Source: Thermoleophilia bacterium
GTDB lineage: Bacteria > Actinomycetota > Thermoleophilia > BMS3ABIN01
NCBI GenBank assembly: GCA_041658605.1
Contig: JBAZZU010000003.1
Coordinates: 23,354 to 87,353, forward strand
Reading direction: 5' to 3'
Length of the DNA: 64,000 nucleotides
The position numbers were made by a program, and so were the translations under genes. Positions 1 through 64,000 of this stretch are shown one piece after another (the first letter of the stretch is position 1; every line of letters starts with the position of its first letter). The notes below the pieces were generated by a model, which was given only the letters and a program-made list of their open reading frames with translations, had not been told where the DNA came from and ran no database searches.

Positions 1-1
1 C

Positions 2-1609
2 ATGCTGCTGACCCGTGGCGGAATGTTTGGTTACTATTTCCCCACGGAGACCCTGGCCCTTGACTTTTCGGCGGCCAGGTTTGAACCTCTGCTTCGCTCA
101 AACTCCTACCTTGCCGCGTTGATCGGGCGGCACACGGAGAACTCGGCGAAAGGGTTTGACAACACCCACCGGCGCGTTGTTGGGCCTTCCACCGTGTTCT
201 TCGCCATCACAGGTGGCAAGACGGGTACCGAGTCCTTCCCCTTCGATGGCGTTTTCTTCGATGAAGTGCGGCGGATGAAGCCCGGCGACATCGAGCGCGC
301 AGAAGAGCGGACCTCAGCAAAAGATGCGCCCTTCGATATCAAGGTCTCCACGGCGTTCTATCCTGACTCCGATATCCACAAGTACTTCAAAGAAGGCGAT
401 CAACGATACTTTCACTCGGCTTGTAACTGCTCGGAAGGGTGCGTTCTGTCGCTTGCCTATCCGGATTGCGTGGCCTCAATGGAAGGGGTCACGCCCGAAT
501 TCCTACGGCACGTCGAGCACGCTTTCTCCCTGGCCGGCCTTCCGTTCCTTGGCTGCTCCGAACAAGATCAGCACAAGTACGGGAAAGCCGTCTTTGTCTG
601 CCCAAGGTGCGGGGAGATCATCGTCAACCCTCGGGACGGCTGGTGGGAGGCGCACGAGCCGGGCCGTTACGTTCACTCCTGGCAAATGAGCCAGATCCTT
701 TCTCCGAACTACTCCGCGTCAAGGGTCTTTCACAAGGCCTCGCGTGCCTCTGACGTGATGGAACTCTGGAACTCCATGCTCGGACTCCCCTACCTTGACC
801 CGCTGGCGCAACCTGTGAAACTGGAGCACCTTGAATCCTGCGTGAATCCGGCTCTCTATTGGGCCGCCAACCAAGGTGACGAGTGGAAGCAGAGGAACGT
901 CGTTCACACCGCGATGGGATCCGATCAAATGGGCGGGTTCAATTGCGTGGTTATCAAACAGCAGGCCCCGAACGGCAAATATCGCACGGTCCATCTTGAG
1001 GTTATCCACGGGGATGATCCCTGGGAGCGTCAGGCCTACCTCATGGAGGAGTATCAGGTGGACCTCGCGGTGGTGGACTCGAACCCAAATTACAACGAGT
1101 CGCACAGGTTCTGCAAGGCCTTTCCGAACCGTGTCTGGCTCGCAGAGTACACGGACGAAAAAGGGCCTCTGGTGCGCTGGATGGACAAGAAGCGCCAGAG
1201 AGAAGACCAGAACAAGGCAAAGGCCCTGAACTGGCGGTGGACCGTCCGGATCTCGCGGACGCGAGCGCTTCAATGGAGCCTCGGGCGCTGGGCACTGCGC
1301 CAGAACGAGACGCCAGATCCGGACGCCCTTCTGCAATCGCTCCCGAGAGACAACGGGCAGGTCGTCCTGACATCTCGGCTCAAGCGGGGCACGTTCTCTC
1401 CGTCTCGGATATGCCGGGAAGTGTATTGGGTTCATCAGCAACGGGTCGCGTTCCGGAAAGAGTTTCTCGACGACGACGCGGAGCTGGGAGTCCTCAAGAA
1501 GGTGGTGGCGGATCACGTCGGGCTCGATCCCCACTTTGCCCATGCGGACCTTTACGCCAACGTGGCCCTTGCGCGTATCGGCGGCAACATGCTCGACGAG
1601 GAGGAATGA
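2..1609 (+). CDS. Terminase large subunit, 5'-truncated at window edge
   Basis: Walker-B-like VFFDEV and a downstream RNaseH-like nuclease signature (LAVVDSNPNY). Sits directly upstream of the portal candidate. Stop overlaps the next start (ATGATGG). Confidence 0.55.
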   Translation: MLLTRGGMFGYYFPTETLALDFSAARFEPLLRSNSYLAALIGRHTENSAKGFDNTHRRVVGPSTVFFAITGGKTGTESFPFDGVFFDEVRRMKPGDIERAEERTSAKDAPFDIKVSTAFYPDSDIHKYFKEGDQRYFHSACNCSEGCVLSLAYPDCVASMEGVTPEFLRHVEHAFSLAGLPFLGCSEQDQHKYGKAVFVCPRCGEIIVNPRDGWWEAHEPGRYVHSWQMSQILSPNYSASRVFHKASRASDVMELWNSMLGLPYLDPLAQPVKLEHLESCVNPALYWAANQGDEWKQRNVVHTAMGSDQMGGFNCVVIKQQAPNGKYRTVHLEVIHGDDPWERQAYLMEEYQVDLAVVDSNPNYNESHRFCKAFPNRVWLAEYTDEKGPLVRWMDKKRQREDQNKAKALNWRWTVRISRTRALQWSLGRWALRQNETPDPDALLQSLPRDNGQVVLTSRLKRGTFSPSRICREVYWVHQQRVAFRKEFLDDDAELGVLKKVVADHVGLDPHFAHADLYANVALARIGGNMLDEEE

Positions 1610-1791
1610 TGGTCAGAATGAGAGCTCAACTCAAAGGGACTCGGCCAGGTTCGAACGCGGAGGTGGCGGTCTATGTGGAGGCGCCTCCACCGGGCGGCGT
1701 CAAGATCATCCTTCGAGTCTCCACGATATCCGTGGAGGTTGACGCGGAGGAGTTGCGGAAGGCCTTGAAAAAGGTTACAGATCCGGAATGA
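1606..1791 (+). CDS. Small hypothetical protein (61 aa)
   Basis: ATG at 1606 overlaps the terminase stop (ATGA). High-GC3 frame embedded in the longer 1237..1791 ORF. Confidence 0.3.
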   Translation: MMVRMRAQLKGTRPGSNAEVAVYVEAPPPGGVKIILRVSTISVEVDAEELRKALKKVTDPE

Positions 1792-2015
1792 GAACCTTCA
1801 AGCAACTCCGCAAAGCAAGGGGCATCACCCAAACCGAGCTATCTGCCTGTGTTGGATGCGCCCGATCCTACATCGCCCTAATCGAGACAGGCAGGCGCAA
1901 GCCGGCGGACCTTCTCGCCCGCATCGCTACCGCGCTCGGGATGACCCTGCCGGAACTTGAAGCAGTTGTGGATCCCCAAGAGCCCCAAGAGCCCCAGAAA
2001 GAGCCGCTCGGATAG
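1788..2015 (+). CDS. XRE/Cro-type helix-turn-helix transcriptional regulator
   Basis: ITQTELSACVGCARSYIALIETGRRKP HTH signature. ATGA overlap with the upstream ORF. C-terminal QEPQEPQKEP tandem repeat. Confidence 0.6.
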   Translation: MRTFKQLRKARGITQTELSACVGCARSYIALIETGRRKPADLLARIATALGMTLPELEAVVDPQEPQEPQKEPLG

Positions 2016-2056
2016 TGGGAGAGCCATAGGGGTATAGCCTCGCCCGAGGTGTACCT

Positions 2057-2452
2057 ATGGCATCGATTCTCTTCTCGCGTCGTTACTCCGGCTCTTCGGA
2101 GACCTCCTATTCGCTGGTCGGGCCCGTGCGCTCCGTCGCGATGGCCGCGCCGACGACTCGCCAGGGTTTCCTTGAGCCGTCCATGGCGTTCTCGGGTGTC
2201 CGCTGGTGGATCGACCCTGCGCCTGCTGACGTGGCCATCACCTACAACATCCATGTTTGGCGCTGCGCGGTCTACGTTCGCGGGGACGTTGTAGTCCTGG
2301 CGACTCCGGTGGAGGAAGACACGATCGTCGGTCATTCCGGCGGCTGGTCCTACGATCAGCCCTGCAACGGCGACCTTGTGATGGTCACGATCAACACCTT
2401 TTCGGCGCCTCCCGCCGTAGGGTTCCAGATCCTGAAGAAGGGCGTCTCGTGA
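2057..2452 (+). CDS. Hypothetical protein
   Basis: 131-aa ORF in operon context. GTGA overlap with the next ORF. Confidence 0.4.
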   Translation: MASILFSRRYSGSSETSYSLVGPVRSVAMAAPTTRQGFLEPSMAFSGVRWWIDPAPADVAITYNIHVWRCAVYVRGDVVVLATPVEEDTIVGHSGGWSYDQPCNGDLVMVTINTFSAPPAVGFQILKKGVS

Positions 2453-2865
2453 TTGAACTGTCGATGTTCTCCAGCCCGGCACAGATAGCGCTGGCCAGGA
2501 TAACCGGGCTCGGCTCGGGTATGCCTGCGAGCGCACCGGGTACCACGACGATGATCCTTCGCCTTCGACGAATCGAGGATCCCCAGCGCGACCTGGAAGA
2601 ACTCCAGACGAAGGACTGGGACGACCCGCGAGCGAAGGAGGCCCGCAAGCGAATCAAGGCCGGCGCTGACTCAGGTGTCGGCCTGGACTCCGATGGGCAT
2701 TACACGCTCGACGGGCGCCGCTGCTGCTACGGGCTGATGCACCGGCTCTCAAACCGCGAAAAAGTGGCCTGTGAAGACGGCGTTGAGCGGGACCTTCAAT
2801 GCAATCGCCGGTGGCGCTGTTCCTGCCGGGCGCTCTGGGAAGCGCAGTACGAGGTGCTATCGTGA
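2449..2865 (+). CDS. Hypothetical Cys-containing protein
   Basis: GTG 2449 overlaps the previous stop. Ends with TGA overlapping the GTG of the portal candidate. Confidence 0.35.
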   Translation: MIELSMFSSPAQIALARITGLGSGMPASAPGTTTMILRLRRIEDPQRDLEELQTKDWDDPRAKEARKRIKAGADSGVGLDSDGHYTLDGRRCCYGLMHRLSNREKVACEDGVERDLQCNRRWRCSCRALWEAQYEVLS

Positions 2866-4508
2866 GCGACGATAACGCGGTCAACGCGGCTCAAGAGGAA
2901 CTCCTTCGACGGGCGACGATCCGCAACGTGCCGGAGACCCCGCTCTACCAGACTGCCGGTATCGGTGGCACGATCGAGAAGAGCCAGACCGCGTTCGGTG
3001 GGCTCTATCTCTCCTATGACGTGCTTCGCCTGCTACGCGAAAAGGTGCCTTCGTACAACATCATCCACTCGGTAAGGCATACGCAGATTGCGCGGATGTC
3101 GGAACAGTGGACCGGAAAACCGATTGATGTAGGTTGGGAAGTGGTCCACAAGGACCACAACCGCCAGGATGTCAAGGTCCCGGAAGGGTTTCAACGACTC
3201 ATCGATGAAGCGAGCCGCTACCTGCTCGAACCCGATCCGGGTGGTGAGGCCAGTACAACCGCGAGTTTCCTGGTTCCTCTCTGGGAAGACTTCGCCACGA
3301 TCAACCACCCATGCGCCCAGGTGCTGCGGAACCTTGCCGGACGCCCCGTTGGCATTCGCTGGGTGGACGGTGGGATCATCTGGCCCATGCTGGAGTGGAT
3401 GCGCTGGTACGAGAAGGAGAACCCCTGGCCGGGCAAGGTTCCGACCTCGTTTGAGGATCGGGTTGACGCAATCGCCAACCGAGTGAAGCGCGACCTGCAA
3501 GGGAAGCGCTGGTGCCTCGTCCGCGACGGTATCCCCCAGCGGACCTATCGAGATGACGAGTTGATCGTGAAGCCGTTTGTCAATCGAACGGACGTGCGAT
3601 GGCTTGGGTACTACCCTGGAAAGGTTGAATCCTCCCTTGAGATGGGCCTCCACGCTTTCAACGCGATCGAGTCCAACGGTGGATGGTTCACAAAGGGCGC
3701 ATGGGTGGAAACCCTGCTTGCCCTTACCGGAAACGTGAGCGACGAAGACTTCAAGCGCGTGCGCGAGGACATGCGCCTATCAACGCAGGGAGTCCAGAAG
3801 AACCAGCAGGTTCCGCTTGTGCGCTTGGGGGAGACAACGGGTGATATTGACCTGAAAACGATTCAGATCAAGAAGAACCCGCAAGAAATGGGCTTCCAGG
3901 CCTGGATATCGTTCCTGTTCTCTGCACAGGGCGCGATCTACCGGATGGACCCGAGCACGTTCAACATGAAGCCATGGGACGGCGGGTCTAACCCGTCGTT
4001 GAACGCCCCAAATCGCGAGAAAGAGATCGCACTCGCGAAAGAAGAGGGCCTCCAGGGTGACCTCGCGCACCTGAAACGCTCGTTCCTTGACCCCTTCGTC
4101 CGGGAGATTCATCCGGACCTTCGCCTGATCTGGCATTATGGCGACTTCGACCCGGAGAAAGAGAACCGCGTCAACGAGATCCGGATCCGGGTGGATACCA
4201 CAATCAACGAGATCCGCCTGGAACAGGGCAGGCGCCCGCTCGGGTTTTGCCTGACGGATGACAAATACGAAAGCGCCTCCGACGAAGAAAAGGCCAAGCA
4301 CGACGTGAACCCCTACAATCACGTTCAGAGCATGGCCATGCAAAGCGCCACGCAACAGGCCAAGGCGGTCCTACAACCTCCCGAGCCTCAACCCTACGGC
4401 GAAGACTGGCAGGAACCCGACGGAGAGCCCCAGGGCCAACCAGGAGCGCTTGAGCAGGAAGGGCAGCCGTTCCAGAAGTCGGTCCGCGTCTATGTGGAGG
4501 ACTTGTGA
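2862..4508 (+). CDS. Portal protein candidate
   Basis: 548-aa protein between terminase and MuF-like gene (canonical terminase-portal-MuF order). GTG start overlapping upstream stop. Assigned by position and size only. Confidence 0.45.
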   Translation: MSDDNAVNAAQEELLRRATIRNVPETPLYQTAGIGGTIEKSQTAFGGLYLSYDVLRLLREKVPSYNIIHSVRHTQIARMSEQWTGKPIDVGWEVVHKDHNRQDVKVPEGFQRLIDEASRYLLEPDPGGEASTTASFLVPLWEDFATINHPCAQVLRNLAGRPVGIRWVDGGIIWPMLEWMRWYEKENPWPGKVPTSFEDRVDAIANRVKRDLQGKRWCLVRDGIPQRTYRDDELIVKPFVNRTDVRWLGYYPGKVESSLEMGLHAFNAIESNGGWFTKGAWVETLLALTGNVSDEDFKRVREDMRLSTQGVQKNQQVPLVRLGETTGDIDLKTIQIKKNPQEMGFQAWISFLFSAQGAIYRMDPSTFNMKPWDGGSNPSLNAPNREKEIALAKEEGLQGDLAHLKRSFLDPFVREIHPDLRLIWHYGDFDPEKENRVNEIRIRVDTTINEIRLEQGRRPLGFCLTDDKYESASDEEKAKHDVNPYNHVQSMAMQSATQQAKAVLQPPEPQPYGEDWQEPDGEPQGQPGALEQEGQPFQKSVRVYVEDL

Positions 4509-5638
4509 CCGGCGGCGCTTTGGTGTTCGCTGACGGGTTGAAACTGTCAACGAACCTTGCCGGCTACCCGGAAGACGTCCGCGGGGCTCTCTACCGCGCC
4601 CTCGGGCGGCATCTTGGGTGCTGCGAACACGAGATGGAGAAAGCCGTTCACGGTGAGCCCCCCGATCCTCGATACCCGGAACTGGAGAAACTGATCCGGG
4701 CTGCTCAACGAGACTGGACCCGTTGGGGCTCGGACCTCGTGGACGAGGTGTCGAAACTGGTAGGGGGCAAGAAACTACCGCTCTCGGCATCGCTGGAGCT
4801 CCGGCTTCAGGAACTACTCCAGGACCATCAGATCCGACTTGCGGCGATCTTCTCGGGCCGCTGGCCGGGAAAGTTGGCGCTCCCTCCGAACGTACTCCTA
4901 TTCCGGAAGGAACTTGGAACGAGCCCGACTGAGGCGGCTTTCCACCTGGGCAGGGTGCGCCAGGTCTTCGAAGTCCACTTTCCTCCAACGAAGGAACGAC
5001 CCCTATCCGAAGCCGTCAAGGAAGCGCTTGCAAAGCCGATGACGAAACAGGAGAAGGCCGCCCTTCGCTACGTTCAGGATCGGTCGTTTCAGTACATGCG
5101 CCGTCCTGCCTGGGGAGCAGCGGAGGCCCTGGGTGCGGAGCTGGTGCAGCAGGAATACGCGGACCTCCGCGATGGCCTGGCGGGCGCTGTCGAGCGCAGG
5201 GAAGGCCCCGTCGCCATAAAACACCGGCTCCAGGAGGCTCTCCAGGGCCATCCGACTCTCCAGAACGACCTGGATCGCGTGGTCCGCACCGAGACCCATT
5301 TCGCGCACGCTTTCGGGGCTTACGTTGCTCTCAAGGAAGGCGCCGCGAAGTCTGGAGAGGAAGACCCTGAGGTATACAAACTCGTCTCTCCGCGCGCGTG
5401 CCCGGATTGTCGGCGCTTGTGGGGCGATCCCAATTCTCCGAAGAGGTATCGACTTTCCGAGATCGAAACCTGGGAAGCCCAAGGTGGCAACTTCAAGAAG
5501 CCTCACAAGGAATGGAAGGCCGTGATTGGGCCAACCCATCCGAACTGCACCGAAGGCCCGCTCCAGTATTTCGACGAAGAACTCGACGCCTCCATCAAAC
5601 GAGCTGCGAAGGCGTTTCTTGACAAGCAGGAAGAATAG
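4505..5638 (+). CDS. MuF-like (phage Mu F / SPP1 gp7 family) head morphogenesis protein
   Basis: C-terminal THPNC motif resembling the conserved HPNCRC of MuF domains. Position immediately after portal. ATGA-type overlap. Confidence 0.5.
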   Translation: MTGGALVFADGLKLSTNLAGYPEDVRGALYRALGRHLGCCEHEMEKAVHGEPPDPRYPELEKLIRAAQRDWTRWGSDLVDEVSKLVGGKKLPLSASLELRLQELLQDHQIRLAAIFSGRWPGKLALPPNVLLFRKELGTSPTEAAFHLGRVRQVFEVHFPPTKERPLSEAVKEALAKPMTKQEKAALRYVQDRSFQYMRRPAWGAAEALGAELVQQEYADLRDGLAGAVERREGPVAIKHRLQEALQGHPTLQNDLDRVVRTETHFAHAFGAYVALKEGAAKSGEEDPEVYKLVSPRACPDCRRLWGDPNSPKRYRLSEIETWEAQGGNFKKPHKEWKAVIGPTHPNCTEGPLQYFDEELDASIKRAAKAFLDKQEE

Positions 5639-6013
5639 ATGGCAACCAAGCATTTCGCGATCCGCATCATCGCCGAGACCTCCGACGACACGACCGACAC
5701 GCCGGTGATCTGGGTAGACAAGACCTTCACGCTCGACGGCTACACCGCGAAGGAAACCAAGGACCTCGTTCTTGGTCCTACCGCTGCGGATCAGATCCTC
5801 ACGATTCCCGACGCCTGCGGCATCGTCATCCTCTCCGAGGACTACCCCTTCTCGGTGCGGCTTGCGTCCGCGCAGAAGCTGGTGGGCCCGGTACTCTTCT
5901 GGTCTTCGATCGCGTCCGATACCGACGACAAGATCATCGACGTTTCCGTGCTCCTCACGGGCAACGGCACGAACGCCGCAGCCCTCAAGATCCTGGTGCT
6001 CGACCAGACCTAG
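5639..6013 (+). CDS. Hypothetical protein (124 aa)
   Basis: ORF immediately after the MuF-like gene (stop ATAG-ATG). Confidence 0.45.
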   Translation: MATKHFAIRIIAETSDDTTDTPVIWVDKTFTLDGYTAKETKDLVLGPTAADQILTIPDACGIVILSEDYPFSVRLASAQKLVGPVLFWSSIASDTDDKIIDVSVLLTGNGTNAAALKILVLDQT

Positions 6014-6064
6014 CCGCGAGATCGCGGCCTCTTACTCCCCTCCCCGAACCTCAAAGGAAAAACC

Positions 6065-8524
6065 ATGCAGTCCGCTCTGACCACCAATGAACTCAACCTC
6101 CTGAACGGCTCCGTTCCCGGTGGCCCTCTGGGCATCCGGTCCAAGGAGATTCTTCTCGGAACCCGCCTCTTCGACCTCGAAGCCGTGGTTCGCGTCGTTC
6201 TCGACGGCGACGTGCCGATCACGATCGCCAACAACACCGCCGGAGTCCTTTCCGCCGGAACCCTGGTCGCCGTGCCCACCTCCTGGGACGCTGCCAACGG
6301 CGCCCCGGATGCGGTCAAGGCGGACGCTGACAACATTGCGCTGACCGCTACCCACGTCGTGATCGCCGACATCGCCGTCGGTGAGACCGGCCTCGCCCGT
6401 GGCGCGTGGCTCCAGGAAAACATCGACACCTCGGCCTATTCCGCTGCGGACGTGGCCCTCTACCTCTCTGCCGTCGCTGGTGGCGTGGTCGAGTCCGCTC
6501 CGACCGGTGCAACCCAGTTCCAGCAGATCGTCGGTCTCGTCGGCGTCAAGAGCGCGACCCTCGGGTCCATCTTCTGGTGCCCCGGCTACGGCAAGGTCGG
6601 CAAACAGGGAACCGCCTTCCTCCAGGACCTCGCGGTCACGGCGGACAAGATCGCGCTTGCCCAGGGCCGAATCCTTCGCGGCAAGAGCGACGGATCCGGC
6701 AAGGCCGAAGCGCTCGACCTGCACGTCGCGGATACCATCCCCGTCGGAAACGGAACGGACGTGGTCGGCATGGTACTTCCCACCACGGGGATCGTCGCCA
6801 AGACGGCCGCCGGTGCCGCCTCTGGGCGAACCATCACCGCAGGCTCCCTCTCCCTCTCCGTCACGAACGGTGATGGCGTCGCGGGCAACCCCACGATCGA
6901 CACGGCGCAGGACATCCGGTCCACTGCTACGCCCACGTTCGCGGGCCTCGAAATCACTGGGGACCTTGTCGTCAAGGGTGACTCGATCATCGCCGACATC
7001 GAGCACGTCCAGATCGAAGCCAACTACATCGTCCAGAACACCGGATACAGCACGAACGTAGCGGTCACCGGCGGCCGGGTGGTCAACTACCTCCCGACGG
7101 CCACCCAGACCACCACGGTCGGTTCGGGTGTCTTCACCCCGGGCGTGCTGGCCACCTCCGATCCGACGGTCACCACGGCGGGCGCGGCAACCTTCGCTGC
7201 CTCCGACCTGGTGCTGTTCTCCGGTGCCGCCGAAGAGAAGAACAACGGGATCTTCGAAGTCCTGACCCATGCGGCCAACCTCCTCACGATCAAGTCGAAC
7301 TCCGGCCTGACTCCCGAGGTCGAAGCCTGGACTGATGGCCAGTTCATCGCCGATACCGATGTCGGCGTGACCATCACGAAGGTCAACGTCACGGTCGACC
7401 GGGTGGGCGTGGACGGCCTCGTCGAACATGGCAAGGGCTCGGCCACCCCGATCGTCTTTTCGGATACGGTTCTCAAAAGCGACCTCACCCCGACCCCAAG
7501 CACAGTCATCCCGGCGGCGGTTTCTGGTGGCGCAAGCGGCCTGCTGACCGGCGGTGACAAGGCCTCGCTCGACTCCCTGGTCACCGGTGGCGCGGGCTTC
7601 TGGAGCGACACGGCGGACGGTGCGATCGCCGTCGCTCGGTTTGTCGAGATCGACGCGGGCGGAAACACCGTCGCGGGATCGATCGGTTCGGACTCGGTGG
7701 TTGGCGCTGGCTTGAACGCTGCGCCGGTCGTCGGTACGGACCCGATCGTCGTCGGCATCGGCAAGCGGTCGCTGGTTGCGGCTGACGCAATCCTGGCTGG
7801 GCAGGAACTCAAGTGCGCCGAGGACGGGATGGCCATCTCCGCGGTCACTTCGAACAACGGGCTCGCCAGTGCAACCATCGGCGGCGGCACGGGCATCGAG
7901 TACACGAACCAACCCGCGAATGACCAGTTGACGATCGAATCCTCCGACGCGGCTGACACTGCCGTTCCGATCACGATCATCGGTACCACGTTCGGTGGTG
8001 TCGTTGTCAGTGAGGAAATCAAGAGCACCGACGGCGCGAACGGAACCACCCCGGTGGACTCCGTGAAGAACAACTGGGGCCTCATCCTGGCCTTCAAAAA
8101 GCCGGTCACGGCAGGAACGATCACGGTCAAGGAGAAGTCGGGCGGTTTGACGATCCGAGTCATTCCTGCGCTTTCGACGACTGACGCCGTGATCGCCGTA
8201 GCCGCCGGGAACCAACAGGCGTACAACAATAAGCCTGAATTCGCCGCGGATGCCGGTACCACGAAGGTGATCGGGTTCAAGCGGATCGCCACCACGGGCA
8301 CAACCGAGACCTACGAAGCGGCCACGCTCAACGGAACGGCGAAACAGAAGCCGGCCACCGCGTCCCGCCGGGTGACGGAACTCTACGTCGGCGACCTCGA
8401 AGCGGCGCGCACCCTGACGGTGACCACCACGGCCACGGCTGACGCCCAGGAGATCCGCACCGGTCGCGCCTACTCCGCTGCGGCGGCTCGCGGGGATACC
8501 ATCTCGGCGATCGTGCGCCCGTAG
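6065..8524 (+). CDS. Large Ala/Gly/Thr/Val-rich virion-structural-like protein (819 aa), function unknown
   Basis: Strong RBS AAAGGAAAAACC-ATG. Low-complexity beta-rich composition typical of fibre/decoration proteins. Followed by a strong intrinsic terminator. Confidence 0.5.
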   Translation: MQSALTTNELNLLNGSVPGGPLGIRSKEILLGTRLFDLEAVVRVVLDGDVPITIANNTAGVLSAGTLVAVPTSWDAANGAPDAVKADADNIALTATHVVIADIAVGETGLARGAWLQENIDTSAYSAADVALYLSAVAGGVVESAPTGATQFQQIVGLVGVKSATLGSIFWCPGYGKVGKQGTAFLQDLAVTADKIALAQGRILRGKSDGSGKAEALDLHVADTIPVGNGTDVVGMVLPTTGIVAKTAAGAASGRTITAGSLSLSVTNGDGVAGNPTIDTAQDIRSTATPTFAGLEITGDLVVKGDSIIADIEHVQIEANYIVQNTGYSTNVAVTGGRVVNYLPTATQTTTVGSGVFTPGVLATSDPTVTTAGAATFAASDLVLFSGAAEEKNNGIFEVLTHAANLLTIKSNSGLTPEVEAWTDGQFIADTDVGVTITKVNVTVDRVGVDGLVEHGKGSATPIVFSDTVLKSDLTPTPSTVIPAAVSGGASGLLTGGDKASLDSLVTGGAGFWSDTADGAIAVARFVEIDAGGNTVAGSIGSDSVVGAGLNAAPVVGTDPIVVGIGKRSLVAADAILAGQELKCAEDGMAISAVTSNNGLASATIGGGTGIEYTNQPANDQLTIESSDAADTAVPITIIGTTFGGVVVSEEIKSTDGANGTTPVDSVKNNWGLILAFKKPVTAGTITVKEKSGGLTIRVIPALSTTDAVIAVAAGNQQAYNNKPEFAADAGTTKVIGFKRIATTGTTETYEAATLNGTAKQKPATASRRVTELYVGDLEAARTLTVTTTATADAQEIRTGRAYSAAAARGDTISAIVRP

Positions 8525-8539
8525 CGGAGACCTCGACAA

Positions 8540-8579
8540 GGCCCCCATCGGGATCATCCTGGTGGGGGCGTTTTCTTTC
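8540..8579 (+). terminator. Rho-independent terminator after the 819-aa gene
   Basis: 13-bp GC-rich stem (GCCCCCATCGGGAT / ATCCTGGTGGGGGC, two G-U wobbles), 3-nt loop, then GTTTTCTTTC. Confidence 0.6.
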
Positions 8580-8590
8580 AGGAGTTCAAG

Positions 8591-9961
8591 ATGCCCTATA
8601 AAACCGTTCCGAAGCACCTCCACGGCTTGACCCTGGCCCAGGCCAACCGCTGGGGGTCCGTGTTTGATGCGGTTCAGGGCTCCACTGGCGACTCCGAGAA
8701 AGCGGCTCGGGTGGCTTGGGGGGTGATGAGGAAGGCTATCATGGCGGTCCGTGTTCCAGGCCATACCAGAAACGGACACTATGTGAAACCCTACCTGCGG
8801 ATGATGGACCGCGCCGAGGCCCAGGCGGGACCAGGCGAGCGCATCGTTTACCGGGCGTCCAACGAGAACGCTCCCGAGGTCGGTACGCACTACACCGAGC
8901 AGAAGGAGCACGCGGTCGCCTACACCGATAATTCTGGTTTCGGTGGCTCAAAGGTCCATCGGTACGCGATCAAGCCGCAGAACGTGGCGGATACGGTCGG
9001 GGAGGAAAGGAACGGTCTTCGAGGACTGGCGCTTGCCTACCTGCGGGCGCTCGACCCTGAAGACGCGGCAGAGGTGAAGGAGAAGACCAGAAGACGACTT
9101 GGCGTGGATGACGACGAGCGGATCACGTCGAAGCACGTCGCGCAGGATTGGGATGAGCGCGGGCTGACTCATGTCTTCCATGTTCTGGAGCACGATCCCC
9201 GGGTTGAACAGGCGATATCGCAGGTCCACGACTGGATCCGGTTTGAGGATGATTTCCCCGAGGGGTCGATTACCTGGAAGCGTCTTGGTGGAGAAAAGCC
9301 GATGAACAAGGGTCTTGTACTGGAGGCCTCAGATACCAACCCCGCAGTCAAGCGCTGGAAGCAGATCGATCGTGGCCACTCCGAGGAAGGGCACCGCTTC
9401 CTTTCGCGGGTCCATGCGGGCGGTGGGCAAATGGCCATCACCCAGGGCCATGCGGACGAGCCGCACGTCAAGAGGCTCCTTCGAGAAAAGTTGATTCAAC
9501 TCAAGAGGAACCCGGGTCACCACTGGAACGAGTACACGGCGCACCTCACGAAGGAGGGCACGAAGTACCATGAGGCCTATCGAGCCGCGCACGAGCAGAC
9601 AGGAAAGCAGGAGAGCCTGTTCAAGGGCGTGGTCTGCATCTACATGATCCGCAGTGACACGATGAGGAAAAGCATCCTTGAGAAGGCGGTTATCCCGGCG
9701 CTCGACATGGTTCCGGAGGACTTGGAGGAAGACGCTACCCCGAACACCTGGACCGAGAACGGGTATACCGTCTCATGGCGACGGGGCAAGCGCGGGCATG
9801 GGTCGGTTACCTTCGAAGGGAACGGGCTGGCTATGCCGTTCGTGATGACCGCTGCGGGCAAGAAGCACGCTCGGATCGTCGCAAGGGACGCGTCGGCGCT
9901 GTTGGCGAAGGGCAAGATCCCGCTTCTTGACGGGGTATTCAGGATGCGGAGAAAGACATGA
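8591..9961 (+). CDS. ChaB-domain protein with long C-terminal extension (456 aa)
   Basis: N-terminus MPYKTVPKHLHGLTLAQANRWGSVFDAV...AARVAWGVMRKA matches the ChaB family signature (MPYKT...LP...AQ...AW.AVK). AGGAG RBS. ATGA overlap with the next gene. Confidence 0.55.
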   Translation: MPYKTVPKHLHGLTLAQANRWGSVFDAVQGSTGDSEKAARVAWGVMRKAIMAVRVPGHTRNGHYVKPYLRMMDRAEAQAGPGERIVYRASNENAPEVGTHYTEQKEHAVAYTDNSGFGGSKVHRYAIKPQNVADTVGEERNGLRGLALAYLRALDPEDAAEVKEKTRRRLGVDDDERITSKHVAQDWDERGLTHVFHVLEHDPRVEQAISQVHDWIRFEDDFPEGSITWKRLGGEKPMNKGLVLEASDTNPAVKRWKQIDRGHSEEGHRFLSRVHAGGGQMAITQGHADEPHVKRLLREKLIQLKRNPGHHWNEYTAHLTKEGTKYHEAYRAAHEQTGKQESLFKGVVCIYMIRSDTMRKSILEKAVIPALDMVPEDLEEDATPNTWTENGYTVSWRRGKRGHGSVTFEGNGLAMPFVMTAAGKKHARIVARDASALLAKGKIPLLDGVFRMRRKT

Positions 9962-11769
9962 ACCAGATCGCGAATCAGCCGGGCGTTCATCTTGACCATT
10001 TGAAGCATAGGTGGGTTCGAGATGAGGACGTGAAACCAGGCACGCGGTTTTATGTGCCTCACCATGAGGAATTGGACGTTCGGTCTGTCAAAGACGGGAA
10101 GGCAGAGGTGGGTTTGGTTGGCCACCCCATCACTGTGGACGTGCCTGAAAAGTCGGTGAAGTACTTTCATGCAGACATGCATGGGCAGTTGAACCACAAG
10201 CCCGATAGTGGCAACGAGCATGTTGACGCCGTAATTAGAGGGGAGGGTGAACACCTCGGCAAGGGCAACGACGGGATCGTTTATCGCCACGGGGAGAAAG
10301 TGGTCAAGGTCTCAACGACCGTCCCTTACCAGCCCTTCAACCGTGGGCAGCACAGGACTCCAGAGGAAGCCCTACGGCATCTTCAAAAGGAGCACGAGGC
10401 CCATACGGCACTCCAGGGGATTCCTGGCGTGCCCGAAGTGGATGGGCAAGAGCATGAGGGGCGATACTGGATGGTTAAGCCGCATCTTTCGCCTACTGGC
10501 GTGGTCGATGAAAAAGAAGCACATCAGGTGCGCGATTCCGTCCGGGCCATGCACGCGAAGGGATGGGTTCTGGGCGATACCGTGCAGGTTGGCCGAGACA
10601 AGTCGGGCGGCATCCAGTTCATGGACCTCGGGTCTGCTCACAAGTCGGATAGCGACTACCAAAGAGAGCACGACGAAGAAAGGTTGGCCTCGTTCTTCCA
10701 TCTTCATCGGTTGAAGTACACGGATCCCCCTGCTGAAGTACAGAAAAAGGAGCGGGTAGCACGCACTCTCCTGGACATGGCCATCAAACACCAGGATCCG
10801 GAAAAGGTCAGGGCGCATCGTATTGAGTGGAAACGACTGGCGAGCGAACACAGGATGAACCTCGTCAGAAAAGACGACTTCGACGGGATGATGGCGTTTG
10901 CGGACATTACCGATGCGATGGAGAAACGGCTTGAAAAGGCCATCTTCCTCAACGGCCAAAAGCGCAACCCCAAGGACTTCGACGAAGCCGCCCTATCTCA
11001 AGGCATCCGCGTGGAGATGGAGCACACCGACGATCCGAAGATCGCGATAGAGATCGCGATGGATCACCTTGCCGAGCGTCCGGACTACTACGATCGGCTG
11101 GAAGAGATGGAAGCGAAGCCGATTCAAAAAGCCATCCTCTCCGGGATCCGCTTTATGTACCTACTACGCAAGTCTCAGCTCAACCTCTTCGACTGGCACG
11201 GCGAACCCGTCCAGCACGAGCACCGCGAGCCGATCCCCACCAGGCCACGCATGGGACCGGGCCCCCTGTTCGCCGAAGAGCGAGCGTCGGCGCCCGTGCA
11301 TGCCCCGCTGCCCCCTATGCCTCCTCCGACCTCGCACACCTTCACCTCCAATATTCACGTCAAGAGCCACCTTCGGCGCCTGCCGTCGGGTGAAGTGGTG
11401 GAGGTAGCCGCGCACGAGAGAACAGCCGATCGGGTAACCCACGACGATCCGAAGCCCCGGCAGACGAAGATCACAGAGTACGCCGACAAGCCGGCGCTCT
11501 TGAAGCCGCCTTCCATGGCACCGCAGCCCCGAGAGATGCCGAAGCCCTTCACGGAAGAGCAGTTAAAAGCGATTGGAGAGGCACGGGTGCGCCAAGAGGC
11601 GGCCGGCGGAACTCCGGGACAAGGAAGGCCCTGGGTACGATGGCCCAGCCAACCAGCGCCTCTCTGCTGCGAAAGCGGGGAGACTTGGGCCCGCGCACCG
11701 GGCAGCGGCAAAGAGCGCCCCGTGGACCTCGCAGGGCGTCCTGCTCCGATGGCAGCAACTGGCGATTGA
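9958..11769 (+). CDS. Protein-kinase-like domain protein carrying a QLNLF motif
   Basis: Gly-rich loop GEGEHLGKGNDGIVYRHGEKVVKV (GxGxxGxV...VxK), hinge-like RYWMVKPHL, degenerate catalytic loop HAKGWVLGD and DLG (DFG-like) motif. QLNLF at aa ~407. The last ~65 aa of this frame have low GC3 and are probably not coding. Confidence 0.5.
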   Translation: MNQIANQPGVHLDHLKHRWVRDEDVKPGTRFYVPHHEELDVRSVKDGKAEVGLVGHPITVDVPEKSVKYFHADMHGQLNHKPDSGNEHVDAVIRGEGEHLGKGNDGIVYRHGEKVVKVSTTVPYQPFNRGQHRTPEEALRHLQKEHEAHTALQGIPGVPEVDGQEHEGRYWMVKPHLSPTGVVDEKEAHQVRDSVRAMHAKGWVLGDTVQVGRDKSGGIQFMDLGSAHKSDSDYQREHDEERLASFFHLHRLKYTDPPAEVQKKERVARTLLDMAIKHQDPEKVRAHRIEWKRLASEHRMNLVRKDDFDGMMAFADITDAMEKRLEKAIFLNGQKRNPKDFDEAALSQGIRVEMEHTDDPKIAIEIAMDHLAERPDYYDRLEEMEAKPIQKAILSGIRFMYLLRKSQLNLFDWHGEPVQHEHREPIPTRPRMGPGPLFAEERASAPVHAPLPPMPPPTSHTFTSNIHVKSHLRRLPSGEVVEVAAHERTADRVTHDDPKPRQTKITEYADKPALLKPPSMAPQPREMPKPFTEEQLKAIGEARVRQEAAGGTPGQGRPWVRWPSQPAPLCCESGETWARAPGSGKERPVDLAGRPAPMAATGD

Positions 11770-12466
11770 CCCTCGCCTGTTGGATGATGAGTTCGCCGAC
11801 GACTTCCCCGGATACAAGAGCCCGAAGCTCCAGGCGGTCATCCAGGCCACGAAGGACCACCTGACGAATCACCCCGAAACCGGCGCCGTGCTTTTCTGTG
11901 AGTACAACGGCGGGATTGAGGCGATGAAGTCGAGCCTGATCGAGGAAGGCTACCGCCCCGAGGACATCGGGGTCTATACGGGCAAGGTGTCAAGCCAGCG
12001 GAAACGGCGCGACCTTCAGAACGACCTGAACAGCGGCAAGATCAAGATCCTCCTTGGCAACACGGCGGCACTTGAGACGGGCGCGAACCTCCAGAAACGC
12101 GCTAACTTTGTCGCTCATCTCAACACGCCATGGGCCCCGGATCGGCTTGTCCAGTCAACCGGGCGAGTCCATCGGCAAGGGCAGGAACGGAAGGTTACCG
12201 TATTTCGCCCGACCGGATCCGAGGTAGAAGAACTCATCGAGCGCGTTGTCTCGCGCAAGCTCCTTCAATCCTCACAGGCGACCGGCGTAACGATGGCCGC
12301 TGACTCTCATGTAGCTGTCTCCATGCGCCGAAAGGGCCGCGAAAAGCTCGACTCCTCCACGATCGCGAAACTGCTGGGAATCGACCCGTCGCTGTTGTCG
12401 CAGAAGGGCGATGAAGCAGAACGCGAGGCCGCAGAGATCAAGGAAATGAAGAAGAGGAAGAAATGA
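11573..12466 (+). CDS. SNF2-family helicase C-terminal lobe (orphan, possibly fused to upstream ORF by frameshift)
   Basis: Helicase-C motifs GKIKILLGNTAALETGANL and QSTGRVHRQGQ (motif VI). No SNF2 N-lobe upstream in any frame. TTG start right after an in-frame TAA. Overlaps 9958..11769 by 197 nt. Confidence 0.5.
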   Translation: MERHGCAKRRPAELRDKEGPGYDGPANQRLSAAKAGRLGPAHRAAAKSAPWTSQGVLLRWQQLAIDPRLLDDEFADDFPGYKSPKLQAVIQATKDHLTNHPETGAVLFCEYNGGIEAMKSSLIEEGYRPEDIGVYTGKVSSQRKRRDLQNDLNSGKIKILLGNTAALETGANLQKRANFVAHLNTPWAPDRLVQSTGRVHRQGQERKVTVFRPTGSEVEELIERVVSRKLLQSSQATGVTMAADSHVAVSMRRKGREKLDSSTIAKLLGIDPSLLSQKGDEAEREAAEIKEMKKRKK

Positions 12467-14184
12467 ACGACTCCGAAGCCACGAATCTCCTGCGCGCCTT
12501 GGCCCCCGTCGGTGGGTCTCCTGGTGGGTTCGACCCCAAGAAGCGCCGCGTGCTCGTCATGCGGCTTCATCGGTATCTGGTGGAGGATGGCGGCTACATC
12601 CCAGCGTGGCTCAAGAACGAGGCGGCCGAGATGCGGAAGGGCGTGATCCTTTACGTCGAGTTGCACAAGGCCGCTCAACTTGGGCTCTTCGGTGGTCAGG
12701 GTCGGGAGTTTCGCCCGGAGGTGCCGAAGCCGCATGGTGGTGGTAAGCCTCGTGGGCCGCAGCAGACCGGGATGACCTCGGGCGGGCTCTTCGGCACGGT
12801 CTGGGTCAAGGACCATGATCGGGTGGTGAATGGGCACGTCGAGCACGTTGACGGTCATGAGAGGAAGGTGGTGGGGAATGTCCACGCGCCCACGTTGACA
12901 GGAAAGGAGGAAGGTGGTAGGGTCGAGAGTGAACCTTCTCCGAAAGAGGAAAGCATGACCCGGCACCCTGACGCTCCGGAAGGATTCGAACCGGTTGACA
13001 TGTCCATTCATGGAGCCCATAAGGCACCATCGAACGAAAAGGGGCAACAGGGCTCTTTCAACTACTGGTATCCGACGCTGGAATCGGCTCGGGCAGGCCA
13101 GAAGCACCATGAAGAGCAGCAACGAGTAAAGGGGGATATGAAGCGGGCGCGGGAACATGAGAAGATCGCTCGCGGATCGGCAAAGTTCATTGAGGCTGAA
13201 ACTCAACGAAGAGCAAAACTCGCGGCGGCAGAGATTCGGCGCACCGCTGTTCCTTTTGTTCACCCGAGTATCTATGAATATCGGGACTACATCAGAGAGC
13301 AGGGTGGTTTCGTGGAAGATGGTGGGTGGAAGGTGCCAGCCGCAGCTCACGCCGCCATTACGGAGCACATCGAGGAGCGGAATCGGAAATTGGCCATCAA
13401 GCGCCAAACGAAGCCATCAGTAACCCCACCGGTTCCGGCCGCACTGAAATACATACCCATACAGCACTCGAACACCTACGACTATCGGGAAGACATCAAG
13501 AAAGCCGGTGGTCGGTGGGACAATAACCAGCGGGTCTGGATGGTCCCGGAAAACAGGCATGCCGAACTAATCGCCAAGATGACGCCTGCGCCTGCGCCCC
13601 CTCCCGCAGCTCCTTTGCCGACGATCGCACCAGGAGAAAAGGAATACACCAGATTTGAGAATGGATCGCGTCGTATGAAGCCCGCTCATCCGTTGGCTGT
13701 CGGAGACGTGGTGTTTCGAGGGGATGGCGCAAACCGAACTTACCAGACGGTCACGAAAGTAAGGCCTTCGCTCTTCCGTTCCGAAAACGATCAGGAGGAC
13801 TTTGGAGAAACCGGAAGAGGTGCAGGTTGGTATCATCCGTATACCGTTCGACCTGCTACTGAGGAGGAATCGGCCAACCTCCGCGGCAAGCACGCAGAAG
13901 CAGACGCAAAGGTCAAGGCTGCGACTGCCGCAAAAATGGCGCTACAGTCAGCCATCCAGACGGCGGAATATCCGAAGAAGGCTGAACCATCAGGAGAGAG
14001 CATCAAGATTGGTCAAAATGAAACAATTCAGGTTGAGCCAGACCTTCAACACGCGTGGCACATCAAGTATAACGGTCGTGATGGCGACAACTGGGCCTAC
14101 AACAACCTGGGCGGCCACTCGATCGCGCATCGGTTCCCAATGACTCCTGAACTATCAGGACACATCGAAGCGCTGAAAGTCTAA
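12463..14184 (+). CDS. Hypothetical protein (573 aa) with QLGLFGG motif and two tandem ~40-aa repeats
   Basis: ATGA overlap with the upstream gene. KAAQLGLFGG...RVVNGHVEHV module shared with 16185..18518. Repeats YEYRDYIREQGGFVEDGGWKVP / YDYREDIKKAGGRWDNNQRVWMVP. Confidence 0.5.
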   Translation: MNDSEATNLLRALAPVGGSPGGFDPKKRRVLVMRLHRYLVEDGGYIPAWLKNEAAEMRKGVILYVELHKAAQLGLFGGQGREFRPEVPKPHGGGKPRGPQQTGMTSGGLFGTVWVKDHDRVVNGHVEHVDGHERKVVGNVHAPTLTGKEEGGRVESEPSPKEESMTRHPDAPEGFEPVDMSIHGAHKAPSNEKGQQGSFNYWYPTLESARAGQKHHEEQQRVKGDMKRAREHEKIARGSAKFIEAETQRRAKLAAAEIRRTAVPFVHPSIYEYRDYIREQGGFVEDGGWKVPAAAHAAITEHIEERNRKLAIKRQTKPSVTPPVPAALKYIPIQHSNTYDYREDIKKAGGRWDNNQRVWMVPENRHAELIAKMTPAPAPPPAAPLPTIAPGEKEYTRFENGSRRMKPAHPLAVGDVVFRGDGANRTYQTVTKVRPSLFRSENDQEDFGETGRGAGWYHPYTVRPATEEESANLRGKHAEADAKVKAATAAKMALQSAIQTAEYPKKAEPSGESIKIGQNETIQVEPDLQHAWHIKYNGRDGDNWAYNNLGGHSIAHRFPMTPELSGHIEALKV

Positions 14185-14186
14185 TC

Positions 14187-14465
14187 GTGCTGCTTCTTTT
14201 CGTTCTCCTCCTCTCCTGCGCCCCAGAACCGCCAGAAGTCTGCAATATGGTCTCCGTGCCCTGGGAGCGCTCGACGCTCAAGGCGATCGAGGTTTACCTC
14301 GACTACCTGCCCTGTGAGGCCACGATCGGCTGCGAGTCGCTTAACGGGACCGTGACGATTTACGACCTGGAGCCCGTTTGCGGAGTCGCCTGCCGGGTAT
14401 ACGGATCCTGCCGCCCGGACGAAACGCCGCTGGAACTTCGATACTCCGCGTGCGACTGCTCATAG
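14187..14465 (+). CDS. Cys-rich putative lipoprotein (92 aa)
   Basis: GTG start. Signal peptide LLLFVLLLSC with lipobox L-L-S-C. 9 further Cys. Tail-to-tail 6-nt overlap with the antisense methyltransferase. Confidence 0.4.
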   Translation: MLLLFVLLLSCAPEPPEVCNMVSVPWERSTLKAIEVYLDYLPCEATIGCESLNGTVTIYDLEPVCGVACRVYGSCRPDETPLELRYSACDCS

Positions 14466-15272
14466 CAGCGTAGTTTGCTCCCGCTCCTCATCCTGGCCCA
14501 TTGGCAGACCTATCTGAACGCCAGCGGCCTCGATGCTCTCCAACCTGCGCGCCGCGATGTCGAGATAAGCCGGCTCCGTCTCGATCCCGATGTACTGGCG
14601 CCCAGAGAGTAATGCAGCCTCTCCGATGGCCCCAGAACCTGCGAAAGGGTCAAGGACCGTGCCGCCATGGGTCACGACGGAAACGAGCCACGCGCAGACC
14701 CTTGGGGGCTTTTCGGTGACGTGCTCGCGGTCCCTTGAAGACGCCTCGGTGACGTAACCGGGCAGGCAGCCGATCCCTGGTCTGTCGGTCGGCATCGGTC
14801 CAAGGGTTCCGACGGCGATGAATTCGCCCGGGTTCCAGAACCAGCCCATCCGAGGCCTTGACGATCCGGGAGGCTTCAACCACGGGTGGATCCCGCGAAG
14901 GATGAACCCGCCCACTTGGAGCGCATCACAGACCGCGCCAACCTGCCGCCAGTCGGAAAAGACGCATGCCGGACTGCCGGGGAGCATGACCCGAGTCGCA
15001 CGGGCCGCAATCTCCCCAAGCCAGATCGTGAAGGATCGCTGGTCTCGGTTGTCGCCTGCGAAGTTCGGAAGGTATTCGGCCTGCGCGGAATCGGAGCTGA
15101 GATACTTCTTGCGGGTGTCTAGCGTTCGATCACCACGGAAGGCACCCCCCGAAGAGTACGGGGGATCCGTGATCAGGGCGTCAACGCGGACGCGTTCGCG
15201 TTCGAGATCCGCGAGTACGAACAGGGAGTCGCCGTTGTAGAGTTTCCAGGTCTTTCCTTGGGCGTGTAGCAT
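14460..15272 (-). CDS. Beta-class DNA methyltransferase (N6-adenine or N4-cytosine)
   Basis: Motif IV LITDPPYSSGG near the N-terminus and motif I DPFAGSGAIG near the C-terminus (IV before I gives beta class). Confidence 0.8.
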   Translation of the reverse strand: MLHAQGKTWKLYNGDSLFVLADLERERVRVDALITDPPYSSGGAFRGDRTLDTRKKYLSSDSAQAEYLPNFAGDNRDQRSFTIWLGEIAARATRVMLPGSPACVFSDWRQVGAVCDALQVGGFILRGIHPWLKPPGSSRPRMGWFWNPGEFIAVGTLGPMPTDRPGIGCLPGYVTEASSRDREHVTEKPPRVCAWLVSVVTHGGTVLDPFAGSGAIGEAALLSGRQYIGIETEPAYLDIAARRLESIEAAGVQIGLPMGQDEEREQTTLL

Positions 15273-15437
15273 GGTGGAAGTGTAACACGTTGCATGGAGA
15301 GGTCAAGGTGGCACGGTCTTTGCTACACCTTTCAGTGAAAGGAAAGACCATGGAAACCCTCATCGCGGCGGGATCGGCTCCGGCCATCCTCATGTCGAGT
15401 TCTTCGTTCCCGTCTACCGAATCCACGCGAGCAAGCC

Positions 15438-15653
15438 ATGACCTGCCCCCGCTGCCACCAGCAATTCACCCCGACAGCAGAGGAGTCCAAGTGCCCCGAC
15501 TGCGAGCGGGAGATCCTTCGTCGCAGGTACGAGATCGCCAGGATCCGCCGACATGGCGAGACCTGGCTTCTCGTCTCCCCGCGCCATGTTCTCGCGGGTG
15601 GGTTCGCCTCGCGCGAGCAGGCCGAGAGGTTCCGTTCCGCCAGGGTGGGGTAG
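15438..15653 (+). CDS. Small zinc-ribbon protein (71 aa)
   Basis: CPRC...CPDC pair. Lies divergent from the methyltransferase across a 165-bp intergenic region. Confidence 0.4.
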   Translation: MTCPRCHQQFTPTAEESKCPDCEREILRRRYEIARIRRHGETWLLVSPRHVLAGGFASREQAERFRSARVG

Positions 15654-15660
15654 ATCCGGA

Positions 15661-16158
15661 ATGGACCTCTTCAACCATCAAGGCGCCGTCTTCTCGGAGG
15701 ATCGCGTCTACCGCTATCGGCTCTGGCGGCATCCTCCTGATACCCGGTTCGCCGCGTTCATCGGGCTCAACCCGAGCACCGCTGACGAAACCCAGAACGA
15801 CCCGACCGTGACCCGTTGTATCGGGTTCGCTCGGTCGTGGGGTCTTGCGGGCATGGAGATGTTGAACCTTTACGGGTTTCGCTCGACGGATCCCGATCCG
15901 ATGTTCAAGCACTCTGCTCCTATAGGACCGGGCAACGACGAGGCGATCCTGGCGGTCGCTCGTGAGGCGTCGATCGTGATCGGCTGCTGGGGCGCGTTTC
16001 CTCAAGCCCGCATCCGTGCTATCGAGGTTCATAGGATGCTTTCCTCTGCCGGTATCGTGCTTCATGCTCTGCAATTGACTTCGCAGGGTTGGCCTCGGCA
16101 TCCTCTCTACCTCTGCCGAGACCGGGAGCCCTTTCCATGGAGGATCCCTGCGGGGTAA
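15661..16158 (+). CDS. DUF1643-family protein
   Basis: YRYRLWR...FIGLNPSTADETQNDPTVTRCIGFA...NLYGFRSTDP...CWGAF closely matches the DUF1643 signature as I recall it. ATG at 15661 inside track ORF 15553..16158. Confidence 0.6.
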   Translation: MDLFNHQGAVFSEDRVYRYRLWRHPPDTRFAAFIGLNPSTADETQNDPTVTRCIGFARSWGLAGMEMLNLYGFRSTDPDPMFKHSAPIGPGNDEAILAVAREASIVIGCWGAFPQARIRAIEVHRMLSSAGIVLHALQLTSQGWPRHPLYLCRDREPFPWRIPAG

Positions 16159-16184
16159 AGAGGTAACACCATTCGAGGGTTCCC

Positions 16185-18518
16185 ATGCACCTCTATCGCC
16201 CCGTTCGATCCGCTGACGGTTCTCTTTCGCTACGTGCCTCGGAACTGGTCTTCCGTCGCCCCGATGTGGCCCCCCGCGAGCTGCGCAAGGCCCTTCGTCT
16301 TCCGATCGGCATCGGCTGGCGTGACATCGACCAGGACGTGGACGGTGGCAAGGAGAAGAGGATCGTGGAGTGGGGAACGGTCTCCCGCTACTGGCCCTCA
16401 CTCGAAGCCGCCATGGCCGCAGAACGGCGCTACCTGATCCTCGGGTCGCAGGATGACGGCTACGGGATTCCCCAGGTCGAGCGGCCCGGGTCGGTCCAGG
16501 CCTGGGAAGCACGGGAGCGCGCCCGTTCGGCTCATGAGATGGTGATCTACTACTCGCCCGACGGGTGGACGGCTCTTGCTGGTGACGAGCACGGTGGGCA
16601 GGTCAAGGTGCTCGACGACTGCCGCGCGTACCGCTGGCCCTCGCTCATGGACGCGCTCTCTGCTGAGACGGCGTGGAGAGAGAAGGCGGACGCCGCGACC
16701 CTCAAACAGGTCCAGGCCGAAGCGCGCGGTGGAGAACCGAAGCCTTCGTTCTACGGTTACGGCGCGTTCATGGACGCGGCGCGGAAGTGTGCGGAGTTCA
16801 TGGCGCTTGCGGATCCGGGTGTCGGGGCGCCTCTCGTTCGGTTCACGGTGGACCTTCGCAAGGCCGCTCAAATGGGGTTGTTCGGAGGGGAGACACGGAT
16901 CCCGGAGCGGTCGCATCAAATGGGCCTCTTCGGTGGGACCGCGCACGTCAAGGCGCATACCCGGGTGGTCCATGGGCATGTGATCGAGGTGAAGGCCCAT
17001 GATCGGGAGGTCGAGCATGGGGCGAACCATCCTCCCGAGGTGATGGGGCACTCGGCGCCGGGACATCGGGTGGATGTGGATGCGAAGGTGGCATGGCCAG
17101 AAGTCAAAGAAGGCAACCTGTACCGCATCCATTTCGACACCCGCGACGAAGGCCAGCCGCACGGCGACTATATCGCCAAACGAGCCTCGACGAATCATCA
17201 CCAGTTCGAGAACCTTCTCAACGGCGCCCCCATGATGTTGAACCGGGATGCGGAAGGGCAGGGGAAGCACAGTCTGAGCGGCAAGGAAGGTGTCAGGATC
17301 CGAAGCGTTACAGGGTTTGAGGATGCTCTGGATGAGGCGAAAGCCAAGCATGAGATCATCCGAAAGGACGCGGAACGGGCGGCTTTGGCACCGAAGGTTG
17401 AGGAGAAGCCCTCCATTTCCGTCGATCCGGCCCAAATCGTCAAACCAGCGGACATTCAACCACCGGGCCCCATTCGTGACTACACCGACATGAAGCCATC
17501 GGTCGGTATGAAGGTTCACGGGCACTACATGCGGTCACCCTTCACCGGCACGGTCCATAACATCGAATCCGACTCAAGCGGATACCCTGGCACCCAGAAC
17601 GATCGCAGGTTGTGGGTGAAACTTGATAGCCCCCTGGTGGTCCCGGAAGGTGATTCGTCATACCCCGCCGGTCACGTTCGGCGCGAGGCAGGGGAAAGCA
17701 TCATTTTCCACGGGGAAAAACAGGCGTCAGGACATACACGGGTTCATCATGACACCCATCAAACCCTGGATTCGGTAGATAATCCGCTTCCTGGGTTGGT
17801 GCCCTTCGTAACAGACTACGATTCACGAAAGAAAACCCATACCCTGTCCGTGAACGGGAAGATGTCGAGCCATCCGACGCATGAAGCCGCGTTTGCTGCG
17901 GGGATGGAGGAGGTCAAGCCCACAACGCAACTTATCACCGAAGATGAGCTGAGAGAGCAGACCATCAAGCCCCCACCCAAGCCCACCCTATCCGTCAAAC
18001 CTGCGGAAATCGTTCAGGTTATACCGGGTATGGAGCACGAACATCCGGACTTTCCAGGCCACCGGTTGACCCGTGTGCAAACCCGGGAGAGGGACATCAG
18101 TTCCCGTGGTCGGGGACATGATTTATACACAATGATTGCCGGCCCAGAAGATGACACAATGCACTGGAGCGACAAGCATGTTGGCCATGAAGTAATTTCG
18201 GACGATTATCCAAGGTCAAGGTCCATACGATCAAGCGATAGACATGGTGAAACCTATGCGCATATGCCGCTCAAGCCCGGTAGTGTGATTATGCGTCTCA
18301 AAAAGAATACCGACGGGACAACCCAGAAGTCTGCGTTAGTTGTTCCGGAAAGTGGAGGAGACACATACCCAAGACACAAAGATCAACCACTGGACGCCGA
18401 TAGTTTGCCGTCTGCAACGGTAACCTCACGCAAAGCGGCTACTGGATGGGAAACTGTAGTAGATATCCCCGAAGGGATATCGGGTGTCAAGGCTGGTAAG
18501 CGAATTTACCGAGGATAG
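16185..18518 (+). CDS. Hypothetical protein (777 aa) with two QMGLFGG motifs; paralog of 12463..14184 module
   Basis: KAAQMGLFGG...HQMGLFGG...RVVHGHVIEVKAHDREV parallels the 12463 protein. His-rich C-terminal half with lower GC. Confidence 0.5.
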   Translation: MHLYRPVRSADGSLSLRASELVFRRPDVAPRELRKALRLPIGIGWRDIDQDVDGGKEKRIVEWGTVSRYWPSLEAAMAAERRYLILGSQDDGYGIPQVERPGSVQAWEARERARSAHEMVIYYSPDGWTALAGDEHGGQVKVLDDCRAYRWPSLMDALSAETAWREKADAATLKQVQAEARGGEPKPSFYGYGAFMDAARKCAEFMALADPGVGAPLVRFTVDLRKAAQMGLFGGETRIPERSHQMGLFGGTAHVKAHTRVVHGHVIEVKAHDREVEHGANHPPEVMGHSAPGHRVDVDAKVAWPEVKEGNLYRIHFDTRDEGQPHGDYIAKRASTNHHQFENLLNGAPMMLNRDAEGQGKHSLSGKEGVRIRSVTGFEDALDEAKAKHEIIRKDAERAALAPKVEEKPSISVDPAQIVKPADIQPPGPIRDYTDMKPSVGMKVHGHYMRSPFTGTVHNIESDSSGYPGTQNDRRLWVKLDSPLVVPEGDSSYPAGHVRREAGESIIFHGEKQASGHTRVHHDTHQTLDSVDNPLPGLVPFVTDYDSRKKTHTLSVNGKMSSHPTHEAAFAAGMEEVKPTTQLITEDELREQTIKPPPKPTLSVKPAEIVQVIPGMEHEHPDFPGHRLTRVQTRERDISSRGRGHDLYTMIAGPEDDTMHWSDKHVGHEVISDDYPRSRSIRSSDRHGETYAHMPLKPGSVIMRLKKNTDGTTQKSALVVPESGGDTYPRHKDQPLDADSLPSATVTSRKAATGWETVVDIPEGISGVKAGKRIYRG

Positions 18519-18521
18519 CCC

Positions 18522-21500
18522 ATGTTCACCCCCTGCAAGTGCTCCAAAGGCTGCAAGGCCCACGCCATCATCACAGCGCTCGACATGGACGGGACCACCT
18601 ACCCTGTGCGAGTCCCCTATGAGCACCGCTACTCCTCGATCGGCTGGGGCGACCGTCCGCGCGTGCGGTTCGGTGATTCCGTAGCCGTCGAAGTGGCGCG
18701 CGGAGAGAAGGGCGTCCAGGCTCTTGACGAACTCGGCAACCTTCACCGGTTGAACCATGGCGCGTTCTCCACCTGGATTCCGGAAAGGAAGGGCAAGGCT
18801 CTCAAAAAGGCGGAAGTCAAAGCCGGTCAACGATGGATCACGGTCCACCCCGGCGGCGAAGGCTCAACGGGCGTCCCCATCCTGATTCAGGAGGAGAAGG
18901 ACGGAACCCACCGAGTCGTGGCAGGCGCGGGCGGGAAACTGACGCACCTCCGGCTTGAGAACGTCAAGAGCGCGGACGAATACGCCAAGTCCAAAGCCGA
19001 CAAGAAGGCCGCAAAGAAAGAGAAGGACAAGACCGCTCCGAAGGAAGTCAAGGAGACCAAGAAGGAAGCCCACGAGAAGAAGCGCGAGGCCGAGCGCCAG
19101 TTCGTCAAAAAGGTGAGCACGAAACTCGGGGGAGTCTCCGAGGATCGCAAGCGTGACGAATCCGAATCTCCCGCCGTCGCACGTCGGCTTGACGCGCAGC
19201 ATCATCGAAAGCAGGTCAACGAGGCCAAGAAGCGCGCCCACGGAGCCATGCAGGCGGTCGTTGCAGAGCGGACCGGGCAGGAGAGGGCAAAGGCGCTCAC
19301 CTCCGAGGATACTCCCGAGGTCTCCGCTCACGTTCAGGAAACGATTCGCGCAGAACTCGACGACGAGGAAGCCGCTCAGAAGGCGCGCAAGGAAGCCCGC
19401 GCGCCAAAGATGATGGCCTCCCGGGCCGTGGACCCCGGAGCGCAAGAGAAAGCCGTCGTCCATGCCGTTGAAGCGGTCAAGCAGGCCCCTGAGCAGCTCG
19501 ACAAGACACTTGAAGCGCTCGGCGGGCGTACTGACTCGGGCGAGGTTCTCCGGCTCTCTGTCGTGCCTGCCGTGGAGGCGAAACGCCGGTCCCTGCAAGC
19601 GCTCCAGGACGCCCAGATCATCCATGAAGCCCTATCGAACGGGCCCCCGAAAGACGAGAAGCAGCAGGCGATCGTGGAGCAGGCCCTGGGCGGCGCGAAA
19701 CTCGGAACCGAGGAGGCCAAGGAAGCACTCCAGACCGCCATGGTCTCGAAGGTCAACGAAGCCGAGCGGCACGAAGTCCAGTCCAGGAAGCTCGACCAGA
19801 TCGCACGGGACAAGGGCGAAGACGTGGCCGACCGTGCTCTCCGGGCGACCGACGCGGCAAGGGCCATCGCTCGCGAAACACAGGAAGCGCGGCGCCTGGG
19901 ACTCGACAATCCCGAGAAGACGCCCCTTACTGTGCCTGAAACCGATGAACTCATGGACGTGGTGAAGGACCTCCAGGACCTGAAAGCGAAGACCCGAGCC
20001 CTGAAGAACGTCGTCAAGGACGCGGAAAAGGGCAACTTCGATCGGTCGCGCCGTGCGTTCAAGATGGACGTTCAAGCGGCCCCCAAAGACGTGGAGATGT
20101 CGATCGAGGAAGAGGTTCAGCGCTCACTCACGGAGCAGCTCCTCGGCGCGGTCAAGACCGATCGCCCGGAGTACATCCAGGGCGTCACCGCTGGGCACTA
20201 TGACGCCCTCGCGGATGTCGGCTTGCAGATTGGCGGCCAGCGCTACCTGGACCGCCCCACGGTGGACGCTCTCGGCGCGAAGAATGCCGCGATCCTACTC
20301 CGGTATGGGCTTGACCAGGACGGGCACGATATGGACGCCGTTCGCCAGGCCGTGGAAGAGTCGCACGTTGACGCGGTGAAAACCGAAGCCGCCAAAGCCA
20401 TCGAGAAAGCGCGATCCTACGTCCCTGGGTTGGTCCACGAAGTCGATACAACCGAAGACGCCGAAGCAGCAATGGCGCACTTGGACGCCCACGAATCCGA
20501 GATCGTCTCAGCGCAGAAGGCCCTTTCCTCGGCGATCGGGAGGCTCGAAGGTACGGCTACCCTTGGCCAGGCGCTGCGCGACAAGATGCCCGATAGCCTT
20601 TCCGTTCGGGGCACCTCTCTTGAATCGTCTCAGCAGTGGGTTCATTCGCTCGGGCTTCACCCTGCCGATTACGAGGTGAACGCTGCACGGAACGAGATTA
20701 CGATCCCCCGCCGATCGTGGGACAAACTGCTATCCCGAGACTCGCGCGAGGACATCGACAACCGGCGCGTGGTCAACGAGATCAAGGCAGGTCAGCACGA
20801 CATCAAGGGTTGGCTTCCTCCCGGCATTGCCTATCGAGAGGCCTCCACGTTCACCGCGCCCGTTCCCAGCGCTCCTCGCATGTGGGAACCGCTTTCGTTC
20901 GATGGCGACCTCGACGAGGCCATCAAGACACACGTCGGCGCCCGGTTGGCATCCGGTGAGCATATCGGGGAGATTGCGTCTGACATCTCCTCGGAAGGTG
21001 TTGCTTCGCAGGCCCCGAGCGCGAAGGAATACCGCGCGGCACTCGAGCGGCACTTCCCTCTCTACAAGGAAGGTGGAAAGGAACGGCTCACCGAAGCCCT
21101 GGCGGCTCTTGGACCTCGGCCGGAGAACGAGAACGAGGCGATCGAGTGGGACCGAAAAGCCATTAAGGCGGAGCAAGCGGAAAAGGTAGGCCTGACGCAC
21201 TTCGCCGACAAGTGGGAGTCCTGGGCCCAGGACTACATGGAAAAGAAGCACGGTGGCGAGGGAGCCTATCACTCGCAGAACCTGCATCCCGAGGACGTGG
21301 CGACCCGTGAGGCCATTTTCCGGACGCTGGCGGATCACCCGGAGGGCAAGATCGCCTTCAAGCCGTCGGGTCAACTGACACCGCAGGAAGAGGGGGTGAT
21401 TCGGGACCGGTACTATCAGAGGATGGGGATCGACCCGAAGGTGAAGGTTGACGAGGCAAGGTTCCAAAGGGAGATGGCCCAGGCCAGTATGCCGGAAGGG

Positions 21501-24224
21501 CAGTGGGAGACCATGGTCAAGGAACACGAAGGAGAAGGCATAACTCCAGGGCAGGCCAAGGCCCGAGCCATGTCTCACCTTGGAGAGAAGGTCAAGAATG
21601 AGGCGTATTACCAAGAACTGACGAAACCATGGGACAAGACGGCTGGAACTGCATCTATAGACGAACCAAAGGATGTAAAACAACGTCGCCAATACCTGAC
21701 GCGCGAACTCGCCGCACTCGGGAAAGAGCCCGACCGCCAAGACAAAGAGGCCAACCAGAAATGGCAAGAAGCGCGTAATGCTGTTTTTGAAAAGGCCGAC
21801 ACCGATTCTGGCAAGGAAGAACTTGATGAGACCAGTCCCGAATACCGGGCTTGGCAAAAACGACGTGATGCTGTTCTTGCCCGTCATCCGCGAGCGGGTA
21901 TGCAAAGCGCAATCGATAGTCTCGACAAAGCCGATCCGGAGTACGCAAGCAAAGTCGAAGCCATCAAACAGGACGCAGCGACCGCCCCCACCGCCTGGGG
22001 CAACTACGTTGAAGCGCACGGTTCGCGGCAACTGGCGATCGAGGCCCTGCAAGATGAGATGAGGGGCGAATTCGTCAAGACGTACCAGGAGCACCACGGA
22101 AAGGTCACCGGGAACCCGCTACGGGTGGGCGTTCAGGACGTAACCAACAAGGCGCGCCATATCCGGGCAACAGGATCCCCCGAGGAAATCGCGCAAGCCA
22201 GGGCAGAGGAAAGGTCCAGGCTATCCAGTCTCCAGAAGAGGCAGGGCGGCGGATTTACCGAGATGGGCGGTGCAGGGTCGGCGAAAGCCCTGTTCACAAA
22301 AGCACTTGAACAAGACGAAATCGACAAGTCAAGTCAACTCGCTATGTTCGGATCGGCTACCTCCTCGGTGGCGGACCTCCCCGAAAAGAAGATCGAGCCG
22401 AAGACCGGCCAGCGGTGGAGTCTCGGAACCCGCGCGGAATCGCAACTTGAGAGCGTCATCAATGGCGGCCTGGGCCAGCAGTTTCAACCAGGAAGCCCGA
22501 TCCGGCTTTTCGGTGGGCTCAACATGGATGGCGATCGAATCCACCAGCAGCGGGTTCTTCGCCAACTCGATCGGGTCAAAAGGATGGCGGCGCTTCTCGG
22601 CACGGGCGCGGGGAAGTCGCTCACCTCGATCGCAGGGTTCACCCAGGCGCACGCGAAGGGTGAGGCATCCCACGGGCTCTATCTGGTCCCTGCCGCAGTC
22701 CAAGACCAGTTCGGCGGCGAGATGTTGCGCTACACGCAGCCCGGGAAATACAACTGGGCAACGGGTGGCGGAAAGAGCCACGCGGAACGGGTACGGATGC
22801 TCAAGGATCCGTCTATTCATATGCGGGTTATGACACACCAGTCCTTCCGGGATACTGCCCTAAAACTCATGGCAGACCACCATGGTCGGACTACCGAGAA
22901 GATGACAGAGGACTTCGGAAAGGCAGACCCAAAGACCCGCGCCCGGTGGATGCGTGAGGCCTTCGATGCCCACGGGATCCCCCGCCACTTCGTCTATTAT
23001 GACGAGGCGCACACCGCGACCTCCGAGAACGAGAAGAGCGCCTCTCTGACTCATGACGTTGCGACGGCGGTAACGCATCCGTCGAACGCTACCCATCTGC
23101 TTCTCGGGACCGCCACCCCCACGAAGAACAACACCGGAGAGATGCACTCATGGGCCTCGCTACTCGATCCGGACAAGTACGCCGATCGGTGGAAGTTCAT
23201 GCAGAACTTTGGGAGGGAAACCGCCTGGAACCCGAACGCGATCCGTCAAGAACTTGGGCACCGGGTTTACACCGCCAGAATCGACCCCGAAGGAGTATCC
23301 CGAACAGACACCGACAACCCGACCGTGGAGGAAAAGGAAGTCCAGACTGGTGAGAATATGTGGGGTCCAACCTACGAAAAGCAGAAGGTGAAGTCTGCCG
23401 GCAAGCCGATCGAACTTCACCCTACCCAGAAGGCCCGGGTAGATGAGATCACGGCGGCTTATGAGCAGGCATCCACCTCGTTCAAGAAGGGCCATGTGGA
23501 CGTGGAGAGCATCCGGAAAATCAACCCGGCACCGTTCGAGGGTAAGACCGATGAGCAGGCCCAAAGCATCGCGCGGAACATGATGAAGGGCCTTGGCTTC
23601 ACCCGTGACGCGGCGCTGGAGCGGGCGATCAACCGCTCGCCTGTGGGCCAGAACGCGAAACTGGACGCCCTGGCCTCTGTCGTCCAGCATGACCTCGCGC
23701 AGAACTGGACCGATCGGAAAGGCAACGCGCGCAAGGGGAAGGCCTCGATCATCTTTTCGGACTCGGCGCAGGATGGAAAACTCATCAACCAGCACCTTCG
23801 CTCTCTTGGCGTCCGCTCGGCTTTCTATCACGGTGGGCTTCCGAACGAGCAGAAAGAAGCCATCCGCACCGGGTTCCAACCCGAGCAAGGCGAGCCGAAG
23901 CACGACGTTATCGTCGCCACGTCGGCGGCCGAGGCGGGTCTGAACCTCCAACGGGCAAGCGTGCTGCACAATTACGACGTGCCCCAGACTGAGAAGAGCC
24001 ACGCGCAGAGAGCCGGGCGAGCGTACCGGCAGGGGCAACTTGGCGACGTGGAGATTCACAACTGGCACACGAACACGGCGTTCGAGCGTCGGGCGCTTCA
24101 ACTGCTCAAGGAGAAGCGGTATCTCGCTTCCGTGTTTCAGACTCCGATCGGCCATATGGACGACACAGGAACGGGCCTGCGTTATACTCGGATCATCTCA
24201 CGCAAACATGAGGCTGCGGCATGA
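18522..24224 (+). CDS. Giant 1900-aa protein with C-terminal SNF2-family helicase (polyvalent/DarB-like)
   Basis: Complete SF2/SNF2 core: Walker A GTGAGKSLT, DEAH (YYDEAHTA), motif III LLGTATPTKNNTGEMHSWASLLDP, helicase-C with QRAGRAYRQGQ. Long Lys/Glu coiled-coil N-terminal 1300 aa. QLAMF motif just before the helicase. Confidence 0.7.
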   Translation: MFTPCKCSKGCKAHAIITALDMDGTTYPVRVPYEHRYSSIGWGDRPRVRFGDSVAVEVARGEKGVQALDELGNLHRLNHGAFSTWIPERKGKALKKAEVKAGQRWITVHPGGEGSTGVPILIQEEKDGTHRVVAGAGGKLTHLRLENVKSADEYAKSKADKKAAKKEKDKTAPKEVKETKKEAHEKKREAERQFVKKVSTKLGGVSEDRKRDESESPAVARRLDAQHHRKQVNEAKKRAHGAMQAVVAERTGQERAKALTSEDTPEVSAHVQETIRAELDDEEAAQKARKEARAPKMMASRAVDPGAQEKAVVHAVEAVKQAPEQLDKTLEALGGRTDSGEVLRLSVVPAVEAKRRSLQALQDAQIIHEALSNGPPKDEKQQAIVEQALGGAKLGTEEAKEALQTAMVSKVNEAERHEVQSRKLDQIARDKGEDVADRALRATDAARAIARETQEARRLGLDNPEKTPLTVPETDELMDVVKDLQDLKAKTRALKNVVKDAEKGNFDRSRRAFKMDVQAAPKDVEMSIEEEVQRSLTEQLLGAVKTDRPEYIQGVTAGHYDALADVGLQIGGQRYLDRPTVDALGAKNAAILLRYGLDQDGHDMDAVRQAVEESHVDAVKTEAAKAIEKARSYVPGLVHEVDTTEDAEAAMAHLDAHESEIVSAQKALSSAIGRLEGTATLGQALRDKMPDSLSVRGTSLESSQQWVHSLGLHPADYEVNAARNEITIPRRSWDKLLSRDSREDIDNRRVVNEIKAGQHDIKGWLPPGIAYREASTFTAPVPSAPRMWEPLSFDGDLDEAIKTHVGARLASGEHIGEIASDISSEGVASQAPSAKEYRAALERHFPLYKEGGKERLTEALAALGPRPENENEAIEWDRKAIKAEQAEKVGLTHFADKWESWAQDYMEKKHGGEGAYHSQNLHPEDVATREAIFRTLADHPEGKIAFKPSGQLTPQEEGVIRDRYYQRMGIDPKVKVDEARFQREMAQASMPEGQWETMVKEHEGEGITPGQAKARAMSHLGEKVKNEAYYQELTKPWDKTAGTASIDEPKDVKQRRQYLTRELAALGKEPDRQDKEANQKWQEARNAVFEKADTDSGKEELDETSPEYRAWQKRRDAVLARHPRAGMQSAIDSLDKADPEYASKVEAIKQDAATAPTAWGNYVEAHGSRQLAIEALQDEMRGEFVKTYQEHHGKVTGNPLRVGVQDVTNKARHIRATGSPEEIAQARAEERSRLSSLQKRQGGGFTEMGGAGSAKALFTKALEQDEIDKSSQLAMFGSATSSVADLPEKKIEPKTGQRWSLGTRAESQLESVINGGLGQQFQPGSPIRLFGGLNMDGDRIHQQRVLRQLDRVKRMAALLGTGAGKSLTSIAGFTQAHAKGEASHGLYLVPAAVQDQFGGEMLRYTQPGKYNWATGGGKSHAERVRMLKDPSIHMRVMTHQSFRDTALKLMADHHGRTTEKMTEDFGKADPKTRARWMREAFDAHGIPRHFVYYDEAHTATSENEKSASLTHDVATAVTHPSNATHLLLGTATPTKNNTGEMHSWASLLDPDKYADRWKFMQNFGRETAWNPNAIRQELGHRVYTARIDPEGVSRTDTDNPTVEEKEVQTGENMWGPTYEKQKVKSAGKPIELHPTQKARVDEITAAYEQASTSFKKGHVDVESIRKINPAPFEGKTDEQAQSIARNMMKGLGFTRDAALERAINRSPVGQNAKLDALASVVQHDLAQNWTDRKGNARKGKASIIFSDSAQDGKLINQHLRSLGVRSAFYHGGLPNEQKEAIRTGFQPEQGEPKHDVIVATSAAEAGLNLQRASVLHNYDVPQTEKSHAQRAGRAYRQGQLGDVEIHNWHTNTAFERRALQLLKEKRYLASVFQTPIGHMDDTGTGLRYTRIISRKHEAAA

Positions 24225-24385
24225 AGATGAGAAAGAAAAAAGTAGACTTCTCAGCGGTAATCCGGCCAGTCAAAGAAGAAACTTCCTCGCACTTCGGATC
24301 GCGTGTCGTCGATATACGGTGTGTAGATTTCTCGGTTGACTCGATCCGTGCGTTTATCAAGCGGATGGAGCAGGAACCACTATGA
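24221..24385 (+). CDS. Small AT-rich ORF (54 aa), translationally coupled
   Basis: ATGA overlaps at both ends (giant gene stop and next gene start). Not in ORF track (<60 aa). GC much lower than surroundings. Coordinates approximate. Confidence 0.3.
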   Translation: MKMRKKKVDFSAVIRPVKEETSSHFGSRVVDIRCVDFSVDSIRAFIKRMEQEPL

Positions 24386-24624
24386 ACGACCGACAAGAGA
24401 TGATCAAACTCCTCGCGTCTCTGGAGGCCAACAAGCAGGCAATCCAGGGCGCAAGAAAGGACCTGGCCCGGGAATGCTCCGAGCGTCAGGATGCCGTGTC
24501 TCCTGCCCTGGAAACGATCGGCGAGCACCCCGACATGGAAGACGCGGGGATCCTCGGGCACCGCTACCACAAGACGATTCTGGCCGATCACCATGCGCTT
24601 GGCGAACTGGCGCGCCGTGGCTGA
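24382..24624 (+). CDS. Hypothetical protein (80 aa)
   Basis: ATGA-coupled ORF. Confidence 0.4.
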   Translation: MNDRQEMIKLLASLEANKQAIQGARKDLARECSERQDAVSPALETIGEHPDMEDAGILGHRYHKTILADHHALGELARRG

Positions 24625-24853
24625 CCTGTCGGCGTTCAAGATCCGATGTCCTGCCTGCGGTTACGATATGTGGGCCGTGCGCGCGGGTCAGTGGACGCTC
24701 AAAACCGCTATTATCCGGGTGGACGACGGGGTCTTCATTGCACGATGCCCAGAAGGGCGGTGCAAAGGTGAAGCCGTGGTCCCGATGGTTCTCCTGCACT
24801 CCGACGCTACCCGCCGAATTGTGAGAATTCGAAAAAACAGCGCTGAGGTATAG
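24617..24853 (+). CDS. Small zinc-ribbon protein (78 aa)
   Basis: GTG overlapping the upstream stop. CPACGYDMW...CPEGRC motifs. Confidence 0.3.
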   Translation: MADLSAFKIRCPACGYDMWAVRAGQWTLKTAIIRVDDGVFIARCPEGRCKGEAVVPMVLLHSDATRRIVRIRKNSAEV

Positions 24854-24891
24854 CCGGGCAGTCTGGTCCGAACCTCTCACGGCCCACCCAC

Positions 24892-24932
24892 GGCCCTACC
24901 CGGATCCCCTCCCGGGTAGGGCCTTCTTTTGT
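24892..24932 (+). terminator. Rho-independent terminator before the head module
   Basis: Perfect 11-bp stem GCCCTACCCGG / CCGGGTAGGGC, 8-nt loop, then CTTCTTTTGTTGG. Coordinates +/-1. Confidence 0.55.
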
Positions 24933-25726
24933 TGGTACTCATGTCGATCCCCTTCGAACTCTCCGGATCCCTCCTCGCTCGCCCGCTCCGAAAAGCGGTG
25001 AGCGCGCGGACTCGTCCGCTTGAAGGGTTCCTGACTACCTACGGCGTACTCAGCGAAAACGGCGGGATCATCCCGACCGCTGACCGAGACGGGCAGGTCA
25101 TGGAAGCCGCCTCTGCTCTGGGGCTCATCGACTTTCAGGAGTACCTCCGAACCGGGCTCTGGAACGATACCCACGATGACACCGTGATTGTAGGGCGCTC
25201 CGATGGCCTGGAGTTTCACAACGGCTCGACGAAGTTGTCACAGGCTCACCGGAAGGTCGGCTACTTCACGGCCGGGCACTTGTTCGACCCTGCGAACCCG
25301 GCTTCTTTCGGGGACTACAAGCCCTCGCCAAAGGAACTGGAACGCTCGGACTACTTCTGGGACCTCGCCAGCAGTACCCTGGGCGAAACCGATCGCGGGT
25401 TGGCTTTTTCGGCTCATGGCCGGATGTGGACCGACCCGACAAATACCAGGATTTTGACGGCGAAGATTGATCAGGTGGCGGTCTGCGAAACCCCGGTCAA
25501 TCCCTACTGTCCTGCCGAGATCCCCGAAGTGTCGGCTGAACTTGCGAAGGCGGTCAAGAAGCCGACTGCTTCCTCTTTGCTTGCTTCCCTCAAACCGGAG
25601 ACGCGGGAAAAGCTGGTCGCCATCATCAAGAAGCGTTTCCCCCATCTGTCAGACGCGGAGATCGATACCGTTCTTCTGAAACTGGCAGAAAACCACCACT
25701 ATGGAGTAAAATCCGATGCCCAATGA
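24929..25726 (+). CDS. Prohead protease, HK97 (U35/S78) family
   Basis: WNDTHDDTVIVGR resembles the catalytic-His block of HK97 gp4 (LWQHNPDQPIGRV). Candidate Ser in GLAFSAHG. Followed by scaffold and MCP. Confidence 0.55.
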   Translation: MLVLMSIPFELSGSLLARPLRKAVSARTRPLEGFLTTYGVLSENGGIIPTADRDGQVMEAASALGLIDFQEYLRTGLWNDTHDDTVIVGRSDGLEFHNGSTKLSQAHRKVGYFTAGHLFDPANPASFGDYKPSPKELERSDYFWDLASSTLGETDRGLAFSAHGRMWTDPTNTRILTAKIDQVAVCETPVNPYCPAEIPEVSAELAKAVKKPTASSLLASLKPETREKLVAIIKKRFPHLSDAEIDTVLLKLAENHHYGVKSDAQ

Positions 25727-26393
25727 AAAGAAGCCGCTCGATGACCTGATCGAGCAGATCGATGCCTCTGTCGTCACCTCGGCAATGCAGCCGCTGGTGG
25801 ACGGGTTCAAGGACCTTGCGAAAGCGGTCAAGGACTTCACCGACAAGGAAGACGACGAGAAGGAAGACAAGGAAGAGGAGTCCGACCCCGACATCCACGA
25901 GGACAAGGAGGACGAATCCGATCCTGACATCCACGAGGACAAGGAAGAGCCCCCGCACAAGGCCAAGGAAGACGACTCCGACGCCATGGAAAAGGCGATC
26001 GCGCTCGACGTGACCGAGTACCTTGACCGGTGGTCCAGGGATCTCCCGGCGCTCACCTCCGAAGTCAAGGCGCTCCGCAAGGACAACGCGGACCTTCGGA
26101 AGGCGGTGGCCGCTTACGCGGACCATTCGGCAGCGCTCACCAAGGCCGTGCTCTCCCTCGCCGAAGTCCGCAAGCCTGCCGAGGCCTCCCCGGCTCCCGT
26201 GGTCGCCGAAGCCGCTGGAGAGCGCTTCGAGGCTCCGGTCGTTCTGTCCGTGATTCCCATGGAGAAACTCACCAAGGCCGTGATGTCCGGCGTCATCGAC
26301 GGTCGCCACTTCGACAACTACACCTCCACCAAGCGTTTCGACCCCAACGACATCACGAACGATCGGCTTCACAAAGCCGTCTCCGCTCTCTGA
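25716..26393 (+). CDS. Scaffolding protein (acidic, repeat-containing)
   Basis: Highly acidic with tandem KEDESDPDIHEDKE repeats. Coiled-coil C-terminus. Sits between protease and MCP. Confidence 0.5.
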   Translation: MPNEKKPLDDLIEQIDASVVTSAMQPLVDGFKDLAKAVKDFTDKEDDEKEDKEEESDPDIHEDKEDESDPDIHEDKEEPPHKAKEDDSDAMEKAIALDVTEYLDRWSRDLPALTSEVKALRKDNADLRKAVAAYADHSAALTKAVLSLAEVRKPAEASPAPVVAEAAGERFEAPVVLSVIPMEKLTKAVMSGVIDGRHFDNYTSTKRFDPNDITNDRLHKAVSAL

Positions 26394-26424
26394 TCCCATC
26401 CCAACCCCACAAGGACAAAACACC

Positions 26425-28026
26425 ATGAACCCTCAGACTCTCCTCCTCGCCTTGACGATGGCCTATTCGTTCTCCGCTGACGGCTCCGTCTCGATGAACA
26501 AAGCCGTCACATCCAGCACGATCGCCAGCGCGGTCCCCGAGTCGCTGGAAATGCAGGCCGCCATCGCGACCTGGAGCGACCGAACCCCGGGCGTCAACAC
26601 CCTGCTCAAGCTCATCCCGCGCGCCGTCGCCACGAAGCAGGAGCACAAGTACGTCAGCCTCGACTCCTGGGGCGACGTGGCCCACCAGACCGGCATGGGC
26701 ACCGAGACCGGCACCCCCGCGAGCCTCCAGTTCTCCTCGACCACCCCGGTTGTGTGGCTCCAGATCTGCAACCAGGCGACCGACGTCTACTTCATGGCCG
26801 AGCTCCAGAAGATGGTCGGCATTGAAGGGACCGTGGATCCCGTCGTCGTCGCCACCAACGCCACCCTCAAGCGTGAAGCGTGGCTCACCAACCGCAACAT
26901 GTACCTGCTCGACACCAGTAAGAGCCGCGCAGGCGTCGGCGCCGCCGGTCGCGTCTACAAGGGCGTCCTTCAGCAGGTTCGCGAGGGCACCGACGGCACC
27001 ACGGGTTCCTCGACCTTCGGCTCGCACGAGATCGACCTTCGTGGCGCGGACATCACCTCCGATAACATCCGCACCCAGATCGCCCACATCCTGGAGTACT
27101 ACGGCATGGCCAACGTGCTCCTGATGCCGCCCACCCCGCGAGGCAACCTGGAAAGCTCCCTCGAAGGCGCCAACCGCATCACCATGGGCGGCGTGGACAT
27201 TCGAACCCACCTTCTGGGCAACTCGATCGCCGGCCTCCAGAGCCAGGGCAACGTCATGTGGTTCGCCACCGAGCTCGCGCTCAGCGCGAAGAACTCGAAG
27301 CCCCGATACACCGCGCCTCCCGCCGGCTGGGCAACCACCACGGTCCCGACCGTCGTGTCTGCCGTGGTCGCTGGTGGAACCTCGGGCAACGCCTCGCTGT
27401 GGGGCGCCTCGGACGATGGCAACATCTACCACGTCGTCACCGAGGTTGTCAACGAGCTCGAAGGCGCGGGAACCCGTGAGCCTGCCGGCGCCGCCTACAA
27501 CGCGGTCGCAGTCGGGCAGGAAGTCCGCCTGACCCTCACCCCGGGTTCCGTGGATGCCGATCGCCTCCGCGTCTACCGTGGCCACGATACCGACGTGAGC
27601 CCCGGCGGCACCGCTGGCGCCGTGACTGAGGCTTGGTTCCTCTTCGAGGTGGCCGCGAACGGCGCGGTTCCCGTCGTGACCTACGACTACAACCAGAGCC
27701 TGCCCCGCACCGCCTGGGCCGTCGCGCTCGACATCCAGAGCCCGGTCGCCGACGCCATGTTCAACCCGAGAGGCAACTCCCTGGGCGCCAACTATGCCGA
27801 CGCCAACGACGCCGCGATCTCGCAGATCGGCTACCGCGACAACGGTATGACCTCGAACGTGAGCTTCGCGCAGCTCGGGCCCGCTCCCATGCGCCTCCAG
27901 CTCGCCCCCGTGGCCCTGACCGCCCCGATGGGCCGCCCCGTGATCCTCCGCGTCGGCGCCCCCGTCGTGCGGATCCCGCAGCGCTGCTTCACCTTCAAGA
28001 ACGTTCGTGACGTGGTTTACAACTAG
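26425..28026 (+). CDS. Major capsid protein (HK97-fold candidate)
   Basis: 533-aa protein after protease and scaffold. AAGGA RBS. Strong terminator downstream. Confidence 0.55.
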   Translation: MNPQTLLLALTMAYSFSADGSVSMNKAVTSSTIASAVPESLEMQAAIATWSDRTPGVNTLLKLIPRAVATKQEHKYVSLDSWGDVAHQTGMGTETGTPASLQFSSTTPVVWLQICNQATDVYFMAELQKMVGIEGTVDPVVVATNATLKREAWLTNRNMYLLDTSKSRAGVGAAGRVYKGVLQQVREGTDGTTGSSTFGSHEIDLRGADITSDNIRTQIAHILEYYGMANVLLMPPTPRGNLESSLEGANRITMGGVDIRTHLLGNSIAGLQSQGNVMWFATELALSAKNSKPRYTAPPAGWATTTVPTVVSAVVAGGTSGNASLWGASDDGNIYHVVTEVVNELEGAGTREPAGAAYNAVAVGQEVRLTLTPGSVDADRLRVYRGHDTDVSPGGTAGAVTEAWFLFEVAANGAVPVVTYDYNQSLPRTAWAVALDIQSPVADAMFNPRGNSLGANYADANDAAISQIGYRDNGMTSNVSFAQLGPAPMRLQLAPVALTAPMGRPVILRVGAPVVRIPQRCFTFKNVRDVVYN

Positions 28027-28045
28027 TCGCGGCTTCGAGGTATAA

Positions 28046-28073
28046 GGGGATCGCTCTGCGGTCCCTTTTTTCT
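28046..28073 (+). terminator. Rho-independent terminator after major capsid gene
   Basis: GGGGATCGC-TCT-GCGGTCCC hairpin followed by TTTTTTCTT. Confidence 0.5.
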
Positions 28074-28083
28074 TGGAGTTTGC

Positions 28084-28851
28084 ATGATTGCCATTGAGTA
28101 CATTTCGCCGATTTCGATCCGGATCAATGGAATCACCGTCGATTTTCGCGCCCATGATTTCAGGGGCCGCTCCCGGTTTATGGCCTTTGTCGCCGAAGAC
28201 ATGCCGATCGGGTTCTTCAAATCGAAGGGCTACACGATCCACGGCATCGTCGCGGATCCTCCTGTTCCGACGCTCAAGGCCCCTCCGCTGGCGTCCGGCG
28301 CGATCTACTCCCTCCCGGAAACGCTGGCGCACGCCTTCCTCCGAGGATGGACCCTGGAAGACCTCTGGGGCGCTGGCAAGGGCGGCAAGTGGAATGACGA
28401 GGGCGGGCGCGGAACTTGCGGCCTGACGGTTGTGGAGTGCGCTCTGGCGTCCCCTCCGAAGGGTTGGGTTCCTGGTTGCGGCGCGAAGCCCTGGGAGATG
28501 GCTGGGTGGATCGCACCTGCGCAGACCTGGGCGCCGCCTGTCGTCGTCGAACCTGTTGTGGAGGCTGAGCCCGAAGTGGTGGCCGAGGAACCTGCCGAAG
28601 AGCCCCAGGCGGAACCAGAAGTGGAGCCAGAAGTGGAACCCGTGAAGGAGAAGATCCCCGAGTCCTGGACCGCTGATGAGTGGGAGCGGATGGCCTCGGC
28701 GATCCGCGAGGTCCACAAATCCGACGATCCCCCCAAGCGTGGGCGCCTGGAATGGCTCTGGAAGAACAAGGCCACCGATGACAAGCGGCGCAAGATGCCG
28801 GCGCTCTCGGACGATGACCTGAACCTGCTTCTCGGCCGGGCCTTCGCGTGA
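28084..28851 (+). CDS. Hypothetical protein with Pro/Glu-rich linker
   Basis: GGAG RBS. PEVVAEEPAEEPQAEPEVEPEVEP low-complexity linker. Confidence 0.4.
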   Translation: MIAIEYISPISIRINGITVDFRAHDFRGRSRFMAFVAEDMPIGFFKSKGYTIHGIVADPPVPTLKAPPLASGAIYSLPETLAHAFLRGWTLEDLWGAGKGGKWNDEGGRGTCGLTVVECALASPPKGWVPGCGAKPWEMAGWIAPAQTWAPPVVVEPVVEAEPEVVAEEPAEEPQAEPEVEPEVEPVKEKIPESWTADEWERMASAIREVHKSDDPPKRGRLEWLWKNKATDDKRRKMPALSDDDLNLLLGRAFA

Positions 28852-29753
28852 CACTTGAGCGCACCCTTGGCCTGACGTGCCCCATCCCGGAGGCCATCGA
28901 CGCTCAGCTTTGGTTGGACCGGTTCGCGTGGCCCCTCCTGGAATCGGTTGGCGCGTCTCGGTCCAAAAGTGTCTTCGAGAACACCGATCCCGTGGTCCGG
29001 GCGAAACTGCTGGACGCGGTACGCTGGCAACTTCGGGCCGTGCTGTCCGAGGCCGAGATCAAACTCGGCGTGCCCATGGGCATCCGCGTGGTCAAGTCCG
29101 ATCCTGTGGACTCCGGTCTTCGGCAGGGCATCGACTATGACGAGCGGATCGGGAGAACCCCCTTCTATCCCGAGCAATGCCGGGATGAGTACTACCCGCT
29201 CGAACTCCCGTCAGGCACGATATCGATCGAACGGGTCCGCCTGTACTACCTTCGGAACCTCGTCTATGAGTTTTCCCCTGCCATGGGCAACGAAGACGCG
29301 ATCCGGCTGGCCAACATGCGGACGGGCGCGGCGAACCTGATCCCTCAAGGTGCGCCGTATCTGCTCACGTCCACCGCGTGGCTCCCGATGATGCTCCCTT
29401 CCTTCTCACTTGGGAGGACCACCCCGGACGCCTGGGCCATCGACTACACCCTGGGCCCGGTCACTGTCACCGGGGAGATCGGGCGGATTGAACTCGTGGT
29501 GGTGAACTGGTGCTATGCCGCTGCGGCTAAGATGATCTTCGCCCAGGCCGGCCTTGCCCGTAGCCAGGGGCTTACCAACGCCTCCCTTTCCTTTGACGGG
29601 TTCTCCAAGTCGATCGGTCTGTCGTCGGGCGCAAACACCGGGCTTTATTCGGCGATCGAGAAGTCCTGCCAGGACCTGATGGATCGGATCGATTGGCGCG
29701 CTTTGCGGTCCATGAAGCGAGGGGGCCCGAGGATTCTTCCTTATGGCTCGTGA
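28848..29753 (+). CDS. Head-tail joining / head completion candidate
   Basis: Position between MCP and sheath. Overlapping start/stop with neighbours. Confidence 0.35.
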   Translation: MTLERTLGLTCPIPEAIDAQLWLDRFAWPLLESVGASRSKSVFENTDPVVRAKLLDAVRWQLRAVLSEAEIKLGVPMGIRVVKSDPVDSGLRQGIDYDERIGRTPFYPEQCRDEYYPLELPSGTISIERVRLYYLRNLVYEFSPAMGNEDAIRLANMRTGAANLIPQGAPYLLTSTAWLPMMLPSFSLGRTTPDAWAIDYTLGPVTVTGEIGRIELVVVNWCYAAAAKMIFAQAGLARSQGLTNASLSFDGFSKSIGLSSGANTGLYSAIEKSCQDLMDRIDWRALRSMKRGGPRILPYGS

Positions 29754-30516
29754 ACCGTTCTTCTTCGGCGTTCATGCCGACGACTTCCCGGCTCTGCACT
29801 TCGATTCGATCGAGTACGATCACGCGATTGAGGAGCACGGGCAGAACATCGAACTCCGGCGCGCGGTTCTGTGTCCTTGCGCCCGAATCGAGGATCACCG
29901 GCCACGGGGAACCTGCACGACGTGTAAGGGCCTCGGACTGGTCTACCCGGAAACGATGCGAGAAGAGACCCGGGTGCTTCTGTCAACCCGTGCCCCTCGG
30001 AAGACTCCGGAGGGCGCCACGGTCTACGTCGTGGGCACCATTTGGGCTTCTTTTCGGCTCGGGTACGTCCCTGGTGACGGGGATCTGATTCTACCCGAGG
30101 AGGAAGAGCACGTCGTCCACCAGACCATCTTCCGTGAGTCGCTACAGGTCACCACGGGGGCGGCATGGGCCCGAGCTACCGCACACGATCAGGTGCCGCC
30201 CGTCCTTCGACCCGCGCAGGATCGGCTTCTGTACCCAGATCCTACGACGATCGAAGCCGTGCTCTGGAAGAACGGCGATACCCTGATCACTGCCGGCGCT
30301 CTCGATTACTCGATCGTCGGTGATCGTATCGTGTGGAGCGGCGCAAGGTCTCCGGCTCCGGGCGTGGCCTACACGATCCGATATCGGGCGAAAGCGGCCT
30401 ATCAGTTGCAGCCGTCAGAACCTCTCTACCGGATGGAGGCAGATTCCGGGCTCCCCTACCGCTGCCAGGCCGTGCGCCTCGACCGCGTTGGATGGCCTGA
30501 TGTTCGGGATGTTTGA
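29743..30516 (+). CDS. Hypothetical virion protein
   Basis: Operon context only. Confidence 0.35.
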   Translation: MAREPFFFGVHADDFPALHFDSIEYDHAIEEHGQNIELRRAVLCPCARIEDHRPRGTCTTCKGLGLVYPETMREETRVLLSTRAPRKTPEGATVYVVGTIWASFRLGYVPGDGDLILPEEEEHVVHQTIFRESLQVTTGAAWARATAHDQVPPVLRPAQDRLLYPDPTTIEAVLWKNGDTLITAGALDYSIVGDRIVWSGARSPAPGVAYTIRYRAKAAYQLQPSEPLYRMEADSGLPYRCQAVRLDRVGWPDVRDV

Positions 30517-31424
30517 TGAAACTGGAGATCCCCCGGCTGACGTTCAACGTGGAGTTGTCCTCGTTCCAGGGCCTTGAGCGGATCGGTCTGGAGCAGGTAG
30601 GCGCGGCTCTTGAGTCGGCGACGTGGCGCACCGCTCAATGGATGAGGAACCAGTGGGCAGACCAGGCGCAGCGGATGGGCGTTCATGACACGGGCGCCTA
30701 TCTCCGAGGAATACGAGAAGATGGCATGATCGTGCCGGTTTCGTCGAACCTAGCGGATCCGTCGGCCGCTATGTTTGCCGTCGTGCTCGACGTGGTGAAC
30801 ACCGCGAAGCACGCGCAGGCGGTGGAGGAGGGGTCCATGGCCTTCCATATGCCCGATCGCGTGGATTGGGCCCGATCGGGTCGGGTCAAGGTCTCCAAAA
30901 AGGGCGTTCCTTACATCCATGTCCCGTTTCGGCACTACACGCACGCGGCGAGCGGGTCAACGGCTACCGCCCTGCGCTCGATGATGACGAAGGAGATCAC
31001 AGCGGAGGCCAAGACGCTCGACCGTCGGTTGGCCCTTGGCGCTGGGTTCCAGCATACGCCAGAGGGCCAGTTCGTAGCCGTTGACAAGTACCGCTGGGCG
31101 GGCCTGTCGGACAAGAAGAGGATCACGAGGCCCGGGGCAAGTGTCGGCGATCCGGAGTGGCGTGGAGCGAAGCACGTCGCGTTCGGGATGGTCAACCCCG
31201 CGTGGAAGTCGTCGAAGTACGAAGGGCTCATGAAGACGGACCCGGAAAAGCATACCAACTACATGACGATCCGCACGATGACTCGGGACTCTCCAGGGTG
31301 GAACATCCCGGCAAAGGCCGGCAAGTGGGTTGCCCGGACTACTGCGCAGATCACAGAGTCCTCCGATGAGGTAAAGAAGACCTTTGAAACGGCTTTCGCA
31401 AAGGCGATATTGAAGGTGCTATGA
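30513..31424 (+). CDS. Hypothetical virion protein
   Basis: Operon context. ATGA overlap. Confidence 0.35.
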   Translation: MMKLEIPRLTFNVELSSFQGLERIGLEQVGAALESATWRTAQWMRNQWADQAQRMGVHDTGAYLRGIREDGMIVPVSSNLADPSAAMFAVVLDVVNTAKHAQAVEEGSMAFHMPDRVDWARSGRVKVSKKGVPYIHVPFRHYTHAASGSTATALRSMMTKEITAEAKTLDRRLALGAGFQHTPEGQFVAVDKYRWAGLSDKKRITRPGASVGDPEWRGAKHVAFGMVNPAWKSSKYEGLMKTDPEKHTNYMTIRTMTRDSPGWNIPAKAGKWVARTTAQITESSDEVKKTFETAFAKAILKVL

Positions 31425-32131
31425 CGGTTCCCGTTCTTCCCAACAGCGCCAACTTCACGGAACTCCGGATCCGCGAGATCCTTCTTCGAGGCATCGTTGA
31501 CCTGGCCTCCGATGAAGAGCGGCTCAACCTCCTTTTCCGCAGGGTGGACGGTCTGCCGCAGGGCACCCAAGAGACCTGGGCCGAAGACCTGAAAACGCTC
31601 TTGAAACTTTCGGTTACGGACCCTGCCGCCAGGATCCGGGTCATCATTGGCTACCCCTGGGATGTCAACTCCCTACCATGCTGGTCGATCGTGAAAGAAG
31701 GGGGCTCGGAGAACGATTCCGAGGCCACCATGGGCGATGAAGCCGGCCTCGTGAACGTCCAGACCGGGCATATCCACGATTCAGACGGCGTTGAATGGCC
31801 CCGGATCGTCGGGTATACGGCTTACGGGATCCCGTGGACATCGAACTTCCAGATCGGGACCTGGGCCACGACTCCGGATGTTTCGATCCTTCTGCACGAA
31901 GCCGCGATCGAGATTCTGGACATCGCCCGGGGGGAGCTCGATACCTCTGGCGTCCAGTCCATCTCCCTCTCCGAGCCGGGTGGGATGATCCCGAACCCGG
32001 AACAGCATCCCTCCCTTGGCGTGGGGTATATCCCGCTCGTTCGCGTCTCCTGTAAGTGGACTCGCCTCCGGTTGCAGAAGCGCTCCCCTCGTCCAACACA
32101 CGTCACACGCCGCACCACGACCCTCCTGTAA
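31421..32131 (+). CDS. Hypothetical virion protein (tail completion candidate)
   Basis: Operon context. ATGA overlap. Confidence 0.35.
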   Translation: MTVPVLPNSANFTELRIREILLRGIVDLASDEERLNLLFRRVDGLPQGTQETWAEDLKTLLKLSVTDPAARIRVIIGYPWDVNSLPCWSIVKEGGSENDSEATMGDEAGLVNVQTGHIHDSDGVEWPRIVGYTAYGIPWTSNFQIGTWATTPDVSILLHEAAIEILDIARGELDTSGVQSISLSEPGGMIPNPEQHPSLGVGYIPLVRVSCKWTRLRLQKRSPRPTHVTRRTTTLL

Positions 32132-32143
32132 GGAGCGCTCTCC

Positions 32144-33937
32144 ATGTTCATCACGTTCAACGGCGAAAAAGTCTACATTCCTGGAGCGTACTCCTCGACC
32201 GAGATCGTTTCGACGCTCGAAGGCCCCACGGCTTCGTTCCAGGTCCCCATGCTCATGGGCGCGGCGGACTACGGGATCCCCTACCATTTCCCGGAGATCA
32301 AGTTCTCCGACGAGCCCGCGCAGAACCCCTGGATCATGTGCGGCGATTTGACCACGCTCAAGCGGTTCTTCAACCGAGATTCCGAGATTGCGACGGCATA
32401 CGAGACGGCGGCACTTCACGGGCTCCCCTACTCCTACGTCGCCTGCATGTCGAAACTCACGCGCGAAACCGTGGTCGCCACCTCCGGCGCTGGTCCCGTG
32501 GTCAACGAGCAGACGATCTACTCTCGCCTTGCTGGTGCTCCGGGTGGGTTCCATAAGATCAGTTACACCGCTGCGCACGTCTTCACAGTCATCCCGGTCA
32601 AGGACTTCTCGATGCTCACCGCCAACGCGGCGGGCGCTGCGACCAGGGTCTACGTCAAGAGCAACTCCTGGGTCACAGATGGCATGACTCTCACGATCGG
32701 CGGAAACGCCATCGTCGCGGAAACGAAGGTGGTAGCCACGCCCGGAACAGGTGAGGAACTCTCTTCGACCGGTCAGAAACTCTACTGGATCGAGTTCACC
32801 ACGGGGCTCGCGAACCCGATGACCACGGCGGCTTACAGCCTCGTGTGCTCCCATGACGCTCCGATCGTCGGCTCCGCACTCACCACGGGTCAGAAACTCT
32901 ACGATTGGCTCAACACCGATCCGGCCGCGAAGCTCGTCCTGGGCTCCAAAAAAGAGTCCACCTACACGGGCACCCGGCCCACCACGATCGCGGCGGCTAC
33001 CTTGATGAAGGAGATCGCGACCTGGGGCGCCAACACCGCTGGGACCTCGCCGAAGCCCGCACTCACGGACTTCACCGACTTCATCACGGACATGGACGCC
33101 TCGGCCTGGGATGACTTCATTCAGGTCTATGACGACGTGCCCCGGCTTTTCTACGTCGTGGACCCCACGAACACGGTTCATGAGGCCATGCGCAACTGGG
33201 CGATTGCCAAGCGGTCCTCGACGACTCCGGGCGACTATTCGATCAAGGTCCTTACCGGGTGCGCCTGGGGCGATGTCGTTGTCGCCTCGGGGACCACGAC
33301 TTCGCCGACCTTTCGAGCGCAGGCCATCGACAATCAGGATGTTGTCCTGGTTGCCAACGGCTTCAACTGGCAGGCCGCATACCTTTCCCACGCGGCGGCC
33401 GTTTTCGGGATGATCGTCGCGGGCGGCGTGAACCACAACCTGACCCAGGACCGATATGTCGGCATCATGGCGTGGGAAGCGAAGTGGAACGAGCGGGCGC
33501 TCGGCGAACTCACCACGCTGCACAAGTACGGGGTTCTCACGAACCGGCTCGCGGTAGACAACTCTGGATCCTACTGGGTCGTTTCGCAGGGGCTTTCGAC
33601 GCTCCAGGCGAACTCGGTCTCCTGGAACCCTGACGCGACGACTCCGCTGATTCAGCAGCGCGACCTCCAGGACTTCGTGAAGCGGGATCTCGACTTTGTT
33701 CTCGTGCGGTCGCAACTCGGCCAGGACGAAACCGATCGCAACTCGATCACCTCGGCGCTGGTCGCTCGGGCAACCGGCTACCACTACGACAACGGGTTCA
33801 TCGAGGATGGCACCTACAAGATCACTTCTACCGCGCTTGACCCCTCCGGCGCTGGCTGGGTTGTCGGCGACACCTATCGCCTGCCCACCACGGTAGACTG
33901 GATCACGACTGTTCACCGCGTCCTCGTGGGCGAGTAA
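32144..33937 (+). CDS. Tail sheath protein candidate
   Basis: 597-aa protein immediately upstream of tube, G/GT chaperones and tape measure (canonical contractile-tail order). Confidence 0.45.
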   Translation: MFITFNGEKVYIPGAYSSTEIVSTLEGPTASFQVPMLMGAADYGIPYHFPEIKFSDEPAQNPWIMCGDLTTLKRFFNRDSEIATAYETAALHGLPYSYVACMSKLTRETVVATSGAGPVVNEQTIYSRLAGAPGGFHKISYTAAHVFTVIPVKDFSMLTANAAGAATRVYVKSNSWVTDGMTLTIGGNAIVAETKVVATPGTGEELSSTGQKLYWIEFTTGLANPMTTAAYSLVCSHDAPIVGSALTTGQKLYDWLNTDPAAKLVLGSKKESTYTGTRPTTIAAATLMKEIATWGANTAGTSPKPALTDFTDFITDMDASAWDDFIQVYDDVPRLFYVVDPTNTVHEAMRNWAIAKRSSTTPGDYSIKVLTGCAWGDVVVASGTTTSPTFRAQAIDNQDVVLVANGFNWQAAYLSHAAAVFGMIVAGGVNHNLTQDRYVGIMAWEAKWNERALGELTTLHKYGVLTNRLAVDNSGSYWVVSQGLSTLQANSVSWNPDATTPLIQQRDLQDFVKRDLDFVLVRSQLGQDETDRNSITSALVARATGYHYDNGFIEDGTYKITSTALDPSGAGWVVGDTYRLPTTVDWITTVHRVLVGE

Positions 33938-33946
33938 GGAGCTTCG

Positions 33947-34435
33947 ATGGGTTACGCTGACTATCAGACTTCGGGCGCGTATGCGGCAAAGCAGGCCGGC
34001 GCCTTCCATTCCGTCGTGCTCCAGAACGAGGCGGACGCCACCGACAAGTTGGTCGGCGCCACCACGGGGATCTCCTGGAACGAGGACTATGAAGGGATCC
34101 CGGTGGAAGAGATGGGCAACGATGGCGTCGACGAGCATGTTGACGGTCGCATGACCGTCTCAGGCTCCTTCACCATGAACGCCTCCTCACAGCGCCTCGA
34201 CGCCATGCCGACGCGCCAGGACTTCATCGGCAAGCGCTACACGATCACGCAGCAAGTCGCAAAGTCGGCGGACTCGACGGCGATCGGGACCGTGGTCTGG
34301 GTCTGTACCAAGTGCAAGATCACCGGGATTTCCGGGCAGAACGCGGCGCGCGGGATTCAGACGCTTTCGGTGAACTTCGTCGGTTCGCGGCGCTACTCCG
34401 GCGCGGAATGGGCCGACCTGACTGGGGCGATGTAG
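33947..34435 (+). CDS. Tail tube protein candidate
   Basis: 162-aa protein between sheath candidate and chaperones. Confidence 0.45.
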   Translation: MGYADYQTSGAYAAKQAGAFHSVVLQNEADATDKLVGATTGISWNEDYEGIPVEEMGNDGVDEHVDGRMTVSGSFTMNASSQRLDAMPTRQDFIGKRYTITQQVAKSADSTAIGTVVWVCTKCKITGISGQNAARGIQTLSVNFVGSRRYSGAEWADLTGAM

Positions 34436-34945
34436 ATGAAGCGCGCCACCGTTTCGTTCCAGGCGCAAGTCCGGGATCTCTGGGTTCTCCCCGATGGGTC
34501 CCTTGGCCCCAAGGAGCAGGCGGCTACCTTCACCATGCACCGGTCCCCTACCGGCCTGGAACGGCTCAAGATCACCCGTCGAACCCACTCCATCCTCGGC
34601 GAGGGCAACGAAGCCGCTGGGCATTTGGAACTCGCGGCGCTCAAGATGGCGATTCAAGAGCAGGCTCGGATCGTGCGCGAGGAGATCGGCGAAGTTGAAG
34701 ACGTTGAGAAGGCCTGGGAAACCCACGAAAGCGAAGCCGCGATCATGTATGCGGACCTATCTGAGCAGGCGGGCGACCTTTACGCAATGGCCCGGTGGGA
34801 ACTCCTGGCCGTGGACGTACCCGAGCGATTCCGGAACCTCGCAGAATCCGACATCGAAGAGCGGGTCGTGATGGCGCTCCGGGTCGCCTGGTGGAAAGCC
34901 GAGGATCCGACTCGCGCGGGAAAAGAGCAGCCCTCCGAGTCCTGA
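34436..34945 (+). CDS. Tail assembly chaperone G
   Basis: Upstream of tape measure. Contains slippery heptamer G_GGA_AAA near its 3' end. Confidence 0.55.
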   Translation: MKRATVSFQAQVRDLWVLPDGSLGPKEQAATFTMHRSPTGLERLKITRRTHSILGEGNEAAGHLELAALKMAIQEQARIVREEIGEVEDVEKAWETHESEAAIMYADLSEQAGDLYAMARWELLAVDVPERFRNLAESDIEERVVMALRVAWWKAEDPTRAGKEQPSES

Positions 34946-35289
34946 ACGGGGAGCCCGGAGGGCAGACCGCAGGACACCCGACCGTAACGGACGCGGAGAT
35001 CGAGGCTGATTCCATCTGGACCCTTTGGCGGCTCGCCTATGGAATGCCTCCGAACGACCCACGGTTTCAGGATATCACGGAAGAGGAGGTTCTAACGGAT
35101 CTCCTCGTTCGCCATTTCCACAGGAAGAACGGCGCATCCGAGGAAGAGCGGCTTATCGAGCACCTTCGAGACAACCTATCGGAGTTCGATGCTCTTGAGA
35201 AGTTGGCCGAGAAGATACCGCAAGTGAGGCCTTCGAAGCCAAAAGCGCCGCCCACGATCGCCCGTCGGGGTAAAAAGGTGATGCCATGA
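34436..35289 (+). CDS. Tail assembly chaperone GT (-1 programmed frameshift fusion at 34918..34924)
   Basis: A -1 slip at GGGAAAA joins the frame to ORF 34795..35289 (...GKRAALRVLNGEPGG...). Ends overlapping the tape-measure start. Confidence 0.5.
34918..34924 (+). promoter_or_regulatory. -1 programmed ribosomal frameshift slippery site GGGAAAA
   Basis: X_XXY_YYZ heptamer in frame (G GGA AAA), 7 codons before the G stop. Confidence 0.5.
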
Positions 35290-36965
35290 CCGACGCCAAG
35301 ATCAGAATCACCGGTGAAGCCGACGTTACCCGTATGCGGGCGATGACGGATGAACTGCGCAAGTTGACGGATGGCGTCCGGAACTTCAATCGCGAATCGA
35401 AGACCAGCGGAGGCGGCGCGCCTGCTGGTGGCGATTGGGGCGCCTGGCAGGCGTATCACAAGGCGAATCCGATCCCCTGGGCGCCTGTGTCGGGGATGGC
35501 TGACGAGGAGGCCAGGGACCGCAGGACGGAGCGAGATGAAGAGCGGCGGGTTGCTCGCGAGGAGCGTCAACGATCGTCGAAGGAGAGCCGAGTCGGCGCT
35601 AAGGCGATGGCTGGCGCTCGGGCTGGCTACGGCTACGGTATGGCAGGCCTGGGGCTCCTGGGCCTCGGTGGTGGCGTTGGCGGCGTGATGTCCTGGCTCT
35701 TCCAGTCGGGCGAGGAGCACCTTCAGCAGAGCACGGCCATCAAGGTTCTTGAGCAGAGGTTTGGCTCACTGGCGACCGCAGGCGACCGGGTGAAGTCCTC
35801 GTTCTGGGGCGCCGGGCACTCTCTCGGGTTCGTGAATTCTCAAATGGCCGGGCTTATGGAAGCCCTTGGCGCGCAGACGAACACGGTATCGAAAGAGGAT
35901 TGGCAGCAGTTCGGCGGGTTTGCAAAGCACACTGGGATGGACCCAGGCGCGGCAATGGGATTACTTGGGCATTTGGAACGGTTGACCCCAGGTGGTGTTA
36001 CTGTGGTTGAGTTGGCCGGGCTCAAGCAGCAGGCCAACAAGCAGGGCATGGGTAGGGGGAGGCTCCCGGAGTTTCTTCAAAACTTCATGACCCTTGCTCA
36101 GGAGCAGTTCCAGGACACCGGAAAGTTCGACTTCTCGCCCGCTATGAACGTCTCGGCGATGCCTTCCTCGATGTTTTCGGGTGAGGCAGGGCGCGGCGAG
36201 ATGGGTTTGAGTTTTGTCCAGAACATGAACCAGGCCATGACCGGATCGGACGCGGCGAAAACGTTTCTTCTTCGGTCGATGGGCTACGGTCGCGAAGGTG
36301 GCCCCGACTACATGTCTGCGAAGGAGCGGCTTGAAGCCGGTATCCATGGGGAAGCCGGCGCTCAGAACCTGCTTGCGATGTCCGAGGGTATGCGCGGATG
36401 GGGCAAAGACCGAATCGCGCAGTCCATGGAAAAACTCAACCCGAACATGAAGATGTGGCAGATTCGGGGATTCGTCGAAACTATTTCGGACGACAAGAAA
36501 TATGCGGAGTTCAAGAGGGCGCTTTCCGGGGATCGTACCTTTTCCGATTATGAGGAATACGTAGGCACCTTGAGTGAGGATCAGAGAAAAGCCTTTGAGG
36601 AAGAGGGCTATTTCGGTCTTGGCAAAAAGGCGCTTTCCGAAGGTGAATCGATGGCGGTTACCAAGGAAGCGCAGAAAGCCGAGCAAGGCGACACGATGGC
36701 CGATGTTCTCCGATCGCTGAATCGAACGCTGGAAAACCTGCGCGATTGGATGCAGAGCGCCACCGGGCAGACTTTGGCGAAGTCGGTGGAGAAGATGACT
36801 GATGCTATCGAGGGTTGGTCAGAGAAGTTTGAGAAGTACGCAAAGGGTGGGGAAATAAAGGATGCGCTCAAATACTACCTGGAACCTGATGAAAAACCGC
36901 CACTGAAACCGGGTGAAAGGGGTTACGAGCGGCAGCAAGCAGAACGGGAACGGTACGGCCTATGA
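35286..36965 (+). CDS. Tape measure protein candidate
   Basis: 559-aa Gly/Ala/Met-rich protein after the G/GT pair. Confidence 0.5.
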   Translation: MTDAKIRITGEADVTRMRAMTDELRKLTDGVRNFNRESKTSGGGAPAGGDWGAWQAYHKANPIPWAPVSGMADEEARDRRTERDEERRVAREERQRSSKESRVGAKAMAGARAGYGYGMAGLGLLGLGGGVGGVMSWLFQSGEEHLQQSTAIKVLEQRFGSLATAGDRVKSSFWGAGHSLGFVNSQMAGLMEALGAQTNTVSKEDWQQFGGFAKHTGMDPGAAMGLLGHLERLTPGGVTVVELAGLKQQANKQGMGRGRLPEFLQNFMTLAQEQFQDTGKFDFSPAMNVSAMPSSMFSGEAGRGEMGLSFVQNMNQAMTGSDAAKTFLLRSMGYGREGGPDYMSAKERLEAGIHGEAGAQNLLAMSEGMRGWGKDRIAQSMEKLNPNMKMWQIRGFVETISDDKKYAEFKRALSGDRTFSDYEEYVGTLSEDQRKAFEEEGYFGLGKKALSEGESMAVTKEAQKAEQGDTMADVLRSLNRTLENLRDWMQSATGQTLAKSVEKMTDAIEGWSEKFEKYAKGGEIKDALKYYLEPDEKPPLKPGERGYERQQAERERYGL

Positions 36966-38524
36966 CCACCATAATCCAGCAGCCCCAAAGAGGGCAACCA
37001 AGGGTCTATATCTGGGCAGGTGACACCGAAGCCGACAAGGTGGACGTTTCCGCCGACGTGATCGGGTTCGAGACATCCAAGAAACTCGGCTCCCCTACAG
37101 GCTCCTTCACGCTAACGCTCATGCCGAGCGTTGGATCCGCACAGACTCCCGCCGACATGCGGAGAATCACGAAACTCTATAGGGCGAACCTGACGAATCG
37201 CGTTGTTTCCATCGGCTGGAAGTACGACGGCGGAATCATGCTCGGGCTGGTTTCCAACGTCGCGGAAAGCCACAACTTCGGCGGGTCCTACACGCGCACG
37301 CTGACTATCACCGGGCAGGACTTTGGTAAGGTGCTTGTGAACGACAACGTGGTTTCTGCGCTCATGAACCAACACGACGCGGGCTCTATCAAGTTCCTCG
37401 ACAACGTGAAGGCGGCGCTCGGTCCAAGTACCTACGTTGGAGAGATGTACCTGAATGACCCACTTTCAAACGAACTCATCCCGACTCTGGCATACGGGCT
37501 GAGCGAGGTTATCGACTGGATTCTTGCAATATCGCCGTCCATGACGATTCCGATCATGGGTAAAGTGTTCGGCGGGTCGGGCAAGGTGTCCGAGTACATT
37601 AACACCGCGAGTTACAGCTCCTTGGCCTGGAACGATGGCAAGATCTGGTCCACCGACGCGGCTACCTATTCGGGCAATATCTGGGGCTATATCCAGTCCA
37701 TGATCGATCCAGACTTTTACGAAGTGGTGATCGATAGTTACCCACTTGCGACCAACCATACCGCGCTGAATGGACTTGCGCAGGTTTACCTCATGGTTCG
37801 CCCCAAACCCTTCGACGAGAAGATTCTTGAGTGGGCCTCGGTAGACGAGCAGACCGGGATGACGTGGGAAGACCTCAAGACCAAAACGAACGAGAGCAAC
37901 CACGATATCGACCTTTCCGAGATGATCTCAGCGCAGTTCTCCTATGGGGATTCGGGCGCGATTTCGTCCTATGTGGTGACCTCGCCCTATACCGTGTTCG
38001 GCGCCTCCGACGGCTCGCTTCTTGGGATGCAATTCCCACTTCTGGACACCTATATCGCGAAAAGGTACGGTATCAAGTCCATGAAGTCCCGGCTTACCAT
38101 GCTCGGACTCGACCCAAACGTGAAGTCCGATCCTGCGGCGATAACGGACTTTATCCACCGCCTGTTCAACTGGTATCGGTATGCCCCGTTCTTTGAGAAC
38201 GCCACGATAACGATCGCGGGTGGAACGCCGCTTGAGGGGGCGACTCCGACAAGCCGCGAGCTGATCCGGGTCGGCGATCCTGTTCGGCTTCCGTGGCGAA
38301 AGGCTCCCTATTCGGTCCCCTACATGTCGGAGGATGGCATGCGCTACTACTGCACAGGCGTCTCGCAATCCTGGCGATCCTCACCTGGGCGCACGGGCAT
38401 CCTGACGACTCGCCTGGACCTTACCCGAGGGCACAACGCTTCGATGATCGCGGCTCTTGACGAGATGGTCCGCAAGGATGCGCCCGTCTCAAATCCCGCC
38501 CACTTCGCCGATTCCCTGGGGTAA
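36962..38524 (+). CDS. Baseplate/distal tail protein candidate
   Basis: Position after tape measure. ATGA overlap. Confidence 0.35.
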   Translation: MTTIIQQPQRGQPRVYIWAGDTEADKVDVSADVIGFETSKKLGSPTGSFTLTLMPSVGSAQTPADMRRITKLYRANLTNRVVSIGWKYDGGIMLGLVSNVAESHNFGGSYTRTLTITGQDFGKVLVNDNVVSALMNQHDAGSIKFLDNVKAALGPSTYVGEMYLNDPLSNELIPTLAYGLSEVIDWILAISPSMTIPIMGKVFGGSGKVSEYINTASYSSLAWNDGKIWSTDAATYSGNIWGYIQSMIDPDFYEVVIDSYPLATNHTALNGLAQVYLMVRPKPFDEKILEWASVDEQTGMTWEDLKTKTNESNHDIDLSEMISAQFSYGDSGAISSYVVTSPYTVFGASDGSLLGMQFPLLDTYIAKRYGIKSMKSRLTMLGLDPNVKSDPAAITDFIHRLFNWYRYAPFFENATITIAGGTPLEGATPTSRELIRVGDPVRLPWRKAPYSVPYMSEDGMRYYCTGVSQSWRSSPGRTGILTTRLDLTRGHNASMIAALDEMVRKDAPVSNPAHFADSLG

Positions 38525-38526
38525 CC

Positions 38527-39315
38527 GTGGAACCTGACCGACACAGTACTTATCCGGTTGGGCCTCGCCTTGCGTGGTTCGTCAAGCAGGATGGGAAATA
38601 CTTCCTCCAGGACGAGCACGGGAACAAGTTCAGGAACCTGGACCGTATCCTGATCGTTCAGGGCTCGTTTGGCTTCGACTTTGAGGGCCAGGAGAAACTC
38701 CCCCGGCCGCAGATTCGGGATCCCCTTGGGAAGGTCCTTGTCCAGGGTGACGCGCTCATCCTCGACTTTCGGAACGGGGACGATCGTTGTCCGATCGTTC
38801 GCGGTGGCGTCCGCTCCTATGATACCGGCGACGGGCAGTTGGCGCGCAACTTTGAGAACATGGCGCGGGGATATAACCGCTACAAGTTCCGGCTCTATCC
38901 GCAGGACGAGACCGGGCTGAAACTCGGAGAGGTCCGGTTCTACTGCTGCGACAATTACAAGAACGAGGCGGATTGGGGCCTTGTTGATTTCTACGTCTCG
39001 AACAGCGTGGACGGGGTGATCGAAACGGCGCTGAATGTCCAGGTCGGGCCGGTTCTTGGGTCTCATAACCTGTTCTTCATGAGTCCGTCGCAGGCTGGTT
39101 TTACGGTTTCGGGTGGGTCGGATCCGGTTATCAAGCAGCCCTTTGAAGACGACTTGAAGACGTGGCTTAACGGACTCACGACGTTTCTGGCGTCCATTGC
39201 TGCGGCGCCGCCCCCGATCGCTGCTGCCGTCGCTGCCTTCCAGCCGATCCATGCGGCGTTTCTGGCAACCGTCAACGCGGGAACCCACCTCACCACGGTC
39301 TTCAAAACGGAGTAG
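38527..39315 (+). CDS. Baseplate protein candidate
   Basis: Position only. Confidence 0.35.
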   Translation: MEPDRHSTYPVGPRLAWFVKQDGKYFLQDEHGNKFRNLDRILIVQGSFGFDFEGQEKLPRPQIRDPLGKVLVQGDALILDFRNGDDRCPIVRGGVRSYDTGDGQLARNFENMARGYNRYKFRLYPQDETGLKLGEVRFYCCDNYKNEADWGLVDFYVSNSVDGVIETALNVQVGPVLGSHNLFFMSPSQAGFTVSGGSDPVIKQPFEDDLKTWLNGLTTFLASIAAAPPPIAAAVAAFQPIHAAFLATVNAGTHLTTVFKTE

Positions 39316-39318
39316 CCC

Positions 39319-40971
39319 ATGATCGGCGTTAACGGCGGGCATCAACTGAACATCCTGATCTTCGAGGTCGGCATGATTCAGACGATTCAGGCGCTCGGGA
39401 TTGACCTCAAGGTGGTCTCGACCGTTTCTGTTCATCCGCTCCTTGTGGCTCCAACCTCGATCCGCTACACGGATGCAACCCGATCCTCGTTCAACCAGAC
39501 TGCCGGTGGGACCGTGCTCACGCCCGGCGGGCGGGCTCTCCGAAACGTCACGCTTGAGGGCACGTTCGGGTCAGAATCGCGGGGGCTTGGCCCCTACATC
39601 GGCAACGGAGCGATCCGCTTTACCCGGTTTTACAAGGAAGTCGTCCGTATGGGTGAGGCGCTAACCCAAGACGAAGTGGACGATAACGTGGATTGGCTCA
39701 ATGGAACGCCGTTTATCAAGCTGTTCCTGACGACCTACGATGATGCGAATACAAACTTCTTCATCAACTTCTATGACTTCTGGCACGATCGCGCTTTCCA
39801 GTGTTTGGTCCAGCGCTTTGACCACGATCGCGCGTTCATGAAGGGCGGCGCGGTCGGTCTGACGCACTACACGATGTCGCTTCAAGAAATCGGGCCTATT
39901 GTGGAAGGTGGGCTTGGGGAGTCCATCATTTCGCTTCTGATGGACGGGTTGACGCTCTGGAACGATATCAACAACGTGATCGATAGTTACGACCTCGCTA
40001 CGATCATCGAGGCCTTCACCGGACCCGTTGCCATCGCTCTTTCGATGGCCGAGGGCACCCTGGAGGCCATCCGGAGCAACCTGGACGCGGCGACGGCTCT
40101 CTTCGGATCCTCCCTGCCGCCCGAGTCGGCACTTCCGTCGGCGCTTTCCTCGTTCGGTGCGGAGTGTGAATCGTTGGCATCCTCCATGGAGGCAATCTCT
40201 GGAACAGTGGAGGCCTCGGCGCCTGCTCCTGCAGCGCCTGCTACCACGATGTCCTGGGATGACCCGCGAGCGCTCGACCTGGACGCCTGGGATACCGTGG
40301 CGTCCATGCGCGACCTGGCCGACGCTGCACGTTTCCAACTCTGCGCTGGCCTGTTCTTCGGGATGTCGCTCACCGACTATCAGAACTTCCTGGCTTCGTC
40401 CGGAGACGCATCCTGGCGGGGTCCGGAGTTTGGGGGCTCCATCGACTACATTGTGGGCGAGTACGACACCGCAGGAGCCATCGAGGCGCGCTTCGGGGTA
40501 GACTGGCAACGCGTGCTTGCCTTCAATGGCCTGACGCCTCTGGAGGCCCTTACCGAGGGCACCAGGATCCGGATCCCGGTGCGCCGCTACTACGGAACCC
40601 AGGGACGGAATGCGATCCCCGTGCTCGACTCGCACGCTGGGGAAGCCGCCTGGGGTCGTGACGTGGCGATGGAGATCGGCGTTGATGCACTTGGGGATCT
40701 CCTGCTCGTCGAAGGGGAGGATTGCCTCACCCAGGGCGTGCAAGTCCTTTCCGAAGAACTGGCCACCAGTCTGATCAAGCCGCTACAGTCGATCCCCGAA
40801 AGCGTGCGGGGTTCCTGGCTTACCAAGAAGATTAGCGCCGCCATGAAGTCCGATCCCCGCATCTCCTCTGTGGTGTCGGTGACCACGGAAGAAAGTGATC
40901 GAGGTATAGCCCTCCGCGTGGTGGCCCAGGCCATCAACGGTTCTACGATCCGCACCGGAGTCCGTGTCTAA
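39319..40971 (+). CDS. Baseplate protein with LysM-like segment
   Basis: DYIVGEYDTAGAIEARFGVDWQRVLAFNGL...GTRIRIP resembles a LysM motif (as in P2 tail protein X). Confidence 0.4.
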   Translation: MIGVNGGHQLNILIFEVGMIQTIQALGIDLKVVSTVSVHPLLVAPTSIRYTDATRSSFNQTAGGTVLTPGGRALRNVTLEGTFGSESRGLGPYIGNGAIRFTRFYKEVVRMGEALTQDEVDDNVDWLNGTPFIKLFLTTYDDANTNFFINFYDFWHDRAFQCLVQRFDHDRAFMKGGAVGLTHYTMSLQEIGPIVEGGLGESIISLLMDGLTLWNDINNVIDSYDLATIIEAFTGPVAIALSMAEGTLEAIRSNLDAATALFGSSLPPESALPSALSSFGAECESLASSMEAISGTVEASAPAPAAPATTMSWDDPRALDLDAWDTVASMRDLADAARFQLCAGLFFGMSLTDYQNFLASSGDASWRGPEFGGSIDYIVGEYDTAGAIEARFGVDWQRVLAFNGLTPLEALTEGTRIRIPVRRYYGTQGRNAIPVLDSHAGEAAWGRDVAMEIGVDALGDLLLVEGEDCLTQGVQVLSEELATSLIKPLQSIPESVRGSWLTKKISAAMKSDPRISSVVSVTTEESDRGIALRVVAQAINGSTIRTGVRV

Positions 40972-42317
40972 TGGCCACCCCCCGCTCACGAACAGACCTT
41001 GCCCGAGAATGGATCCGCCGACTCGTCGGCTATTCCCCCTCGGTCTCCTGGTTCGGGTCGGGTGGCGTGGCTCTGGCATTCTCGAAGGCCACCGGGGACC
41101 TTGCCGAGATCGCCCAGGACCTCTTCGTCTCGATGCGCAGGCGCTTGACGCTCCTGGCATCTTCGGAATCGGACCTGGATGATATCGCCCAGGAACTCGG
41201 CACGGCGCGACTCACGGACGCACGGGCGCACGTTTACGCCGTGGTGGTTCCCTGGTCCGCTTCCGTTGTCGCGGTCGTGAGCGCGGGGAATGACTTCCTT
41301 CAAGTGGATGACGCCAGCAGGTTCCTCGCTCTTGACTCCCTTCGGATCCGGGGATCCTCGGGAACGTCCGAGGCGCTTGTCGTGATCGCCATCGTCGGAA
41401 ACGTGATCGAGTGCTTGCCTCTTACTGGTACCTACAACCCGCTGACGGAAGGTGTCTCGGTCCTGCTGCGGACTACGATCCCGGTTGGATCCACGATCGT
41501 CTCGCAGGCCGGTGTTTCATTTCAGACTCTGGCGACCGTGATTGCTGGTGACGCAAACCCACTTTTTGACGGTGAAGCCGCGTTCGTAGCGCTCGCCGAC
41601 AAGGTGGATTGTGAATGCTCGGTCGCTGGTGCGGCGGGCAACATCGAGCCGGACTCCCTGGATTCCATCACCGGAGCCCCACGAATCGCCCGGGTCTACA
41701 ACCCTGAAGGCGGCTATGGCGGCGACTCTGAACAGGACGCTCAACTCAAATACCGGGCCTCCCATCGTGCGACACTGGCGAATCAGGAGACCTCGGCGTG
41801 GTTGTTCGCCCTTGCCCGCGAGGGCAACCCGAACACTCTCCGGGCCATCAAGGACACGACAACGGCGCTTTCCACATTGAAGTTTCGGCTTCTGAAAAGA
41901 ACGGGAGCATCCTTTTCGGCTGCTGAACTCACCGAGTTGAAAGCCTACATGGAGGCCCGCTTTCGGTCGCAGTATCAAGCCGATATTGGCAATGTGACCC
42001 TGACGGCCATCACAGTTGAGGCGCGGGTGAAGATGTCCTCGGGCGCCAGTTTCCAGACCTCCTGGCGCGCTGCTGCTTCGGGAATGGCGGCCTATCTCGA
42101 CTATCGGGTCTGGGCCTTTGGGGGGACCGTTGACAACTCCGAGCTTCTTCAAATCCTCCAGAACACGGCGGGCATTGCGAGCGTTGAAACAGCATCTTTT
42201 CTTCCTGCTGTTCCGGTTCCAGTTTCCGCGCTGTCCCTCCCGGTACTGGTCTACTTCGCGATCGAGGATCAAGACACGGGTGAGACGTTCGGCGGGAATC
42301 TTGCGGTGAGTTTCTGA
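40971..42317 (+). CDS. Baseplate J-like protein candidate
   Basis: Position and size only. Confidence 0.3.
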   Translation: MATPRSRTDLAREWIRRLVGYSPSVSWFGSGGVALAFSKATGDLAEIAQDLFVSMRRRLTLLASSESDLDDIAQELGTARLTDARAHVYAVVVPWSASVVAVVSAGNDFLQVDDASRFLALDSLRIRGSSGTSEALVVIAIVGNVIECLPLTGTYNPLTEGVSVLLRTTIPVGSTIVSQAGVSFQTLATVIAGDANPLFDGEAAFVALADKVDCECSVAGAAGNIEPDSLDSITGAPRIARVYNPEGGYGGDSEQDAQLKYRASHRATLANQETSAWLFALAREGNPNTLRAIKDTTTALSTLKFRLLKRTGASFSAAELTELKAYMEARFRSQYQADIGNVTLTAITVEARVKMSSGASFQTSWRAAASGMAAYLDYRVWAFGGTVDNSELLQILQNTAGIASVETASFLPAVPVPVSALSLPVLVYFAIEDQDTGETFGGNLAVSF

Positions 42318-44305
42318 TGGATAAGCGCCTGATCTGGTGGCACTCCGATAGCGGGGTTCTTCCGACGGCGTGGACCGTGGTGGGCGGTGGCGCGCTTCAA
42401 CTCCCGGAGTCCGGCGGGCTGCTGGTGGAAGACGTTTCCGCGGTTGATCCGCTCTACTGCATGATCCAGGTGTTTGAATCTGACACGGGCGCCGGACCTG
42501 TGCGCGACCAGGACACGATCGAGGTTCAGATCCGCTGTCAGGGGCAGGCCAACACCGCTGGATGGGCATCCGGGGCCTCTGGTATCGGCGTGGCCATCTC
42601 CGACGGGTCAAGGGTATGCCTGTTCTCGTTCGGCGATCGCCTGCGCTTCGTGAACCCTGCAACGGGCGCAATCTACTACACCGATCCGCGACCGTTTCCC
42701 TGGCTCGGGTGGAACACGATCAAGATTACGAAACGCGCCTCCGAGGCCTGGGTGGTCGAAATGAACGGGCACCTCCATATCGTGATCCCCTACCTGCTCG
42801 CTACGGCTCTGGTGACACCTCCTGCATACGTCGCCTTCGGGTGCTTCGACCCTACTGGAACGGCTACGGCTACGTTCGAGCAGCCCGAGGTTGGCCTGAA
42901 CATGGCGCTGCCCTCTCAGGGGCTTGTGGAGCGGCTTCATTCGCTCTTCCCTGTCGCAGTCCGGGAAAGGTGGACCGACGTAGGCCGAGGCCTCCTGCGC
43001 GCTTCTGTGGGCGTTTTCCAGCAAGGGTATGAGGCGATTCAAGGCGCGTGGAGAGACATGACCTCCGCTGCTGAGACCGCTGGGCTACCCTACTCCTTCA
43101 CCGGAAAGGTTCTCCCGAATCGCGAGGCTCCGGCGTGGACCCTGACGAATCCGGGGCAGATATCGATCGTGCGAGAGCGGGTCAGAATCCAGGGGGTTGG
43201 CGCGGCGGCCAGCGCTACGGCGTTCTGGGACGCCACCATGCCGACGGTTTCAGACTACGAGCACATTCTCGGCGCTCGGGTAGATTCCTGGGAAGCGCTG
43301 CCTCCGACGGTGGACGCATGGGGCCGGGTTGGTCCCTACCTCCAGATTGACGACATGAATCGTTCAATAACGGCGCACTTGATCGAAGACTCCGGCGCGT
43401 GGTTCTGGGTTCTGACCGACGACACGATCGGCGGCGGTGCCTTCACAGAGATCGGGCGAAGGTGGCAAGTCGGCAGGTTTGTCTCCCATACCGTCGATGT
43501 CCGAATGTTCGGGCGCGACGTGGTGGTGCTCATGGTCAACGGGCAGATCGTTGACCGGGTGAGTTATTCCTCGTTCCCGCTTTCAATGGGACCTTTCCCG
43601 TTCGGTGTGATCGGGGTTACCTCGGCGCTCGGGTACTTCGACTTTTCGCACGCTACGGCTGTTCGCCGGTTGTGCGATTTGACCCAGCGGATCGGGTTGA
43701 TCTCCAGGTGTCAAGAGCGCCTGATTGCTCCAGGCGGCTGTGAGCGAAACGACGAGTTGGAAGTCTGGAAACGCGCCCAGCCGTGCGTGAACGAGCTCCG
43801 GGGAACGACTCGCGGAATGGAGATCGAGATCGCGCGGTTGGCGTGCTGTGGGACGGACGTGGTGGTCGAGCAGACCCGCGTTGAATGGTTCCTCGATGTG
43901 ACATGGCCCGACATTACGCCAATATACTTGGATGCAGCGGGGTTATTCTCCGATGTATTTACCGAGGTATGCGACGGGCCCTCCGCTTGGGATCCGAACG
44001 AGCTTGCGAGGTATGCAGCAACGTACCTTGTTCCTCTTTCCATTCTCGAACTGACTTACTCGATCTGCCTCTCTACGGCGCTGACAGGCCCAAACGTGAC
44101 CATCCCGACCGAAACGCTGCTTCCTGTAACCTCTGTCTCCGGCTTCGGTGTCGGCGATGTGGTTCAGGTACGAACGGCGACCGGGACAAGCCACGAAGAC
44201 GCCTCGATAACTTCGATCGTTGGCCTGAATGTCATCGTTCAACCTCCTCTTGTCGGGGCTTACGTCGCAGGATCCTTGCTTCGTAAAGTCCTAACCACGA
44301 CGTGA
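42317..44305 (+). CDS. Tail/baseplate protein candidate
   Basis: Position. ATGA overlap. Confidence 0.35.
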   Translation: MDKRLIWWHSDSGVLPTAWTVVGGGALQLPESGGLLVEDVSAVDPLYCMIQVFESDTGAGPVRDQDTIEVQIRCQGQANTAGWASGASGIGVAISDGSRVCLFSFGDRLRFVNPATGAIYYTDPRPFPWLGWNTIKITKRASEAWVVEMNGHLHIVIPYLLATALVTPPAYVAFGCFDPTGTATATFEQPEVGLNMALPSQGLVERLHSLFPVAVRERWTDVGRGLLRASVGVFQQGYEAIQGAWRDMTSAAETAGLPYSFTGKVLPNREAPAWTLTNPGQISIVRERVRIQGVGAAASATAFWDATMPTVSDYEHILGARVDSWEALPPTVDAWGRVGPYLQIDDMNRSITAHLIEDSGAWFWVLTDDTIGGGAFTEIGRRWQVGRFVSHTVDVRMFGRDVVVLMVNGQIVDRVSYSSFPLSMGPFPFGVIGVTSALGYFDFSHATAVRRLCDLTQRIGLISRCQERLIAPGGCERNDELEVWKRAQPCVNELRGTTRGMEIEIARLACCGTDVVVEQTRVEWFLDVTWPDITPIYLDAAGLFSDVFTEVCDGPSAWDPNELARYAATYLVPLSILELTYSICLSTALTGPNVTIPTETLLPVTSVSGFGVGDVVQVRTATGTSHEDASITSIVGLNVIVQPPLVGAYVAGSLLRKVLTTT

Positions 44306-44309
44306 GCCC

Positions 44310-46211
44310 ATGCCAGGAATCCCGACTTCTCAAGGCCTGCGCTACCTGCTGAACCTTCGGATCGGCGTGGACGAGTTGCAGTGGTGGCAGAAGGAAGAGG
44401 TCGAGCAGCGCCGGCTGGCCGTTCGCGCGATGACTCGCAACTTCGGCCTTGTCGTGTCGAACAAGTGCGACGGCTCGGCGGATTCGCAGTGGCTCGTTGA
44501 TGACGCTCCGGCAGGCACCGACGGCGTTCTCTACCTGACGACTTCGACCGATAGCGCGCTCCCCGGGCAGGGTCCCGAGTCCGCGATCCTCGTCACAGAT
44601 GACGGGGACGCGGTGGAGTTTGAAGGGCCTGACGGTGGGGCGATTCCCAACGTGATCGTGCCTGGCGATGCAACGTGGTACACGCTCGTCGCCCGGGCGT
44701 CGAGCACTTACGAGGGGCCCGGCACGATTCAACTCTTTGCAGGCGCTGGAAACGTTGTAGGTATCGACACGGTTTTTACGCGGTATATCGGCGCAACGGA
44801 TGGCGGTACGGGACGTGGAACCCTCCTGCGCGTTTCTGGCTCGGCGTTAGGAAACGATGGCGACTACACGATCGAGACGATCGTGGATGGCTTGACCGCC
44901 ACGGTTTCCCCTGTGGCTATTGCAAACGAATCCGGGCTTACCTACACTCCGATCGGCACGTTTCTGGGCGCGACTCCTGCAAACCCGGAACTGCACGAAC
45001 GCAAGCGTATTGTGTTTGCCTTGGTGGCCAGGACTCGGGAACCTGCCGCAGGGGATTACGTTGTCGCCGACGTGATGCGTGGGATTGGCGTTCACCCGAT
45101 CACCGTCATCGACCGACGCGAGCGCAACATCTGGCGACCTTCGTTGGGTGGGGAGCATCACTGCTGCACCGCTTTTCCGATGTTGGGTTATGACACCGGA
45201 GCGGCTACGTGGGGCCCTGTTGTCGAGACAATTATGGCAAATGCTGGGCTCACGTCGTTGACAACCTCAAGCGGGATCGGATTGCTTGCCGCAGTTCAGG
45301 ACATCGTGGCGGGCGATATTGTAGCGATGGAGTACGACGCCGCAACATCAACTTGGCAGAACCCAGGCGGGGGCGCTGCGGTTACCATTGCAGCAGGAGC
45401 GGACGACCCAGCGATCATCGAAGTACCGGCCTCGTGTGGATTCACCCATATCTGCTTCTACGTTGATGGCGGCGCTCTTTATATGGCGAGGTCCACGGAC
45501 AAGGGTCTGACCTTCGCTGCTGGTGGGTTGATCTGGAACCCCCCAGCGGTTGATGCTGCTGACTACATCGAGAGACCCGCTGCGATCTTGTTGAAGAACC
45601 ATCGGATCATCGTTCTTTGCTCGTATTACGACGACTCCGTGTCCCATAAACTGATCAAGTACGTGTATTCAGATACCTACTCAGCGACCTGGGTTACCAA
45701 CGCAAACGTCGGTTATACCTGGGTCAACTCGTTTACCTTGGCCCCTCCTGCCACGTATGACACAACGGACCCCGCCATTTGGCAGTCGGACAGCGGACGG
45801 ATTGAGACCTGCTGGCAGGAGACCGGTCCAGGAGGGGCTATTCGGATCCGTCATGCCGAGTCTCTTCGCGCTGGAGAACTTTACAGTGCGTCCATGATCA
45901 ACCGTGGGTATGCAATAGCTGATCATTCTCAGGACCAGTACAGCCCTTGTTGTTTTGCAGACGACGATGGTAGTACGATTGTCGTTTACGAGCAAGATGC
46001 AGGGTTAAACGCAGATTTGCAAGTGTCAACTGTAGGCGGCACCTCAGTAATAGATGACAGCATTATTGTTCGTGGCGTGCTTTCGGTCAAACCATACGCA
46101 TTACAACCCATTGGCTCCAGTCTTATCACGCTTTACCGTGTTGTGAATACCATTTATTCAATCCGTCTTCAACTCAACCGCGCCCAAAGAAACAAACTCA
46201 CGAGGTTCTAA
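44310..46211 (+). CDS. Tail fiber / receptor-binding protein candidate
   Basis: 633-aa protein in the distal tail region. C-terminal ~120 aa markedly lower GC (module swap). Confidence 0.4.
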   Translation: MPGIPTSQGLRYLLNLRIGVDELQWWQKEEVEQRRLAVRAMTRNFGLVVSNKCDGSADSQWLVDDAPAGTDGVLYLTTSTDSALPGQGPESAILVTDDGDAVEFEGPDGGAIPNVIVPGDATWYTLVARASSTYEGPGTIQLFAGAGNVVGIDTVFTRYIGATDGGTGRGTLLRVSGSALGNDGDYTIETIVDGLTATVSPVAIANESGLTYTPIGTFLGATPANPELHERKRIVFALVARTREPAAGDYVVADVMRGIGVHPITVIDRRERNIWRPSLGGEHHCCTAFPMLGYDTGAATWGPVVETIMANAGLTSLTTSSGIGLLAAVQDIVAGDIVAMEYDAATSTWQNPGGGAAVTIAAGADDPAIIEVPASCGFTHICFYVDGGALYMARSTDKGLTFAAGGLIWNPPAVDAADYIERPAAILLKNHRIIVLCSYYDDSVSHKLIKYVYSDTYSATWVTNANVGYTWVNSFTLAPPATYDTTDPAIWQSDSGRIETCWQETGPGGAIRIRHAESLRAGELYSASMINRGYAIADHSQDQYSPCCFADDDGSTIVVYEQDAGLNADLQVSTVGGTSVIDDSIIVRGVLSVKPYALQPIGSSLITLYRVVNTIYSIRLQLNRAQRNKLTRF

Positions 46212-47075
46212 ATGGACTTTTCACGAATCTATAGCACTTTGGAGCGGATACGGGCCGCGATTGCTTCTCCTGCGATTCCTGCTGGTGCGGCGACATCATC
46301 CAACCAAACGACCGGAGCCCAGAAGACCCAACTCTGCGGCGCTGGCCCTGGATACGCCGCGCTTGATGTTGCGACCGCCACGAAGCAGAGCGACGGCTCC
46401 CAGAAGACCATGATCATGGGCGTCGAGGGTGCCAACCAGCGTCAGGTCAAGGTCAACCCGCTGGGAGCCGTGAACATCGACGCTCCGCAGCTTCCCGCAG
46501 CCCTCGATGGAGTCTCGCTCAAGGTCAAGGAGCAGAGCCCCCTGACCGGGTTCGCCCTTGAGGCCGGTGGAAACCTCGCGAGCATCAAAGGCGACATGAC
46601 CACACTCGCGGGCATTGACTACGCGACTGACACGAATCTCGCCGACGTGCTCACGTCGCTCTCTGCCGGTGGCGACGCCCTGAACGCGATTAACGCGCCG
46701 GCAAGAGGCACCAGGATCCCGCTGGCGACGATCGTGCTGGCGGCCGAAACCGGAGTCACCGAGTACGCCCTTGCGACCGGCCTCCCCGCAGGTACGGAGA
46801 TCGACATCGTTGGAGTCAAGGGCGGGCTCTCTGCTGCTCCTGGCGCTGCGACCTGGAGGATCCACGCGAGCGACGTGACCGGCTGGACCCCGCTCGACTA
46901 CGAAGAGGAGTGTTACACGTCGGCGGCTACTGCGGTGGCCTCGCCCATCGGCGACAGCATCCCGAACAATCCCGCCATGCTCACCGTCCCCGTGAGTGGA
47001 AACATCTTCGTTCGAATCATCCCCAACGCTGGAACCATCACGGGCAGCGTCAAGATCCGCATTGTAAGGCGGTAA
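46212..47075 (+). CDS. Tail fiber-associated protein candidate
   Basis: Position only. Confidence 0.35.
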   Translation: MDFSRIYSTLERIRAAIASPAIPAGAATSSNQTTGAQKTQLCGAGPGYAALDVATATKQSDGSQKTMIMGVEGANQRQVKVNPLGAVNIDAPQLPAALDGVSLKVKEQSPLTGFALEAGGNLASIKGDMTTLAGIDYATDTNLADVLTSLSAGGDALNAINAPARGTRIPLATIVLAAETGVTEYALATGLPAGTEIDIVGVKGGLSAAPGAATWRIHASDVTGWTPLDYEEECYTSAATAVASPIGDSIPNNPAMLTVPVSGNIFVRIIPNAGTITGSVKIRIVRR

Positions 47076-47076
47076 C

Positions 47077-48234
47077 ATGTCATTCCCCAGCCAGCCCCAG
47101 CTTCCCGCCGGCTCGATTGTACCGACTCTGCCGGTTGTTCCTGTGGCCTTGCCAGCCCCGAGCCTCCCCACAATCACCCCAAGCGGAACCTTCGTTTGGG
47201 GCAACTGCGAAACCTACGTAGAGGAAACCCTTACCCTGACCTGTGCTGCGGGTGTGTCCCCGGGATCGTGCCTCCTCACGTTCACGGGTGACGCAGACGC
47301 GTTCGAGATGGTCGAGCGTGATGGGGTGATCATCGACCCCCCGCAGGACTGCTCGACGATATCCGACCAACAGAGCCGATTTTCCGTGGCTCCAGGCGGC
47401 TCCACGACCGCGAAGTTCCGATTCATACCGACCGATGGCGCGGCAAAGTCTGCAACTCTGACCGTCACAAACGAGCTTGGAGCCAGTCTTGGCACGTTCA
47501 CGATGTCAGGAACGTGGACGGACACATTCGTTATCGCCAATATTTCCGCGGGAATGTCGCTCTATTGCGCGCGGGACATTTCAGTAGGAGCGCTATCCCT
47601 GGGTACACGATTCAGGGATATGTCCGGCGTTCTACCAGATCACATCGCAATAGTGCCCGCGGGGGAGTGGGCCATTAAAAGCGACGCACCGATCGGGGCT
47701 TGTGCATCGCTCGCTAAATGCGTCGAGTCAGATACTCAGACGGATTGGGTTGCCGGTGCTACTCGACGGCAAATCACAATCGAAAGCAATCTTTCCACGG
47801 GGGCGATAGCGGGCTTCGTCGTCTTCAAAGTACCAAGTTATTACTACTACGTCACCCTTTGGATGAACAAGGGAAACTGTCTGGTGGAAGGCGGTTTGAA
47901 CCCGTCGTTTGGGATATATACAAGTGCAACACAGATTGCGCTTTACGTCAACGATGGAGGTGGGTTTGCACAAGTCAATCACGCATCAACGGCCGGTGTT
48001 CTTTTTGCGGCTTGGCGCCGATCGGGCGGAACGACCTATCACTATCTTTCCGCTGTCGGCGGTGCGTGGAAGGGGCTGGGGTCGGCCTCCTCTGCAACGT
48101 TTCAGGTCGTAAAGGGCTCCATGATCTACCCCGATTGCACCCCGACAAGAGTGGATAATCTCATGTACGCTTGGGGGATCAGCGAATTTGACACATCAGA
48201 GGCGGACCTCCAGGCCATCTTCGAGGCGATGTGA
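47077..48234 (+). CDS. Tail fiber/host-specificity protein candidate
   Basis: Position. Internal lower-GC segment 47480..48000. Confidence 0.35.
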   Translation: MSFPSQPQLPAGSIVPTLPVVPVALPAPSLPTITPSGTFVWGNCETYVEETLTLTCAAGVSPGSCLLTFTGDADAFEMVERDGVIIDPPQDCSTISDQQSRFSVAPGGSTTAKFRFIPTDGAAKSATLTVTNELGASLGTFTMSGTWTDTFVIANISAGMSLYCARDISVGALSLGTRFRDMSGVLPDHIAIVPAGEWAIKSDAPIGACASLAKCVESDTQTDWVAGATRRQITIESNLSTGAIAGFVVFKVPSYYYYVTLWMNKGNCLVEGGLNPSFGIYTSATQIALYVNDGGGFAQVNHASTAGVLFAAWRRSGGTTYHYLSAVGGAWKGLGSASSATFQVVKGSMIYPDCTPTRVDNLMYAWGISEFDTSEADLQAIFEAM

Positions 48235-48821
48235 TGAAACCCTACCTCATCACCGCGCACACGCCCCACCCAGGAGCGGACCCTGATGGCCCGGGAGGAA
48301 TCCCCTCGGAGTCCGAACTCTCCCCCGTGGTCTGCCGCGAGGTCTGCCGCCTTGTCCAGGGCGCTCGACTCGCGGAGGGTGCTACGTCAGGAGACCGGCG
48401 CGCGTTCGTGGCGGCTCAAAGTGGCGAGCGCCTGGCCATCGAGGTGCATGCCAACATGGGTAGGGGCAGAGCCGGGATCGTCTTCTACATGCCCGGGTCG
48501 AAGCGTGGTGAAAGGGCCGCTCGTCTCATCGCCGCAGAGCTCCAGCGCGAGATCCGGATCATCGCGCCCGATTACTACTGCATCGTCCAGCCGGCCCAAG
48601 ACAAGTGGGATGACGGATCCGAAGCGTGGCCGAACACGCAGGACGCGCTTCATTGGACATGGCCGGACGATCCCAAGAAGTTCAAGAAAATGGTGGAATG
48701 CTCCGGTGTGCTGGTCGAGCTCGGGTTCCTGGACCAACCCAAGCACGCGGCGCTGTGGAAGGAAGACGGACTCAAGATTTGTGCCCGAGGCATTGCTTCC
48801 GGGTTATGGATGATGTCATGA
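48231..48821 (+). CDS. Endolysin, N-acetylmuramoyl-L-alanine amidase (Amidase_3-like)
   Basis: LITAHTPHPGADPDGPGG (cf. iDpGHGG.DpGA), AIEVHANMG (cf. SIHaNa) and C-terminal ELGFLDQP (cf. E.gFi.N) motifs. Confidence 0.6.
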   Translation: MMKPYLITAHTPHPGADPDGPGGIPSESELSPVVCREVCRLVQGARLAEGATSGDRRAFVAAQSGERLAIEVHANMGRGRAGIVFYMPGSKRGERAARLIAAELQREIRIIAPDYYCIVQPAQDKWDDGSEAWPNTQDALHWTWPDDPKKFKKMVECSGVLVELGFLDQPKHAALWKEDGLKICARGIASGLWMMS

Positions 48822-49033
48822 ACCAGCGCCTCACCATGATCCTCCTCGCGCTCGGAGTCATGGCCTCCTGCCTGCTCATGGGGCGATGTTCGGCGCCACC
48901 TTGCCGGGAGTGCCCACCTCCCCCAATATGCCCCAGCGTTGACGTGGAAGCCCGCGACGTGCAGATCAGAGCGCTCCGGGATATGGAGCCGGACCTTCGG
49001 ACCGAGGAGATCGCTACCCTTCTTGAGGAGTGC
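48818..49033 (+). CDS. Small Pro/Cys-rich putative lipoprotein (o-spanin-like)
   Basis: ATGA overlap with the amidase. Signal peptide MILLALGVMAS-C. Mature part rich in Pro and Cys. Confidence 0.35.
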
Positions 49034-49212
49034 CTCCGATGAACGATGAGCACGATATGCCCGCATTCTCCGGCTCCAACGACAGTTGGATCGAGAAGAG
49101 GCGGATCCGAGAGCAGATCGCGGGTTCCTGTACCTACTGCCGCCCCCATTCGGGCGAAAACCGGCGCAAGGGAAACCGTCCGCCCCAGAAAAAACGGAAG
49201 GACTGGCGATGA
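49030..49212 (+). CDS. Small basic protein (60 aa)
   Basis: ATGA-coupled on both sides. Confidence 0.3.
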   Translation: MPPMNDEHDMPAFSGSNDSWIEKRRIREQIAGSCTYCRPHSGENRRKGNRPPQKKRKDWR

Positions 49213-49613
49213 TCTGGCTCCTCCTAACCGGTTGCATCCACACGATCGAGCCGCTCTATCCGGACGTGCCGCCCGTTGCGCCGGCTCGCGAAGAAGTGCC
49301 GGCTTCGTTGGATGACGTGCCGGGCGTGGGGTTCTACATCCCCGGAAAGCCAGCGCCGTTCGTTGACGCGCAATGCCGGGCGACTGGACGCGGGCAGGTC
49401 CTTCCTCAATCGGATTCGGTACTTGTGATTCAACAATCCCGAGACCTTGACTTCTGGCGCCAGTACGGCATGGACCGATACCAGGAGCGGCAGGGCTACG
49501 AGAATTCGAGGCAGTTTCTTTACTCCGAGGCGGTGGTCGCCCGGAGAAAAATGATCTGGGGGACCGCTTCCGATGTCGGAGTTGGGATCCTGGTTGAATT
49601 CATTATCCTGTGA
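49209..49613 (+). CDS. Lipoprotein (134 aa)
   Basis: MIWLLLTGC has classical lipobox L-T-G-C. Pro-rich N-terminal region. Confidence 0.5.
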   Translation: MIWLLLTGCIHTIEPLYPDVPPVAPAREEVPASLDDVPGVGFYIPGKPAPFVDAQCRATGRGQVLPQSDSVLVIQQSRDLDFWRQYGMDRYQERQGYENSRQFLYSEAVVARRKMIWGTASDVGVGILVEFIIL

Positions 49614-49626
49614 TGCGGAGATGAAC

Positions 49627-50166
49627 ATGGCAGAACCGAAAGTCAAACCGGACCAGGACCACGAGACAACGCAGGAGTGTTTCAGGTCTACGGTTGCCAG
49701 ACTGGATGAATCATCGAAGGCTATGGCCGGGCTTCCTCCTGCTATGGCCGTGCTTGGTGAAAAGATAGACCGAGCAGTTGACGAGATCAACAGCACTGCC
49801 GCAGCGGCTATGGCACTTGTGCATGGTAGTATTGCCCAAGTTGCGGCCGTGGTAGCCGTTGCCACATCGCACGCTGAAATGGTTGCAAGGCGAGAGGCTA
49901 TTGAAGCCAAAAAAGAGGCGGACAAAATCGCAGTAGCGAAAGAAAAGGAAGCTCAGTGGTGGGGTAGAATCGACCGGGTCGGCGGGAAACTGACCATTCC
50001 CGCGCTTATTGTGCTGACATCTCTCGCGAATTGTCTGGCATCGAGAATGAGTTATCAGCCTGCTGCCGTTGCACAAACCGCATCGGTGGCGGCTGTGGCG
50101 ACGACTGCGACGGTGGCTCCAACGGCGGCTGTTGCCCCTACGGCTGCGGTGGCTACATCGCCGTGA
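49627..50166 (+). CDS. Membrane protein (holin/i-spanin-like candidate)
   Basis: Two hydrophobic Ala/Val-rich segments. GGAG RBS. C-terminal VAPTAA tandem repeat. Confidence 0.4.
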   Translation: MAEPKVKPDQDHETTQECFRSTVARLDESSKAMAGLPPAMAVLGEKIDRAVDEINSTAAAAMALVHGSIAQVAAVVAVATSHAEMVARREAIEAKKEADKIAVAKEKEAQWWGRIDRVGGKLTIPALIVLTSLANCLASRMSYQPAAVAQTASVAAVATTATVAPTAAVAPTAAVATSP

Positions 50167-50348
50167 AGTGGGCGATCCTGTTTCTTTTGGCGATCGATGA
50201 GTGCCCCGGCTCGAACATCGAGGAGGCGCTTATAGATTATGAGGATCGGTGCGGGGAGAGTCTTGCTGTGGCGGGCTACCCTACGCCGGAATGCGTTGCT
50301 GCTATCGAGGTTTCTGATTGTGGGGTTGTGCCGGGGGAGTGTAAATAG
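50163..50348 (+). CDS. Small Cys-rich secreted protein candidate
   Basis: GTG overlapping the upstream stop. Hydrophobic WAILFLLAI segment followed by 6 Cys. Confidence 0.25.
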   Translation: MKWAILFLLAIDECPGSNIEEALIDYEDRCGESLAVAGYPTPECVAAIEVSDCGVVPGECK

Positions 50349-50350
50349 CA

Positions 50351-50379
50351 GCGACCGCATAGGATCGCTATACGGTCGC
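50351..50379. terminator. Bidirectional hairpin at convergent junction
   Basis: 12-bp stem GCGACCGCATAG / CTATACGGTCGC (1 mismatch), 5-nt loop. No clean T-tract. Confidence 0.35.
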
Positions 50380-50449
50380 GGTACTCCTTGTGCGACTTGG
50401 CACATGAGCTGAAATCAGTTTAGCATGGGTTAGGGTGGGGCAAGGGCCT

Positions 50450-50710
50450 TCACAGGTCATACTCCGATGTCTTGTTCATGCCGCGCCGCTCATCTCGGAG
50501 AGCGCGACGAAGAACCTTCTTGGCGATTCCTGGCGGTAATAGGGGAACGTCTCGAAAGAACGGCGTACCGGAGCAGTTTGGGCAATCGCCATAGCGACAT
50601 GAGTTTATGACGGGATCCATGAACCAAAGGAGCGGCTTTTTACCTCGCCTGACCCGTCGCGTCTCGAATCCGCACATCCAACAGCGGACTTTGTAGCGGT
50701 GATGGCGCAT
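50450..50710 (-). CDS. Cys-rich hypothetical protein (86 aa)
   Basis: CWMCG...CRYGDCPNC zinc-binding-like cysteines. Confidence 0.4.
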   Translation of the reverse strand: MRHHRYKVRCWMCGFETRRVRRGKKPLLWFMDPVINSCRYGDCPNCSGTPFFRDVPLLPPGIAKKVLRRALRDERRGMNKTSEYDL

Positions 50711-50712
50711 CG

Positions 50713-51021
50713 CTACTCCGGCAAAGGCACGTCAACAAGCCGATAGTTGATCATTTCAACGTGCCCATGGTGGTCCATTCTGGCCACAAGGTCCTCATCT
50801 CCATCCGCCTCCGCTTGCTCACGGGTCACTCGGTCGCACTCCTCGGTCATGCCATGGACCACGCCCCAACAGATTCCGGTTACGGCATCGTCCCAGCCGT
50901 CTTCGGCGTGCTCTCTCATGTCGTCTATGGCCTCCTGACAGCGCTTGCGGGCTTCGTCGGCCGTCGCGTGAAAGTCGGTCCCGTCGTCGGGGACGTAGCT
51001 GAAATAGTTGCGTTCGGTCAT
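50713..51021 (-). CDS. Hypothetical acidic protein
   Basis: ORF in minus-strand operon. Confidence 0.4.
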   Translation of the reverse strand: MTERNYFSYVPDDGTDFHATADEARKRCQEAIDDMREHAEDGWDDAVTGICWGVVHGMTEECDRVTREQAEADGDEDLVARMDHHGHVEMINYRLVDVPLPE

Positions 51022-51446
51022 TTCTTCAATCCTTTCGCTAACAGTTCCATAAATGTAGGGGGAATGGGTTCCTCAAAAAAGAGATATCCCTCTGTACCTT
51101 TATACGCCCAATATAAATCCTGGTAGTATCCAAGTTGTTCATCGTCCACAACACACGCTTTTTTCTCCGGAGCCCACGACCAGGTGCAAAGTTTGCCATC
51201 GACTATCTTCGTACCTTGAAAGGCGTAAAGCAATGAAATACGCTGGCCATGTGCATCCATGAAGGGCTTGCTATCGACACCGCGACGATGATGATCCTCG
51301 TAGTATTCTCCGCAATGTGGGCACGGAATATGTGGAAAGAAAAGACGCGCCATGAACGGATGAAAGGCACCGGCCCGAAGATAAAACAGGATCCCTCCGT
51401 TTTGGGATAGGTCTATGATTTTCTCAGTCATCAGGTCGTCAAACAT
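51018..51446 (-). CDS. Hypothetical protein in low-GC island (moron)
   Basis: GC ~48% vs ~63% flanks. A/T-ending codons. Confidence 0.4.
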   Translation of the reverse strand: MFDDLMTEKIIDLSQNGGILFYLRAGAFHPFMARLFFPHIPCPHCGEYYEDHHRRGVDSKPFMDAHGQRISLLYAFQGTKIVDGKLCTWSWAPEKKACVVDDEQLGYYQDLYWAYKGTEGYLFFEEPIPPTFMELLAKGLKK

Positions 51447-51476
51447 TATTTCACCTGTTTCCTTTTTGGAAAAGAA

Positions 51477-51704
51477 TCATCTCCTCCACCATTCCCGCGC
51501 AGGAGGCGGGCGCTTTTCGTGTTTCTTTTTCGGAGGGTCGGCAGGTATGGGTTGGTGCCAACACAAGTAGTACGCCGTTTCCGTGGCATTTGAGACCGGA
51601 TATTCACCCGTCCCGAGGCACGTCGGGCAGTCCGATTGAGTGCTTGTGATGTCTCGGTTGTTTATCCAACCGAGACCTTTGCACGTTGGGCAAGGCGTGG
51701 GCAT
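51477..51704 (-). CDS. DnaJ-type CxxCxGxG zinc-finger small protein
   Basis: CPTCKGLGW and CPTCLGTGE repeats. Start MPTPCP inside track ORF 51477..51830. Confidence 0.4.
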   Translation of the reverse strand: MPTPCPTCKGLGWINNRDITSTQSDCPTCLGTGEYPVSNATETAYYLCWHQPIPADPPKKKHEKRPPPAREWWRR

Positions 51705-52093
51705 CACCACTCCGTAGAGTAAAGGAACCCGGAAGGCTGCAACGCCCACCAGGAGGCCTTCGCGTGAATCCCGTACCGGAAAGGACCATCCGGGTACGTG
51801 TTGCCCATGGCCTTCGTGATGACGATGCACTTGGACAAGTCCGCGCCCGCGTGCTCGGCATGGATGAGTTCTTCTTTTACGGTGAAGTCGTCTTCAAAGC
51901 CGACATCTACCGATTCGTCATCGGACAGTTGATCCCACTCTTCATCGTAGGTGTACGGTTCGCCCGTGTGCTCCTCGTAAACCGTGAGCACGTCTGATGC
52001 TGTTTCGGCTATGAACGTGTCCGTGCCGTTTGTGAAAAGGTGGCGCATTTTCTTGTCCTTGGGATGAAAGGTGTACCGGGTCACTCCTCGCAC
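51704..52093 (-). CDS. Hypothetical acidic protein
   Basis: Operon context. Start may be the internal Met at ~52048. Confidence 0.35.
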   Translation of the reverse strand: MRGVTRYTFHPKDKKMRHLFTNGTDTFIAETASDVLTVYEEHTGEPYTYDEEWDQLSDDESVDVGFEDDFTVKEELIHAEHAGADLSKCIVITKAMGNTYPDGPFRYGIHAKASWWALQPSGFLYSTEW

Positions 52094-52830
52094 CCCTCGA
52101 AAATGATGGATTCAAGGTGCCCTTCCAGCAGAGGGAAACTCATCCACTTGTCCGGATCCTGTCGCAACAGCCGGAGGTCAAGCCAGCAGTTGAAGCGCTC
52201 TTCCAAGTTGGCCCGGGTCAACCCCGCGCGTACTTCGGGTTCGATGAACCCCTCCGAATCGCTGGTGTCCACGGGTTCGACCACCGGCACGGGCTCCACG
52301 GTCGTCTTCTTCTTCGCGACAACGACTCTCCGTCTGACTTCGGGCGCCCGCGCGAGCTCTTCCAGCCGTCCGGCTTTCTCCGCCGCTCGATAGTGCTTGT
52401 GGCACAACCCGCCCTTGTGATCCGGAGTCGAGCAACCCTCGATCCGGCAAACTCCGGGCGTCGTGGAGTTGCCGATTTTCATCTCGACAACCGGAGCCAC
52501 GGGCGCGAACTCATCAAGTCGGTTTTCCGCGAGCGCGCGCTGGTAGTGGCGCTCACAGAGGCCCTTGCGCTTTGCCCCGAATCGGCACCCTTCGACGTTG
52601 CACCGGCCATAGACCGGATTGGAAGCCCGGTGCATTTCATCGGGGATCTTACGCATCGTGCTCTCCGGGGGTTCGCAGAGACCCGCCTTGATGACCTGCT
52701 CTCGGTGTTCTCGGCAAAGGTGGCGCGTTTCAGGGGACCGTAGAGGACCCGTGGCGTTGCGATAGATCGTGACGCGCTCGGTTCCGCCGAAAGAGGCGGT
52801 GCATCCTGTCACGTCGCAGGGGTGGGTCAT
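52081..52830 (-). CDS. Protein with three tandem CxxGC-x8-GLCxxHY zinc-ribbon repeats (HNH-associated type, no HNH core seen)
   Basis: CDVTGC...LCREH, CNVEGCRFGAKRKGLCERHYQRA, CRIEGCSTPDHKGGLCHKHYRAA. Start placed at MTHPCD to avoid overlapping the tRNA. Confidence 0.45.
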   Translation of the reverse strand: MTHPCDVTGCTASFGGTERVTIYRNATGPLRSPETRHLCREHREQVIKAGLCEPPESTMRKIPDEMHRASNPVYGRCNVEGCRFGAKRKGLCERHYQRALAENRLDEFAPVAPVVEMKIGNSTTPGVCRIEGCSTPDHKGGLCHKHYRAAEKAGRLEELARAPEVRRRVVVAKKKTTVEPVPVVEPVDTSDSEGFIEPEVRAGLTRANLEERFNCWLDLRLLRQDPDKWMSFPLLEGHLESIIFEGCEE

Positions 52831-52849
52831 GTTGGCTCCTTGAAAAGAA

Positions 52850-52921
52850 TGGACCCGGTGGGAGTCGAACCCACGACATCCTGCTTGCAAGGCAGGCGCT
52901 CTCCCGCTGAGCTACGGGCCC
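52850..52921 (-). tRNA. tRNA-Ala (anticodon UGC)
   Basis: 72-nt cloverleaf GGGCCCG-TA-GCTC-AGCGGGA-GAGC-G-CCTGC-CTTGCAA-GCAGG-ATGTC-GTGGG-TTCGACT-CCCAC-CGGGTCC-A. G3:U70 Ala identity pair. CCA not encoded. Confidence 0.85.
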
Positions 52922-52929
52922 GGTGGTGG

Positions 52930-53193
52930 TCAGATCCCCGGGTGGGGACCCGTGCGCCAGTCGAAGCCGCCGAGCACGGAGTCGAACCACTCGCCCGGGT
53001 CGGCTCCCCAGCCGTCTTCATCGTCTTCGTCGCCCGTGTCGTCGCCGTCGCCCGTGTCCTCGGTTTCGCCGGTGTCAGGATCGGGTTCGATCGGGGAATC
53101 CCATCCCGGCGGGTGGAATTCGTCCGGGATGACGCGGATCGTGGGGCCGTCGAGCGGACTGGCGGCGAGAAGGGCGAGAAGTAGGAATCTCAT
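52930..53193 (-). CDS. Secreted acidic protein (signal peptide)
   Basis: MRFLLLALLAASPLDG signal-like N-terminus. Asp/Glu/Gly-rich body. Confidence 0.4.
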   Translation of the reverse strand: MRFLLLALLAASPLDGPTIRVIPDEFHPPGWDSPIEPDPDTGETEDTGDGDDTGDEDDEDGWGADPGEWFDSVLGGFDWRTGPHPGI

Positions 53194-53351
53194 GGTTTCT
53201 CCTGTTTTGGTGGTTCAGTCTTGTGGGTAGTAACATGTTGAGCAGAAAGGGCAAGGCCTCGCGCGATTCGGGCGCGGCGGTAGAAGAATCGGAAGAGGTC
53301 AGCGAAAAGCCAGCCGAGAAGGAAACCGGCGATGAGAAGGGCGTAGTTCAT
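53190..53351 (-). CDS. Small membrane protein (53 aa)
   Basis: MNYALLIAGFLLGWLFADLFRFFY TM helix. ATG overlaps the radical-SAM stop (ATGA), preceded by the repeated AGGAGA element. Confidence 0.35.
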   Translation of the reverse strand: MNYALLIAGFLLGWLFADLFRFFYRRARIARGLALSAQHVTTHKTEPPKQEKP

Positions 53352-54193
53352 CTCTCGATCTCCTGATTGGGTTCGCCGTCCAGAGGGCCGGCCAGTTTCG
53401 CGATCAATGCCGGTCGGAACCATCGCCGTTGAAAAGCGCGCCATTCTGGTTTGAATTGCCCGCCGTCATCTCGCCAGAGCATCGCGGCGGGAAAGATCCC
53501 AGTCTCCAGGACCGCTCGAAGCCGCGTTTCTGCTTTCTCGAAGGTGTCGCTCGGAAACCCGATCAGGACGTAGCAGCGGACCCGATGGCCCGCAAAGTGC
53601 TGTCCGGCTTCCTTGAGCACCTCCGCTGCCCGCTTGACGTGATCCCAATCGTCAGGGGTGTCGTAGGCCAAGAAGATGCTTTCTGGGTGTAGTTTGACGA
53701 GAGCAGCGGCAACGTCGCGCGTTATCCGTTTCGGTTCGAGCCCGCCTGTGAATTGCGGACGTTTCGGTTGCCGAGCGAGCATGGCGAATACGTCGGTAAT
53801 GTGCCCATCGGAGCAAGCTAATAGGTTGTCGTCGAGCACGTTCCAACCATCATGAATCGAGAGTTCTCGGATTGTGCCTTCGCGCTTCGGTACAGAGCAG
53901 AACCAGCAGCGATTTGGGCACCCGCGAGACGTGATCGTGTAGCCGTGTCGGAGGTACTGGCCGGACTCGAAGTCACCTCCGGGCAGGCCAAGAGCAGGGC
54001 CGCCTACCTGGACAGGCGCAATCCTGGCCCACGAATCCGCAAGCATCCGAGCGACCGGGAGATCCCAGGTAAACGCCACCGATACCCTAACCTCTGTGAT
54101 TCCGTCTGGAATGAACAGCGGGGGATCTCCGATGAACGTCAGCGGATCGGTTGGCGTTGCTTGGGTTCGCCGTGGGAAAACGCGCGCAATCAT
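53348..54193 (-). CDS. Radical SAM protein
   Basis: GCPNRCWFCSVP gives the CxxxCxxC 4Fe-4S cluster motif. Start MIARVF overlaps the Gp37/68 stop (ATGA). C-terminal DGEPNQEI tail. Confidence 0.6.
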   Translation of the reverse strand: MIARVFPRRTQATPTDPLTFIGDPPLFIPDGITEVRVSVAFTWDLPVARMLADSWARIAPVQVGGPALGLPGGDFESGQYLRHGYTITSRGCPNRCWFCSVPKREGTIRELSIHDGWNVLDDNLLACSDGHITDVFAMLARQPKRPQFTGGLEPKRITRDVAAALVKLHPESIFLAYDTPDDWDHVKRAAEVLKEAGQHFAGHRVRCYVLIGFPSDTFEKAETRLRAVLETGIFPAAMLWRDDGGQFKPEWRAFQRRWFRPALIAKLAGPLDGEPNQEIER

Positions 54194-55152
54194 GGAGCTA
54201 TCTCCTGATTGGGTTCGCCGTCGCCAGGAAACTCCCGCCATTCCCGACCGTCGATAATTGCCCCGGTGTTGTGCTTTCCGAGGCGAGAAAGAATAGTCAC
54301 CGGGAAAGCGTCTTCATCGCGGGCCCGCATGAAGTCGATACCCATGTTCAGAACGCGCCCCTTCTTGTCCATGCAGGCATCCGTCCTGGAAATATGGGTA
54401 CTGGCCTTGCTGACCCAACGCTGATAGTTCCACATTTCATCGAATACCGGCATCCCGTTACACATATCCACCATTCCGGGCCCGTATTCCCCCCACTGTT
54501 TAAAAAAATACGGAACCCCAGCGGCCAAACACTGATCGCGCAACCCACGAACCCAATCCGGATGGGTAGGCCGCGCGTTCGGGCCCGACTCACCGCCAGC
54601 GATAACCCAATGGATCCCGTCCAGATTCAACTGGATAGGCCCAAGAAGAGGCTCGCAGGACAGGAAGCGAACGGGCGCTTTGACCTGTCGAAGGAACGGA
54701 TACCGCTCATCGAAGCGCTGTTGATTCTCGGCAGTGACCCCGGCCCAGGCGTTGATCGGCCACCAGTAGGACCGATTCCAGGCCAGCATCGCCTCGGGTC
54801 GCTTCGTCAGGAGTTGCCAGATCAGCCCGCGCTTGGTTTCCTCGATGAGTTCCCAGAGTCGTCGCCGGGCCATGACGAGTTCGGGAAGTTCCTCGAACAC
54901 GTCGCACGTCGAGCCGCAAAAGACCTTGACCCGCGTGCCTTCCTTCTCGGCCTTTCGACTCCAGGCGATCGGCTGCTTCCAGTAGGAGTCGCTGGCCATC
55001 ACCCGAGGATGATCGCCCCATTCCGCGTGGCGTCTCATGCCGGGCGGTAGGGTTTCGGCGTAGCAGTTTTTGCAGGCCTCGGAGACCTTTCGGCATCCTG
55101 ACCATGGATTGAAGGTATTTCCGGTCCACGCTATGTTGGAGTTTTCGCTCAT
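54190..55152 (-). CDS. Phage Gp37/Gp68 family protein (DUF5131)
   Basis: N-terminal IAWTGNTFNPWSGCRKVSEACKNCYAE signature. Radical-SAM partner context. C-terminal DGEPNQEI tail. Confidence 0.55.
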   Translation of the reverse strand: MSENSNIAWTGNTFNPWSGCRKVSEACKNCYAETLPPGMRRHAEWGDHPRVMASDSYWKQPIAWSRKAEKEGTRVKVFCGSTCDVFEELPELVMARRRLWELIEETKRGLIWQLLTKRPEAMLAWNRSYWWPINAWAGVTAENQQRFDERYPFLRQVKAPVRFLSCEPLLGPIQLNLDGIHWVIAGGESGPNARPTHPDWVRGLRDQCLAAGVPYFFKQWGEYGPGMVDMCNGMPVFDEMWNYQRWVSKASTHISRTDACMDKKGRVLNMGIDFMRARDEDAFPVTILSRLGKHNTGAIIDGREWREFPGDGEPNQEIAP

Positions 55153-55169
55153 TTTCTGCTCCCGTCCGA

Positions 55170-55198
55170 AGTGTAAAATCGTGAGAGTTCAAACTCAA
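55170..55198 (-). promoter_or_regulatory. Candidate sigma70-type promoter upstream of Gp37/68 gene
   Basis: TTGAGT-17 nt-TACACT on the minus strand in the 127-nt intergenic gap. Confidence 0.25.
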
Positions 55199-55279
55199 TC
55201 AGCCGGGCCAGAAGGGCGCGCGCAACAGCCGAGAGATGGATACACGTTGCGGCCTTTCTTTCGGCATAGATACGGCGAG

Positions 55280-55651
55280 TCATCCCTTCACCTCAATAAT
55301 CGCCTTGGCAATGGCGATCCCTTCGGAATCATGCCAGCCGGTGATACGTTCCGAAAAGTCCGCGACTGCCCAGCCGTTCAAGGGGTCGTAGCGGGTGGAA
55401 AGGAACGGGCGGTTTGTGAGTTCTCGGAGGCCTTGTAGTAGGGCGCCACGCGTGGCTCCATCGGAAAGGGCAGGATACCAACCGAGGGTGCTTCTGTTGA
55501 ACATGGTAGCACCTGCGCCGTCACCGTATGGGTGTGGTAGTGTGCCGGTGACTCGGACTTGGTTTCGCCCAAAGACCGCGAGCATCCCCTCCCGCCAGCA
55601 CTCCGGCCAGGCCCTAACGAGTTCTTGGGCTACTTCGGTTTCGTGGGTCAT
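55280..55651 (-). CDS. Hypothetical protein (123 aa)
   Basis: Start MTHETEV inside track ORF. ATGA-coupled to the upstream gene. Confidence 0.4.
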   Translation of the reverse strand: MTHETEVAQELVRAWPECWREGMLAVFGRNQVRVTGTLPHPYGDGAGATMFNRSTLGWYPALSDGATRGALLQGLRELTNRPFLSTRYDPLNGWAVADFSERITGWHDSEGIAIAKAIIEVKG

Positions 55652-55791
55652 GATTCCTCCTTGAATTCGAAATACCAAACCGTCTCGCAATGCGGGCATT
55701 TCCACGCGGGGCAACCTGCATAAACAATGTCCGTAAGCCACTCGGGGAGCACGTCCAGGCCGCAGGATGGACAGTGGAAAAGCGGAGTCAT
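55648..55791 (-). CDS. Small zinc-ribbon protein (47 aa)
   Basis: CPSCG...CPHCE. ATGA overlap at start. Confidence 0.35.
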   Translation of the reverse strand: MTPLFHCPSCGLDVLPEWLTDIVYAGCPAWKCPHCETVWYFEFKEES

Positions 55792-55961
55792 GGCCTCATC
55801 ACTCCGAAAAGCAAACCAAAGAGGCAGGAGCAAACCCAGAAGAGCCAAGCAGGTTCCTGGCCAAGGTGAATGTCGTACCCGCCGACGAGCCCGGCAAGAA
55901 GGCCAAGAAGAGGCCACCTTTTCCCGTAGGCGTATAGGGCGAGGGGGATTGCGAGGATCAC
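55788..55961 (-). CDS. Small membrane protein (57 aa, GTG start)
   Basis: GGAGGT RBS-GTG. VILAIPLALYAYGKRWPLLGLLAGLVGG...WLFWVCSCLFGLLFGV has two TM helices. GTGA and ATGA overlaps with neighbours. Absent from ORF track. Confidence 0.3.
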   Translation of the reverse strand: MILAIPLALYAYGKRWPLLGLLAGLVGGYDIHLGQEPAWLFWVCSCLFGLLFGVMRP

Positions 55962-56155
55962 GGAGTTACCTCCACAACGACATCAGCAAATTCCACCCGG
56001 TCAATCGACTGCCGGATGATGTTGGCCTGTTTCTCGGCTTCGGACGGGTCGAACCAGAGCGCTTGCCTCTTCGTCTTGGTCAGGAGAAAAGCCGGCTTTG
56101 TTGAGCGGACGAATCTCCGGAAACCGTTGGAGGAGCGGAGGAGGATGGTGGTCAT
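55958..56155 (-). CDS. Small hypothetical protein (65 aa)
   Basis: ATGA/GTGA-coupled member of the operon. Confidence 0.35.
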   Translation of the reverse strand: MTTILLRSSNGFRRFVRSTKPAFLLTKTKRQALWFDPSEAEKQANIIRQSIDRVEFADVVVEVTP

Positions 56156-56556
56156 CTCTTCCTCGCTTCCCAAGCCGCAAGAGTCGCGGGAACGTCGAAT
56201 CGCGCGCCATACGGGTACCGGTAGCCCGTCGCGCGTTGCCATGGCTGCTCATCGGAATTCCCGACTTCGCGCAGGTAGACCCGAGCCGGCGTTACCCGTG
56301 TGATAACATACTCATCCTTTGGCGCATGAATCCAGACCGGACGGGGAAGAGCCTGATCTTTCTCGGTTTGCTCCAGGCGCGCAAGTTTCGCTTGAGCCTG
56401 CGGAATCAAGCCGTCCCGGGACCATCCCATCAGGATGGAGTCGCGCCGTTCCAGGGCCTCGATGCTCATTTGATGCGCAGCGATGTTTGCCGCAATGTCA
56501 ACCCGCTCCTGTTGGAGTCGGGCTATGGTGGCACGGGCCTCTTCGATCGGGGTCAT
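56152..56556 (-). CDS. Hypothetical coiled-coil protein
   Basis: ATGA-coupled ORF. Confidence 0.45.
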   Translation of the reverse strand: MTPIEEARATIARLQQERVDIAANIAAHQMSIEALERRDSILMGWSRDGLIPQAQAKLARLEQTEKDQALPRPVWIHAPKDEYVITRVTPARVYLREVGNSDEQPWQRATGYRYPYGARFDVPATLAAWEARKR

Positions 56557-56852
56557 TTGCCCACCTCCTGAACCCGCCAGACTTCGGCGGACGGGGTCAT
56601 CTCCGCGATCTCGGTCCCCGGAAAGTTGACGCAGGCGATCCGGGTGTAGGAAACGCCGTACAAGGCCGCCAGCGCGTCCCTACGGCTCTTTGAGTTCGGG
56701 GAGCGCGTACCACGCTCCCACTCGCTGACGGTGTGAGGCGGGAGGGAGAGGGCCGTCTCTACGGCCTTCTGGGTCAGACCTGCTTCCCTGCGCAGTTGCC
56801 GCAGTCCGTAGCCGTGGCATTTTTGGAGCCAGCGATCGATGGGGTCGGTCAT
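56553..56852 (-). CDS. XRE-family HTH transcriptional regulator
   Basis: LRQLRREAGLTQKAVETALSLPPHTVSEWERG. Confidence 0.55.
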   Translation of the reverse strand: MTDPIDRWLQKCHGYGLRQLRREAGLTQKAVETALSLPPHTVSEWERGTRSPNSKSRRDALAALYGVSYTRIACVNFPGTEIAEMTPSAEVWRVQEVGK

Positions 56853-57196
56853 GGCTTCCTCACTGCCAGTCTCAACTCATCCCGCTGGATGGTCAAGGAC
56901 AGGATTTTCTCGCGGAGTCGGCCCTGCTCGACAAGGAACGACTCCACCACGCGAGCCCAGCTCTCGGAGTACGGATAGACGGAGTAGTTCACGCCGGGTT
57001 GGACTCGTTCTATAAGCGAGTGTTTCCGATCCGTTAAGCCGATGATATCGGCCTCCACTTCAATGTAGTTCGGATGCCGTTCCATCCGGGTGATTTCCCC
57101 GATCCACCATCCTTCTGGATGGTTGACCGAGTCCACTTCGATGATGCACTTCTGCCCTACCTTGGGCGTTTCTTCGGATTTCCATTGACCGGACAT
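56849..57196 (-). CDS. Hypothetical protein (115 aa)
   Basis: Start MSGQWKS. The upstream Arg-rich part of the track ORF is rejected. AAGGAG formed by the upstream stop region. Confidence 0.4.
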   Translation of the reverse strand: MSGQWKSEETPKVGQKCIIEVDSVNHPEGWWIGEITRMERHPNYIEVEADIIGLTDRKHSLIERVQPGVNYSVYPYSESWARVVESFLVEQGRLREKILSLTIQRDELRLAVRKP

Positions 57197-57198
57197 TT

Positions 57199-57576
57199 CT
57201 ACTCCTTCACGATCGCACCGGATTCCCGGAGCATCCGGGCGGCGGCGGCGAGGGTGACCGTGGAACCGCTCCGATCGCATCGCAGTTCCGACTGCCCGAT
57301 GGTGGTTGGCGCGGCTTCGACGAGGTTCTTGGCCTCCATGAGACCGATGCCGGTCAACTCGCGGATCGCCTTGATGACGTTGATCTTGTTCTCGCCCCAT
57401 GAGACGAGGAGGATCGCGTCGCCGGGAATGGGCACGTCCATCTTGGAGAGAGTCGCGGTCTTCTCTGCGATGGCGCCGCGGAGTATCTCCGCTCGCGTCA
57501 ACGCATCGCGGCCGATCCGCTCCAGTTCCTCCGCTCTCGCGCGGAGTACTTCGATTTCCTGTTTCAATCGTTCCAT
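57199..57576 (-). CDS. Ribosomal protein bL12 (L7/L12) C-terminal-domain homolog
   Basis: GENKINVIKAIRELTGIGLMEAKNLVEAAP...RESGAIVKE aligns with E. coli L7/L12 CTD ([29 protein letters not shown]...EEAGAEVEVK). Strong SD AAGGAAG. Confidence 0.6.
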   Translation of the reverse strand: MERLKQEIEVLRARAEELERIGRDALTRAEILRGAIAEKTATLSKMDVPIPGDAILLVSWGENKINVIKAIRELTGIGLMEAKNLVEAAPTTIGQSELRCDRSGSTVTLAAAARMLRESGAIVKE

Positions 57577-57597
57577 GTTTCACTTCCTTTCCTCTCT

Positions 57598-57626
57598 GTC
57601 ATACCCGGTTAGCGAGAGTCTGTCAA
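57598..57626 (-). promoter_or_regulatory. Sigma70-type promoter upstream of the bL12-like gene
   Basis: Perfect -35 TTGACA, 17-nt spacer, -10 TATGAC on the minus strand, ~20 nt upstream of the start. Confidence 0.45.
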
Positions 57627-57647
57627 CGCGATTCCGTGGAATACTTC

Positions 57648-57896
57648 TCACCAGGGGATAGAACCACGATACCAAGCCACTTTCCCGCGAGTCGGCACGC
57701 CGAGGATCAAGGTGAGAGGATCGCCACGGGACCATGGCCAGGCCACGACGCAAGCGGCGGATCCCTTCGGCAAGGTCCCGAGATACCGGCTTACATCGGG
57801 TAGAATCATCTCCCCGGAGTAGAGGAGGATCGCCACGTCTTCGGCTCGGCAAGGCGATAACTGCGCCTCGCCGACTTTGGCGCGGTCGCTAATCAC
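57648..57896 (-). CDS. Small hypothetical protein
   Basis: ORF coupled to the helicase stop. Confidence 0.3.
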   Translation of the reverse strand: MISDRAKVGEAQLSPCRAEDVAILLYSGEMILPDVSRYLGTLPKGSAACVVAWPWSRGDPLTLILGVPTRGKVAWYRGSIPW

Positions 57897-59875
57897 CGAC
57901 GAAACCCCACAATCTGCGAAATAGTTGTTTCTCGCCGTTCTATGGCTCGGCAGTCCACCGCGCGGAGACCAGGATGGCTCGTTAGCCCTGTCGGCTTCCC
58001 TTCCCTAAAGGTTTTCGTCCATACCTTCGGCTTTTTCCAGGCGTCGGGAGCGCTCTTTCGGCACGTCTGACAGAACCAGAATAGCCGATCGGAGAGGACG
58101 TAAGGCGAGCCGCAAGAGCAGGTATCGTGCCGCCAGTCCTGCACGCGGGCACGGGATGAGGCGGCCTCGATCAAGATGTCCACCTCGCCCTTCGTCATAG
58201 CCGAGAAGTCACGTTTCAACCCGAGACCGGAAAGGCGCTTGATATCCGCCGGAGTAGCCGGTTTCCCCTTCCAGTCTTCGGCCGTCGCACCGCGCACTTT
58301 CCTATCCAAAAGCCACTTCTGCCCGAATCGGATAGCCTCGCCCTTGTCGGTGAACGTGCCGATCTTTGTAGGATCCTCCTTGTTCAGGATGGACCAGACT
58401 TCAAACCGATCGCATATATGCACGGTCCATCGGTCCTTTTCCGAGGAACCGTATGGAGTACCAGCAAAGAGACCGGACGGGGCGGCCCGATCCGACAAGC
58501 CGGAAGCCGTCCATGTCTTCTGGTACTCGTAAAAGCCGATATCTTCCGTCGCTTTCTGGCCACCGAGGAGGAAGATTTCGTAAGACTTGACGCCTGATAT
58601 CCGGGGCTCGATCGTCAGAAGTTCTGGCGTATCAAGCAGGGTTTGCTTCGGGCGGTCAAGTTCGGAAAGGGGGTGTTTTGAACGGGCGGTCTTCCACTGG
58701 ACGCTCGCGATCCGCTCTTCGATGGCCTCGATACATCCGATACCCTGGTCTTCATGGTGGCGACGAACACATAGATCGCCGGGTTTCCACTCCCTTTTCT
58801 CGGTTGGCGAGGTGCGGGAGAGGTCAACCAGATCGGAGAGGTCAAGAGGGCAGCCGTTGTCCACGAGGTCAATGAAAAGGGCGTCGGGCTTACCTTTCCG
58901 CAATGAACGTCCGAGCATCTGGACGAAGACGATCCGGGATTGAGTCGGCCTGGCCTTGAGGATCGCCGCGCAGTTCGGGGCGTCGAATCCCTCCCGGATG
59001 AGGTCCACGGAAACGACCACGGGGATAGCGCCAACCTTGAAGCCATCTACTACCGCGCGACGGTCTTTCATCGCTCCCCAGGCCGCCCGGGCCGGAATAC
59101 CGGCCTCCTGGAAGGCCTCGGTAAGGTGCTGCGCGTGCTCGACCGTGACCGCAAAGACGAGGGTCGGGCGAGCTCCGCAACGGGAAAGGTACTGCTCGAC
59201 CACCAGCCGGTTACGGTCTGGCGTGTCGATGGCCTTGGCGAGGTCCACCGCCTGCCAGTCGTCGCCGATCGTGCGAACCGAGGAGAGATCGATGGAGGTC
59301 TTGACCCGGAAGGATTGGAGTTGGCAGAGGTCGCCGTTCTCGATCGCTTCACGGATCCCGTACTCGTAGACTACCGCCTGGAACACGTCGCCCAGGCCAG
59401 ACGTTCCGCCTTTCGGGGCGCTGCGGAAGGGGGTCGCGGTCATGCCCACCGTCTTACATGCGAAGTGGTCAATAATCCTTTTTCGGGACGGCGCTGTGTA
59501 GTGGTGCACCTCGTCCGGCAAGAGAAGATCGATTTTCGGCGCGGTCGCCAGTCGCTTGGGGGTCAGGGATTGCGCGGACGCCACAATGATCGGGCCGGTC
59601 CAATCGTCCAGTTTCGCCATTACAATGGAGCATTTTCCGATCCGGGCGATCCGGTTGGCAAGGTCGGTTACCAGTTCCTCCCGCTCCGTCGTGATTAGGA
59701 CGCGCTTTCCTTTGTCGGCGGCGGCTTGGGCGATGCCGGAGATTAGATTCCCTTTTCCCGTTCCAGTTGCGGCGCTGATAATGATCCGGTCCCAGGTTTT
59801 GAGTCCGGATCGGGCGGCTTGGAAGGCCTCTTCCTGCCACTTTCTTGGGGGTTGGTTCGGGGGGTGGGGGAACAT
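57893..59875 (-). CDS. SF2 DEAD/DEAH-box helicase (Res-subunit-like)
   Basis: Walker A AATGTGKG, LLPDEVHH (DEVH), MTATP motif III, helicase-C region with QMLGRSLR. C-terminal Cys cluster. Confidence 0.7.
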   Translation of the reverse strand: MFPHPPNQPPRKWQEEAFQAARSGLKTWDRIIISAATGTGKGNLISGIAQAAADKGKRVLITTEREELVTDLANRIARIGKCSIVMAKLDDWTGPIIVASAQSLTPKRLATAPKIDLLLPDEVHHYTAPSRKRIIDHFACKTVGMTATPFRSAPKGGTSGLGDVFQAVVYEYGIREAIENGDLCQLQSFRVKTSIDLSSVRTIGDDWQAVDLAKAIDTPDRNRLVVEQYLSRCGARPTLVFAVTVEHAQHLTEAFQEAGIPARAAWGAMKDRRAVVDGFKVGAIPVVVSVDLIREGFDAPNCAAILKARPTQSRIVFVQMLGRSLRKGKPDALFIDLVDNGCPLDLSDLVDLSRTSPTEKREWKPGDLCVRRHHEDQGIGCIEAIEERIASVQWKTARSKHPLSELDRPKQTLLDTPELLTIEPRISGVKSYEIFLLGGQKATEDIGFYEYQKTWTASGLSDRAAPSGLFAGTPYGSSEKDRWTVHICDRFEVWSILNKEDPTKIGTFTDKGEAIRFGQKWLLDRKVRGATAEDWKGKPATPADIKRLSGLGLKRDFSAMTKGEVDILIEAASSRARVQDWRHDTCSCGSPYVLSDRLFWFCQTCRKSAPDAWKKPKVWTKTFREGKPTGLTSHPGLRAVDCRAIERRETTISQIVGFRR

Positions 59876-59886
59876 GTAAGCAATCC

Positions 59887-60339
59887 TTACAGGTTCACGC
59901 GCCGGATCATCTCGGCTTCAATGCGCTTGATAAGTTGCCACTTCGTTCCAACGTGGTCCACTCCGATCGATTGGGCCGCCTTGACGACTTCGGCCTTCGG
60001 GTCGTTGTAGGTGACTTTCCGCCCGTACAACGCGCCAAACTTGAGCCACGCCCGTTCCTTGATTTCGTACTGGCGATCCTGTTCTTCCTTCCTCTCCTGC
60101 TCTTCCTTGGCTCTTTGTGAGGCCAACTTTTCCCGGATCGCCGTCTCGTCTATCTCCAGGGGCCGGCGCCATGCCCAGACCGGATCGGGTTCGAGCCGGA
60201 TGACCGCCACGGGTTCCCACGCGCTTAACGCTGCCATGCCTTCGGGGAGCGGTGGGAGATCCTCTTCTGCTGACGCCGTTCCTATTTGCCACTTGTCGAT
60301 TTGCATATGAAGTTCCAGGGAGAGTTTGGGGGTTGGCAT
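59887..60339 (-). CDS. Hypothetical protein with C-terminal HeH/Rho-N-like motif
   Basis: KAAQSIGVDHVGTKWQLIKRIEA. Start taken at internal MPTPK to avoid overlap. Confidence 0.35.
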   Translation of the reverse strand: MPTPKLSLELHMQIDKWQIGTASAEEDLPPLPEGMAALSAWEPVAVIRLEPDPVWAWRRPLEIDETAIREKLASQRAKEEQERKEEQDRQYEIKERAWLKFGALYGRKVTYNDPKAEVVKAAQSIGVDHVGTKWQLIKRIEAEMIRRVNL

Positions 60340-60343
60340 GGGT

Positions 60344-60739
60344 TCACGGTTTGGGAATGAAGAAAGGATCATCCCATGGCGGATAGGAAACGACAGGAAT
60401 CCCCTTCGCCCGCGCAAACGCGACTTCCGTTTCCAACCCGGCGGATACCTCCATCGGCGCGCATCTCCAAACGGCATCGCAGACTGCCACAAGCGCAAGG
60501 TCCCGAGAGATGTAAAAGCCCTGTGGATCCTTGGGATTCGTGAGTCCCGCTTCGTGCATCAGGTGATGGTGGATCCATGAGACCACCACGAACCCGCTAT
60601 TTGTTGCGAGCGCGCAGAAGGCCAGGTATCGGCGGATATTGCGCTCCTTGTTGCCCCATTCCGGGGAGCCGTCGCCTTGTAGGGGGTGGGCTATGTAGAT
60701 TAGGGGGCCGGGGTGGGGGTTCATCTTGCGTGCTCCCAT
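60344..60739 (-). CDS. Nucleoside 2-deoxyribosyltransferase-like (DUF1937/DUF4406-type) protein candidate
   Basis: PLIYIAHPLQGDG...VVSWIH pattern reminiscent of the family. Weak call. Confidence 0.3.
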   Translation of the reverse strand: MGARKMNPHPGPLIYIAHPLQGDGSPEWGNKERNIRRYLAFCALATNSGFVVVSWIHHHLMHEAGLTNPKDPQGFYISRDLALVAVCDAVWRCAPMEVSAGLETEVAFARAKGIPVVSYPPWDDPFFIPKP

Positions 60740-61749
60740 TCAATCCATTGTTTCAGCACGAGCCCGACAGCATGAGCGACGGGAGGCACTACGGCGTTCC
60801 CGAGCGCACAGATTTTCGCCGCGTGGACTCTGGCGGGGGTCCATCCGGACGGCTTGACGCTTCCGTCCATCCAATCGGGAATCCCATGAACGCCTCGCAC
60901 CAGGGGATCGAAAGGCGATGCCCCGGACCACGGAGCCGCCTCATCTCCCGCCCGACACTCGCGGTCCCCTGCTCCGTCCCCGCTTTCCAGTCTGCCGACA
61001 TGAGCGTCGGTAGCAGTTCGGATCGCGGAGTCGAGCCAATCCGCAAAGCGGGGAGCAGGCTCATGTGATGCAGATCCCCTCCCGCCCCGCATCGTTCCCC
61101 ATCGCTCGCTCGAAGCGTCGGCAGCAGCCCGCGCTGCGCCTTCGTGGTTCGCCCTTCCTTGGGGCGTCGGGATCCGCCCATCTCCGATGCCGTCAGGGTC
61201 GGTAGCAGTTCCGTCCGCAGGTCGCGCCCACGTTGCGGCGCAGCGGGCCTGATTCCCCCGGTCCCCATCGCTGAGCACAGAGTCGGCAAGAGCGAGAACA
61301 AACCCTCTTGACCGCTCGTGTCTGGCTCCCACGTCACAGGCCCGCACGCGCAGGACAGGACTGGTCCGATAGCCGAGATCTGCAAGTCCGCCCCGCACCA
61401 CGGGCACCCACGTCTTCTTGGCATTCCAGACGTTCTCGACGACGACAGCGCGAGGTCTGGCTTCTCGGATGACTCGAAGCATCTCGAACCAGAGACCCGA
61501 TCGGGCTCCGTCGAAGCCGGCTTTTCGGCCAGCGGTGGACAAGTCCTGGCAAGGGAATCCGCCGCAAATAACATCTGCTGAGACATCTCGAAGCTCCTTG
61601 ATGTCCGGGTAAATCGGACAGTTCCAATGCGCTCGAAGGACCGAGCGACAAAATGCATCGGCCTCGCATTGCCAGGCGACGGGGCCGAATCCCGCGAGTT
61701 CAAGGCCCATTTCGAGCCCGCCTATGCCGCTGAACAGGGAGCCGATCAT
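60721..61749 (-). CDS. DNA (cytosine-5)-methyltransferase
   Basis: Motif I FSGIGG, motif IV GGFPCQDLS, motif VI ENV, motif X-like GNAVVPPV. ~150-aa Gly/Asp/Arg-rich variable region. Confidence 0.8.
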   Translation of the reverse strand: MIGSLFSGIGGLEMGLELAGFGPVAWQCEADAFCRSVLRAHWNCPIYPDIKELRDVSADVICGGFPCQDLSTAGRKAGFDGARSGLWFEMLRVIREARPRAVVVENVWNAKKTWVPVVRGGLADLGYRTSPVLRVRACDVGARHERSRGFVLALADSVLSDGDRGNQARCAATWARPADGTATDPDGIGDGRIPTPQGRANHEGAARAAADASSERWGTMRGGRGSASHEPAPRFADWLDSAIRTATDAHVGRLESGDGAGDRECRAGDEAAPWSGASPFDPLVRGVHGIPDWMDGSVKPSGWTPARVHAAKICALGNAVVPPVAHAVGLVLKQWIEWEHAR

Positions 61750-62048
61750 CCCGTCATCCTCCCCAAAACCAAACCCGCCAGCACAAGAGCCTCACGCGAA
61801 ACCTCGTCCAATCCGTCCCGACGTGCATAGACGGCCAAGTCAAGCGCCTCCTGGAGTCCGTCCTTGAGCCCGCGACCGTCGCCGTAGGGAAGCGGCTTAC
61901 CGTGCTTCTCGATGCCCATGAGCCGGCGTTCGATGCAGACATCTCGAAGCAAACCTTGGGGCATTTCGTCGATGATGTCCTGCCAAACGTCGCCTTCCCC
62001 TTGGTTGGAGCCTACGGGGAGGGTGGTTACGAGGTCACGCACGTTCAT
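61746..62048 (-). CDS. Hypothetical protein (100 aa)
   Basis: ATGA-coupled to the C5-methyltransferase. Confidence 0.4.
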   Translation of the reverse strand: MNVRDLVTTLPVGSNQGEGDVWQDIIDEMPQGLLRDVCIERRLMGIEKHGKPLPYGDGRGLKDGLQEALDLAVYARRDGLDEVSREALVLAGLVLGRMTG

Positions 62049-62616
62049 TGAACACCTCCGGACAAGCCTTGACCAGTTCAGCGCGAACGAGAACCATCAA
62101 GGCGCGCATCTGCGGGTGAGTCGCCGGGGCCTCGCGGAGGGACAGGACATGGAGCCATTCCCGGAAGTTGCACGTCATCACGATCTCGGTCTTGAGACCG
62201 TTTGGCAGGAAGTACCGGGCTTGCTGGGGAGTCCTACCGCGCGCGAGGCACCTGGAATAGTGGCGTTCGATGGCTGCGAGGAGAATCCGATCGGCGTCAT
62301 CAAGGTCGAAGTCCACGGGGGCGATAAAACGGATCGAGTCGCGGTAGTTGCAGTATCGCGTTGACTCCTGCGAGTAGGCCGCGATCCTGTGCCTCACCAG
62401 TTCATGCGTCACGCCCCGATCGGTAACGATCCGGATCGTGGCGCTTGCGTGCTCCAACACGGACAGGTGCCCGCGCCGCATGAGCATGGCGATGAAAGGG
62501 GCGGTTGACTCCGGGTTTCCGGTACTTTGGTAGCAGGTGCGCCCGGCGGACTCGATGAGCCGAGCCGATTCGGGAGTCACGGAAAGAAGTTCGGCAGACT
62601 GATTGACTACTTGCAT
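62035..62616 (-). CDS. thyX: Flavin-dependent thymidylate synthase ThyX
   Basis: ThyX signature RHRxxxxxxxS present as VRHRIAAYSQESTRY, plus surrounding HELVRHR block. Confidence 0.7.
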   Translation of the reverse strand: MQVVNQSAELLSVTPESARLIESAGRTCYQSTGNPESTAPFIAMLMRRGHLSVLEHASATIRIVTDRGVTHELVRHRIAAYSQESTRYCNYRDSIRFIAPVDFDLDDADRILLAAIERHYSRCLARGRTPQQARYFLPNGLKTEIVMTCNFREWLHVLSLREAPATHPQMRALMVLVRAELVKACPEVFNERA

Positions 62617-62876
62617 GGGCGCTCCAGAAAAAACATAGCCGCGTCCTGGACATCGGGAGGCATGGCCTGGTTGATGAAGTACCGTGCGATGGTCTGCCCG
62701 TTCACCATCGGATCGGTGGAACGGACGGGCTTATGCGCGCGCACGGCGTCAATGATTTCGCGCCAGGGCCGCATCCACTCCGCGCACCCAAGGCAAAGAC
62801 CGCCGGGGGAGGTCAGGCAGTCTGGGCAGAGTTGGCTTGGGGGTTGGAGTTCGGTCATGGGTTCACCGCGAGCCAT
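62607..62876 (-). CDS. Small Cys-containing hypothetical protein
   Basis: CPDC...CLGC. Confidence 0.35.
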   Translation of the reverse strand: MARGEPMTELQPPSQLCPDCLTSPGGLCLGCAEWMRPWREIIDAVRAHKPVRSTDPMVNGQTIARYFINQAMPPDVQDAAMFFLERPCK

Positions 62877-63310
62877 TCAGAGACGAGGGCTTCGGGGTTG
62901 TCACGAAGGGCGAGCCAGTAACTGCGTTTCGCATCGGGCAAGAAATGTTCGATATCTTGCTCGTACCATCCCTCACCCATCCACTTTTCTTGCCCATCAG
63001 GAAAGCGCACATAGATAGCTGTGTTGCTAAAGTGATCCGGCCCTTTGTACCGGTGGCTCCATCGTTTGTCCCACTCCATCCCACTCCTCACCAGCCAATC
63101 GCGGGTCTCGGGGCGGGTTGGGTCGGAGAGGAGGCGGGTGGAGGCGTCTATCCAGTTTTTCCGAATATCCTCCTCTACATCTTCCCATTCCCGGGCGTAC
63201 TTTCGAGCCACATCGCAAGTATCGATCAAAGCTTGAAAGAACTCGACGGCTCGTCTTTCCGCCTCTTCGCGGACCTTGGGGTGATTCAGGAGTCGGGGGT
63301 CGGGGGTCAT
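62855..63310 (-). CDS. Hypothetical protein
   Basis: Operon context. Confidence 0.4.
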   Translation of the reverse strand: MTPDPRLLNHPKVREEAERRAVEFFQALIDTCDVARKYAREWEDVEEDIRKNWIDASTRLLSDPTRPETRDWLVRSGMEWDKRWSHRYKGPDHFSNTAIYVRFPDGQEKWMGEGWYEQDIEHFLPDAKRSYWLALRDNPEALVSEWLAVNP

Positions 63311-63777
63311 TTTCCAATCTCCTCATCCGGGTCCATGCCATGTTCTCGGCAAAGTTCTTGCGCCGTCGTCGAACCGGTTCCAAGGGCGTTCCGGACGTGC
63401 GCCCACCTTGGCCCCCTCTTTGTCTTTCGGCCGGCGTTATGGACCGCTCCCCATAGAAGTTTCCTATCCACTTCCTCGATCTTCCGGAGCCTCCTCACCT
63501 CCTCAATGAGCGCTCGGAGGTCTTCGGGGGCGTGGGCGATGAGCGAGGCGTTTGCATAGCTTTCCGATTTTGACCGGTCAACCGAACCGTTCGGAATGAT
63601 CGCCCAATGTTGCGGCGGGTTCGGATCAAGTAGATAGGTTCCAAGGATGCACTTGGTTGGTACTTCGGCGATTTCGTACCCGTCGGATCCGATAACCGAG
63701 TCGCATTCGCCGGTCCACGGCCCCCGAGTCGCGGCCTTGAGCCGGTCTTCGATGGCCTGGAGTTGTTCGGGGGTCAT
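63307..63777 (-). CDS. Hypothetical protein (Ead/Ea22-like N-terminus)
   Basis: MTPEQLQAIEDRLKAATRGPW N-terminal pattern common in phage early proteins. Confidence 0.35.
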   Translation of the reverse strand: MTPEQLQAIEDRLKAATRGPWTGECDSVIGSDGYEIAEVPTKCILGTYLLDPNPPQHWAIIPNGSVDRSKSESYANASLIAHAPEDLRALIEEVRRLRKIEEVDRKLLWGAVHNAGRKTKRGPRWAHVRNALGTGSTTAQELCREHGMDPDEEIGK

Positions 63778-64000
63778 GGGTTCTTCTCCATCGCTAAAAG
63801 GGCGCAGTCGATGGGGTTACTTGAAAATGTGGTGTCCATCAACGACCGAGAACGTGCGTCTATAACGCATGTTGGCCCTATCATCCACCCCAACCCTTCC
63901 GACGCCGCTTTCATCCACGCGGCCGAATCACAAGGAGCCCAGGCCCACCCGCCGTCGATGGCGTCAAGGGTGCATCGGTCGGTCGGGCGATTGAACGGAC

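Follow-up and report, generated by a model that had tools for sequence, protein, structure and literature searches.

A phage locus in a Thermoleophilia MAG raises the question of why two of its proteins, in which a Pfam-type domain scan finds no recognised effector domain, share an ordered block of sequence, and what this block might do for them. The proteins, P573 (573 aa, ORF at 12463..14184, + strand) and P777 (777 aa, ORF at 16185..18518, +), are encoded in the 64,000-nucleotide stretch analysed here, which we call the window. The assignment of a virion-gene neighbourhood is based on a terminase gene (2..1609), which is accompanied by a portal gene (2799..4508) and a major head protein gene (26425..28026). 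Between the latter two lies a block (8591..24224) that also encodes P456 (456 aa, 8591..9961, +), P603 (603 aa, 9958..11769, +) and the SNF2 protein P1900 (1900 aa, 18522..24224, +). Domains found in the block are DUF5661 (P603), an SNF2 helicase (P1900), a Helicase_C fragment, an N6/N4 methylase and DUF1643. Scans of P456, P603, P573 and P777 against NCBIfam and PHROGs gave no useful match, and the sole match to full-length P573 in a homologue search was P573 itself, on a 96.7-kb contig of the MAG, which leaves the protein an orphan.

A Two-part Module in Consecutive Window Proteins

BLASTP aligns aa 61-167 of P573 with aa 218-314 of P777 at 37% identity (E=1e-9). The similarity is colinear over about 100 aa and thus reaches well beyond a shared pentapeptide, and its elements follow one another as LxVxLxKAAQxGLFGG, GLFG[GT], VKxHxRVVxGHV and VxxH[DE]R[EK]V, the order that the initial annotation had described. 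The block combines one or two Q-[LM]-[GSAN]-[LM]-F(-G) motifs in a flexible, indel-rich Gly/Pro linker with a hairpin unit of about 27 residues with the pattern hVKAHxR-x4-5-G-xVxVxxHxR. In P573 (all features on the + strand), alignment and motif scan place the lead-in VILYVELHKAA, QLGLF (12676..12690) and GG at 12643..12696; a second, degenerate motif without Gln, GGLFG (12781..12795), abuts the hairpin GTVWVKDHDRVVNGHVEHVDGHERKVV (12793..12873). P777 has the lead-in VRFTVDLRKAA, a first QMGLF (16869..16883) and GG at 16836..16892 (+), then a second QMGLF (16917..16931, +) and, 5 residues further on, the hairpin GTAHVKAHTRVVHGHVIEVKAHDREVE (16935..17015, +).

The initial annotation took the block for a domain duplicated in two paralogues. 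The homology holds, but simple duplication does not describe it, as the block appears to be a portable adaptor: four or more consecutive window proteins have it, and it is found at domain junctions of proteins from unrelated uncultivated phages. P603 has a third full copy at aa 398-491 (BLASTP against P573 E=0.001, colinear), with a lead-in and QLNLF (11176..11190), a 56-aa Pro-rich linker and the hairpin NIHVKSHLRRLPSGEVVEVAAHERTAD (11350..11430), together spanning 11149..11430 (+). A degenerate fourth copy in P456 consists of the hairpin VMRKAIMAVRVPGHTRNGHYVKPYLR (8723..8800, +), recognised by eye in the translation and without statistics, and QESLF (9608..9622, +), found by motif scan. P1900 has the pentapeptide only, a lone QLAMF(G) at 22335..22349 (+), about 65-70 aa upstream of the helicase domain and without a hairpin. 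Modules are found one per separately encoded protein, as would be expected of a tag required on each polypeptide. The DNA encoding the module differs between P573 and P777 at synonymous positions, which argues for conservation at the protein level and rules out a recent DNA duplication as the source of the copies.

The Module in Other Phages

The initial annotation had proposed a search for the module in other phages, and this proved productive. When 1.84 billion representative proteins were searched with a profile built from three module sequences, the three window proteins came back together with six true carriers from elsewhere (P0007, P0008, P0009, P0010, P0012, and P0015). Nine of 15 profile matches were false positives rich in repeats, among them zinc-finger arrays and a repeat protein of a Cys-rich, cell-surface type. 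The foreign carriers are of the polyvalent type, with InPase, ART-PolyVal, LPD1, DUF5661, C5-methylase, Mom, GNAT and SNF2 domains, and the module always lies between recognised domains and never within one. Single polyproteins carry up to four modules. In one phage lineage from IMG/VR, a clamp-like motif lies 2-6 residues upstream of the hairpin in 8/8 cases, including a perfect QLSLF and a hexapeptide-type QLALDF; 29/33 pattern matches in IMG/VR belonged to one unrelated element and were discarded. The module recurs in phages of about 0.5 to 0.7 GC with unrelated DNA.

Other searches added no carriers. A word-indexed search with the three-sequence profile had no match, tblastn against 50,697 deposited phages, with P777, a compact composite or a hairpin consensus as query, yielded nothing beyond noise, and a related-locus search of IMG/VR, GTDB genomes and JGI metagenomes with module or domain alignments gave no confirmed relatives. 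By these searches the module appears essentially confined to uncultivated phages.

The carriers resemble the polyvalent proteins (PMC5512222) in having the same domain repertoire (InPase, ART-PolyVal, LPD1, DUF5661, methylase, and SNF2) and in adjoining virion genes; P0007, P0008, P0010, L005 and L041/L046 are textbook cases. The main text of Iyer et al. (2017), a paper with 40 LPDs, mentions no clamp motif, linker or hairpin (PMC5512222). The window differs in that its effector domains are spread over consecutive ORFs, whereas elsewhere they reside in giant single polypeptides of 2-15 domains. The N-terminal domain of P603 shares 45% identity with a domain inside the 1531-aa P0008, the alignment starting right after a hairpin, and this likeness suggests that the window encodes a disaggregated version of a polyvalent protein. 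The N-terminal domain and module of P777 are orthologous to P0015 (E=3e-19), the similarity stopping at the hairpin.

The Clamp-type Pentapeptide

The pentapeptides of the window are QLGLF, QMGLF (twice), QLNLF, QLAMF and QESLF, and candidate clamp-binding peptides of the module include HKAAQLGLFGGQ and RSHQMGLFGGT. In E. coli, QLGLF of Pol II and QLNLF of UmuC have been solved in complex with the β-clamp, the UmuC motif being internal and on a linker (PMC3716654). The window's QLGLF and QLNLF are letter-for-letter identical to these crystallised motifs. The clamp-binding consensus is QLxLF or QL[SD]LF (PMC4549789; PMC12867686). Use by phages and mobile elements has precedent: IS transposases employ QLxLF (PMC4549789), and MuC of phage Mu has two near-consensus clamp motifs (QHDLF/QPDLF) that are functionally used (PMC12867686). 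The peptides described here are like known clamp-binding motifs in having Gln at position 1, Leu/Met at 4 and Phe at 5, and in their internal linker position as in UmuC. They are unlike them in occurring in series across an effector battery, usually after hhxLxKA and before Gly, and often fused to a hairpin.

Six motifs are present in the 5,008-aa block of the window versus none in 12,535 aa of its other genes. In the carrier proteins Qxx[LM]F occurs 21 times in 16.6 k residues, with 1.5 expected and a maximum of 6 in 500 shuffles, although the count is partly ascertainment-biased, P0007, P0010 and P0015 having been retrieved with a motif-containing profile and about half of the occurrences having been selected otherwise. 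With further loci there are 29 occurrences in 23.8 k residues: Gln and Phe are invariant at positions 1 and 5 (29 each), position 2 is Leu in 17 and Met in 5, position 3 is Gly in 17, Ser in 4 and Ala in 4, and position 4 is Leu in 26 and Met in 3.

The pentapeptide appears to behave as is typical of a short linear motif. Both motifs of P777 are retained in the orthologue P0015 (as QLSLF and QVGLF) despite linker indels of 9-10 residues, and in three SNF2 orthologues the alignment places a pentapeptide at one common position upstream of the helicase, those of the other two phages reading Q(L/A)G(M/L)FG. After a homologous LPD1 domain the motif is present in P0010 (LTKAQQLALFG…VKAH) and missing from P0007 (LNKAEAHVKEH), and in P0022 and P0008 it follows the hairpin. 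AF2 gives the motif a pLDDT of about 53-62, versus 90-96 for the hairpin. The residues after the Phe are varied (GG, GR, TA, GS, KR, PP, and RQ). A double-glycine or LxGG-type protease site was considered and ruled out, as GG in this place is not conserved. Glycine predominates at position 3 and at position +1, making the motif narrower than QL[SD]LF, and this bias could reflect a partner different from the clamp. By our estimate the two P777 motifs, 11 residues apart, probably lie too close together to occupy both pockets of one clamp dimer.

The Hairpin Unit

AF2 models the hairpin unit as a four-stranded β-meander, with pLDDT values of 96 and 90 in the P777 block; for P573 the fold is deduced from the models of homologous segments. 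In the model the conserved His/Arg pairs lie on one face. Conservation in the module falls on the columns Q, L, F, V, K, H, R, G, V, V, H and R and not on the low-complexity parts. No family covering the VKAHxR…VxVxxHxR unit was found in Pfam, PHROGs, NCBIfam or a PDB sequence search, and fold searches with the β-meander gave no significant neighbour. The β-ribbon DNA-binding arms of HU and IHF scored at noise level and have no sequence similarity to it; the window hairpins, unlike these arms, have no marked basic character, and this weakens the simple idea that they bind DNA.

The pentapeptide and the hairpin are separable, as hairpin-only, motif-only and reversed-order versions exist. Hairpin-only versions are common and include small proteins with apparent signal peptides as well as tail-completion/Neck1 proteins, so the hairpin need not relate to a clamp. 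In P0027 (PF05069, phrog_26) and P0032 (HK97-gp10-like, phrog_5) it is inserted in such virion proteins. As a fold without a database family, the β-meander can be used to seek out polyvalent-type proteins in metagenomes and to mark where domains meet in giant ORFs that otherwise resist annotation.

Possible Functions of the Module

From the identity and the statistics of the motif we infer, with confidence somewhat short of even, that the module is a tether by which phage effectors are held to the host β-clamp and to DNA. Phages would attach the two-part adaptor to individual effector domains of a virion-proximal polyvalent arsenal. After delivery or early expression, the pentapeptide would bind to the host clamp (DnaN) at its hydrophobic cleft, and each effector would then ride on clamp-loaded DNA; the hairpin would add a second point of contact, on DNA or on the surface of a virion or a partner. 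Effectors tethered in this way could be the methylases, Mom-like enzymes, the SNF2 translocase, a conserved domain judged kinase-like by eye, and the domains of P573 and P777. Several of the attached domains, ART and InPase among them, have no obvious need for DNA tethering, which is a point against a clamp tether.

A module that served instead as a virion-incorporation tag would bind capsid, portal or DNA, chiefly through the hairpin, so that the effector is packaged in the head and co-ejected, with QxxLF contacting a phage partner. The position of the block between the portal and major capsid genes, the single module on each separately encoded protein and the hairpins of the tail-completion/Neck1 proteins are all consistent with such a tag; no MuF domain that could otherwise explain packaging was detected in the window, and Iyer et al. 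have suggested that polyvalent proteins enter the virion and are injected (PMC5512222). A phage-specific partner is, however, unlikely to impose a universal host clamp consensus across divergent phages. Just upstream of SNF2 helicase domains, the motif also keeps a conserved position with no hairpin attached, and up to four modules per polyprotein would be redundant for targeting unless the polyprotein were also cleaved. We consider such a virion-incorporation role unlikely. Cleavage itself might be the function: the module would be a processing site or domain delimiter at which a zincin-like metallopeptidase or a prohead protease cuts the polyprotein, separate ORFs keeping it as a relic. Its exclusive location between recognised domains agrees with this, as do the carriers' homologies that begin or end at it (P0015/P777 and P603/P0008) and the HEWGH zincin motif in P0007 and P0010, and metallopeptidase processing of polyvalent proteins has been proposed by Iyer et al. 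(PMC5512222). Yet a scan of the window's genes, terminase through scaffold region, found neither HExxH/HExxxH nor a recognisable protease, and the module is well conserved in proteins that are already separate, where a cut would free stubs of only 60 aa (P573) and 215 aa (P777). The variable residues after the Phe are unlike a defined scissile site, and a confidently predicted folded unit of 27 aa is unlike a cleavage loop. On this evidence we judge a processing role distinctly unlikely.

The block might also have no specific function, being a chance or low-complexity likeness or a joint that promotes domain shuffling at the DNA level. Gly/Pro-rich linkers, the coincidence of modules with shuffling breakpoints and a fairly similar DNA stretch of about 40 nt at the first segment of P573 and P777 lend this some appeal. 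It is largely refuted, and we regard it as highly improbable, given the pairwise E=1e-9, conserved columns that lie outside the low-complexity parts, synonymous differences between the copies that point to selection on the peptide, recurrence in phages with unrelated DNA and the confident AF2 fold of the hairpin.

A clamp tether could be part of a wider scheme, which we regard as possible but rather doubtful: a common, new adaptor, made of a clamp peptide and a "KAH" β-meander, would load early-acting or injected anti-defence enzymes (methylases, Mom-like modifiers, the SNF2 translocase, the kinase-like-by-eye domain, ART-type enzymes, and uncharacterised domains) onto the β-clamp, which would be hijacked as a "tool-belt" to protect or process the incoming genome, with the hairpin as a virion or DNA handle. 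Portable peptides that bring unrelated enzymes to a common platform are familiar from the capsid-targeting sequences of T4 internal proteins and from the PIP-box that tethers DNMT1 to PCNA. The platform is the prohead in the first case, which parallels virion incorporation, and the sliding clamp behind the fork in the second, which parallels the clamp tether. These are functional analogies only, without sequence relationship to the module. An adaptor at domain junctions, if real, would answer how polyvalent proteins are organised in their parts and how they reach their site of action, whether sliding clamp or virion. It would also carry the use of clamp motifs, recently described for transcription in phage Mu, over to an entire class of anti-defence effectors.

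The Tandem Repeats of P573

P573 has a further element, separate from the module, that we interpret from sequence comparison as a tandem pair of DUF5710-type domains. The initial annotation had reported tandem 40-aa repeats. Two repeats are indeed present (BLASTP E=3e-7), but they are not abutting 40-mers: two domain copies of about 45 aa each are parted by a linker and recur with a 68-aa period. Repeat 1 (aa 263-305, 13249..13377, +) and repeat 2 (aa 330-373, 13450..13581, +) have their core similarity at 13273..13338 and 13477..13548, and a DNA remnant of the duplication persists as 34 nt of 76% identity at a spacing of 204 nt. On its own, repeat 2 scores 28.0 bits against DUF5710 (Pfam PF18974), above the gathering cutoff of 26.5; in a scan of all of P573 it reaches 23.6 bits, below that cutoff. 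Repeat 1 scanned alone has no match in Pfam, from whose model it is too diverged, and is linked to the family only through its BLASTP similarity to repeat 2. A PDB sequence search with the region returned only spurious matches to the MERS spike. The N-terminal domain of P777 contains a look-alike of the P573 internal repeat that is not significant (E=0.37). The occurrence of two tandem copies in a phage protein is unlike the known DUF5710 family. Of the initial annotation's likening of the repeats to DNA-binding units of plasmid and phage primase-associated proteins, the plasmid setting is borne out: tblastn places the relatives of repeat 2 in plasmid DNA-processing genes, annotated as DUF5710 proteins, a Sno-like NTPase, a zincin peptidase, TopA and an exonuclease.

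Genomic Setting of the Block

The window is a fragment of a tailed-phage genome (GC ~0.6) encoding a terminase large subunit (2..1609), a portal (2799..4508), a major head protein (26425..28026) and a baseplate wedge protein (from 40971). Between the portal and capsid genes lies a run of large plus-strand ORFs, named here by protein length: P456 (8591..9961), P603 (9958..11769), which contains a DUF5661 domain, an ORF with only a Helicase_C domain (11780..12466), P573 (12463..14184), P777 (16185..18518) and a 1900-aa SNF2 helicase protein (18522..24224). The public record of P573 is a hypothetical protein on a 96.7-kb contig of a Thermoleophilia MAG, and a database search with the full-length protein returned no homologues.

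The plus-strand block is broken between P573 and P777 (14460..16158) by an N6/N4 DNA methylase on the minus strand (14460..15272) and a DUF1643 gene (15553..16158). A divergent DNA methylase, of the C5 type, likewise stands just upstream of the P777 orthologue P0015 on its contig. The Helicase_C-only ORF, a 228-aa protein if called from 11780, has matches to phrog_62 and to DarB-like families. Its frame (11573..12466) overlaps the last ~60 codons of P603 (11580..11769), which resemble out-of-frame sequence; the overlap may reflect a frameshift, or a decayed SNF2 C-lobe without its N-lobe.

A Homologous Module in Three Window Proteins

The initial annotation had proposed that P573 and P777 share an ordered block extending beyond a clamp-motif pentapeptide. 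In a BLASTP alignment, P573 aa 61-167 and P777 aa 218-314 are 37% identical (E=1e-9), with the elements in exactly the order proposed, and P603 is colinear with P573 (E=0.001). When the three segments are aligned, L, Q, L, F, V, K, H, R, G, V, V, H, and R are invariant, so that the core of the proposal, a homologous module larger than the pentapeptide, was right. When all six frames were scanned with a regular expression, the signature of its C-terminal hairpin turned up in only three real ORFs, those of P573, P777, and P603. The codons of the conserved peptides differ at synonymous sites, such as CTC vs. TTG for Leu and GGT vs. GGA for Gly; the similarity has therefore been kept at the protein level, and a recent DNA repeat is ruled out as its source. 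Chance and low complexity are likewise excluded, by the alignments and by the motif statistics given below.

P456, upstream of P603, has a degenerate hairpin at aa 45-70 (VMRKAIMAVRVPGHTRNGHYVKPYLR), an N-terminus that is ChaB-like by eye, and QESLF at aa 340-344; Qxx[LM]F is therefore present in each of the five successive large proteins that make up the block. P603 aa 18-264 (9958..10750) form a domain without a Pfam match, in which, by eye, GKGNDG resembles the G-loop of a kinase and an MDLGS motif can be discerned. In P573, Tandem Repeats Finder reports a 46-nt unit at 12822..12922 (2.2 copies, 78% match) that takes in the latter half of the β-meander together with the linker that follows; as 46 is not divisible by three, the reading frame changes from copy to copy.

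Anatomy and Variants of the Module

The module has three parts: (a) a hydrophobic lead-in whose last residues are L-x-K-A; (b) a linker, 2-56 residues long, with none, one or several copies of Q-x-x-[LM]-F, mostly followed by Gly; and (c) the hairpin, V-K-A-H-x-R-(4-5 residues)-G-x-V-x-V-x-x-H-x-R. A compact composite is AVRFIFRLTKAAQLSLFGGQSTVKAHARKTPKGITQVKEHQRK. The parts are separable and, as the variants show, independent. Hairpin-only versions (…LLKAHVKAHTRKTKSGKVVQVKEHED…) are common, and are found in small phage proteins, in polyvalent-like ORFs from IMG/VR (in one case right after an InPase domain), and inserted in tail-completion/Neck1 proteins. In three phages the SNF2 protein has a motif-only version, at an aligned site ~65-70 residues before the helicase domain. 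In the database proteins P0022 and P0008, QLALF follows the hairpin. After a homologous LPD1 domain, P0010 reads LTKAQQLALFGSPAATKPVQVKAH and P0007 reads LNKAEAHVKEH, a comparison in which the clamp-like peptide behaves as an insertion between "KA" and the hairpin.

In the SNF2 giants of the three phages (window 22335..22349; L005 14074..19509; L041 7905..12572), the aligned motif is Q(L/A)(A/G)(M/L)FG. It stands directly before a segment that is itself conserved, G(Q/E)RWS(L/I)G…DGDRI(H/A)QQR, and helicase motif I; in L005, two further copies (QGGLFG) are inserted at this place. In P0007 (aa ~400-440 and ~690-720) the LxKA lead-in is also followed by another short element, hhLRKAMGGPYIGPRGGKWxDP, at other junctions of polyvalent proteins, which suggests that the elements after LxKA may form an interchangeable family.

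Carriers among Polyvalent Proteins

Among 1.84 billion representative proteins, a profile built from the three window modules matched the three window proteins and six genuine foreign carriers (P0007, P0008, P0009, P0010, P0012, and P0015); the remaining matches were repeat-rich false positives, and were dropped after their sequences were read. The large genuine matches are classic polyvalent proteins: P0007 (2566 aa; InPase, DUF5661, ART-PolyVal, LPD1, and a HATPase domain), P0008 (1531 aa; InPase and C5 methylase) and P0010 (1260 aa; LPD1). The P0010 contig has the gene order of the window, in which a 2264-aa InPase/DUF5661/ART protein is followed by the 1260-aa protein and a 1811-aa SNF2 protein. 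P0015 is an orthologue of the N-terminal domain and module of P777 (E=3e-19), and its downstream part resembles the C-terminal region of P573 (E=3e-4). The N-terminal domain of P603 has a counterpart inside P0008 (45% identity, E=1e-50), in a domain that starts directly after a hairpin. From these matches, the best reading of the window block is a polyvalent arsenal that has been divided among separate genes, with shuffling breakpoints at the modules. The block shared by P573 and P777 is thus real and homologous, as first proposed; local paralogy, however, does not describe it, and the element is an adaptor that many polyvalent-type phage proteins share.

With a degenerate DNA pattern encoding QLGLFG…VKAH, IMG/VR yielded a phage lineage of high GC, with eight hairpins spread over at least five proteins whose domains include InPase+Mom, C5 methylase, GNAT, and others. 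A clamp-like motif (QLSLF, QMSLF, QLGLF, QLELF, QLNLF, QLGFF, or QLALDF) lies 2-6 residues before every one of the eight. The same pattern matched 29 other IMG/VR contigs (L024-L056) by chance; these carry a widespread unrelated element, and the matching frame (…ICGHQLGLFGRCDSHSARAIVKAHGDG…) is probably a common gene read out of frame.

Likeness to Clamp-binding Motifs

The bacterial clamp-binding consensus is QLxLF or QL[SD]LF (PMC4549789; PMC12867686). QLGLF of P573 is the clamp-binding motif of E. coli Pol II and QLNLF of P603 that of E. coli UmuC, both of which have been crystallised on β; the UmuC motif, like that of the module, is internal and lies on an inter-domain linker (PMC3716654). 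The carrier proteins (16.6 k residues) contain 21 Qxx[LM]F against 1.5 expected by shuffling (maximum 6 in 500 shuffles), a count that includes some carriers found with a motif-containing profile. Selection on the motif does not apply to about half of the occurrences, namely second copies, neighboring ORFs in L004, L005, L041, and L046, the SNF2 proteins, and P0022. Adding more loci gave 29 motifs, in which position 2 is mainly Leu/Met, position 3 mainly a small residue, position 4 Leu/Met and position 5 always Phe. In the window, six motifs fall in the 5,008-residue block and none in the 12,535 residues of other genes. The motifs are kept in orthologues despite indels in the linker.

The module is a known kind of linear motif joined to an uncatalogued minidomain, in a setting from which neither had been described. 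The main text of Iyer et al. (2017; PMC5512222) on polyvalent proteins mentions neither a clamp motif, nor the linker, nor this hairpin, and no link between polyvalent proteins and the sliding clamp was found in the literature searched.

Possible Roles of the Module

We infer clamp binding, and the reading that we prefer, with slightly less than even confidence, is that the module tethers phage effectors to the host clamp, DnaN. Each effector polypeptide would carry one adaptor, whose peptide would dock on the clamp and so place the effector enzyme on clamp-loaded DNA, with the hairpin giving a second contact. The presence of one module per protein in the window fits such a tether, as does the fact that many of the domains attached to it are directed at DNA (C5 and N6/N4 methylases, Mom-like, SNF2). 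MuC of phage Mu is a phage precedent for use of a clamp motif (PMC12867686).

The strongest rival is a tag for incorporation into the virion, which is favored by the head-proximal location of the block and by the occurrence of the hairpin in neck and tail-completion proteins. A processing site has also to be considered, as the module stands at domain junctions and P0007 and P0010 contain a zincin motif (HEWGH). The residues after the Phe are not conserved, however, and the hairpin unit is a confidently predicted folded minidomain; moreover, the block region of the window encodes no HExxH protein, and no protease was detected in the window. Tandem hairpin units also occur in two small proteins, P0016 (VKAHTMKTKSGKVVLVKAH…) and P0025 (VKGYTRNTKSGKIITVKGYTR…), whose N-termini resemble signal peptides; their presence there fits poorly with a hairpin that serves DNA or clamp contacts alone.

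Repeats in P573 and P777

The initial annotation had also likened tandem repeats of P573 to short DNA-binding units of some primase-associated proteins of plasmids and phages. P573 aa 263-305 and 330-373 are similar (BLASTP E=3e-7), with a 34-nt trace left in the DNA (76% identity, 204 nt apart). Repeat 2 scores 23.6 bits against Pfam DUF5710 within the whole protein and 28.0 bits alone (cutoff 26.5); repeat 1 is too diverged for the model. In plasmids, tblastn places relatives under genes annotated as DUF5710, Strawberry-notch-like NTPase, zincin peptidase, TopA, and exonuclease, with weak similarity (E 1e-3 to ~0.8) but agreeing annotations. A likeness to plasmid DNA-processing proteins is therefore reasonable, although DNA binding is not thereby established.

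The N-terminal domain of P777 has an internal duplication of its own (16308..16424 and 16560..16667; BLASTP E=5e-4). A look-alike at P573 aa 171-223 is not significant (E=0.37). The duplicated motif, GW..I..D.HGG…(Y/R)WPSL..A..AE, also occurs twice in the orthologue P0015.

Follow-up and report, generated by a model that had tools for sequence, protein, structure and literature searches.

The locus described here raises the question of why a phage keeps the gene for a giant helicase-like protein among its head genes, and whether that protein works in the cell that makes it or travels with the phage DNA into the next one. The window, i.e. the whole stretch of 64,000 nucleotides that was analysed, contains an uninterrupted, ATG-started open reading frame of 1900 amino acids (18522..24224, + strand; ORF list and translation), whose product has a computed mass of 210 kDa and a pI of 7.0. 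An identical protein (P0001, "MAG: helicase-related protein [Thermoleophilia bacterium]") is encoded on a public contig of 96,738 bp, and a sequence search found 64 homologues. Since alignments of homologues begin at residue 2-5, the start codon is right; the ORF of the preliminary description is real. At the DNA level, the gene matched none of 50,697 phage records. Its placement in the head region was likewise confirmed by the surrounding genes, namely the large terminase (2..1609), the portal gene (2799..4508, +; PHROG portal matches and a tblastn match to the portal of Mecenats66) and the major capsid protein gene (26425..28026, +; phrog_752 at 3.5e-22), the last being homologous to the capsid genes of related loci. 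Portal and capsid genes are the left and right boundaries of a slot of 19 kb with mostly unique ORFs, in which the giant gene is the sole conserved anchor of the window. Directly upstream, a 777-aa ORF that is unique to this contig (16185..18518, +) stops 4 nt before the giant gene starts. On the other side, ORF 24929..25726 was considered as a relative of the prohead protease of Mecenats66 and PHB04 and rejected (hhalign probability 1.4); it is a positional equivalent only.

The preliminary description had also reported a complete SNF2 helicase at the C-terminus, and all motifs that it quoted could be located. Residues 1341-1900 (22542..24221, +) form an SNF2-type SF2 ATPase/translocase core according to Pfam, PHROG and motif positions, with motif I GTGAGKS at residues 1360-1366, motif Ia at 1386-1400, motif II DEAH at 1494-1497, motif III GTATPTKNN at 1529-1537, motif IV IIFSDS at 1743-1748, motif V AGLNLQ at 1805-1810 and motif VI QRAGRAYRQGQ at 1829-1839. 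The alignment of the 64 homologues shows at least 85% conservation for each of the catalytic residues K1365, D1494, E1495, Q1829, R1830, R1833 and R1836, and the ~205 residues that separate motif III (1537) from motif IV (1743) would fit an SNF2-type helical insert. In the Pfam scan Helicase_C reached 62.9 bits (3.9e-17; gathering score 23.5) and SNF2-rel_dom a marginal 26.7 bits (gathering score 24.9), while PHROG 62 "DNA helicase" matched at 9e-58. Among 24 long relatives, 9 have inteins in the helicase domain, which is what one would expect of a site that is conserved and functionally important. The motor looks like a working SWI2/SNF2 ATPase of SF2, as far as can be predicted from its sequence. 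With the cellular SNF2 ATPases (RapA/HepA, SsoRad54, ISWI/CHD) and the DISARM helicase DrmD it has the motor motifs in common; the PDB sequence matches, which include ISWI, CHD, SsoRad54 and RapA, are weak and confined to the generic SF2 C-lobe, scores lie far below family cut-offs (DrmD 54.6 bits vs 610), and the accessory domains are unrelated.

The first ~1300 residues were said to hold no recognisable domain, and indeed scans of residues 1-1340 with Pfam, PHROG and NCBIfam found nothing, a PDB sequence search with residues 1-1300 was empty at E<=1, and structural models of residues 1-500 (Foldseek/PDB) and 480-1340 (Foldseek/BFVD) had no match at E<=0.001. The long coiled-coil that had been proposed for this part applies only to residues ~151-499, where long Lys/Arg- and Asp/Glu-rich helices occur; in the AF2 model residues 1-146 are beta-rich and residues 500-1340 are all-alpha, conserved and confidently predicted (pLDDT 81.5). 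The N-terminus starts with a variable-slot module (residues 1-92; 18522..18797, +) made of strands only (pLDDT 81-94), with a C-x-C...H motif and conserved RVPW, GWGDRPRV and HG.Y, that is common only to the ~20-30 closest homologues. It is followed by block A (residues 94-150; 18801..18971, +), a small beta unit that is at least 85-90% conserved and has the near-invariant pattern G.RWITVHP.G....G.P..I....G...GAGGKL..L.L. An exhaustive profile search among 1.84 billion representatives matched block A to 863 clusters; Pfam gave no match for block A, whose profile returned only noise against PDB sequences. The charged helical region (residues 151-480; 18972..19961, +) consists of helices of 20-45 residues, mostly at pLDDT >90, with 19.4% K+R and 19.4% D+E and low sequence conservation; aromatics are absent from residues 201-500. 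Block B (residues 481-1000; 19962..21521, +) is a conserved all-alpha region, and after a variable insert with an alignment occupancy of 0.02-0.32 and low pLDDT (residues 1001-1104; 21522..21833, +) follows a pre-helicase region of conserved residues that is helical in the model (residues 1105-1340; 21834..22541, +). The pre-helicase region and the motor are ~50-55% identical to the closest homologues, whereas the N-terminal part reaches 38-40%. Three conserved modules are thereby defined to which no Pfam model corresponds, namely the module of residues 1-92, block A and block B.

This architecture bears on two explanations. With ~1200 alpha-helical residues including long helices, best BFVD matches to tape-measure proteins (non-significant) and a gene among morphogenesis genes, the product might mainly serve structure or assembly, for instance as an internal head scaffold, an inner-body component or a ruler, its helicase domain being secondary. 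We consider this very improbable given the strict conservation of the ATPase motifs, BFVD E-values of 0.045 or worse at a TM of about 0.07, and a separate coiled-coil ORF (25716..26393; only a sub-threshold DivIVA match) that already occupies the scaffold position. Alternatively, the small N-terminal beta domains might dock an injected, RapA-like factor onto host RNA polymerase, so that its SNF2 motor could remodel or recycle this enzyme in favour of early phage transcription. Foldseek did return matches to a chain of a Pol II complex, which we take to be SPT5, at a non-significant E of about 0.1. With no fold match at E<=0.001 (TM about 0.1), no PDB relative of block A by profile search and ~1200 residues between beta domains and motor, unlike in RapA, we regard such a role as quite improbable.

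Giant phage helicases encoded beside head genes bring to mind DarB of phage P1, a head-internal antirestriction protein of 2255 aa that combines an N6-adenine methyltransferase with an SNF2-like helicase, and the preliminary description had indeed proposed a DarB-type resemblance. The likeness extends to the giant size, the SF2/SNF2-like motor and the gene position beside head genes, P1 darB adjoining the portal gene, and in both cases a small ORF follows, ulx after darB and an ORF of ~80 aa after the giant gene. These features would suit a genuine DarB-type antirestriction protein, in which methylation coupled to translocation protects the incoming DNA. However, the resemblance did not withstand closer comparison. 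No methyltransferase family was detected in the giant protein by Pfam at E<=1, although the same scan detected N6_Mtase and Eco57I in the DarB-like protein of PHB04, and the N-terminal 1340 residues are entirely unlike DarB. BLASTP similarity to P1 DarB was confined to motor motifs (residues 1771-1865, 95 aa, E 2e-7, and 57 aa of the motif I region, E 0.018), whereas P1 DarB matches 2100-aa proteins of PHB04 and of a further related locus (L006) at 1e-51. Accessory Dar homologues are missing as well, since tblastn with DarB, Ulx, DarA, Hdf, DdrA and DdrB of P1 found no match in the window at E<=0.01. The region 6065..14184 was also screened for a DarB-like gene in split form, which was rejected since only an orphan helicase C-lobe turned up there; Walker A, DEAH and methylase motifs are absent from every frame. 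In PHB04-like phages true DarB homologues occur in addition to the family, many members of which lie beside one; their neighbours include such a homologue (E 1e-51 to P1 DarB), then a 108-aa ORF. The adjoining of a genuine DarB homologue implies that we are dealing with a second, distinct giant helicase and not with a DarB substitute. A DarB-type function is barely credible and, judging from the sequence, already contradicted by these domain tests. DarB-like proteins do, on the other hand, offer a precedent for packaging, as mass spectrometry found gp69 of phage JC1, a giant DarB-like helicase whose gene lies in a morphogenesis module, in the virions (PMC9144972).

The family of the giant protein is widespread and uncharacterised. 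We found relatives in at least 93 viral contigs, usually after portal/minor-head genes and before protease/scaffold/capsid genes, with a conserved ~80-aa ORF downstream of them. Gene order was assessed in 77 IMG/VR loci with the helicase part, 64 of which have >3 kb of downstream sequence. A gene of the type annotated as prohead protease in PHB04 and Mecenats66 lies downstream on the same strand in 58 of these 64 loci (median distance 640 nt) and a capsid gene in 49 of them; portal and/or minor-head genes lie upstream of the helicase gene in related loci. Annotated members include PHB04 ATI15643 ("superfamily II DNA or RNA helicase"), Mecenats66 ORF61 ("helicase") and the Thermus phage proteins phiMa_61 and Lalka27a_41 ("putative helicase", PHROG 62), which show the same gene order and, in blocks A, B and C, 27-32% identity. 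They are shorter than the giant protein (1371-1715 aa) and begin almost at block A, except for Lalka27a_41 with ~80 extra residues. In Thermus phage Lalka27a the gene and its small partner lie between tape-measure/tail-protein genes and baseplate genes, which is another structural module and not a replication module.

A conserved position in the late structural operon, near terminase, portal and capsid genes, would also be expected of an unpackaged intracellular helicase that is expressed late and helps to fill heads or mature the DNA, e.g. by removing proteins from concatemers or by resolving branches before the terminase reaches them. The head-module location would then serve only co-expression with the head genes. 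No virion association is reported for any homologue in the literature searched, where we found no virion proteomics, genetics or functional data for any family member, and the giant protein has no recognised packaging domain. We consider this explanation possible, if on the unlikely side. It leaves unexplained why relatives carry the N-terminal fusions described below, why block A recurs in polyvalent proteins that have no helicase, why the gene pair moved to the tail module in Lalka27a and why DarB-like and toxin-type cargo genes are found in the neighbourhood.

Regarding packaging domains, one tblastn match, named after Mecenats66 ORF60, had suggested a MuF minor-head domain fused to the N-terminus. 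This was rejected because the match starts at residue 3 of ORF61; ORF60 and ORF61 merely overlap by 4 nt. In the window, the product of 4505..5638 (+) is a possible, weakly supported MuF/SPP1 gp7-like minor head protein (TIGR01641 E=0.0035, below cut-off), and it carries an HPNC motif as does ORF60, annotated "putative minor head protein". Two observations here speak against a packaged and injected protein, namely that Pfam finds no known packaging domain, MuF included, in the giant protein and that the sole nearby MuF-like candidate gene is this sub-threshold match.

The fusions in relatives are found in the slot before block A, which holds either InPase (P0139, P0037, P0038), ART-PolyVal (P0160) or DUF6884 (P0089), followed in the InPase and ART-PolyVal proteins by block A and the helicase. 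Block A is also present, even three times, in the helicase-less polyvalent proteins P0184 (InPase, ART-PolyVal and LPD1) and P0064 (InPase and LPD1). Other neighbours of family members are InPase/LPD1, zeta-toxin, HD, (p)ppGpp and phosphatase genes. InPase and ART-PolyVal are hallmark domains of predicted injected polyvalent proteins, which Iyer, Burroughs, Anand, de Souza and Aravind argued in 2017 to be packaged and injected (PMC5512222). Polyvalent proteins are large and multidomain, and an SNF2-clade ATPase is one of their recurrent modules (PMC5512222); the giant protein resembles this class in its size, its motor and its portal/terminase neighbourhood. That study defined the InPase and ART-PolyVal domains found in relatives of the giant protein, and LPD1 occurs in other block A proteins. 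None of the Pfam models named after the study matches the giant protein itself. Only its SNF2 core was recognised, the effector domains InPase, ART-PolyVal and DUF6884 being those of its relatives, and it differs from polyvalent proteins in lacking a methylase partner domain and, unlike many phage members, a MuF/portal-type fusion (no Phage_Mu_F match in Pfam). The organisation as a constant chassis with a small partner gene was worked out in the present analysis.

Taken as a whole, the best explanation appears to be that the giant protein is an SNF2 translocase of the polyvalent-protein class which is packed into the virion and injected, a reading for which we see the chances as roughly balanced. 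Injection with the phage DNA had been suggested before; the conserved slot among head genes, the tail-module slot in Lalka27a and the InPase and ART-PolyVal fusions of relatives are consistent with this part of the suggestion, from which we infer packaging, whereas the DarB-type likeness on which it had leaned is lost. Some points weigh on the other side. The N-terminal 1340 residues have no structural or sequence relative pointing to a mechanism, the N-terminal module of the protein in this window does not correspond to any recognised effector, and the late-operon position also fits a late intracellular role. A folded, alpha-helical protein of 210 kDa would moreover have to be housed by the head and passed by the tail.

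If the giant protein is packaged, it would be produced late, loaded into the procapsid and ejected into the cell together with the genome. The chassis would comprise block A, the helical region, the all-alpha block B, the pre-helicase region and an active SNF2-type dsDNA translocase. Its ATP-driven motor might run on the incoming phage DNA and displace or outrun host DNA-bound defence complexes, or it might otherwise prepare this DNA for early functions. The anti-restriction/anti-BREX activity and the remodelling of DNA-protein complexes that were proposed earlier for the giant protein may be regarded as inferences. The slot N-terminal to block A could accommodate a lineage-specific "warhead", here the Cys/His beta domain and elsewhere InPase, ADP-ribosyltransferase or DUF6884.

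The probable partner gene, a conserved ORF of ~80 aa, lies directly 3' of the giant gene (24382..24624, +). Its product is 30% identical (E 6e-8) to that of the 86-aa ORF following the giant gene in a related locus (L005). Three independently seeded HMMs converged on the same ORF family, which is present in 51 out of 80 related loci at a median offset of 16 nt; these HMMs gave no match to Ulx. In Lalka27a, too, giant gene and small ORF form a pair within the tail module. A candidate terminator-like hairpin found by consensus scan (24892..24923, +; 12 bp with 10 G-C pairs, then a T run) may close a unit of the giant gene and the small ORF in the window. The small protein might be a dedicated partner, e.g. 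a chaperone or loading adaptor. Going one step further, chassis and partner could together constitute an unrecognised delivery machine, in which block A loads the translocase into the capsid, the motor pulls or clears the genome into the cytoplasm and the N-terminal warhead is swappable. Such a platform would deliver effectors in a modular way and would differ both from DarB and from the polyvalent proteins with a MuF fusion; the idea is speculative, and we think it improbable at present.

Should the family be packaged, phages would have two widespread classes of giant SNF2 motors that they inject, DarB and the present one. A motor without a methylase, often beside DarB, would then point to an unexplored step of early infection, be it clearing or pulling of DNA or counter-defence, and with its constant chassis and swappable N-terminal slot the family would lend itself naturally to protein delivery into bacteria. 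Should it not be packaged, the giant protein would be a large late helicase. Cultured relatives exist in the Bordetella phage PHB04, the Morganella phage Mecenats66 and the Thermus phages phiMa, Cumys and Lalka.

The giant gene (18522..24224, plus strand) is an uninterrupted ORF that encodes 1900 aa, and its ATG start lies 4 nt past the stop of the preceding ORF 16185..18518. An identical protein appears in a public record from a 96,738-bp contig as 'MAG: helicase-related protein [Thermoleophilia bacterium]', and 63 more homologues of 940-2110 aa were identified, the closest of which align from approximately residue 2-5. Based on these sequence matches, both the gene and its start are genuine. 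Each of the SNF2 motifs quoted in the preliminary description was located in the protein: motif I GTGAGKS (residues 1360-1366), motif Ia (1386-1400), motif II DEAH (1494-1497), motif III GTATPTKNN (1529-1537), motif IV IIFSDS (1743-1748), motif V AGLNLQ (1805-1810) and motif VI QRAGRAYRQGQ (1829-1839). A GLNLQ-type motif V, a TATPxxN-type motif III and a QxxGRxxRxGQ motif VI are what we take to be the SNF2 flavour of SF2. The protein matched Pfam Helicase_C (3.9e-17) and PHROG 62 'DNA helicase' (9e-58), and Pfam SNF2-rel_dom with 26.7 bits, barely over the gathering score of 24.9. Sequence matches to solved structures were confined to the generic C-lobe and included RecQ, DEAD-box proteins, ISWI, CHD, SsoRad54 and RapA. 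In the homologue alignment Walker A K1365, Walker B D1494/E1495 and motif VI Q1829/R1830/R1833/R1836 are kept in at least 85%, from which we predict that the motor is almost certainly active.

The anatomy of the protein was derived from homologue comparison and two AlphaFold2 models covering residues 1-500 (pLDDT 87.6) and 480-1340 (pLDDT 81.5). A beta-rich N-terminal module with a C-x-C...H motif (residues 1-92), common to only about 20-30 of the closest homologues, is followed by a small beta unit, block A (residues 94-150), with the near-invariant pattern G.RWITVHP.G....G.P..I....G...GAGGKL..L.L. Next come a charged region of long helices (151-480), the conserved all-alpha block B (481-1000), a variable insert (1001-1104), a conserved pre-helicase region (1105-1340) and the SNF2 core (1341-1900); residues 201-500 are devoid of any aromatic. 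The long coiled coil described earlier for the N-terminus thus corresponds to the charged helices of residues 151-480, but not to the whole of the ~1300 aa, which are modular instead. That these ~1300 aa hold no recognisable domain was borne out, since no family was matched by the N-terminal 1340 aa in Pfam, PHROG or NCBIfam scans, no relative was found among PDB sequences at E<=1, and Foldseek searches of the N-terminal models against PDB and BFVD gave none at E<=0.001. The block A profile likewise had no match in the PDB.

Block A was traced by an exhaustive profile search among 1.84 billion representatives, which retrieved 863 clusters at E<=0.001 (311 at E<=1e-10). Its usual place is close to the N-terminus in proteins of 1500-2100 aa, but it is sometimes found deep within proteins of 2265-4150 aa, whose domain content was obtained from Pfam scans. 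Several of these longer proteins combine block A and the helicase with further domains, namely ART-PolyVal (P0160), InPase (P0139, P0037 and P0038) or DUF6884 (P0089). Two others are P0184, a 4150-aa protein without helicase that carries InPase, ART-PolyVal, three block A copies and LPD1, and P0064, with InPase, LPD1 and a C-terminal block A. Inteins occur in 9 of 24 long block A proteins, three of which have LAGLIDADG domains as well; the one that was mapped (P0160) lies within the helicase region. Variation is confined to the part N-terminal to block A and the parts after it are constant. The giant protein would be built on a constant chassis, from block A through the SNF2 motor, with an N-terminal slot open to exchange. 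In one relative, P0012, the N-terminal module and block A are separated by an additional insert of ~260 aa. Two or three block A copies per protein are present in P0184, P0084 and P0072, and such repetition within single proteins would be easier to reconcile with a binding domain than with a one-off targeting signal. Three of these domains, InPase, ART-PolyVal and LPD1, are hallmarks of what Iyer et al. 2017 (PMC5512222) call 'polyvalent proteins'; the authors argue that these are packaged and delivered along with the DNA, and mention two SNF2-clade helicase families among them.

Relatives with 27-32% identity were found by tblastn in Bordetella phage PHB04, Morganella phage Mecenats66 and the Thermus phages phiMa, Cumys and Lalka, where they are annotated as helicase or hypothetical and nothing more. 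A scan of IMG/VR yielded 93 viral loci with relatives. Gene order was compared in 77 loci that contain the helicase part, 64 of which had more than 3 kb of downstream sequence. In 58 of these 64 loci a PHB04/Mecenats66-type gene with the annotation prohead protease lies downstream on the same strand, at a median distance of 640 nt, and 49 have a capsid gene downstream. Genes found upstream encode a 'minor head' protein (28 loci), a portal (15) and a DarB-like giant (29). The exception is Thermus phage Lalka27a, in which the gene stands in the tail module, between tape-measure/tail-protein genes and baseplate genes. From the gene order, the relocation to another structural module, the effector fusions and the neighbourhood we infer packaging and injection, and the best-supported reading is that of a virion-packaged, co-injected SNF2 dsDNA translocase. 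The main rival explanation, a non-packaged late helicase assisting DNA packaging or maturation, is helped by the fact that the literature searched holds no virion proteomics on any relative, but leaves both the effector fusions and the tail-module location in Lalka27a unexplained. A packaged translocase would act as soon as infection begins, on the DNA as it comes in; candidate activities, all of them speculative, are the displacement of complexes of restriction or BREX type, help with DNA entry and an action on RNA polymerase. The most novel of the readings considered, a modular DNA motor for effector delivery with block A as its loading element, appears improbable to us.

The preliminary description had also pointed to a resemblance to DarB, the antirestriction protein of phage P1, which did not hold in the strict sense. 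Both proteins have SNF2-type motor motifs, to which their homology is restricted, but the methylase of DarB-type proteins is absent from the giant protein. The window lacks the accessory genes of the Dar system: none of P1 DarB, Ulx, DarA, Hdf, DdrA and DdrB had a match in it. Moreover, genuine DarB homologues occur alongside members of the family. The giant gene upstream of the relatives' helicase gene encodes such a homologue, with 2100-aa proteins in PHB04 and a Nitrosomonas prophage that carry N6_Mtase, Eco57I and SNF2 domains and match P1 DarB at 1e-51. The present family is therefore a second, separate giant helicase, commonly encoded next to DarB. No DarB-like gene was seen upstream in the window's nearest relatives, a high-GC subclade. 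Lalka27a has a separate DarB of its own, together with Ulx (bioRxiv 10.1101/2024.08.14.607894), and JC1 gp69, a DarB-like giant from a morphogenesis module, was found in virions by mass spectrometry (PMC9144972). The family is already called 'helicase' in databases, and giant phage proteins that contain SNF2 and are encoded among packaging genes are known. Not found in the literature searched were the methylase-less architecture, the combination of a fixed chassis and a variable slot, the three conserved modules without Pfam match, the dedicated partner gene of ~80 aa and the side-by-side arrangement with DarB.

This partner gene (24382..24624, plus strand, ATG start, 80 aa) directly follows the giant gene; a mechanically listed 162-aa TTG ORF (24336..24824) is probably spurious. 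It shares 30% identity (E 6e-8) with the equivalent ORF of L005, a closely related viral locus. HMMs seeded from three lineages (PHB04/Mecenats66, window/L005 and phiMa/Lalka) agree with one another: each hits the same ORFs in 46-49 loci (union 51 of 80), and the median offset relative to the stop of the giant gene is 16 nt. Both genes are still together in the Lalka27a tail module, and the small protein may assist the translocase. The partner family did not match P1 Ulx.

The window is a segment of a tailed-phage genome, and the giant gene occupies the head-region position assigned to it earlier, with the large terminase (2..1609) and portal (2799..4508) on one side and the major capsid protein (26425..28026) on the other. 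Directly after the portal, ORF 4505..5638 (plus strand) weakly resembles SPP1 gp7/MuF (TIGR01641, sub-threshold E 0.0035) and has a C-terminal HPNC motif in common with Mecenats66 ORF60, a 'putative minor head protein'. Large ORFs, most of which besides the giant gene have no relatives, make up the portal-capsid interval of ~19 kb; the giant gene comes last among the big ones, and the interval looks like a hypervariable cargo island. A plus-strand run of ORFs of 819, 456, 603 and 573 aa (6065..14184), almost devoid of relatives, matched only small domains of unknown function (DUF5661, and DUF5710 and DUF5881 under their gathering scores). Immediately before the giant gene, the 777-aa ORF (16185..18518, plus strand) matched only itself among 5.8 billion proteins, and nothing in Pfam, PHROG, NCBIfam or phage tblastn. 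An orphan helicase C-lobe (11573..12466, plus strand; Helicase_C 5e-12) overlaps ORF 9958..11769; its PHROG matches include 'DarB-like antirestriction', and it shares 43% identity with the C-terminal portion of an SNF2 protein of 1213 aa whose gene lies upstream of the giant one in L005. In no frame of 6000-14200 was a Walker A, DEAH or methylase motif detected upstream of this C-lobe, which may be a remnant or split gene. Within the otherwise plus-strand island we also observed a minus-strand N6_N4 DNA methyltransferase (14460..15272, 2.9e-19) and a plus-strand DUF1643 protein (15553..16158, 4e-36).

Past a strong terminator-like hairpin with T run (24892-24923, plus strand), which follows the giant gene and the small ORF, two ORFs occupy the usual protease and scaffold positions ahead of the capsid gene. 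Profile comparison detected no link between the protease-position ORF (24929..25726, plus strand) and the protease family of PHB04/Mecenats66 (hhalign probability 1.4); in the closest relatives this ORF is conserved at 44-47% identity. A second strong hairpin with T run follows the capsid gene (28044-28068, plus strand), and the two hairpins suggest separate transcription units.

Follow-up and report, generated by a model that had tools for sequence, protein, structure and literature searches.

An exact 23-nt direct repeat at two successive gene junctions of a phage genome probably marks a gene junction that was duplicated at a recombination joint of a mosaic genome. Understood in this way, it is no new regulatory device: phage genomes are known to contain junctions of this kind. 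The repeat lies in a stretch of 64 kb, here called the window, at the ends of a DUF5131 (Gp37/Gp68) gene and the radical-SAM gene behind it.

According to this reading, (CTG)GACGGCGAACCCAATCAGGAGAT would first have been the non-conserved 3′ tail of the DUF5131 gene, holding the ribosome-binding site (SD) for whichever gene came next. With the arrival of a radical-SAM gene behind DUF5131, the tail-plus-SD segment would have come to stand on both of its sides, one copy driving the radical-SAM gene and the second driving the small ORF that comes next. Both junctions would have kept a spacing of 7 nt and the stop/start overlap (ATGA) typical of this phage. The repeat may have originated in the recombination event itself, for instance through recombination that was illegitimate or relied on short homology, with working junctions then being selected, and the event may have been a gain in the window lineage rather than a loss in its relative.

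Sequence and distribution of the repeat

The initial annotation had reported an exact 22-nt repeat. An exact-match search finds this 22-mer exactly twice in the window, both times on the + strand (53359..53380 and 54201..54222); the position first given for the second copy stands, while that of the first copy was shifted by one base. At its full exact length the repeat has 23 nt (ATCTCCTGATTGGGTTCGCCGTC; Table 1).

Table 1. Features of the DUF5131/radical-SAM region, in window coordinates.
Feature	Position	Strand	Description
DUF5131 (Gp37/Gp68) gene	54190..55152	-	320 aa; tail ...REWREFPG-DGEPNQEI-AP*
R1 (repeat copy 1)	54200..54222	-	GACGGCGAACCCAATCAGGAGAT; DUF5131 tail and SD AGGAGA (54201..54206) for the radical-SAM gene
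Predicted hairpin	54187..54211	-	CAAUCAGGAG-AUAG-CUCC(A)UGAUUG; junction 1 only; pairs SD and AUG of the radical-SAM gene
Partial third copy (repeat core)	54158..54173	-	15/16, 13 nt exact (ACGGCGAACCCAA)
Radical-SAM gene	53348..54193	-	281 aa; CPNRCWFC; start ATG overlaps DUF5131 TGA; tail ...FRPALIAKLAGPL-DGEPNQEI-ER*
Linker, ~25 nt	53384..53408	-	separates R2 from the radical-SAM block in common with L004
R2 (repeat copy 2)	53358..53383	-	23 nt (53358..53380) same as R1; radical-SAM tail and SD (53359..53364) for the 53-aa ORF
53-aa ORF	53190..53351	-	hydrophobic N-terminus (MNYALLIAGFLLGWLFADLF...); ATG overlaps radical-SAM TGA

The coding (minus) strand of the repeat has the sequence GAC GGC GAA CCC AAT CAG GAG AT, which is read in one common frame in the DUF5131 and radical-SAM genes, giving DGEPNQEI in both; the two copies match at synonymous positions too. 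The octapeptide had been described as an identical C-terminus of the two proteins. It is indeed shared, but since AP* follows it in DUF5131 and ER* in the radical-SAM protein, it lies near the C-terminus and not at it.

Within the whole window this is the longest exact direct repeat, followed by a 20-nt tandem repeat and then by a 16-mer, the longest other dispersed repeat. No further full copy occurs in the 64 kb with up to 3 mismatches allowed, nor does an inverted copy. A third, partial copy of the core lies inside the 5′ coding region of the radical-SAM gene (PRRTQA), in another reading frame and 48 nt downstream of R1. Two copies of the 22-mer were reproduced in 0 of 100 shuffles of the sequence. 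Chance, or convergence on a strong SD, can practically be dismissed as the origin of the repeat: GGAG-type SDs at −8 to −14 together with ATGA overlaps do occur at most junctions of this phage, but the SD covers only 6-7 of the 23 identical bases, and the shuffles and the ranking of repeat lengths in the window already refute this explanation.

Outside the window, the exact 23-mer had 0 matches in IMG/VR and GTDB genomes. A degenerate pattern coding for DGEPNQEI gave 14 single matches in JGI metagenomes, roughly the number expected by chance, and none of these was at the end of a DUF5131 or radical-SAM gene. The repeat is also absent from the other loci where DUF5131 adjoins the radical-SAM family of the window, and these searches did not turn up the same junction elsewhere. 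In the collections searched, it was not found beyond its own genome and one relative.

Relatives and mosaic structure

The mosaic comparison draws on two short contigs, of 1.0 and 1.6 kb, each covering part of the neighbourhood only. One of them, L182 (1.6 kb), encodes P0241, a DUF5131 protein 94% identical to that of the window and the second member of its 90% cluster. P0241 ends in ...FPGLDGEPNQEMDK* and its gene holds a single copy of the repeat. By blastn, positions 386-1341 of L182 match window positions 55152-54200 at 91.9%, from the DUF5131 ATG to exactly the last base of R1. After P0241, a GTGA overlap leads into an unrelated Cys-rich gene, for which tblastn against the window gave no match; there is no radical-SAM gene, and the contig ends 210 nt further on.

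The CTG that precedes the repeat in both L182 and R2 is missing from R1. Together with this CTG, R2 agrees with the DUF5131 tail of L182 over 26 nt without a mismatch, and the similarity continues up to the stop (L182 1316-1352 against window 53383-53347, R2 plus flank: 33/37). The L182 junction therefore resembles R2 and its flank more than it resembles the flank of R1.

The other relative, L004, encodes a radical-SAM protein that is 84% identical (aa) to that of the window and ends in ...RPAIVGACQ*. It has neither DUF5131 nor the repeat, and blastn aligns it only to window 54193-53409, a block that starts at the radical-SAM ATG and stops some 25 nt short of R2. The nearest relatives of each gene thus carry one without the other, and the homology blocks shared with the two relatives end at gene and repeat edges.

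Several observations bear on a duplicated junction as the outcome of recombination. Speaking for it are the existence of a relative with one copy and no radical-SAM gene, homology with both relatives that breaks off at gene and repeat edges, the closer match of the L182 junction to R2, tails that are disordered in the models and lacking in homologues, a repeat that is identical at synonymous sites, longest in the 64 kb and seen only here, and comparable junctions in phage Island3 and in four other lineages of the radical-SAM family. Speaking against it are the gene after the single copy of L182, which is not the 53-aa ORF, with no true empty site found; the CTG, which R2 and L182 have and R1 does not; and the third partial copy inside the radical-SAM gene, which stays unexplained. 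By DNA alignment, the 53-aa ORF is probably homologous to the small ORF that L004 has behind its radical-SAM gene. In that case a conserved two-gene unit encloses R2, an arrangement not predicted by a simple insertion in one step with duplication of the flank. The ORF has no family match in profile searches, and the protein database returns only itself; its sequence suggests a membrane location.

The order of events could also be reversed, with the two-copy state being older, the radical-SAM gene being precisely excised with the repeats as substrates, and L182-type arrangements being deletion products; the repeat would then mark a presence/absence gene. The direct repeats, 842 nt apart, do bracket exactly one ORF, and the flanks of the single copy in L182 resemble the upstream side of R1 and the downstream side of R2. 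Pope et al. likewise could not separate deletion from insertion for the phages Island3 and Brujita (PMC3029335). Excision is nevertheless an unlikely account, as it would leave the 53-aa ORF behind DUF5131, where L182 has its Cys-rich gene, and no DUF5131 protein ending in ...DGEPNQEIER, the deletion variant, is on record in the 90% protein cluster.

Signs of other mobile elements were also sought around the radical-SAM gene. Transposon- or integron-type ends were rejected, as no inverted repeats flank the gene and only three short internal pairs were found. None of the genes called within 10 kb belongs to a transposase, integrase or homing endonuclease Pfam family.

The shared octapeptide

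In both AlphaFold models DGEPNQEI falls in a tail with pLDDT below 50. In both families the conserved core ends before it, and none of the 238 other homologues listed for them has it. Models and alignments thus give no sign that the shared C-terminus is a feature at the protein level, as had been implied, and the octapeptide is probably a by-product, the same DNA in the same frame coding for an unstructured tail twice. The two proteins are not paralogues either, since they have nothing but this tail in common.

A functional peptide, for example an acidic docking motif through which the two proteins bind a common partner or each other, is accordingly very improbable. The octapeptide is identical near the C-termini of two adjacent and probably co-expressed enzymes, and LDGEPNQE is retained in P0241. 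Yet the disordered prediction for both tails stands against such a role, as does the absence of the motif even from the 84%-identical radical-SAM relative, and identity at every synonymous site points to recent copying of DNA rather than to selection on a peptide.

Junction architecture and RNA structure

At both junctions, AGGAGA is followed after 7 nt by an ATG whose TG overlaps the upstream TGA, as originally proposed. A 4-nt ATGA or GTGA overlap with SD is found at 18 of the 29 junctions in the same gene arm, making this arrangement the default of the phage; the 23-nt identity is therefore all that is special about the two junctions. The description of a duplicated translational-coupling cassette holds in so far as an SD-plus-overlap segment is duplicated and links DUF5131, the radical-SAM gene and a tiny hydrophobic ORF, but not as a special device. 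From the sequence, translation may be coupled at both junctions.

Junction 1 is predicted to form a hairpin (−11.1 kcal/mol, z −3.67), compared with −1.9 and −2.5 kcal/mol for the local folds at junction 2 and at the L182 junction. Its stability ranks at the top of 63 radical-SAM start windows. This predicted structure hints that translation of the radical-SAM gene depends on translation upstream. A start-site hairpin conserved in the radical-SAM family was rejected because that of the window is an extreme outlier among the 63.

The repeat might alternatively be a selected cis-acting RNA element, either an initiation region or an operator bound by a translational repressor or by a small RNA, and tune both downstream genes. 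The identity does reach 16 nt upstream of the SD, the third partial copy lies only 48 nt from R1, and the predicted hairpin hides both SD and AUG. In addition, 26 nt are unchanged in L182 although the gene has diverged by 8%, but at 92% identity a 26-nt window would by our estimate stay unchanged by chance in about 11% of cases. Such an element is improbable given only two full copies in the 64 kb, with none inverted, and its absence from every other locus of either family searched. A common RNA fold at the two junctions was also rejected (z −1.74 against +0.26 over 101 nt), and Rfam covariance models run over 52500-55800 at E up to 1 returned tRNA-Ala only. No excess of promoters or terminators was found.

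The two enzymes

The assignment of the first gene to DUF5131 is secure: the PF07505 profile scores 255 bits (cut-off 28.9; E 9e-76) over model positions 1-243 of 243, and the protein matches phrog_2045 at 2e-82. DUF5131 is a subgroup of the radical-SAM superfamily, in Megacluster-5 of RadicalSAM.org (PMC9477430). The motif C20-x6-C27-x2-C30 is invariant in 32 DUF5131 sequences and provides candidate [4Fe-4S] ligands. The structural model has a partial TIM-barrel of radical-SAM type, and by this model DUF5131 is a radical-SAM-superfamily fold that is structurally closest to spore photoproduct lyase, from which it differs by its Cx6Cx2C spacing (not CxxxCxxC) and with which it shares 11% identity. 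A PDB sequence search with DUF5131 gave nothing at E<=1.

The second gene was likewise correctly named as radical-SAM, with a PF04055 score marginally above the cut-off (29.9 against 29.5 bits) and a match to PHROG 9298, 'radical SAM domain protein', at 7e-24. Its C92-x3-C96-x2-C99 motif (CxxxCxxC) is invariant in 32 homologues, and the conserved core of the family stops at ...RPAII. The AF2 model has a pLDDT of 85.7, with the tail (272-281) below 50. Sequence matches in the PDB are confined to some 30 residues around its Cys motif, and Foldseek gives weak matches to RimO, MiaB, AprD4 and LAM. Methylthiotransferases of the RimO/MiaB type are the best matches by both sequence and Foldseek, sharing an N-terminal alpha/beta domain followed by the radical-SAM core; however, TM-scores reach only 0.45-0.5, and the window protein lacks the TRAM domain and the second cluster motif.

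The radical SAM mobile pair A/B (NCBIfam TIGR04471 and its partner) offers a superficial likeness, as two radical-SAM-superfamily genes are adjacent on a mobile element and DUF5131 weakly matches protein A. It was rejected, with DUF5131 scoring 38.9 bits against a cut-off of 355 and the second protein matching no model of the pair.

Family context in other phages

The pair had also been described as a recurrent phage module, for which a survey of IMG/VR offers little. DUF5131 was found within 5 kb of the radical-SAM family of the window at 9 of 80 loci, directly adjacent at 3, and in the reverse direction 1 of 80 DUF5131 loci had a radical-SAM match, itself distant. Elsewhere in phages the link between the two families is thus loose. 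Across 80 phage loci no neighbour of DUF5131 recurred: 345 neighbour proteins fell into 303 clusters.

Database homologues of the radical-SAM family number over 6000 at E<=0.001, and the best 120 are about 55-60% identical. The neighbours of this family are mainly DNA methyltransferases and PAPS-reductase-like genes, a setting that makes DNA modification or repair a working hypothesis. It is our best guess for DUF5131 as well; both enzymes probably act on DNA or nucleotides.

Repeats that bracket the radical-SAM gene are not confined to the window. In four other lineages (L024/25, L085, L088 and L022), the gene is bracketed at comparable places by different repeats of 12-15 nt, and three of these repeats keep register with both start codons. 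With the window, this makes five independent lineages whose ORF-bracketing repeats differ and are mostly in register. Using the same detection method, bracket repeats of at least 12 nt were found at 5 of 59 radical-SAM genes and at 12-19 of 1110 other phage genes (p 0.001-0.006; 0.006-0.024 with the window excluded). Junction repeats also flank about 1% of other phage genes. Searches for empty sites at two loci with bracketed radical-SAM genes, with the protein encoded upstream in L024 and the one downstream in L085 as queries, returned the source contigs only.

These repeats raise the rather doubtful possibility that the ~270-aa radical-SAM gene is a single-gene cassette, repeatedly gained at 3′ junctions of resident genes, each time with duplication of 12-35 nt of tail and SD. 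If true, this would imply a defined insertion mechanism or strong selection for copying the junction, and the cassette would be a very abundant gene of unsolved function in phage DNA-methyltransferase islands.

Comparison with known systems

A duplicated junction formed by recombination would provide a base-level example of phages swapping single genes with their expression signals intact. The joint would lie 7 nt before the start codon, and the ribosome-binding site would move with the upstream gene. Such an account removes the over-reading of the repeat as a functional shared C-terminal peptide or a special coupling cassette, and it holds nothing unexpected for a phage genomicist.

Coupled overlapping genes, with the SD within the upstream ORF and an ATGA overlap, are known from bacterial and phage operons. 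The window junctions share this layout, having AGGAGA inside the upstream ORF 7 nt before the stop-overlapping ATG, and the predicted hairpin at junction 1, which would hide SD and AUG, corresponds to the classical arrangement that makes initiation depend on the upstream ribosome. Unlike in a coupling device specific to one gene pair, the overlap architecture is here the default of the whole gene arm.

The closest parallel is found in mycobacteriophage Island3, where the C-terminal 18 residues of gp68, and about 50 bp, are common to the upstream gp67, while gp68 is absent from Brujita (Pope et al. 2011, PMC3029335). This was read as recombination between short gene-boundary repeats, with insertion versus deletion left unresolved (PMC3029335). 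Both cases have a direct repeat at the 3′ ends of adjacent genes, encoding C-terminal residues that are absent from homologues, and a gene that is present in one phage and missing from a close relative. They differ in the length of the repeat (~50 bp and 18 residues against 23-26 nt and 8 residues here), in the SD before an ATGA overlap that is demonstrably part of the window repeat, and in the bracketed gene, an orphan in Island3 and a member of a large conserved enzyme family in the window. The relative compared here is also a 1.6-kb contig only, unlike in the Island3/Brujita pair.

In lambdoid phages, modules are exchanged by recombination at short boundary (linker) sequences (Susskind & Botstein 1978; Clark et al. 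2001, as presented in PMC3029335). Such linkers are common to equivalent boundaries across genomes, whereas the window repeat occurs twice in one genome and once in one relative. In both, the mosaic blocks start and stop at gene edges.

Repeat sequence and junction geometry

The 3' ends of the DUF5131 (Gp37/Gp68) and radical-SAM genes share a maximal exact repeat of 23 nt, ATCTCCTGATTGGGTTCGCCGTC. The initial annotation had reported an exact 22-mer occurring twice; both copies were recovered on the + strand, the first lying one base from its reported position (53359..53380 and 54201..54222). On the coding strand, the 23-mer reads GAC GGC GAA CCC AAT CAG GAG AT, in an identical frame in both genes, and encodes DGEPNQEI, followed by AP and the stop codon in DUF5131 and by ER and the stop codon in the radical-SAM protein. 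At both junctions, AGGAGA stands 7 nt before an ATG overlapping the upstream TGA. The repeat was thus correctly described as combining a Shine-Dalgarno (SD) sequence, a gene overlap and a shared octapeptide.

A chance match is excluded: the window holds two copies of the 22-mer versus none in 100 dinucleotide-preserving shuffles, and no exact direct repeat in the 64 kb is longer than the 23-mer, the runners-up being a 20-nt tandem duplication and one 16-mer. At 25863-25934, an acidic repeat is encoded by a tandem duplication of 36 nt (83% identity, with 20 nt exact).

Positions of features in the window and, for bracketing repeats, in other phage loci
Feature	Position	Strand	Size	Remark
DUF5131	55152..54190	minus	320 aa	
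Radical-SAM protein	54193..53348	minus	281 aa	
Hydrophobic ORF	53351..53190	minus	53 aa	
ORF	53193..52930	minus	87 aa	
tRNA-Ala(TGC)	52921..52850	minus		directly after 87-aa ORF
Repeat copy 1	54200..54222		23 nt	DUF5131 3' end
Repeat copy 2	53358..53380		23 nt	radical-SAM gene 3' end
Predicted hairpin	54187-54211	minus	10 bp	junction 1
Third partial copy	54158-54173			15/16 identical
L7/L12 homologue	~57199-57576	minus		L001 6618-6995
GLCxxHY-motif protein	52081-52890	minus	269 aa	past the tRNA
Tandem duplication	25863-25934		36 nt	
Bracketing repeat, L024/25	4976/5809			position in L024
Bracketing repeat, L085	4967/5785			
Bracketing repeat, L088	170/969			
Bracketing repeat, L022	4977/5816			

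The two junctions had also been viewed as a duplicated translational-coupling cassette. However, an SD-like motif at -8 to -14 with a 4-nt ATGA/GTGA overlap is the norm here, seen at 18 of the 29 junctions in the gene arm. Overlapping junctions run throughout the phage; what stands out is the 23-nt identity alone. No further copy turned up in the collections searched: the exact repeat had no matches in IMG/VR or GTDB genomes, and a degenerate peptide-level scan of JGI metagenomes returned 14 unrelated single matches, approximately the number expected by chance.

The shared tail, the sole part common to the two proteins, is unlikely to be a functional peptide. Although both proteins carry the octapeptide, it lies beyond the conserved cores, which end in ...WRRFQRxWARPAII (radical-SAM family) and ...LDGREWxEFP (DUF5131) and are each followed by a short variable tail. 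It falls in a tail with pLDDT<50 in both predicted structures, and neither EPNQE nor DGEP occurs in the 238 other homologues listed for the two families.

A selected RNA element is likewise not supported, as just two full copies occur in 64 kb with 3 mismatches allowed, no fold is common to both junctions, and the tRNA is the sole Rfam match. At junction 1, a predicted hairpin (CAAUCAGGAG/AUAG/CUCC(A)UGAUUG, -11.1 kcal/mol, z -3.67) pairs the radical-SAM gene's SD with its AUG region, employs a new 6-nt spacer (AGCTCC) and is the most stable among 63 radical-SAM start windows; neither hairpin nor folding was found at junction 2 or at the junction in L182, the contig of the closest DUF5131 relative. 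Such a structure would tie radical-SAM translation to ribosomes finishing DUF5131.

Gene families at the locus

Both family assignments hold. DUF5131 gives a full-model match to PF07505 (255 bits), while the 281-aa protein scores barely above the PF04055 cut-off (29.9 versus 29.5 bits) and matches PHROG 9298 'radical SAM domain protein' (7e-24). The CxxxCxxC motif of the latter is invariant across 32 homologues, as is C20-x6-C27-x2-C30 among aligned DUF5131 homologues. RadicalSAM.org places DUF5131 itself in a radical-SAM-superfamily subgroup, Megacluster-5-2, beside spore photoproduct lyase (PMC9477430). The 281-aa model (pLDDT 85.7) gave only weak structural matches, to RimO, MiaB, AprD4 and lysine aminomutase. 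Against NCBIfam 'radical SAM mobile pair protein A', DUF5131 scores 38.9, far below the cut-off of 355, and this assignment was rejected.

Several neighbouring features were also recorded. DUF5131 matches the PADLOC candidate defence-system proteins PDC-M41B (1e-57) and PDC-M30B (2e-55). The 87-aa ORF before the tRNA (52850-53193 with the tRNA, minus strand) is hydrophobic at its N-terminus and very acidic in its C-terminal half, and the 269-aa protein carries repeated C..C...GLCxxHY motifs. The phage also encodes an L7/L12 ribosomal protein homologue (PF00542, precomputed Pfam), its gene flanked by those for the helicase and an HTH protein.

Relatives and origin of the repeat

One other protein, P0241 (94% identical), falls in the same 90% cluster as the window's DUF5131; it is encoded on the 1558-bp ENA contig L182. 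P0241 ends in REWREFPGLDGEPNQEMDK and a stop codon, with a GTGA overlap into a Cys-rich gene distinct from both the radical-SAM gene and the 53-aa ORF. By blastn, L182 386-1341 matches window 55152-54200 at 91.9%, beginning with the A of the DUF5131 start codon and stopping at the final base of repeat copy 1. The L182 junction (1316-1352) also matches window 53383-53347, copy 2 with its flank to the stop codon, at 33/37 positions, including a 26-nt identity of CTG plus the 23-mer. Copy 1 is without the CTG, and its 6-nt spacer is unrelated. The L182 gene after DUF5131 (1348-1557) contains GFCGIHR, similar to the GLCxxHY motif of the 269-aa protein; tblastn gave no significant match.

The closest radical-SAM relative, P0002 (84% identical in amino acids, 80% in nucleotides), lies on the 1023-bp contig L004, which matches the window only between the radical-SAM ATG and a point about 25 nt short of copy 2 (54193-53409). 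P0002 ends in ...RPAIVGACQ, and its upstream neighbour is a small hydrophobic ORF, not DUF5131. In L004, two small hydrophobic ORFs that resemble each other at their 5' ends (78-100, 962-985; TGA(C/T)CGCCACCTT(C/T)TACGCCT) lie on either side of the radical-SAM gene, another duplication bracketing this gene.

On these alignments with L182 (DUF5131 plus repeat) and L004 (radical-SAM block), the window is a mosaic: DUF5131 plus repeat, 6 nt, the radical-SAM block, a linker of about 25 nt, repeat plus junction, and the 53-aa ORF. The repeat and junction behind the linker resemble the DUF5131 junction of L182. They indicate that the repeat originally belonged to the 3' end of DUF5131, that close relatives differ in whether they have the radical-SAM gene at this position, and that a recombination breakpoint lies exactly at the repeat edge. 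The simplest reading takes the repeat for a boundary sequence that was duplicated at a mosaic joint. With the DUF5131 tail-plus-SD placed on either side of the radical-SAM ORF, the newcomer and the gene behind it would each retain a working SD, the right spacing and an ATGA overlap. The earlier interpretation is partly supported, in that a duplicated junction links these genes.

A one-step insertion fits poorly, as the gene after L182's single copy is not the 53-aa ORF and copy 1 is without the CTG. Nor does it account for the apparent homology between the 53-aa ORF and the small ORF that follows the L004 radical-SAM gene, by which copy 2 may lie inside an older two-gene unit. The repeat core has a third, partial copy (13 nt exact, ACGGCGAACCCAA), which sits 48 nt from copy 1 in the radical-SAM 5' coding region, in another reading frame, where two synonymous differences from L004 make this stretch more repeat-like. 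This copy could reflect recombination microhomology, short-patch conversion or chance. Transposon- or integron-type mobility has no support: inverted repeats do not flank the gene, and none of the called genes within 10 kb matches a Pfam family of transposases, integrases or homing endonucleases.

Bracketing repeats and genomic context

In four other radical-SAM-family lineages, different direct repeats of 12-15 nt bracket the ORF and in most cases keep register with the two start codons; in L024, the repeat yields a tail (LAKV...) common with the upstream protein. Counted by one method for all genes, with distinct loci for the radical-SAM family, such repeats occur at 5 of 59 radical-SAM loci versus 12-19 of 1110 other genes, or about 1% of other phage genes (p 0.001-0.006), and at 4 of 58 once the window, which prompted the test, is removed (p 0.006-0.024). 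This modest, post hoc enrichment is suggestive. That the radical-SAM gene is a recurrently inserted cassette copying host junctions seems improbable.

In L002 (1198-6098), next to an HNH endonuclease, a pair of large paralogous proteins of 653 and 384 aa flanks the radical-SAM gene; both end in ...ALW(I/L)GREIERVW and have no Pfam match. In L022, a duplicated 110-aa gene (3867-4199, 5885-6217) flanks a methyltransferase-like gene plus the radical-SAM gene. In L059, the junction GGTGACGCGATGA recurs at three successive gene ends (5828, 6629, 7236), the first being the radical-SAM stop, with 21 nt common to two of the three.

Support for a recurrent DUF5131/radical-SAM module is weak: the association is real, but loose. 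DUF5131 occurs within 5 kb in 9 of 80 IMG/VR loci of the radical-SAM family, always on the same strand and upstream in 8, with direct adjacency in three (L037, L064 and L071; gap 0-56 nt) and the shared tail in none. From the DUF5131 side, only 1 of 80 loci has a radical-SAM match, a distant one, and nearly all neighbours are unrelated to one another (345 proteins in 303 clusters). Recurrent radical-SAM-family neighbours include C5 DNA methyltransferases (15 loci, two clusters), a PAPS-reductase-domain protein (10 loci, 8 immediately downstream), and D12 and N6/N4 DNA methyltransferases. The family is situated in DNA-methyltransferase islands in IMG/VR loci L019-L098. The window, a phage arm, has ThyX, a C5 methylase and a helicase upstream of the pair. 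Gene context thus points to a possible role in DNA modification or repair.

Comparison with known phage junctions

The feature is a well-resolved case of a known type of phage mosaic junction, here between two radical-SAM-superfamily genes. It matches the case of the mycobacteriophages Island3 and Brujita, in which a gene absent from the relative has a 3' end common with the upstream gene. Island3 gene 68, which Brujita lacks, has its last 18 residues and about 50 bp in common with gene 67 just upstream (PMC3029335). Its authors left insertion versus deletion undecided and drew a link to the 'short conserved boundary sequences' of lambdoid phages (PMC3029335).
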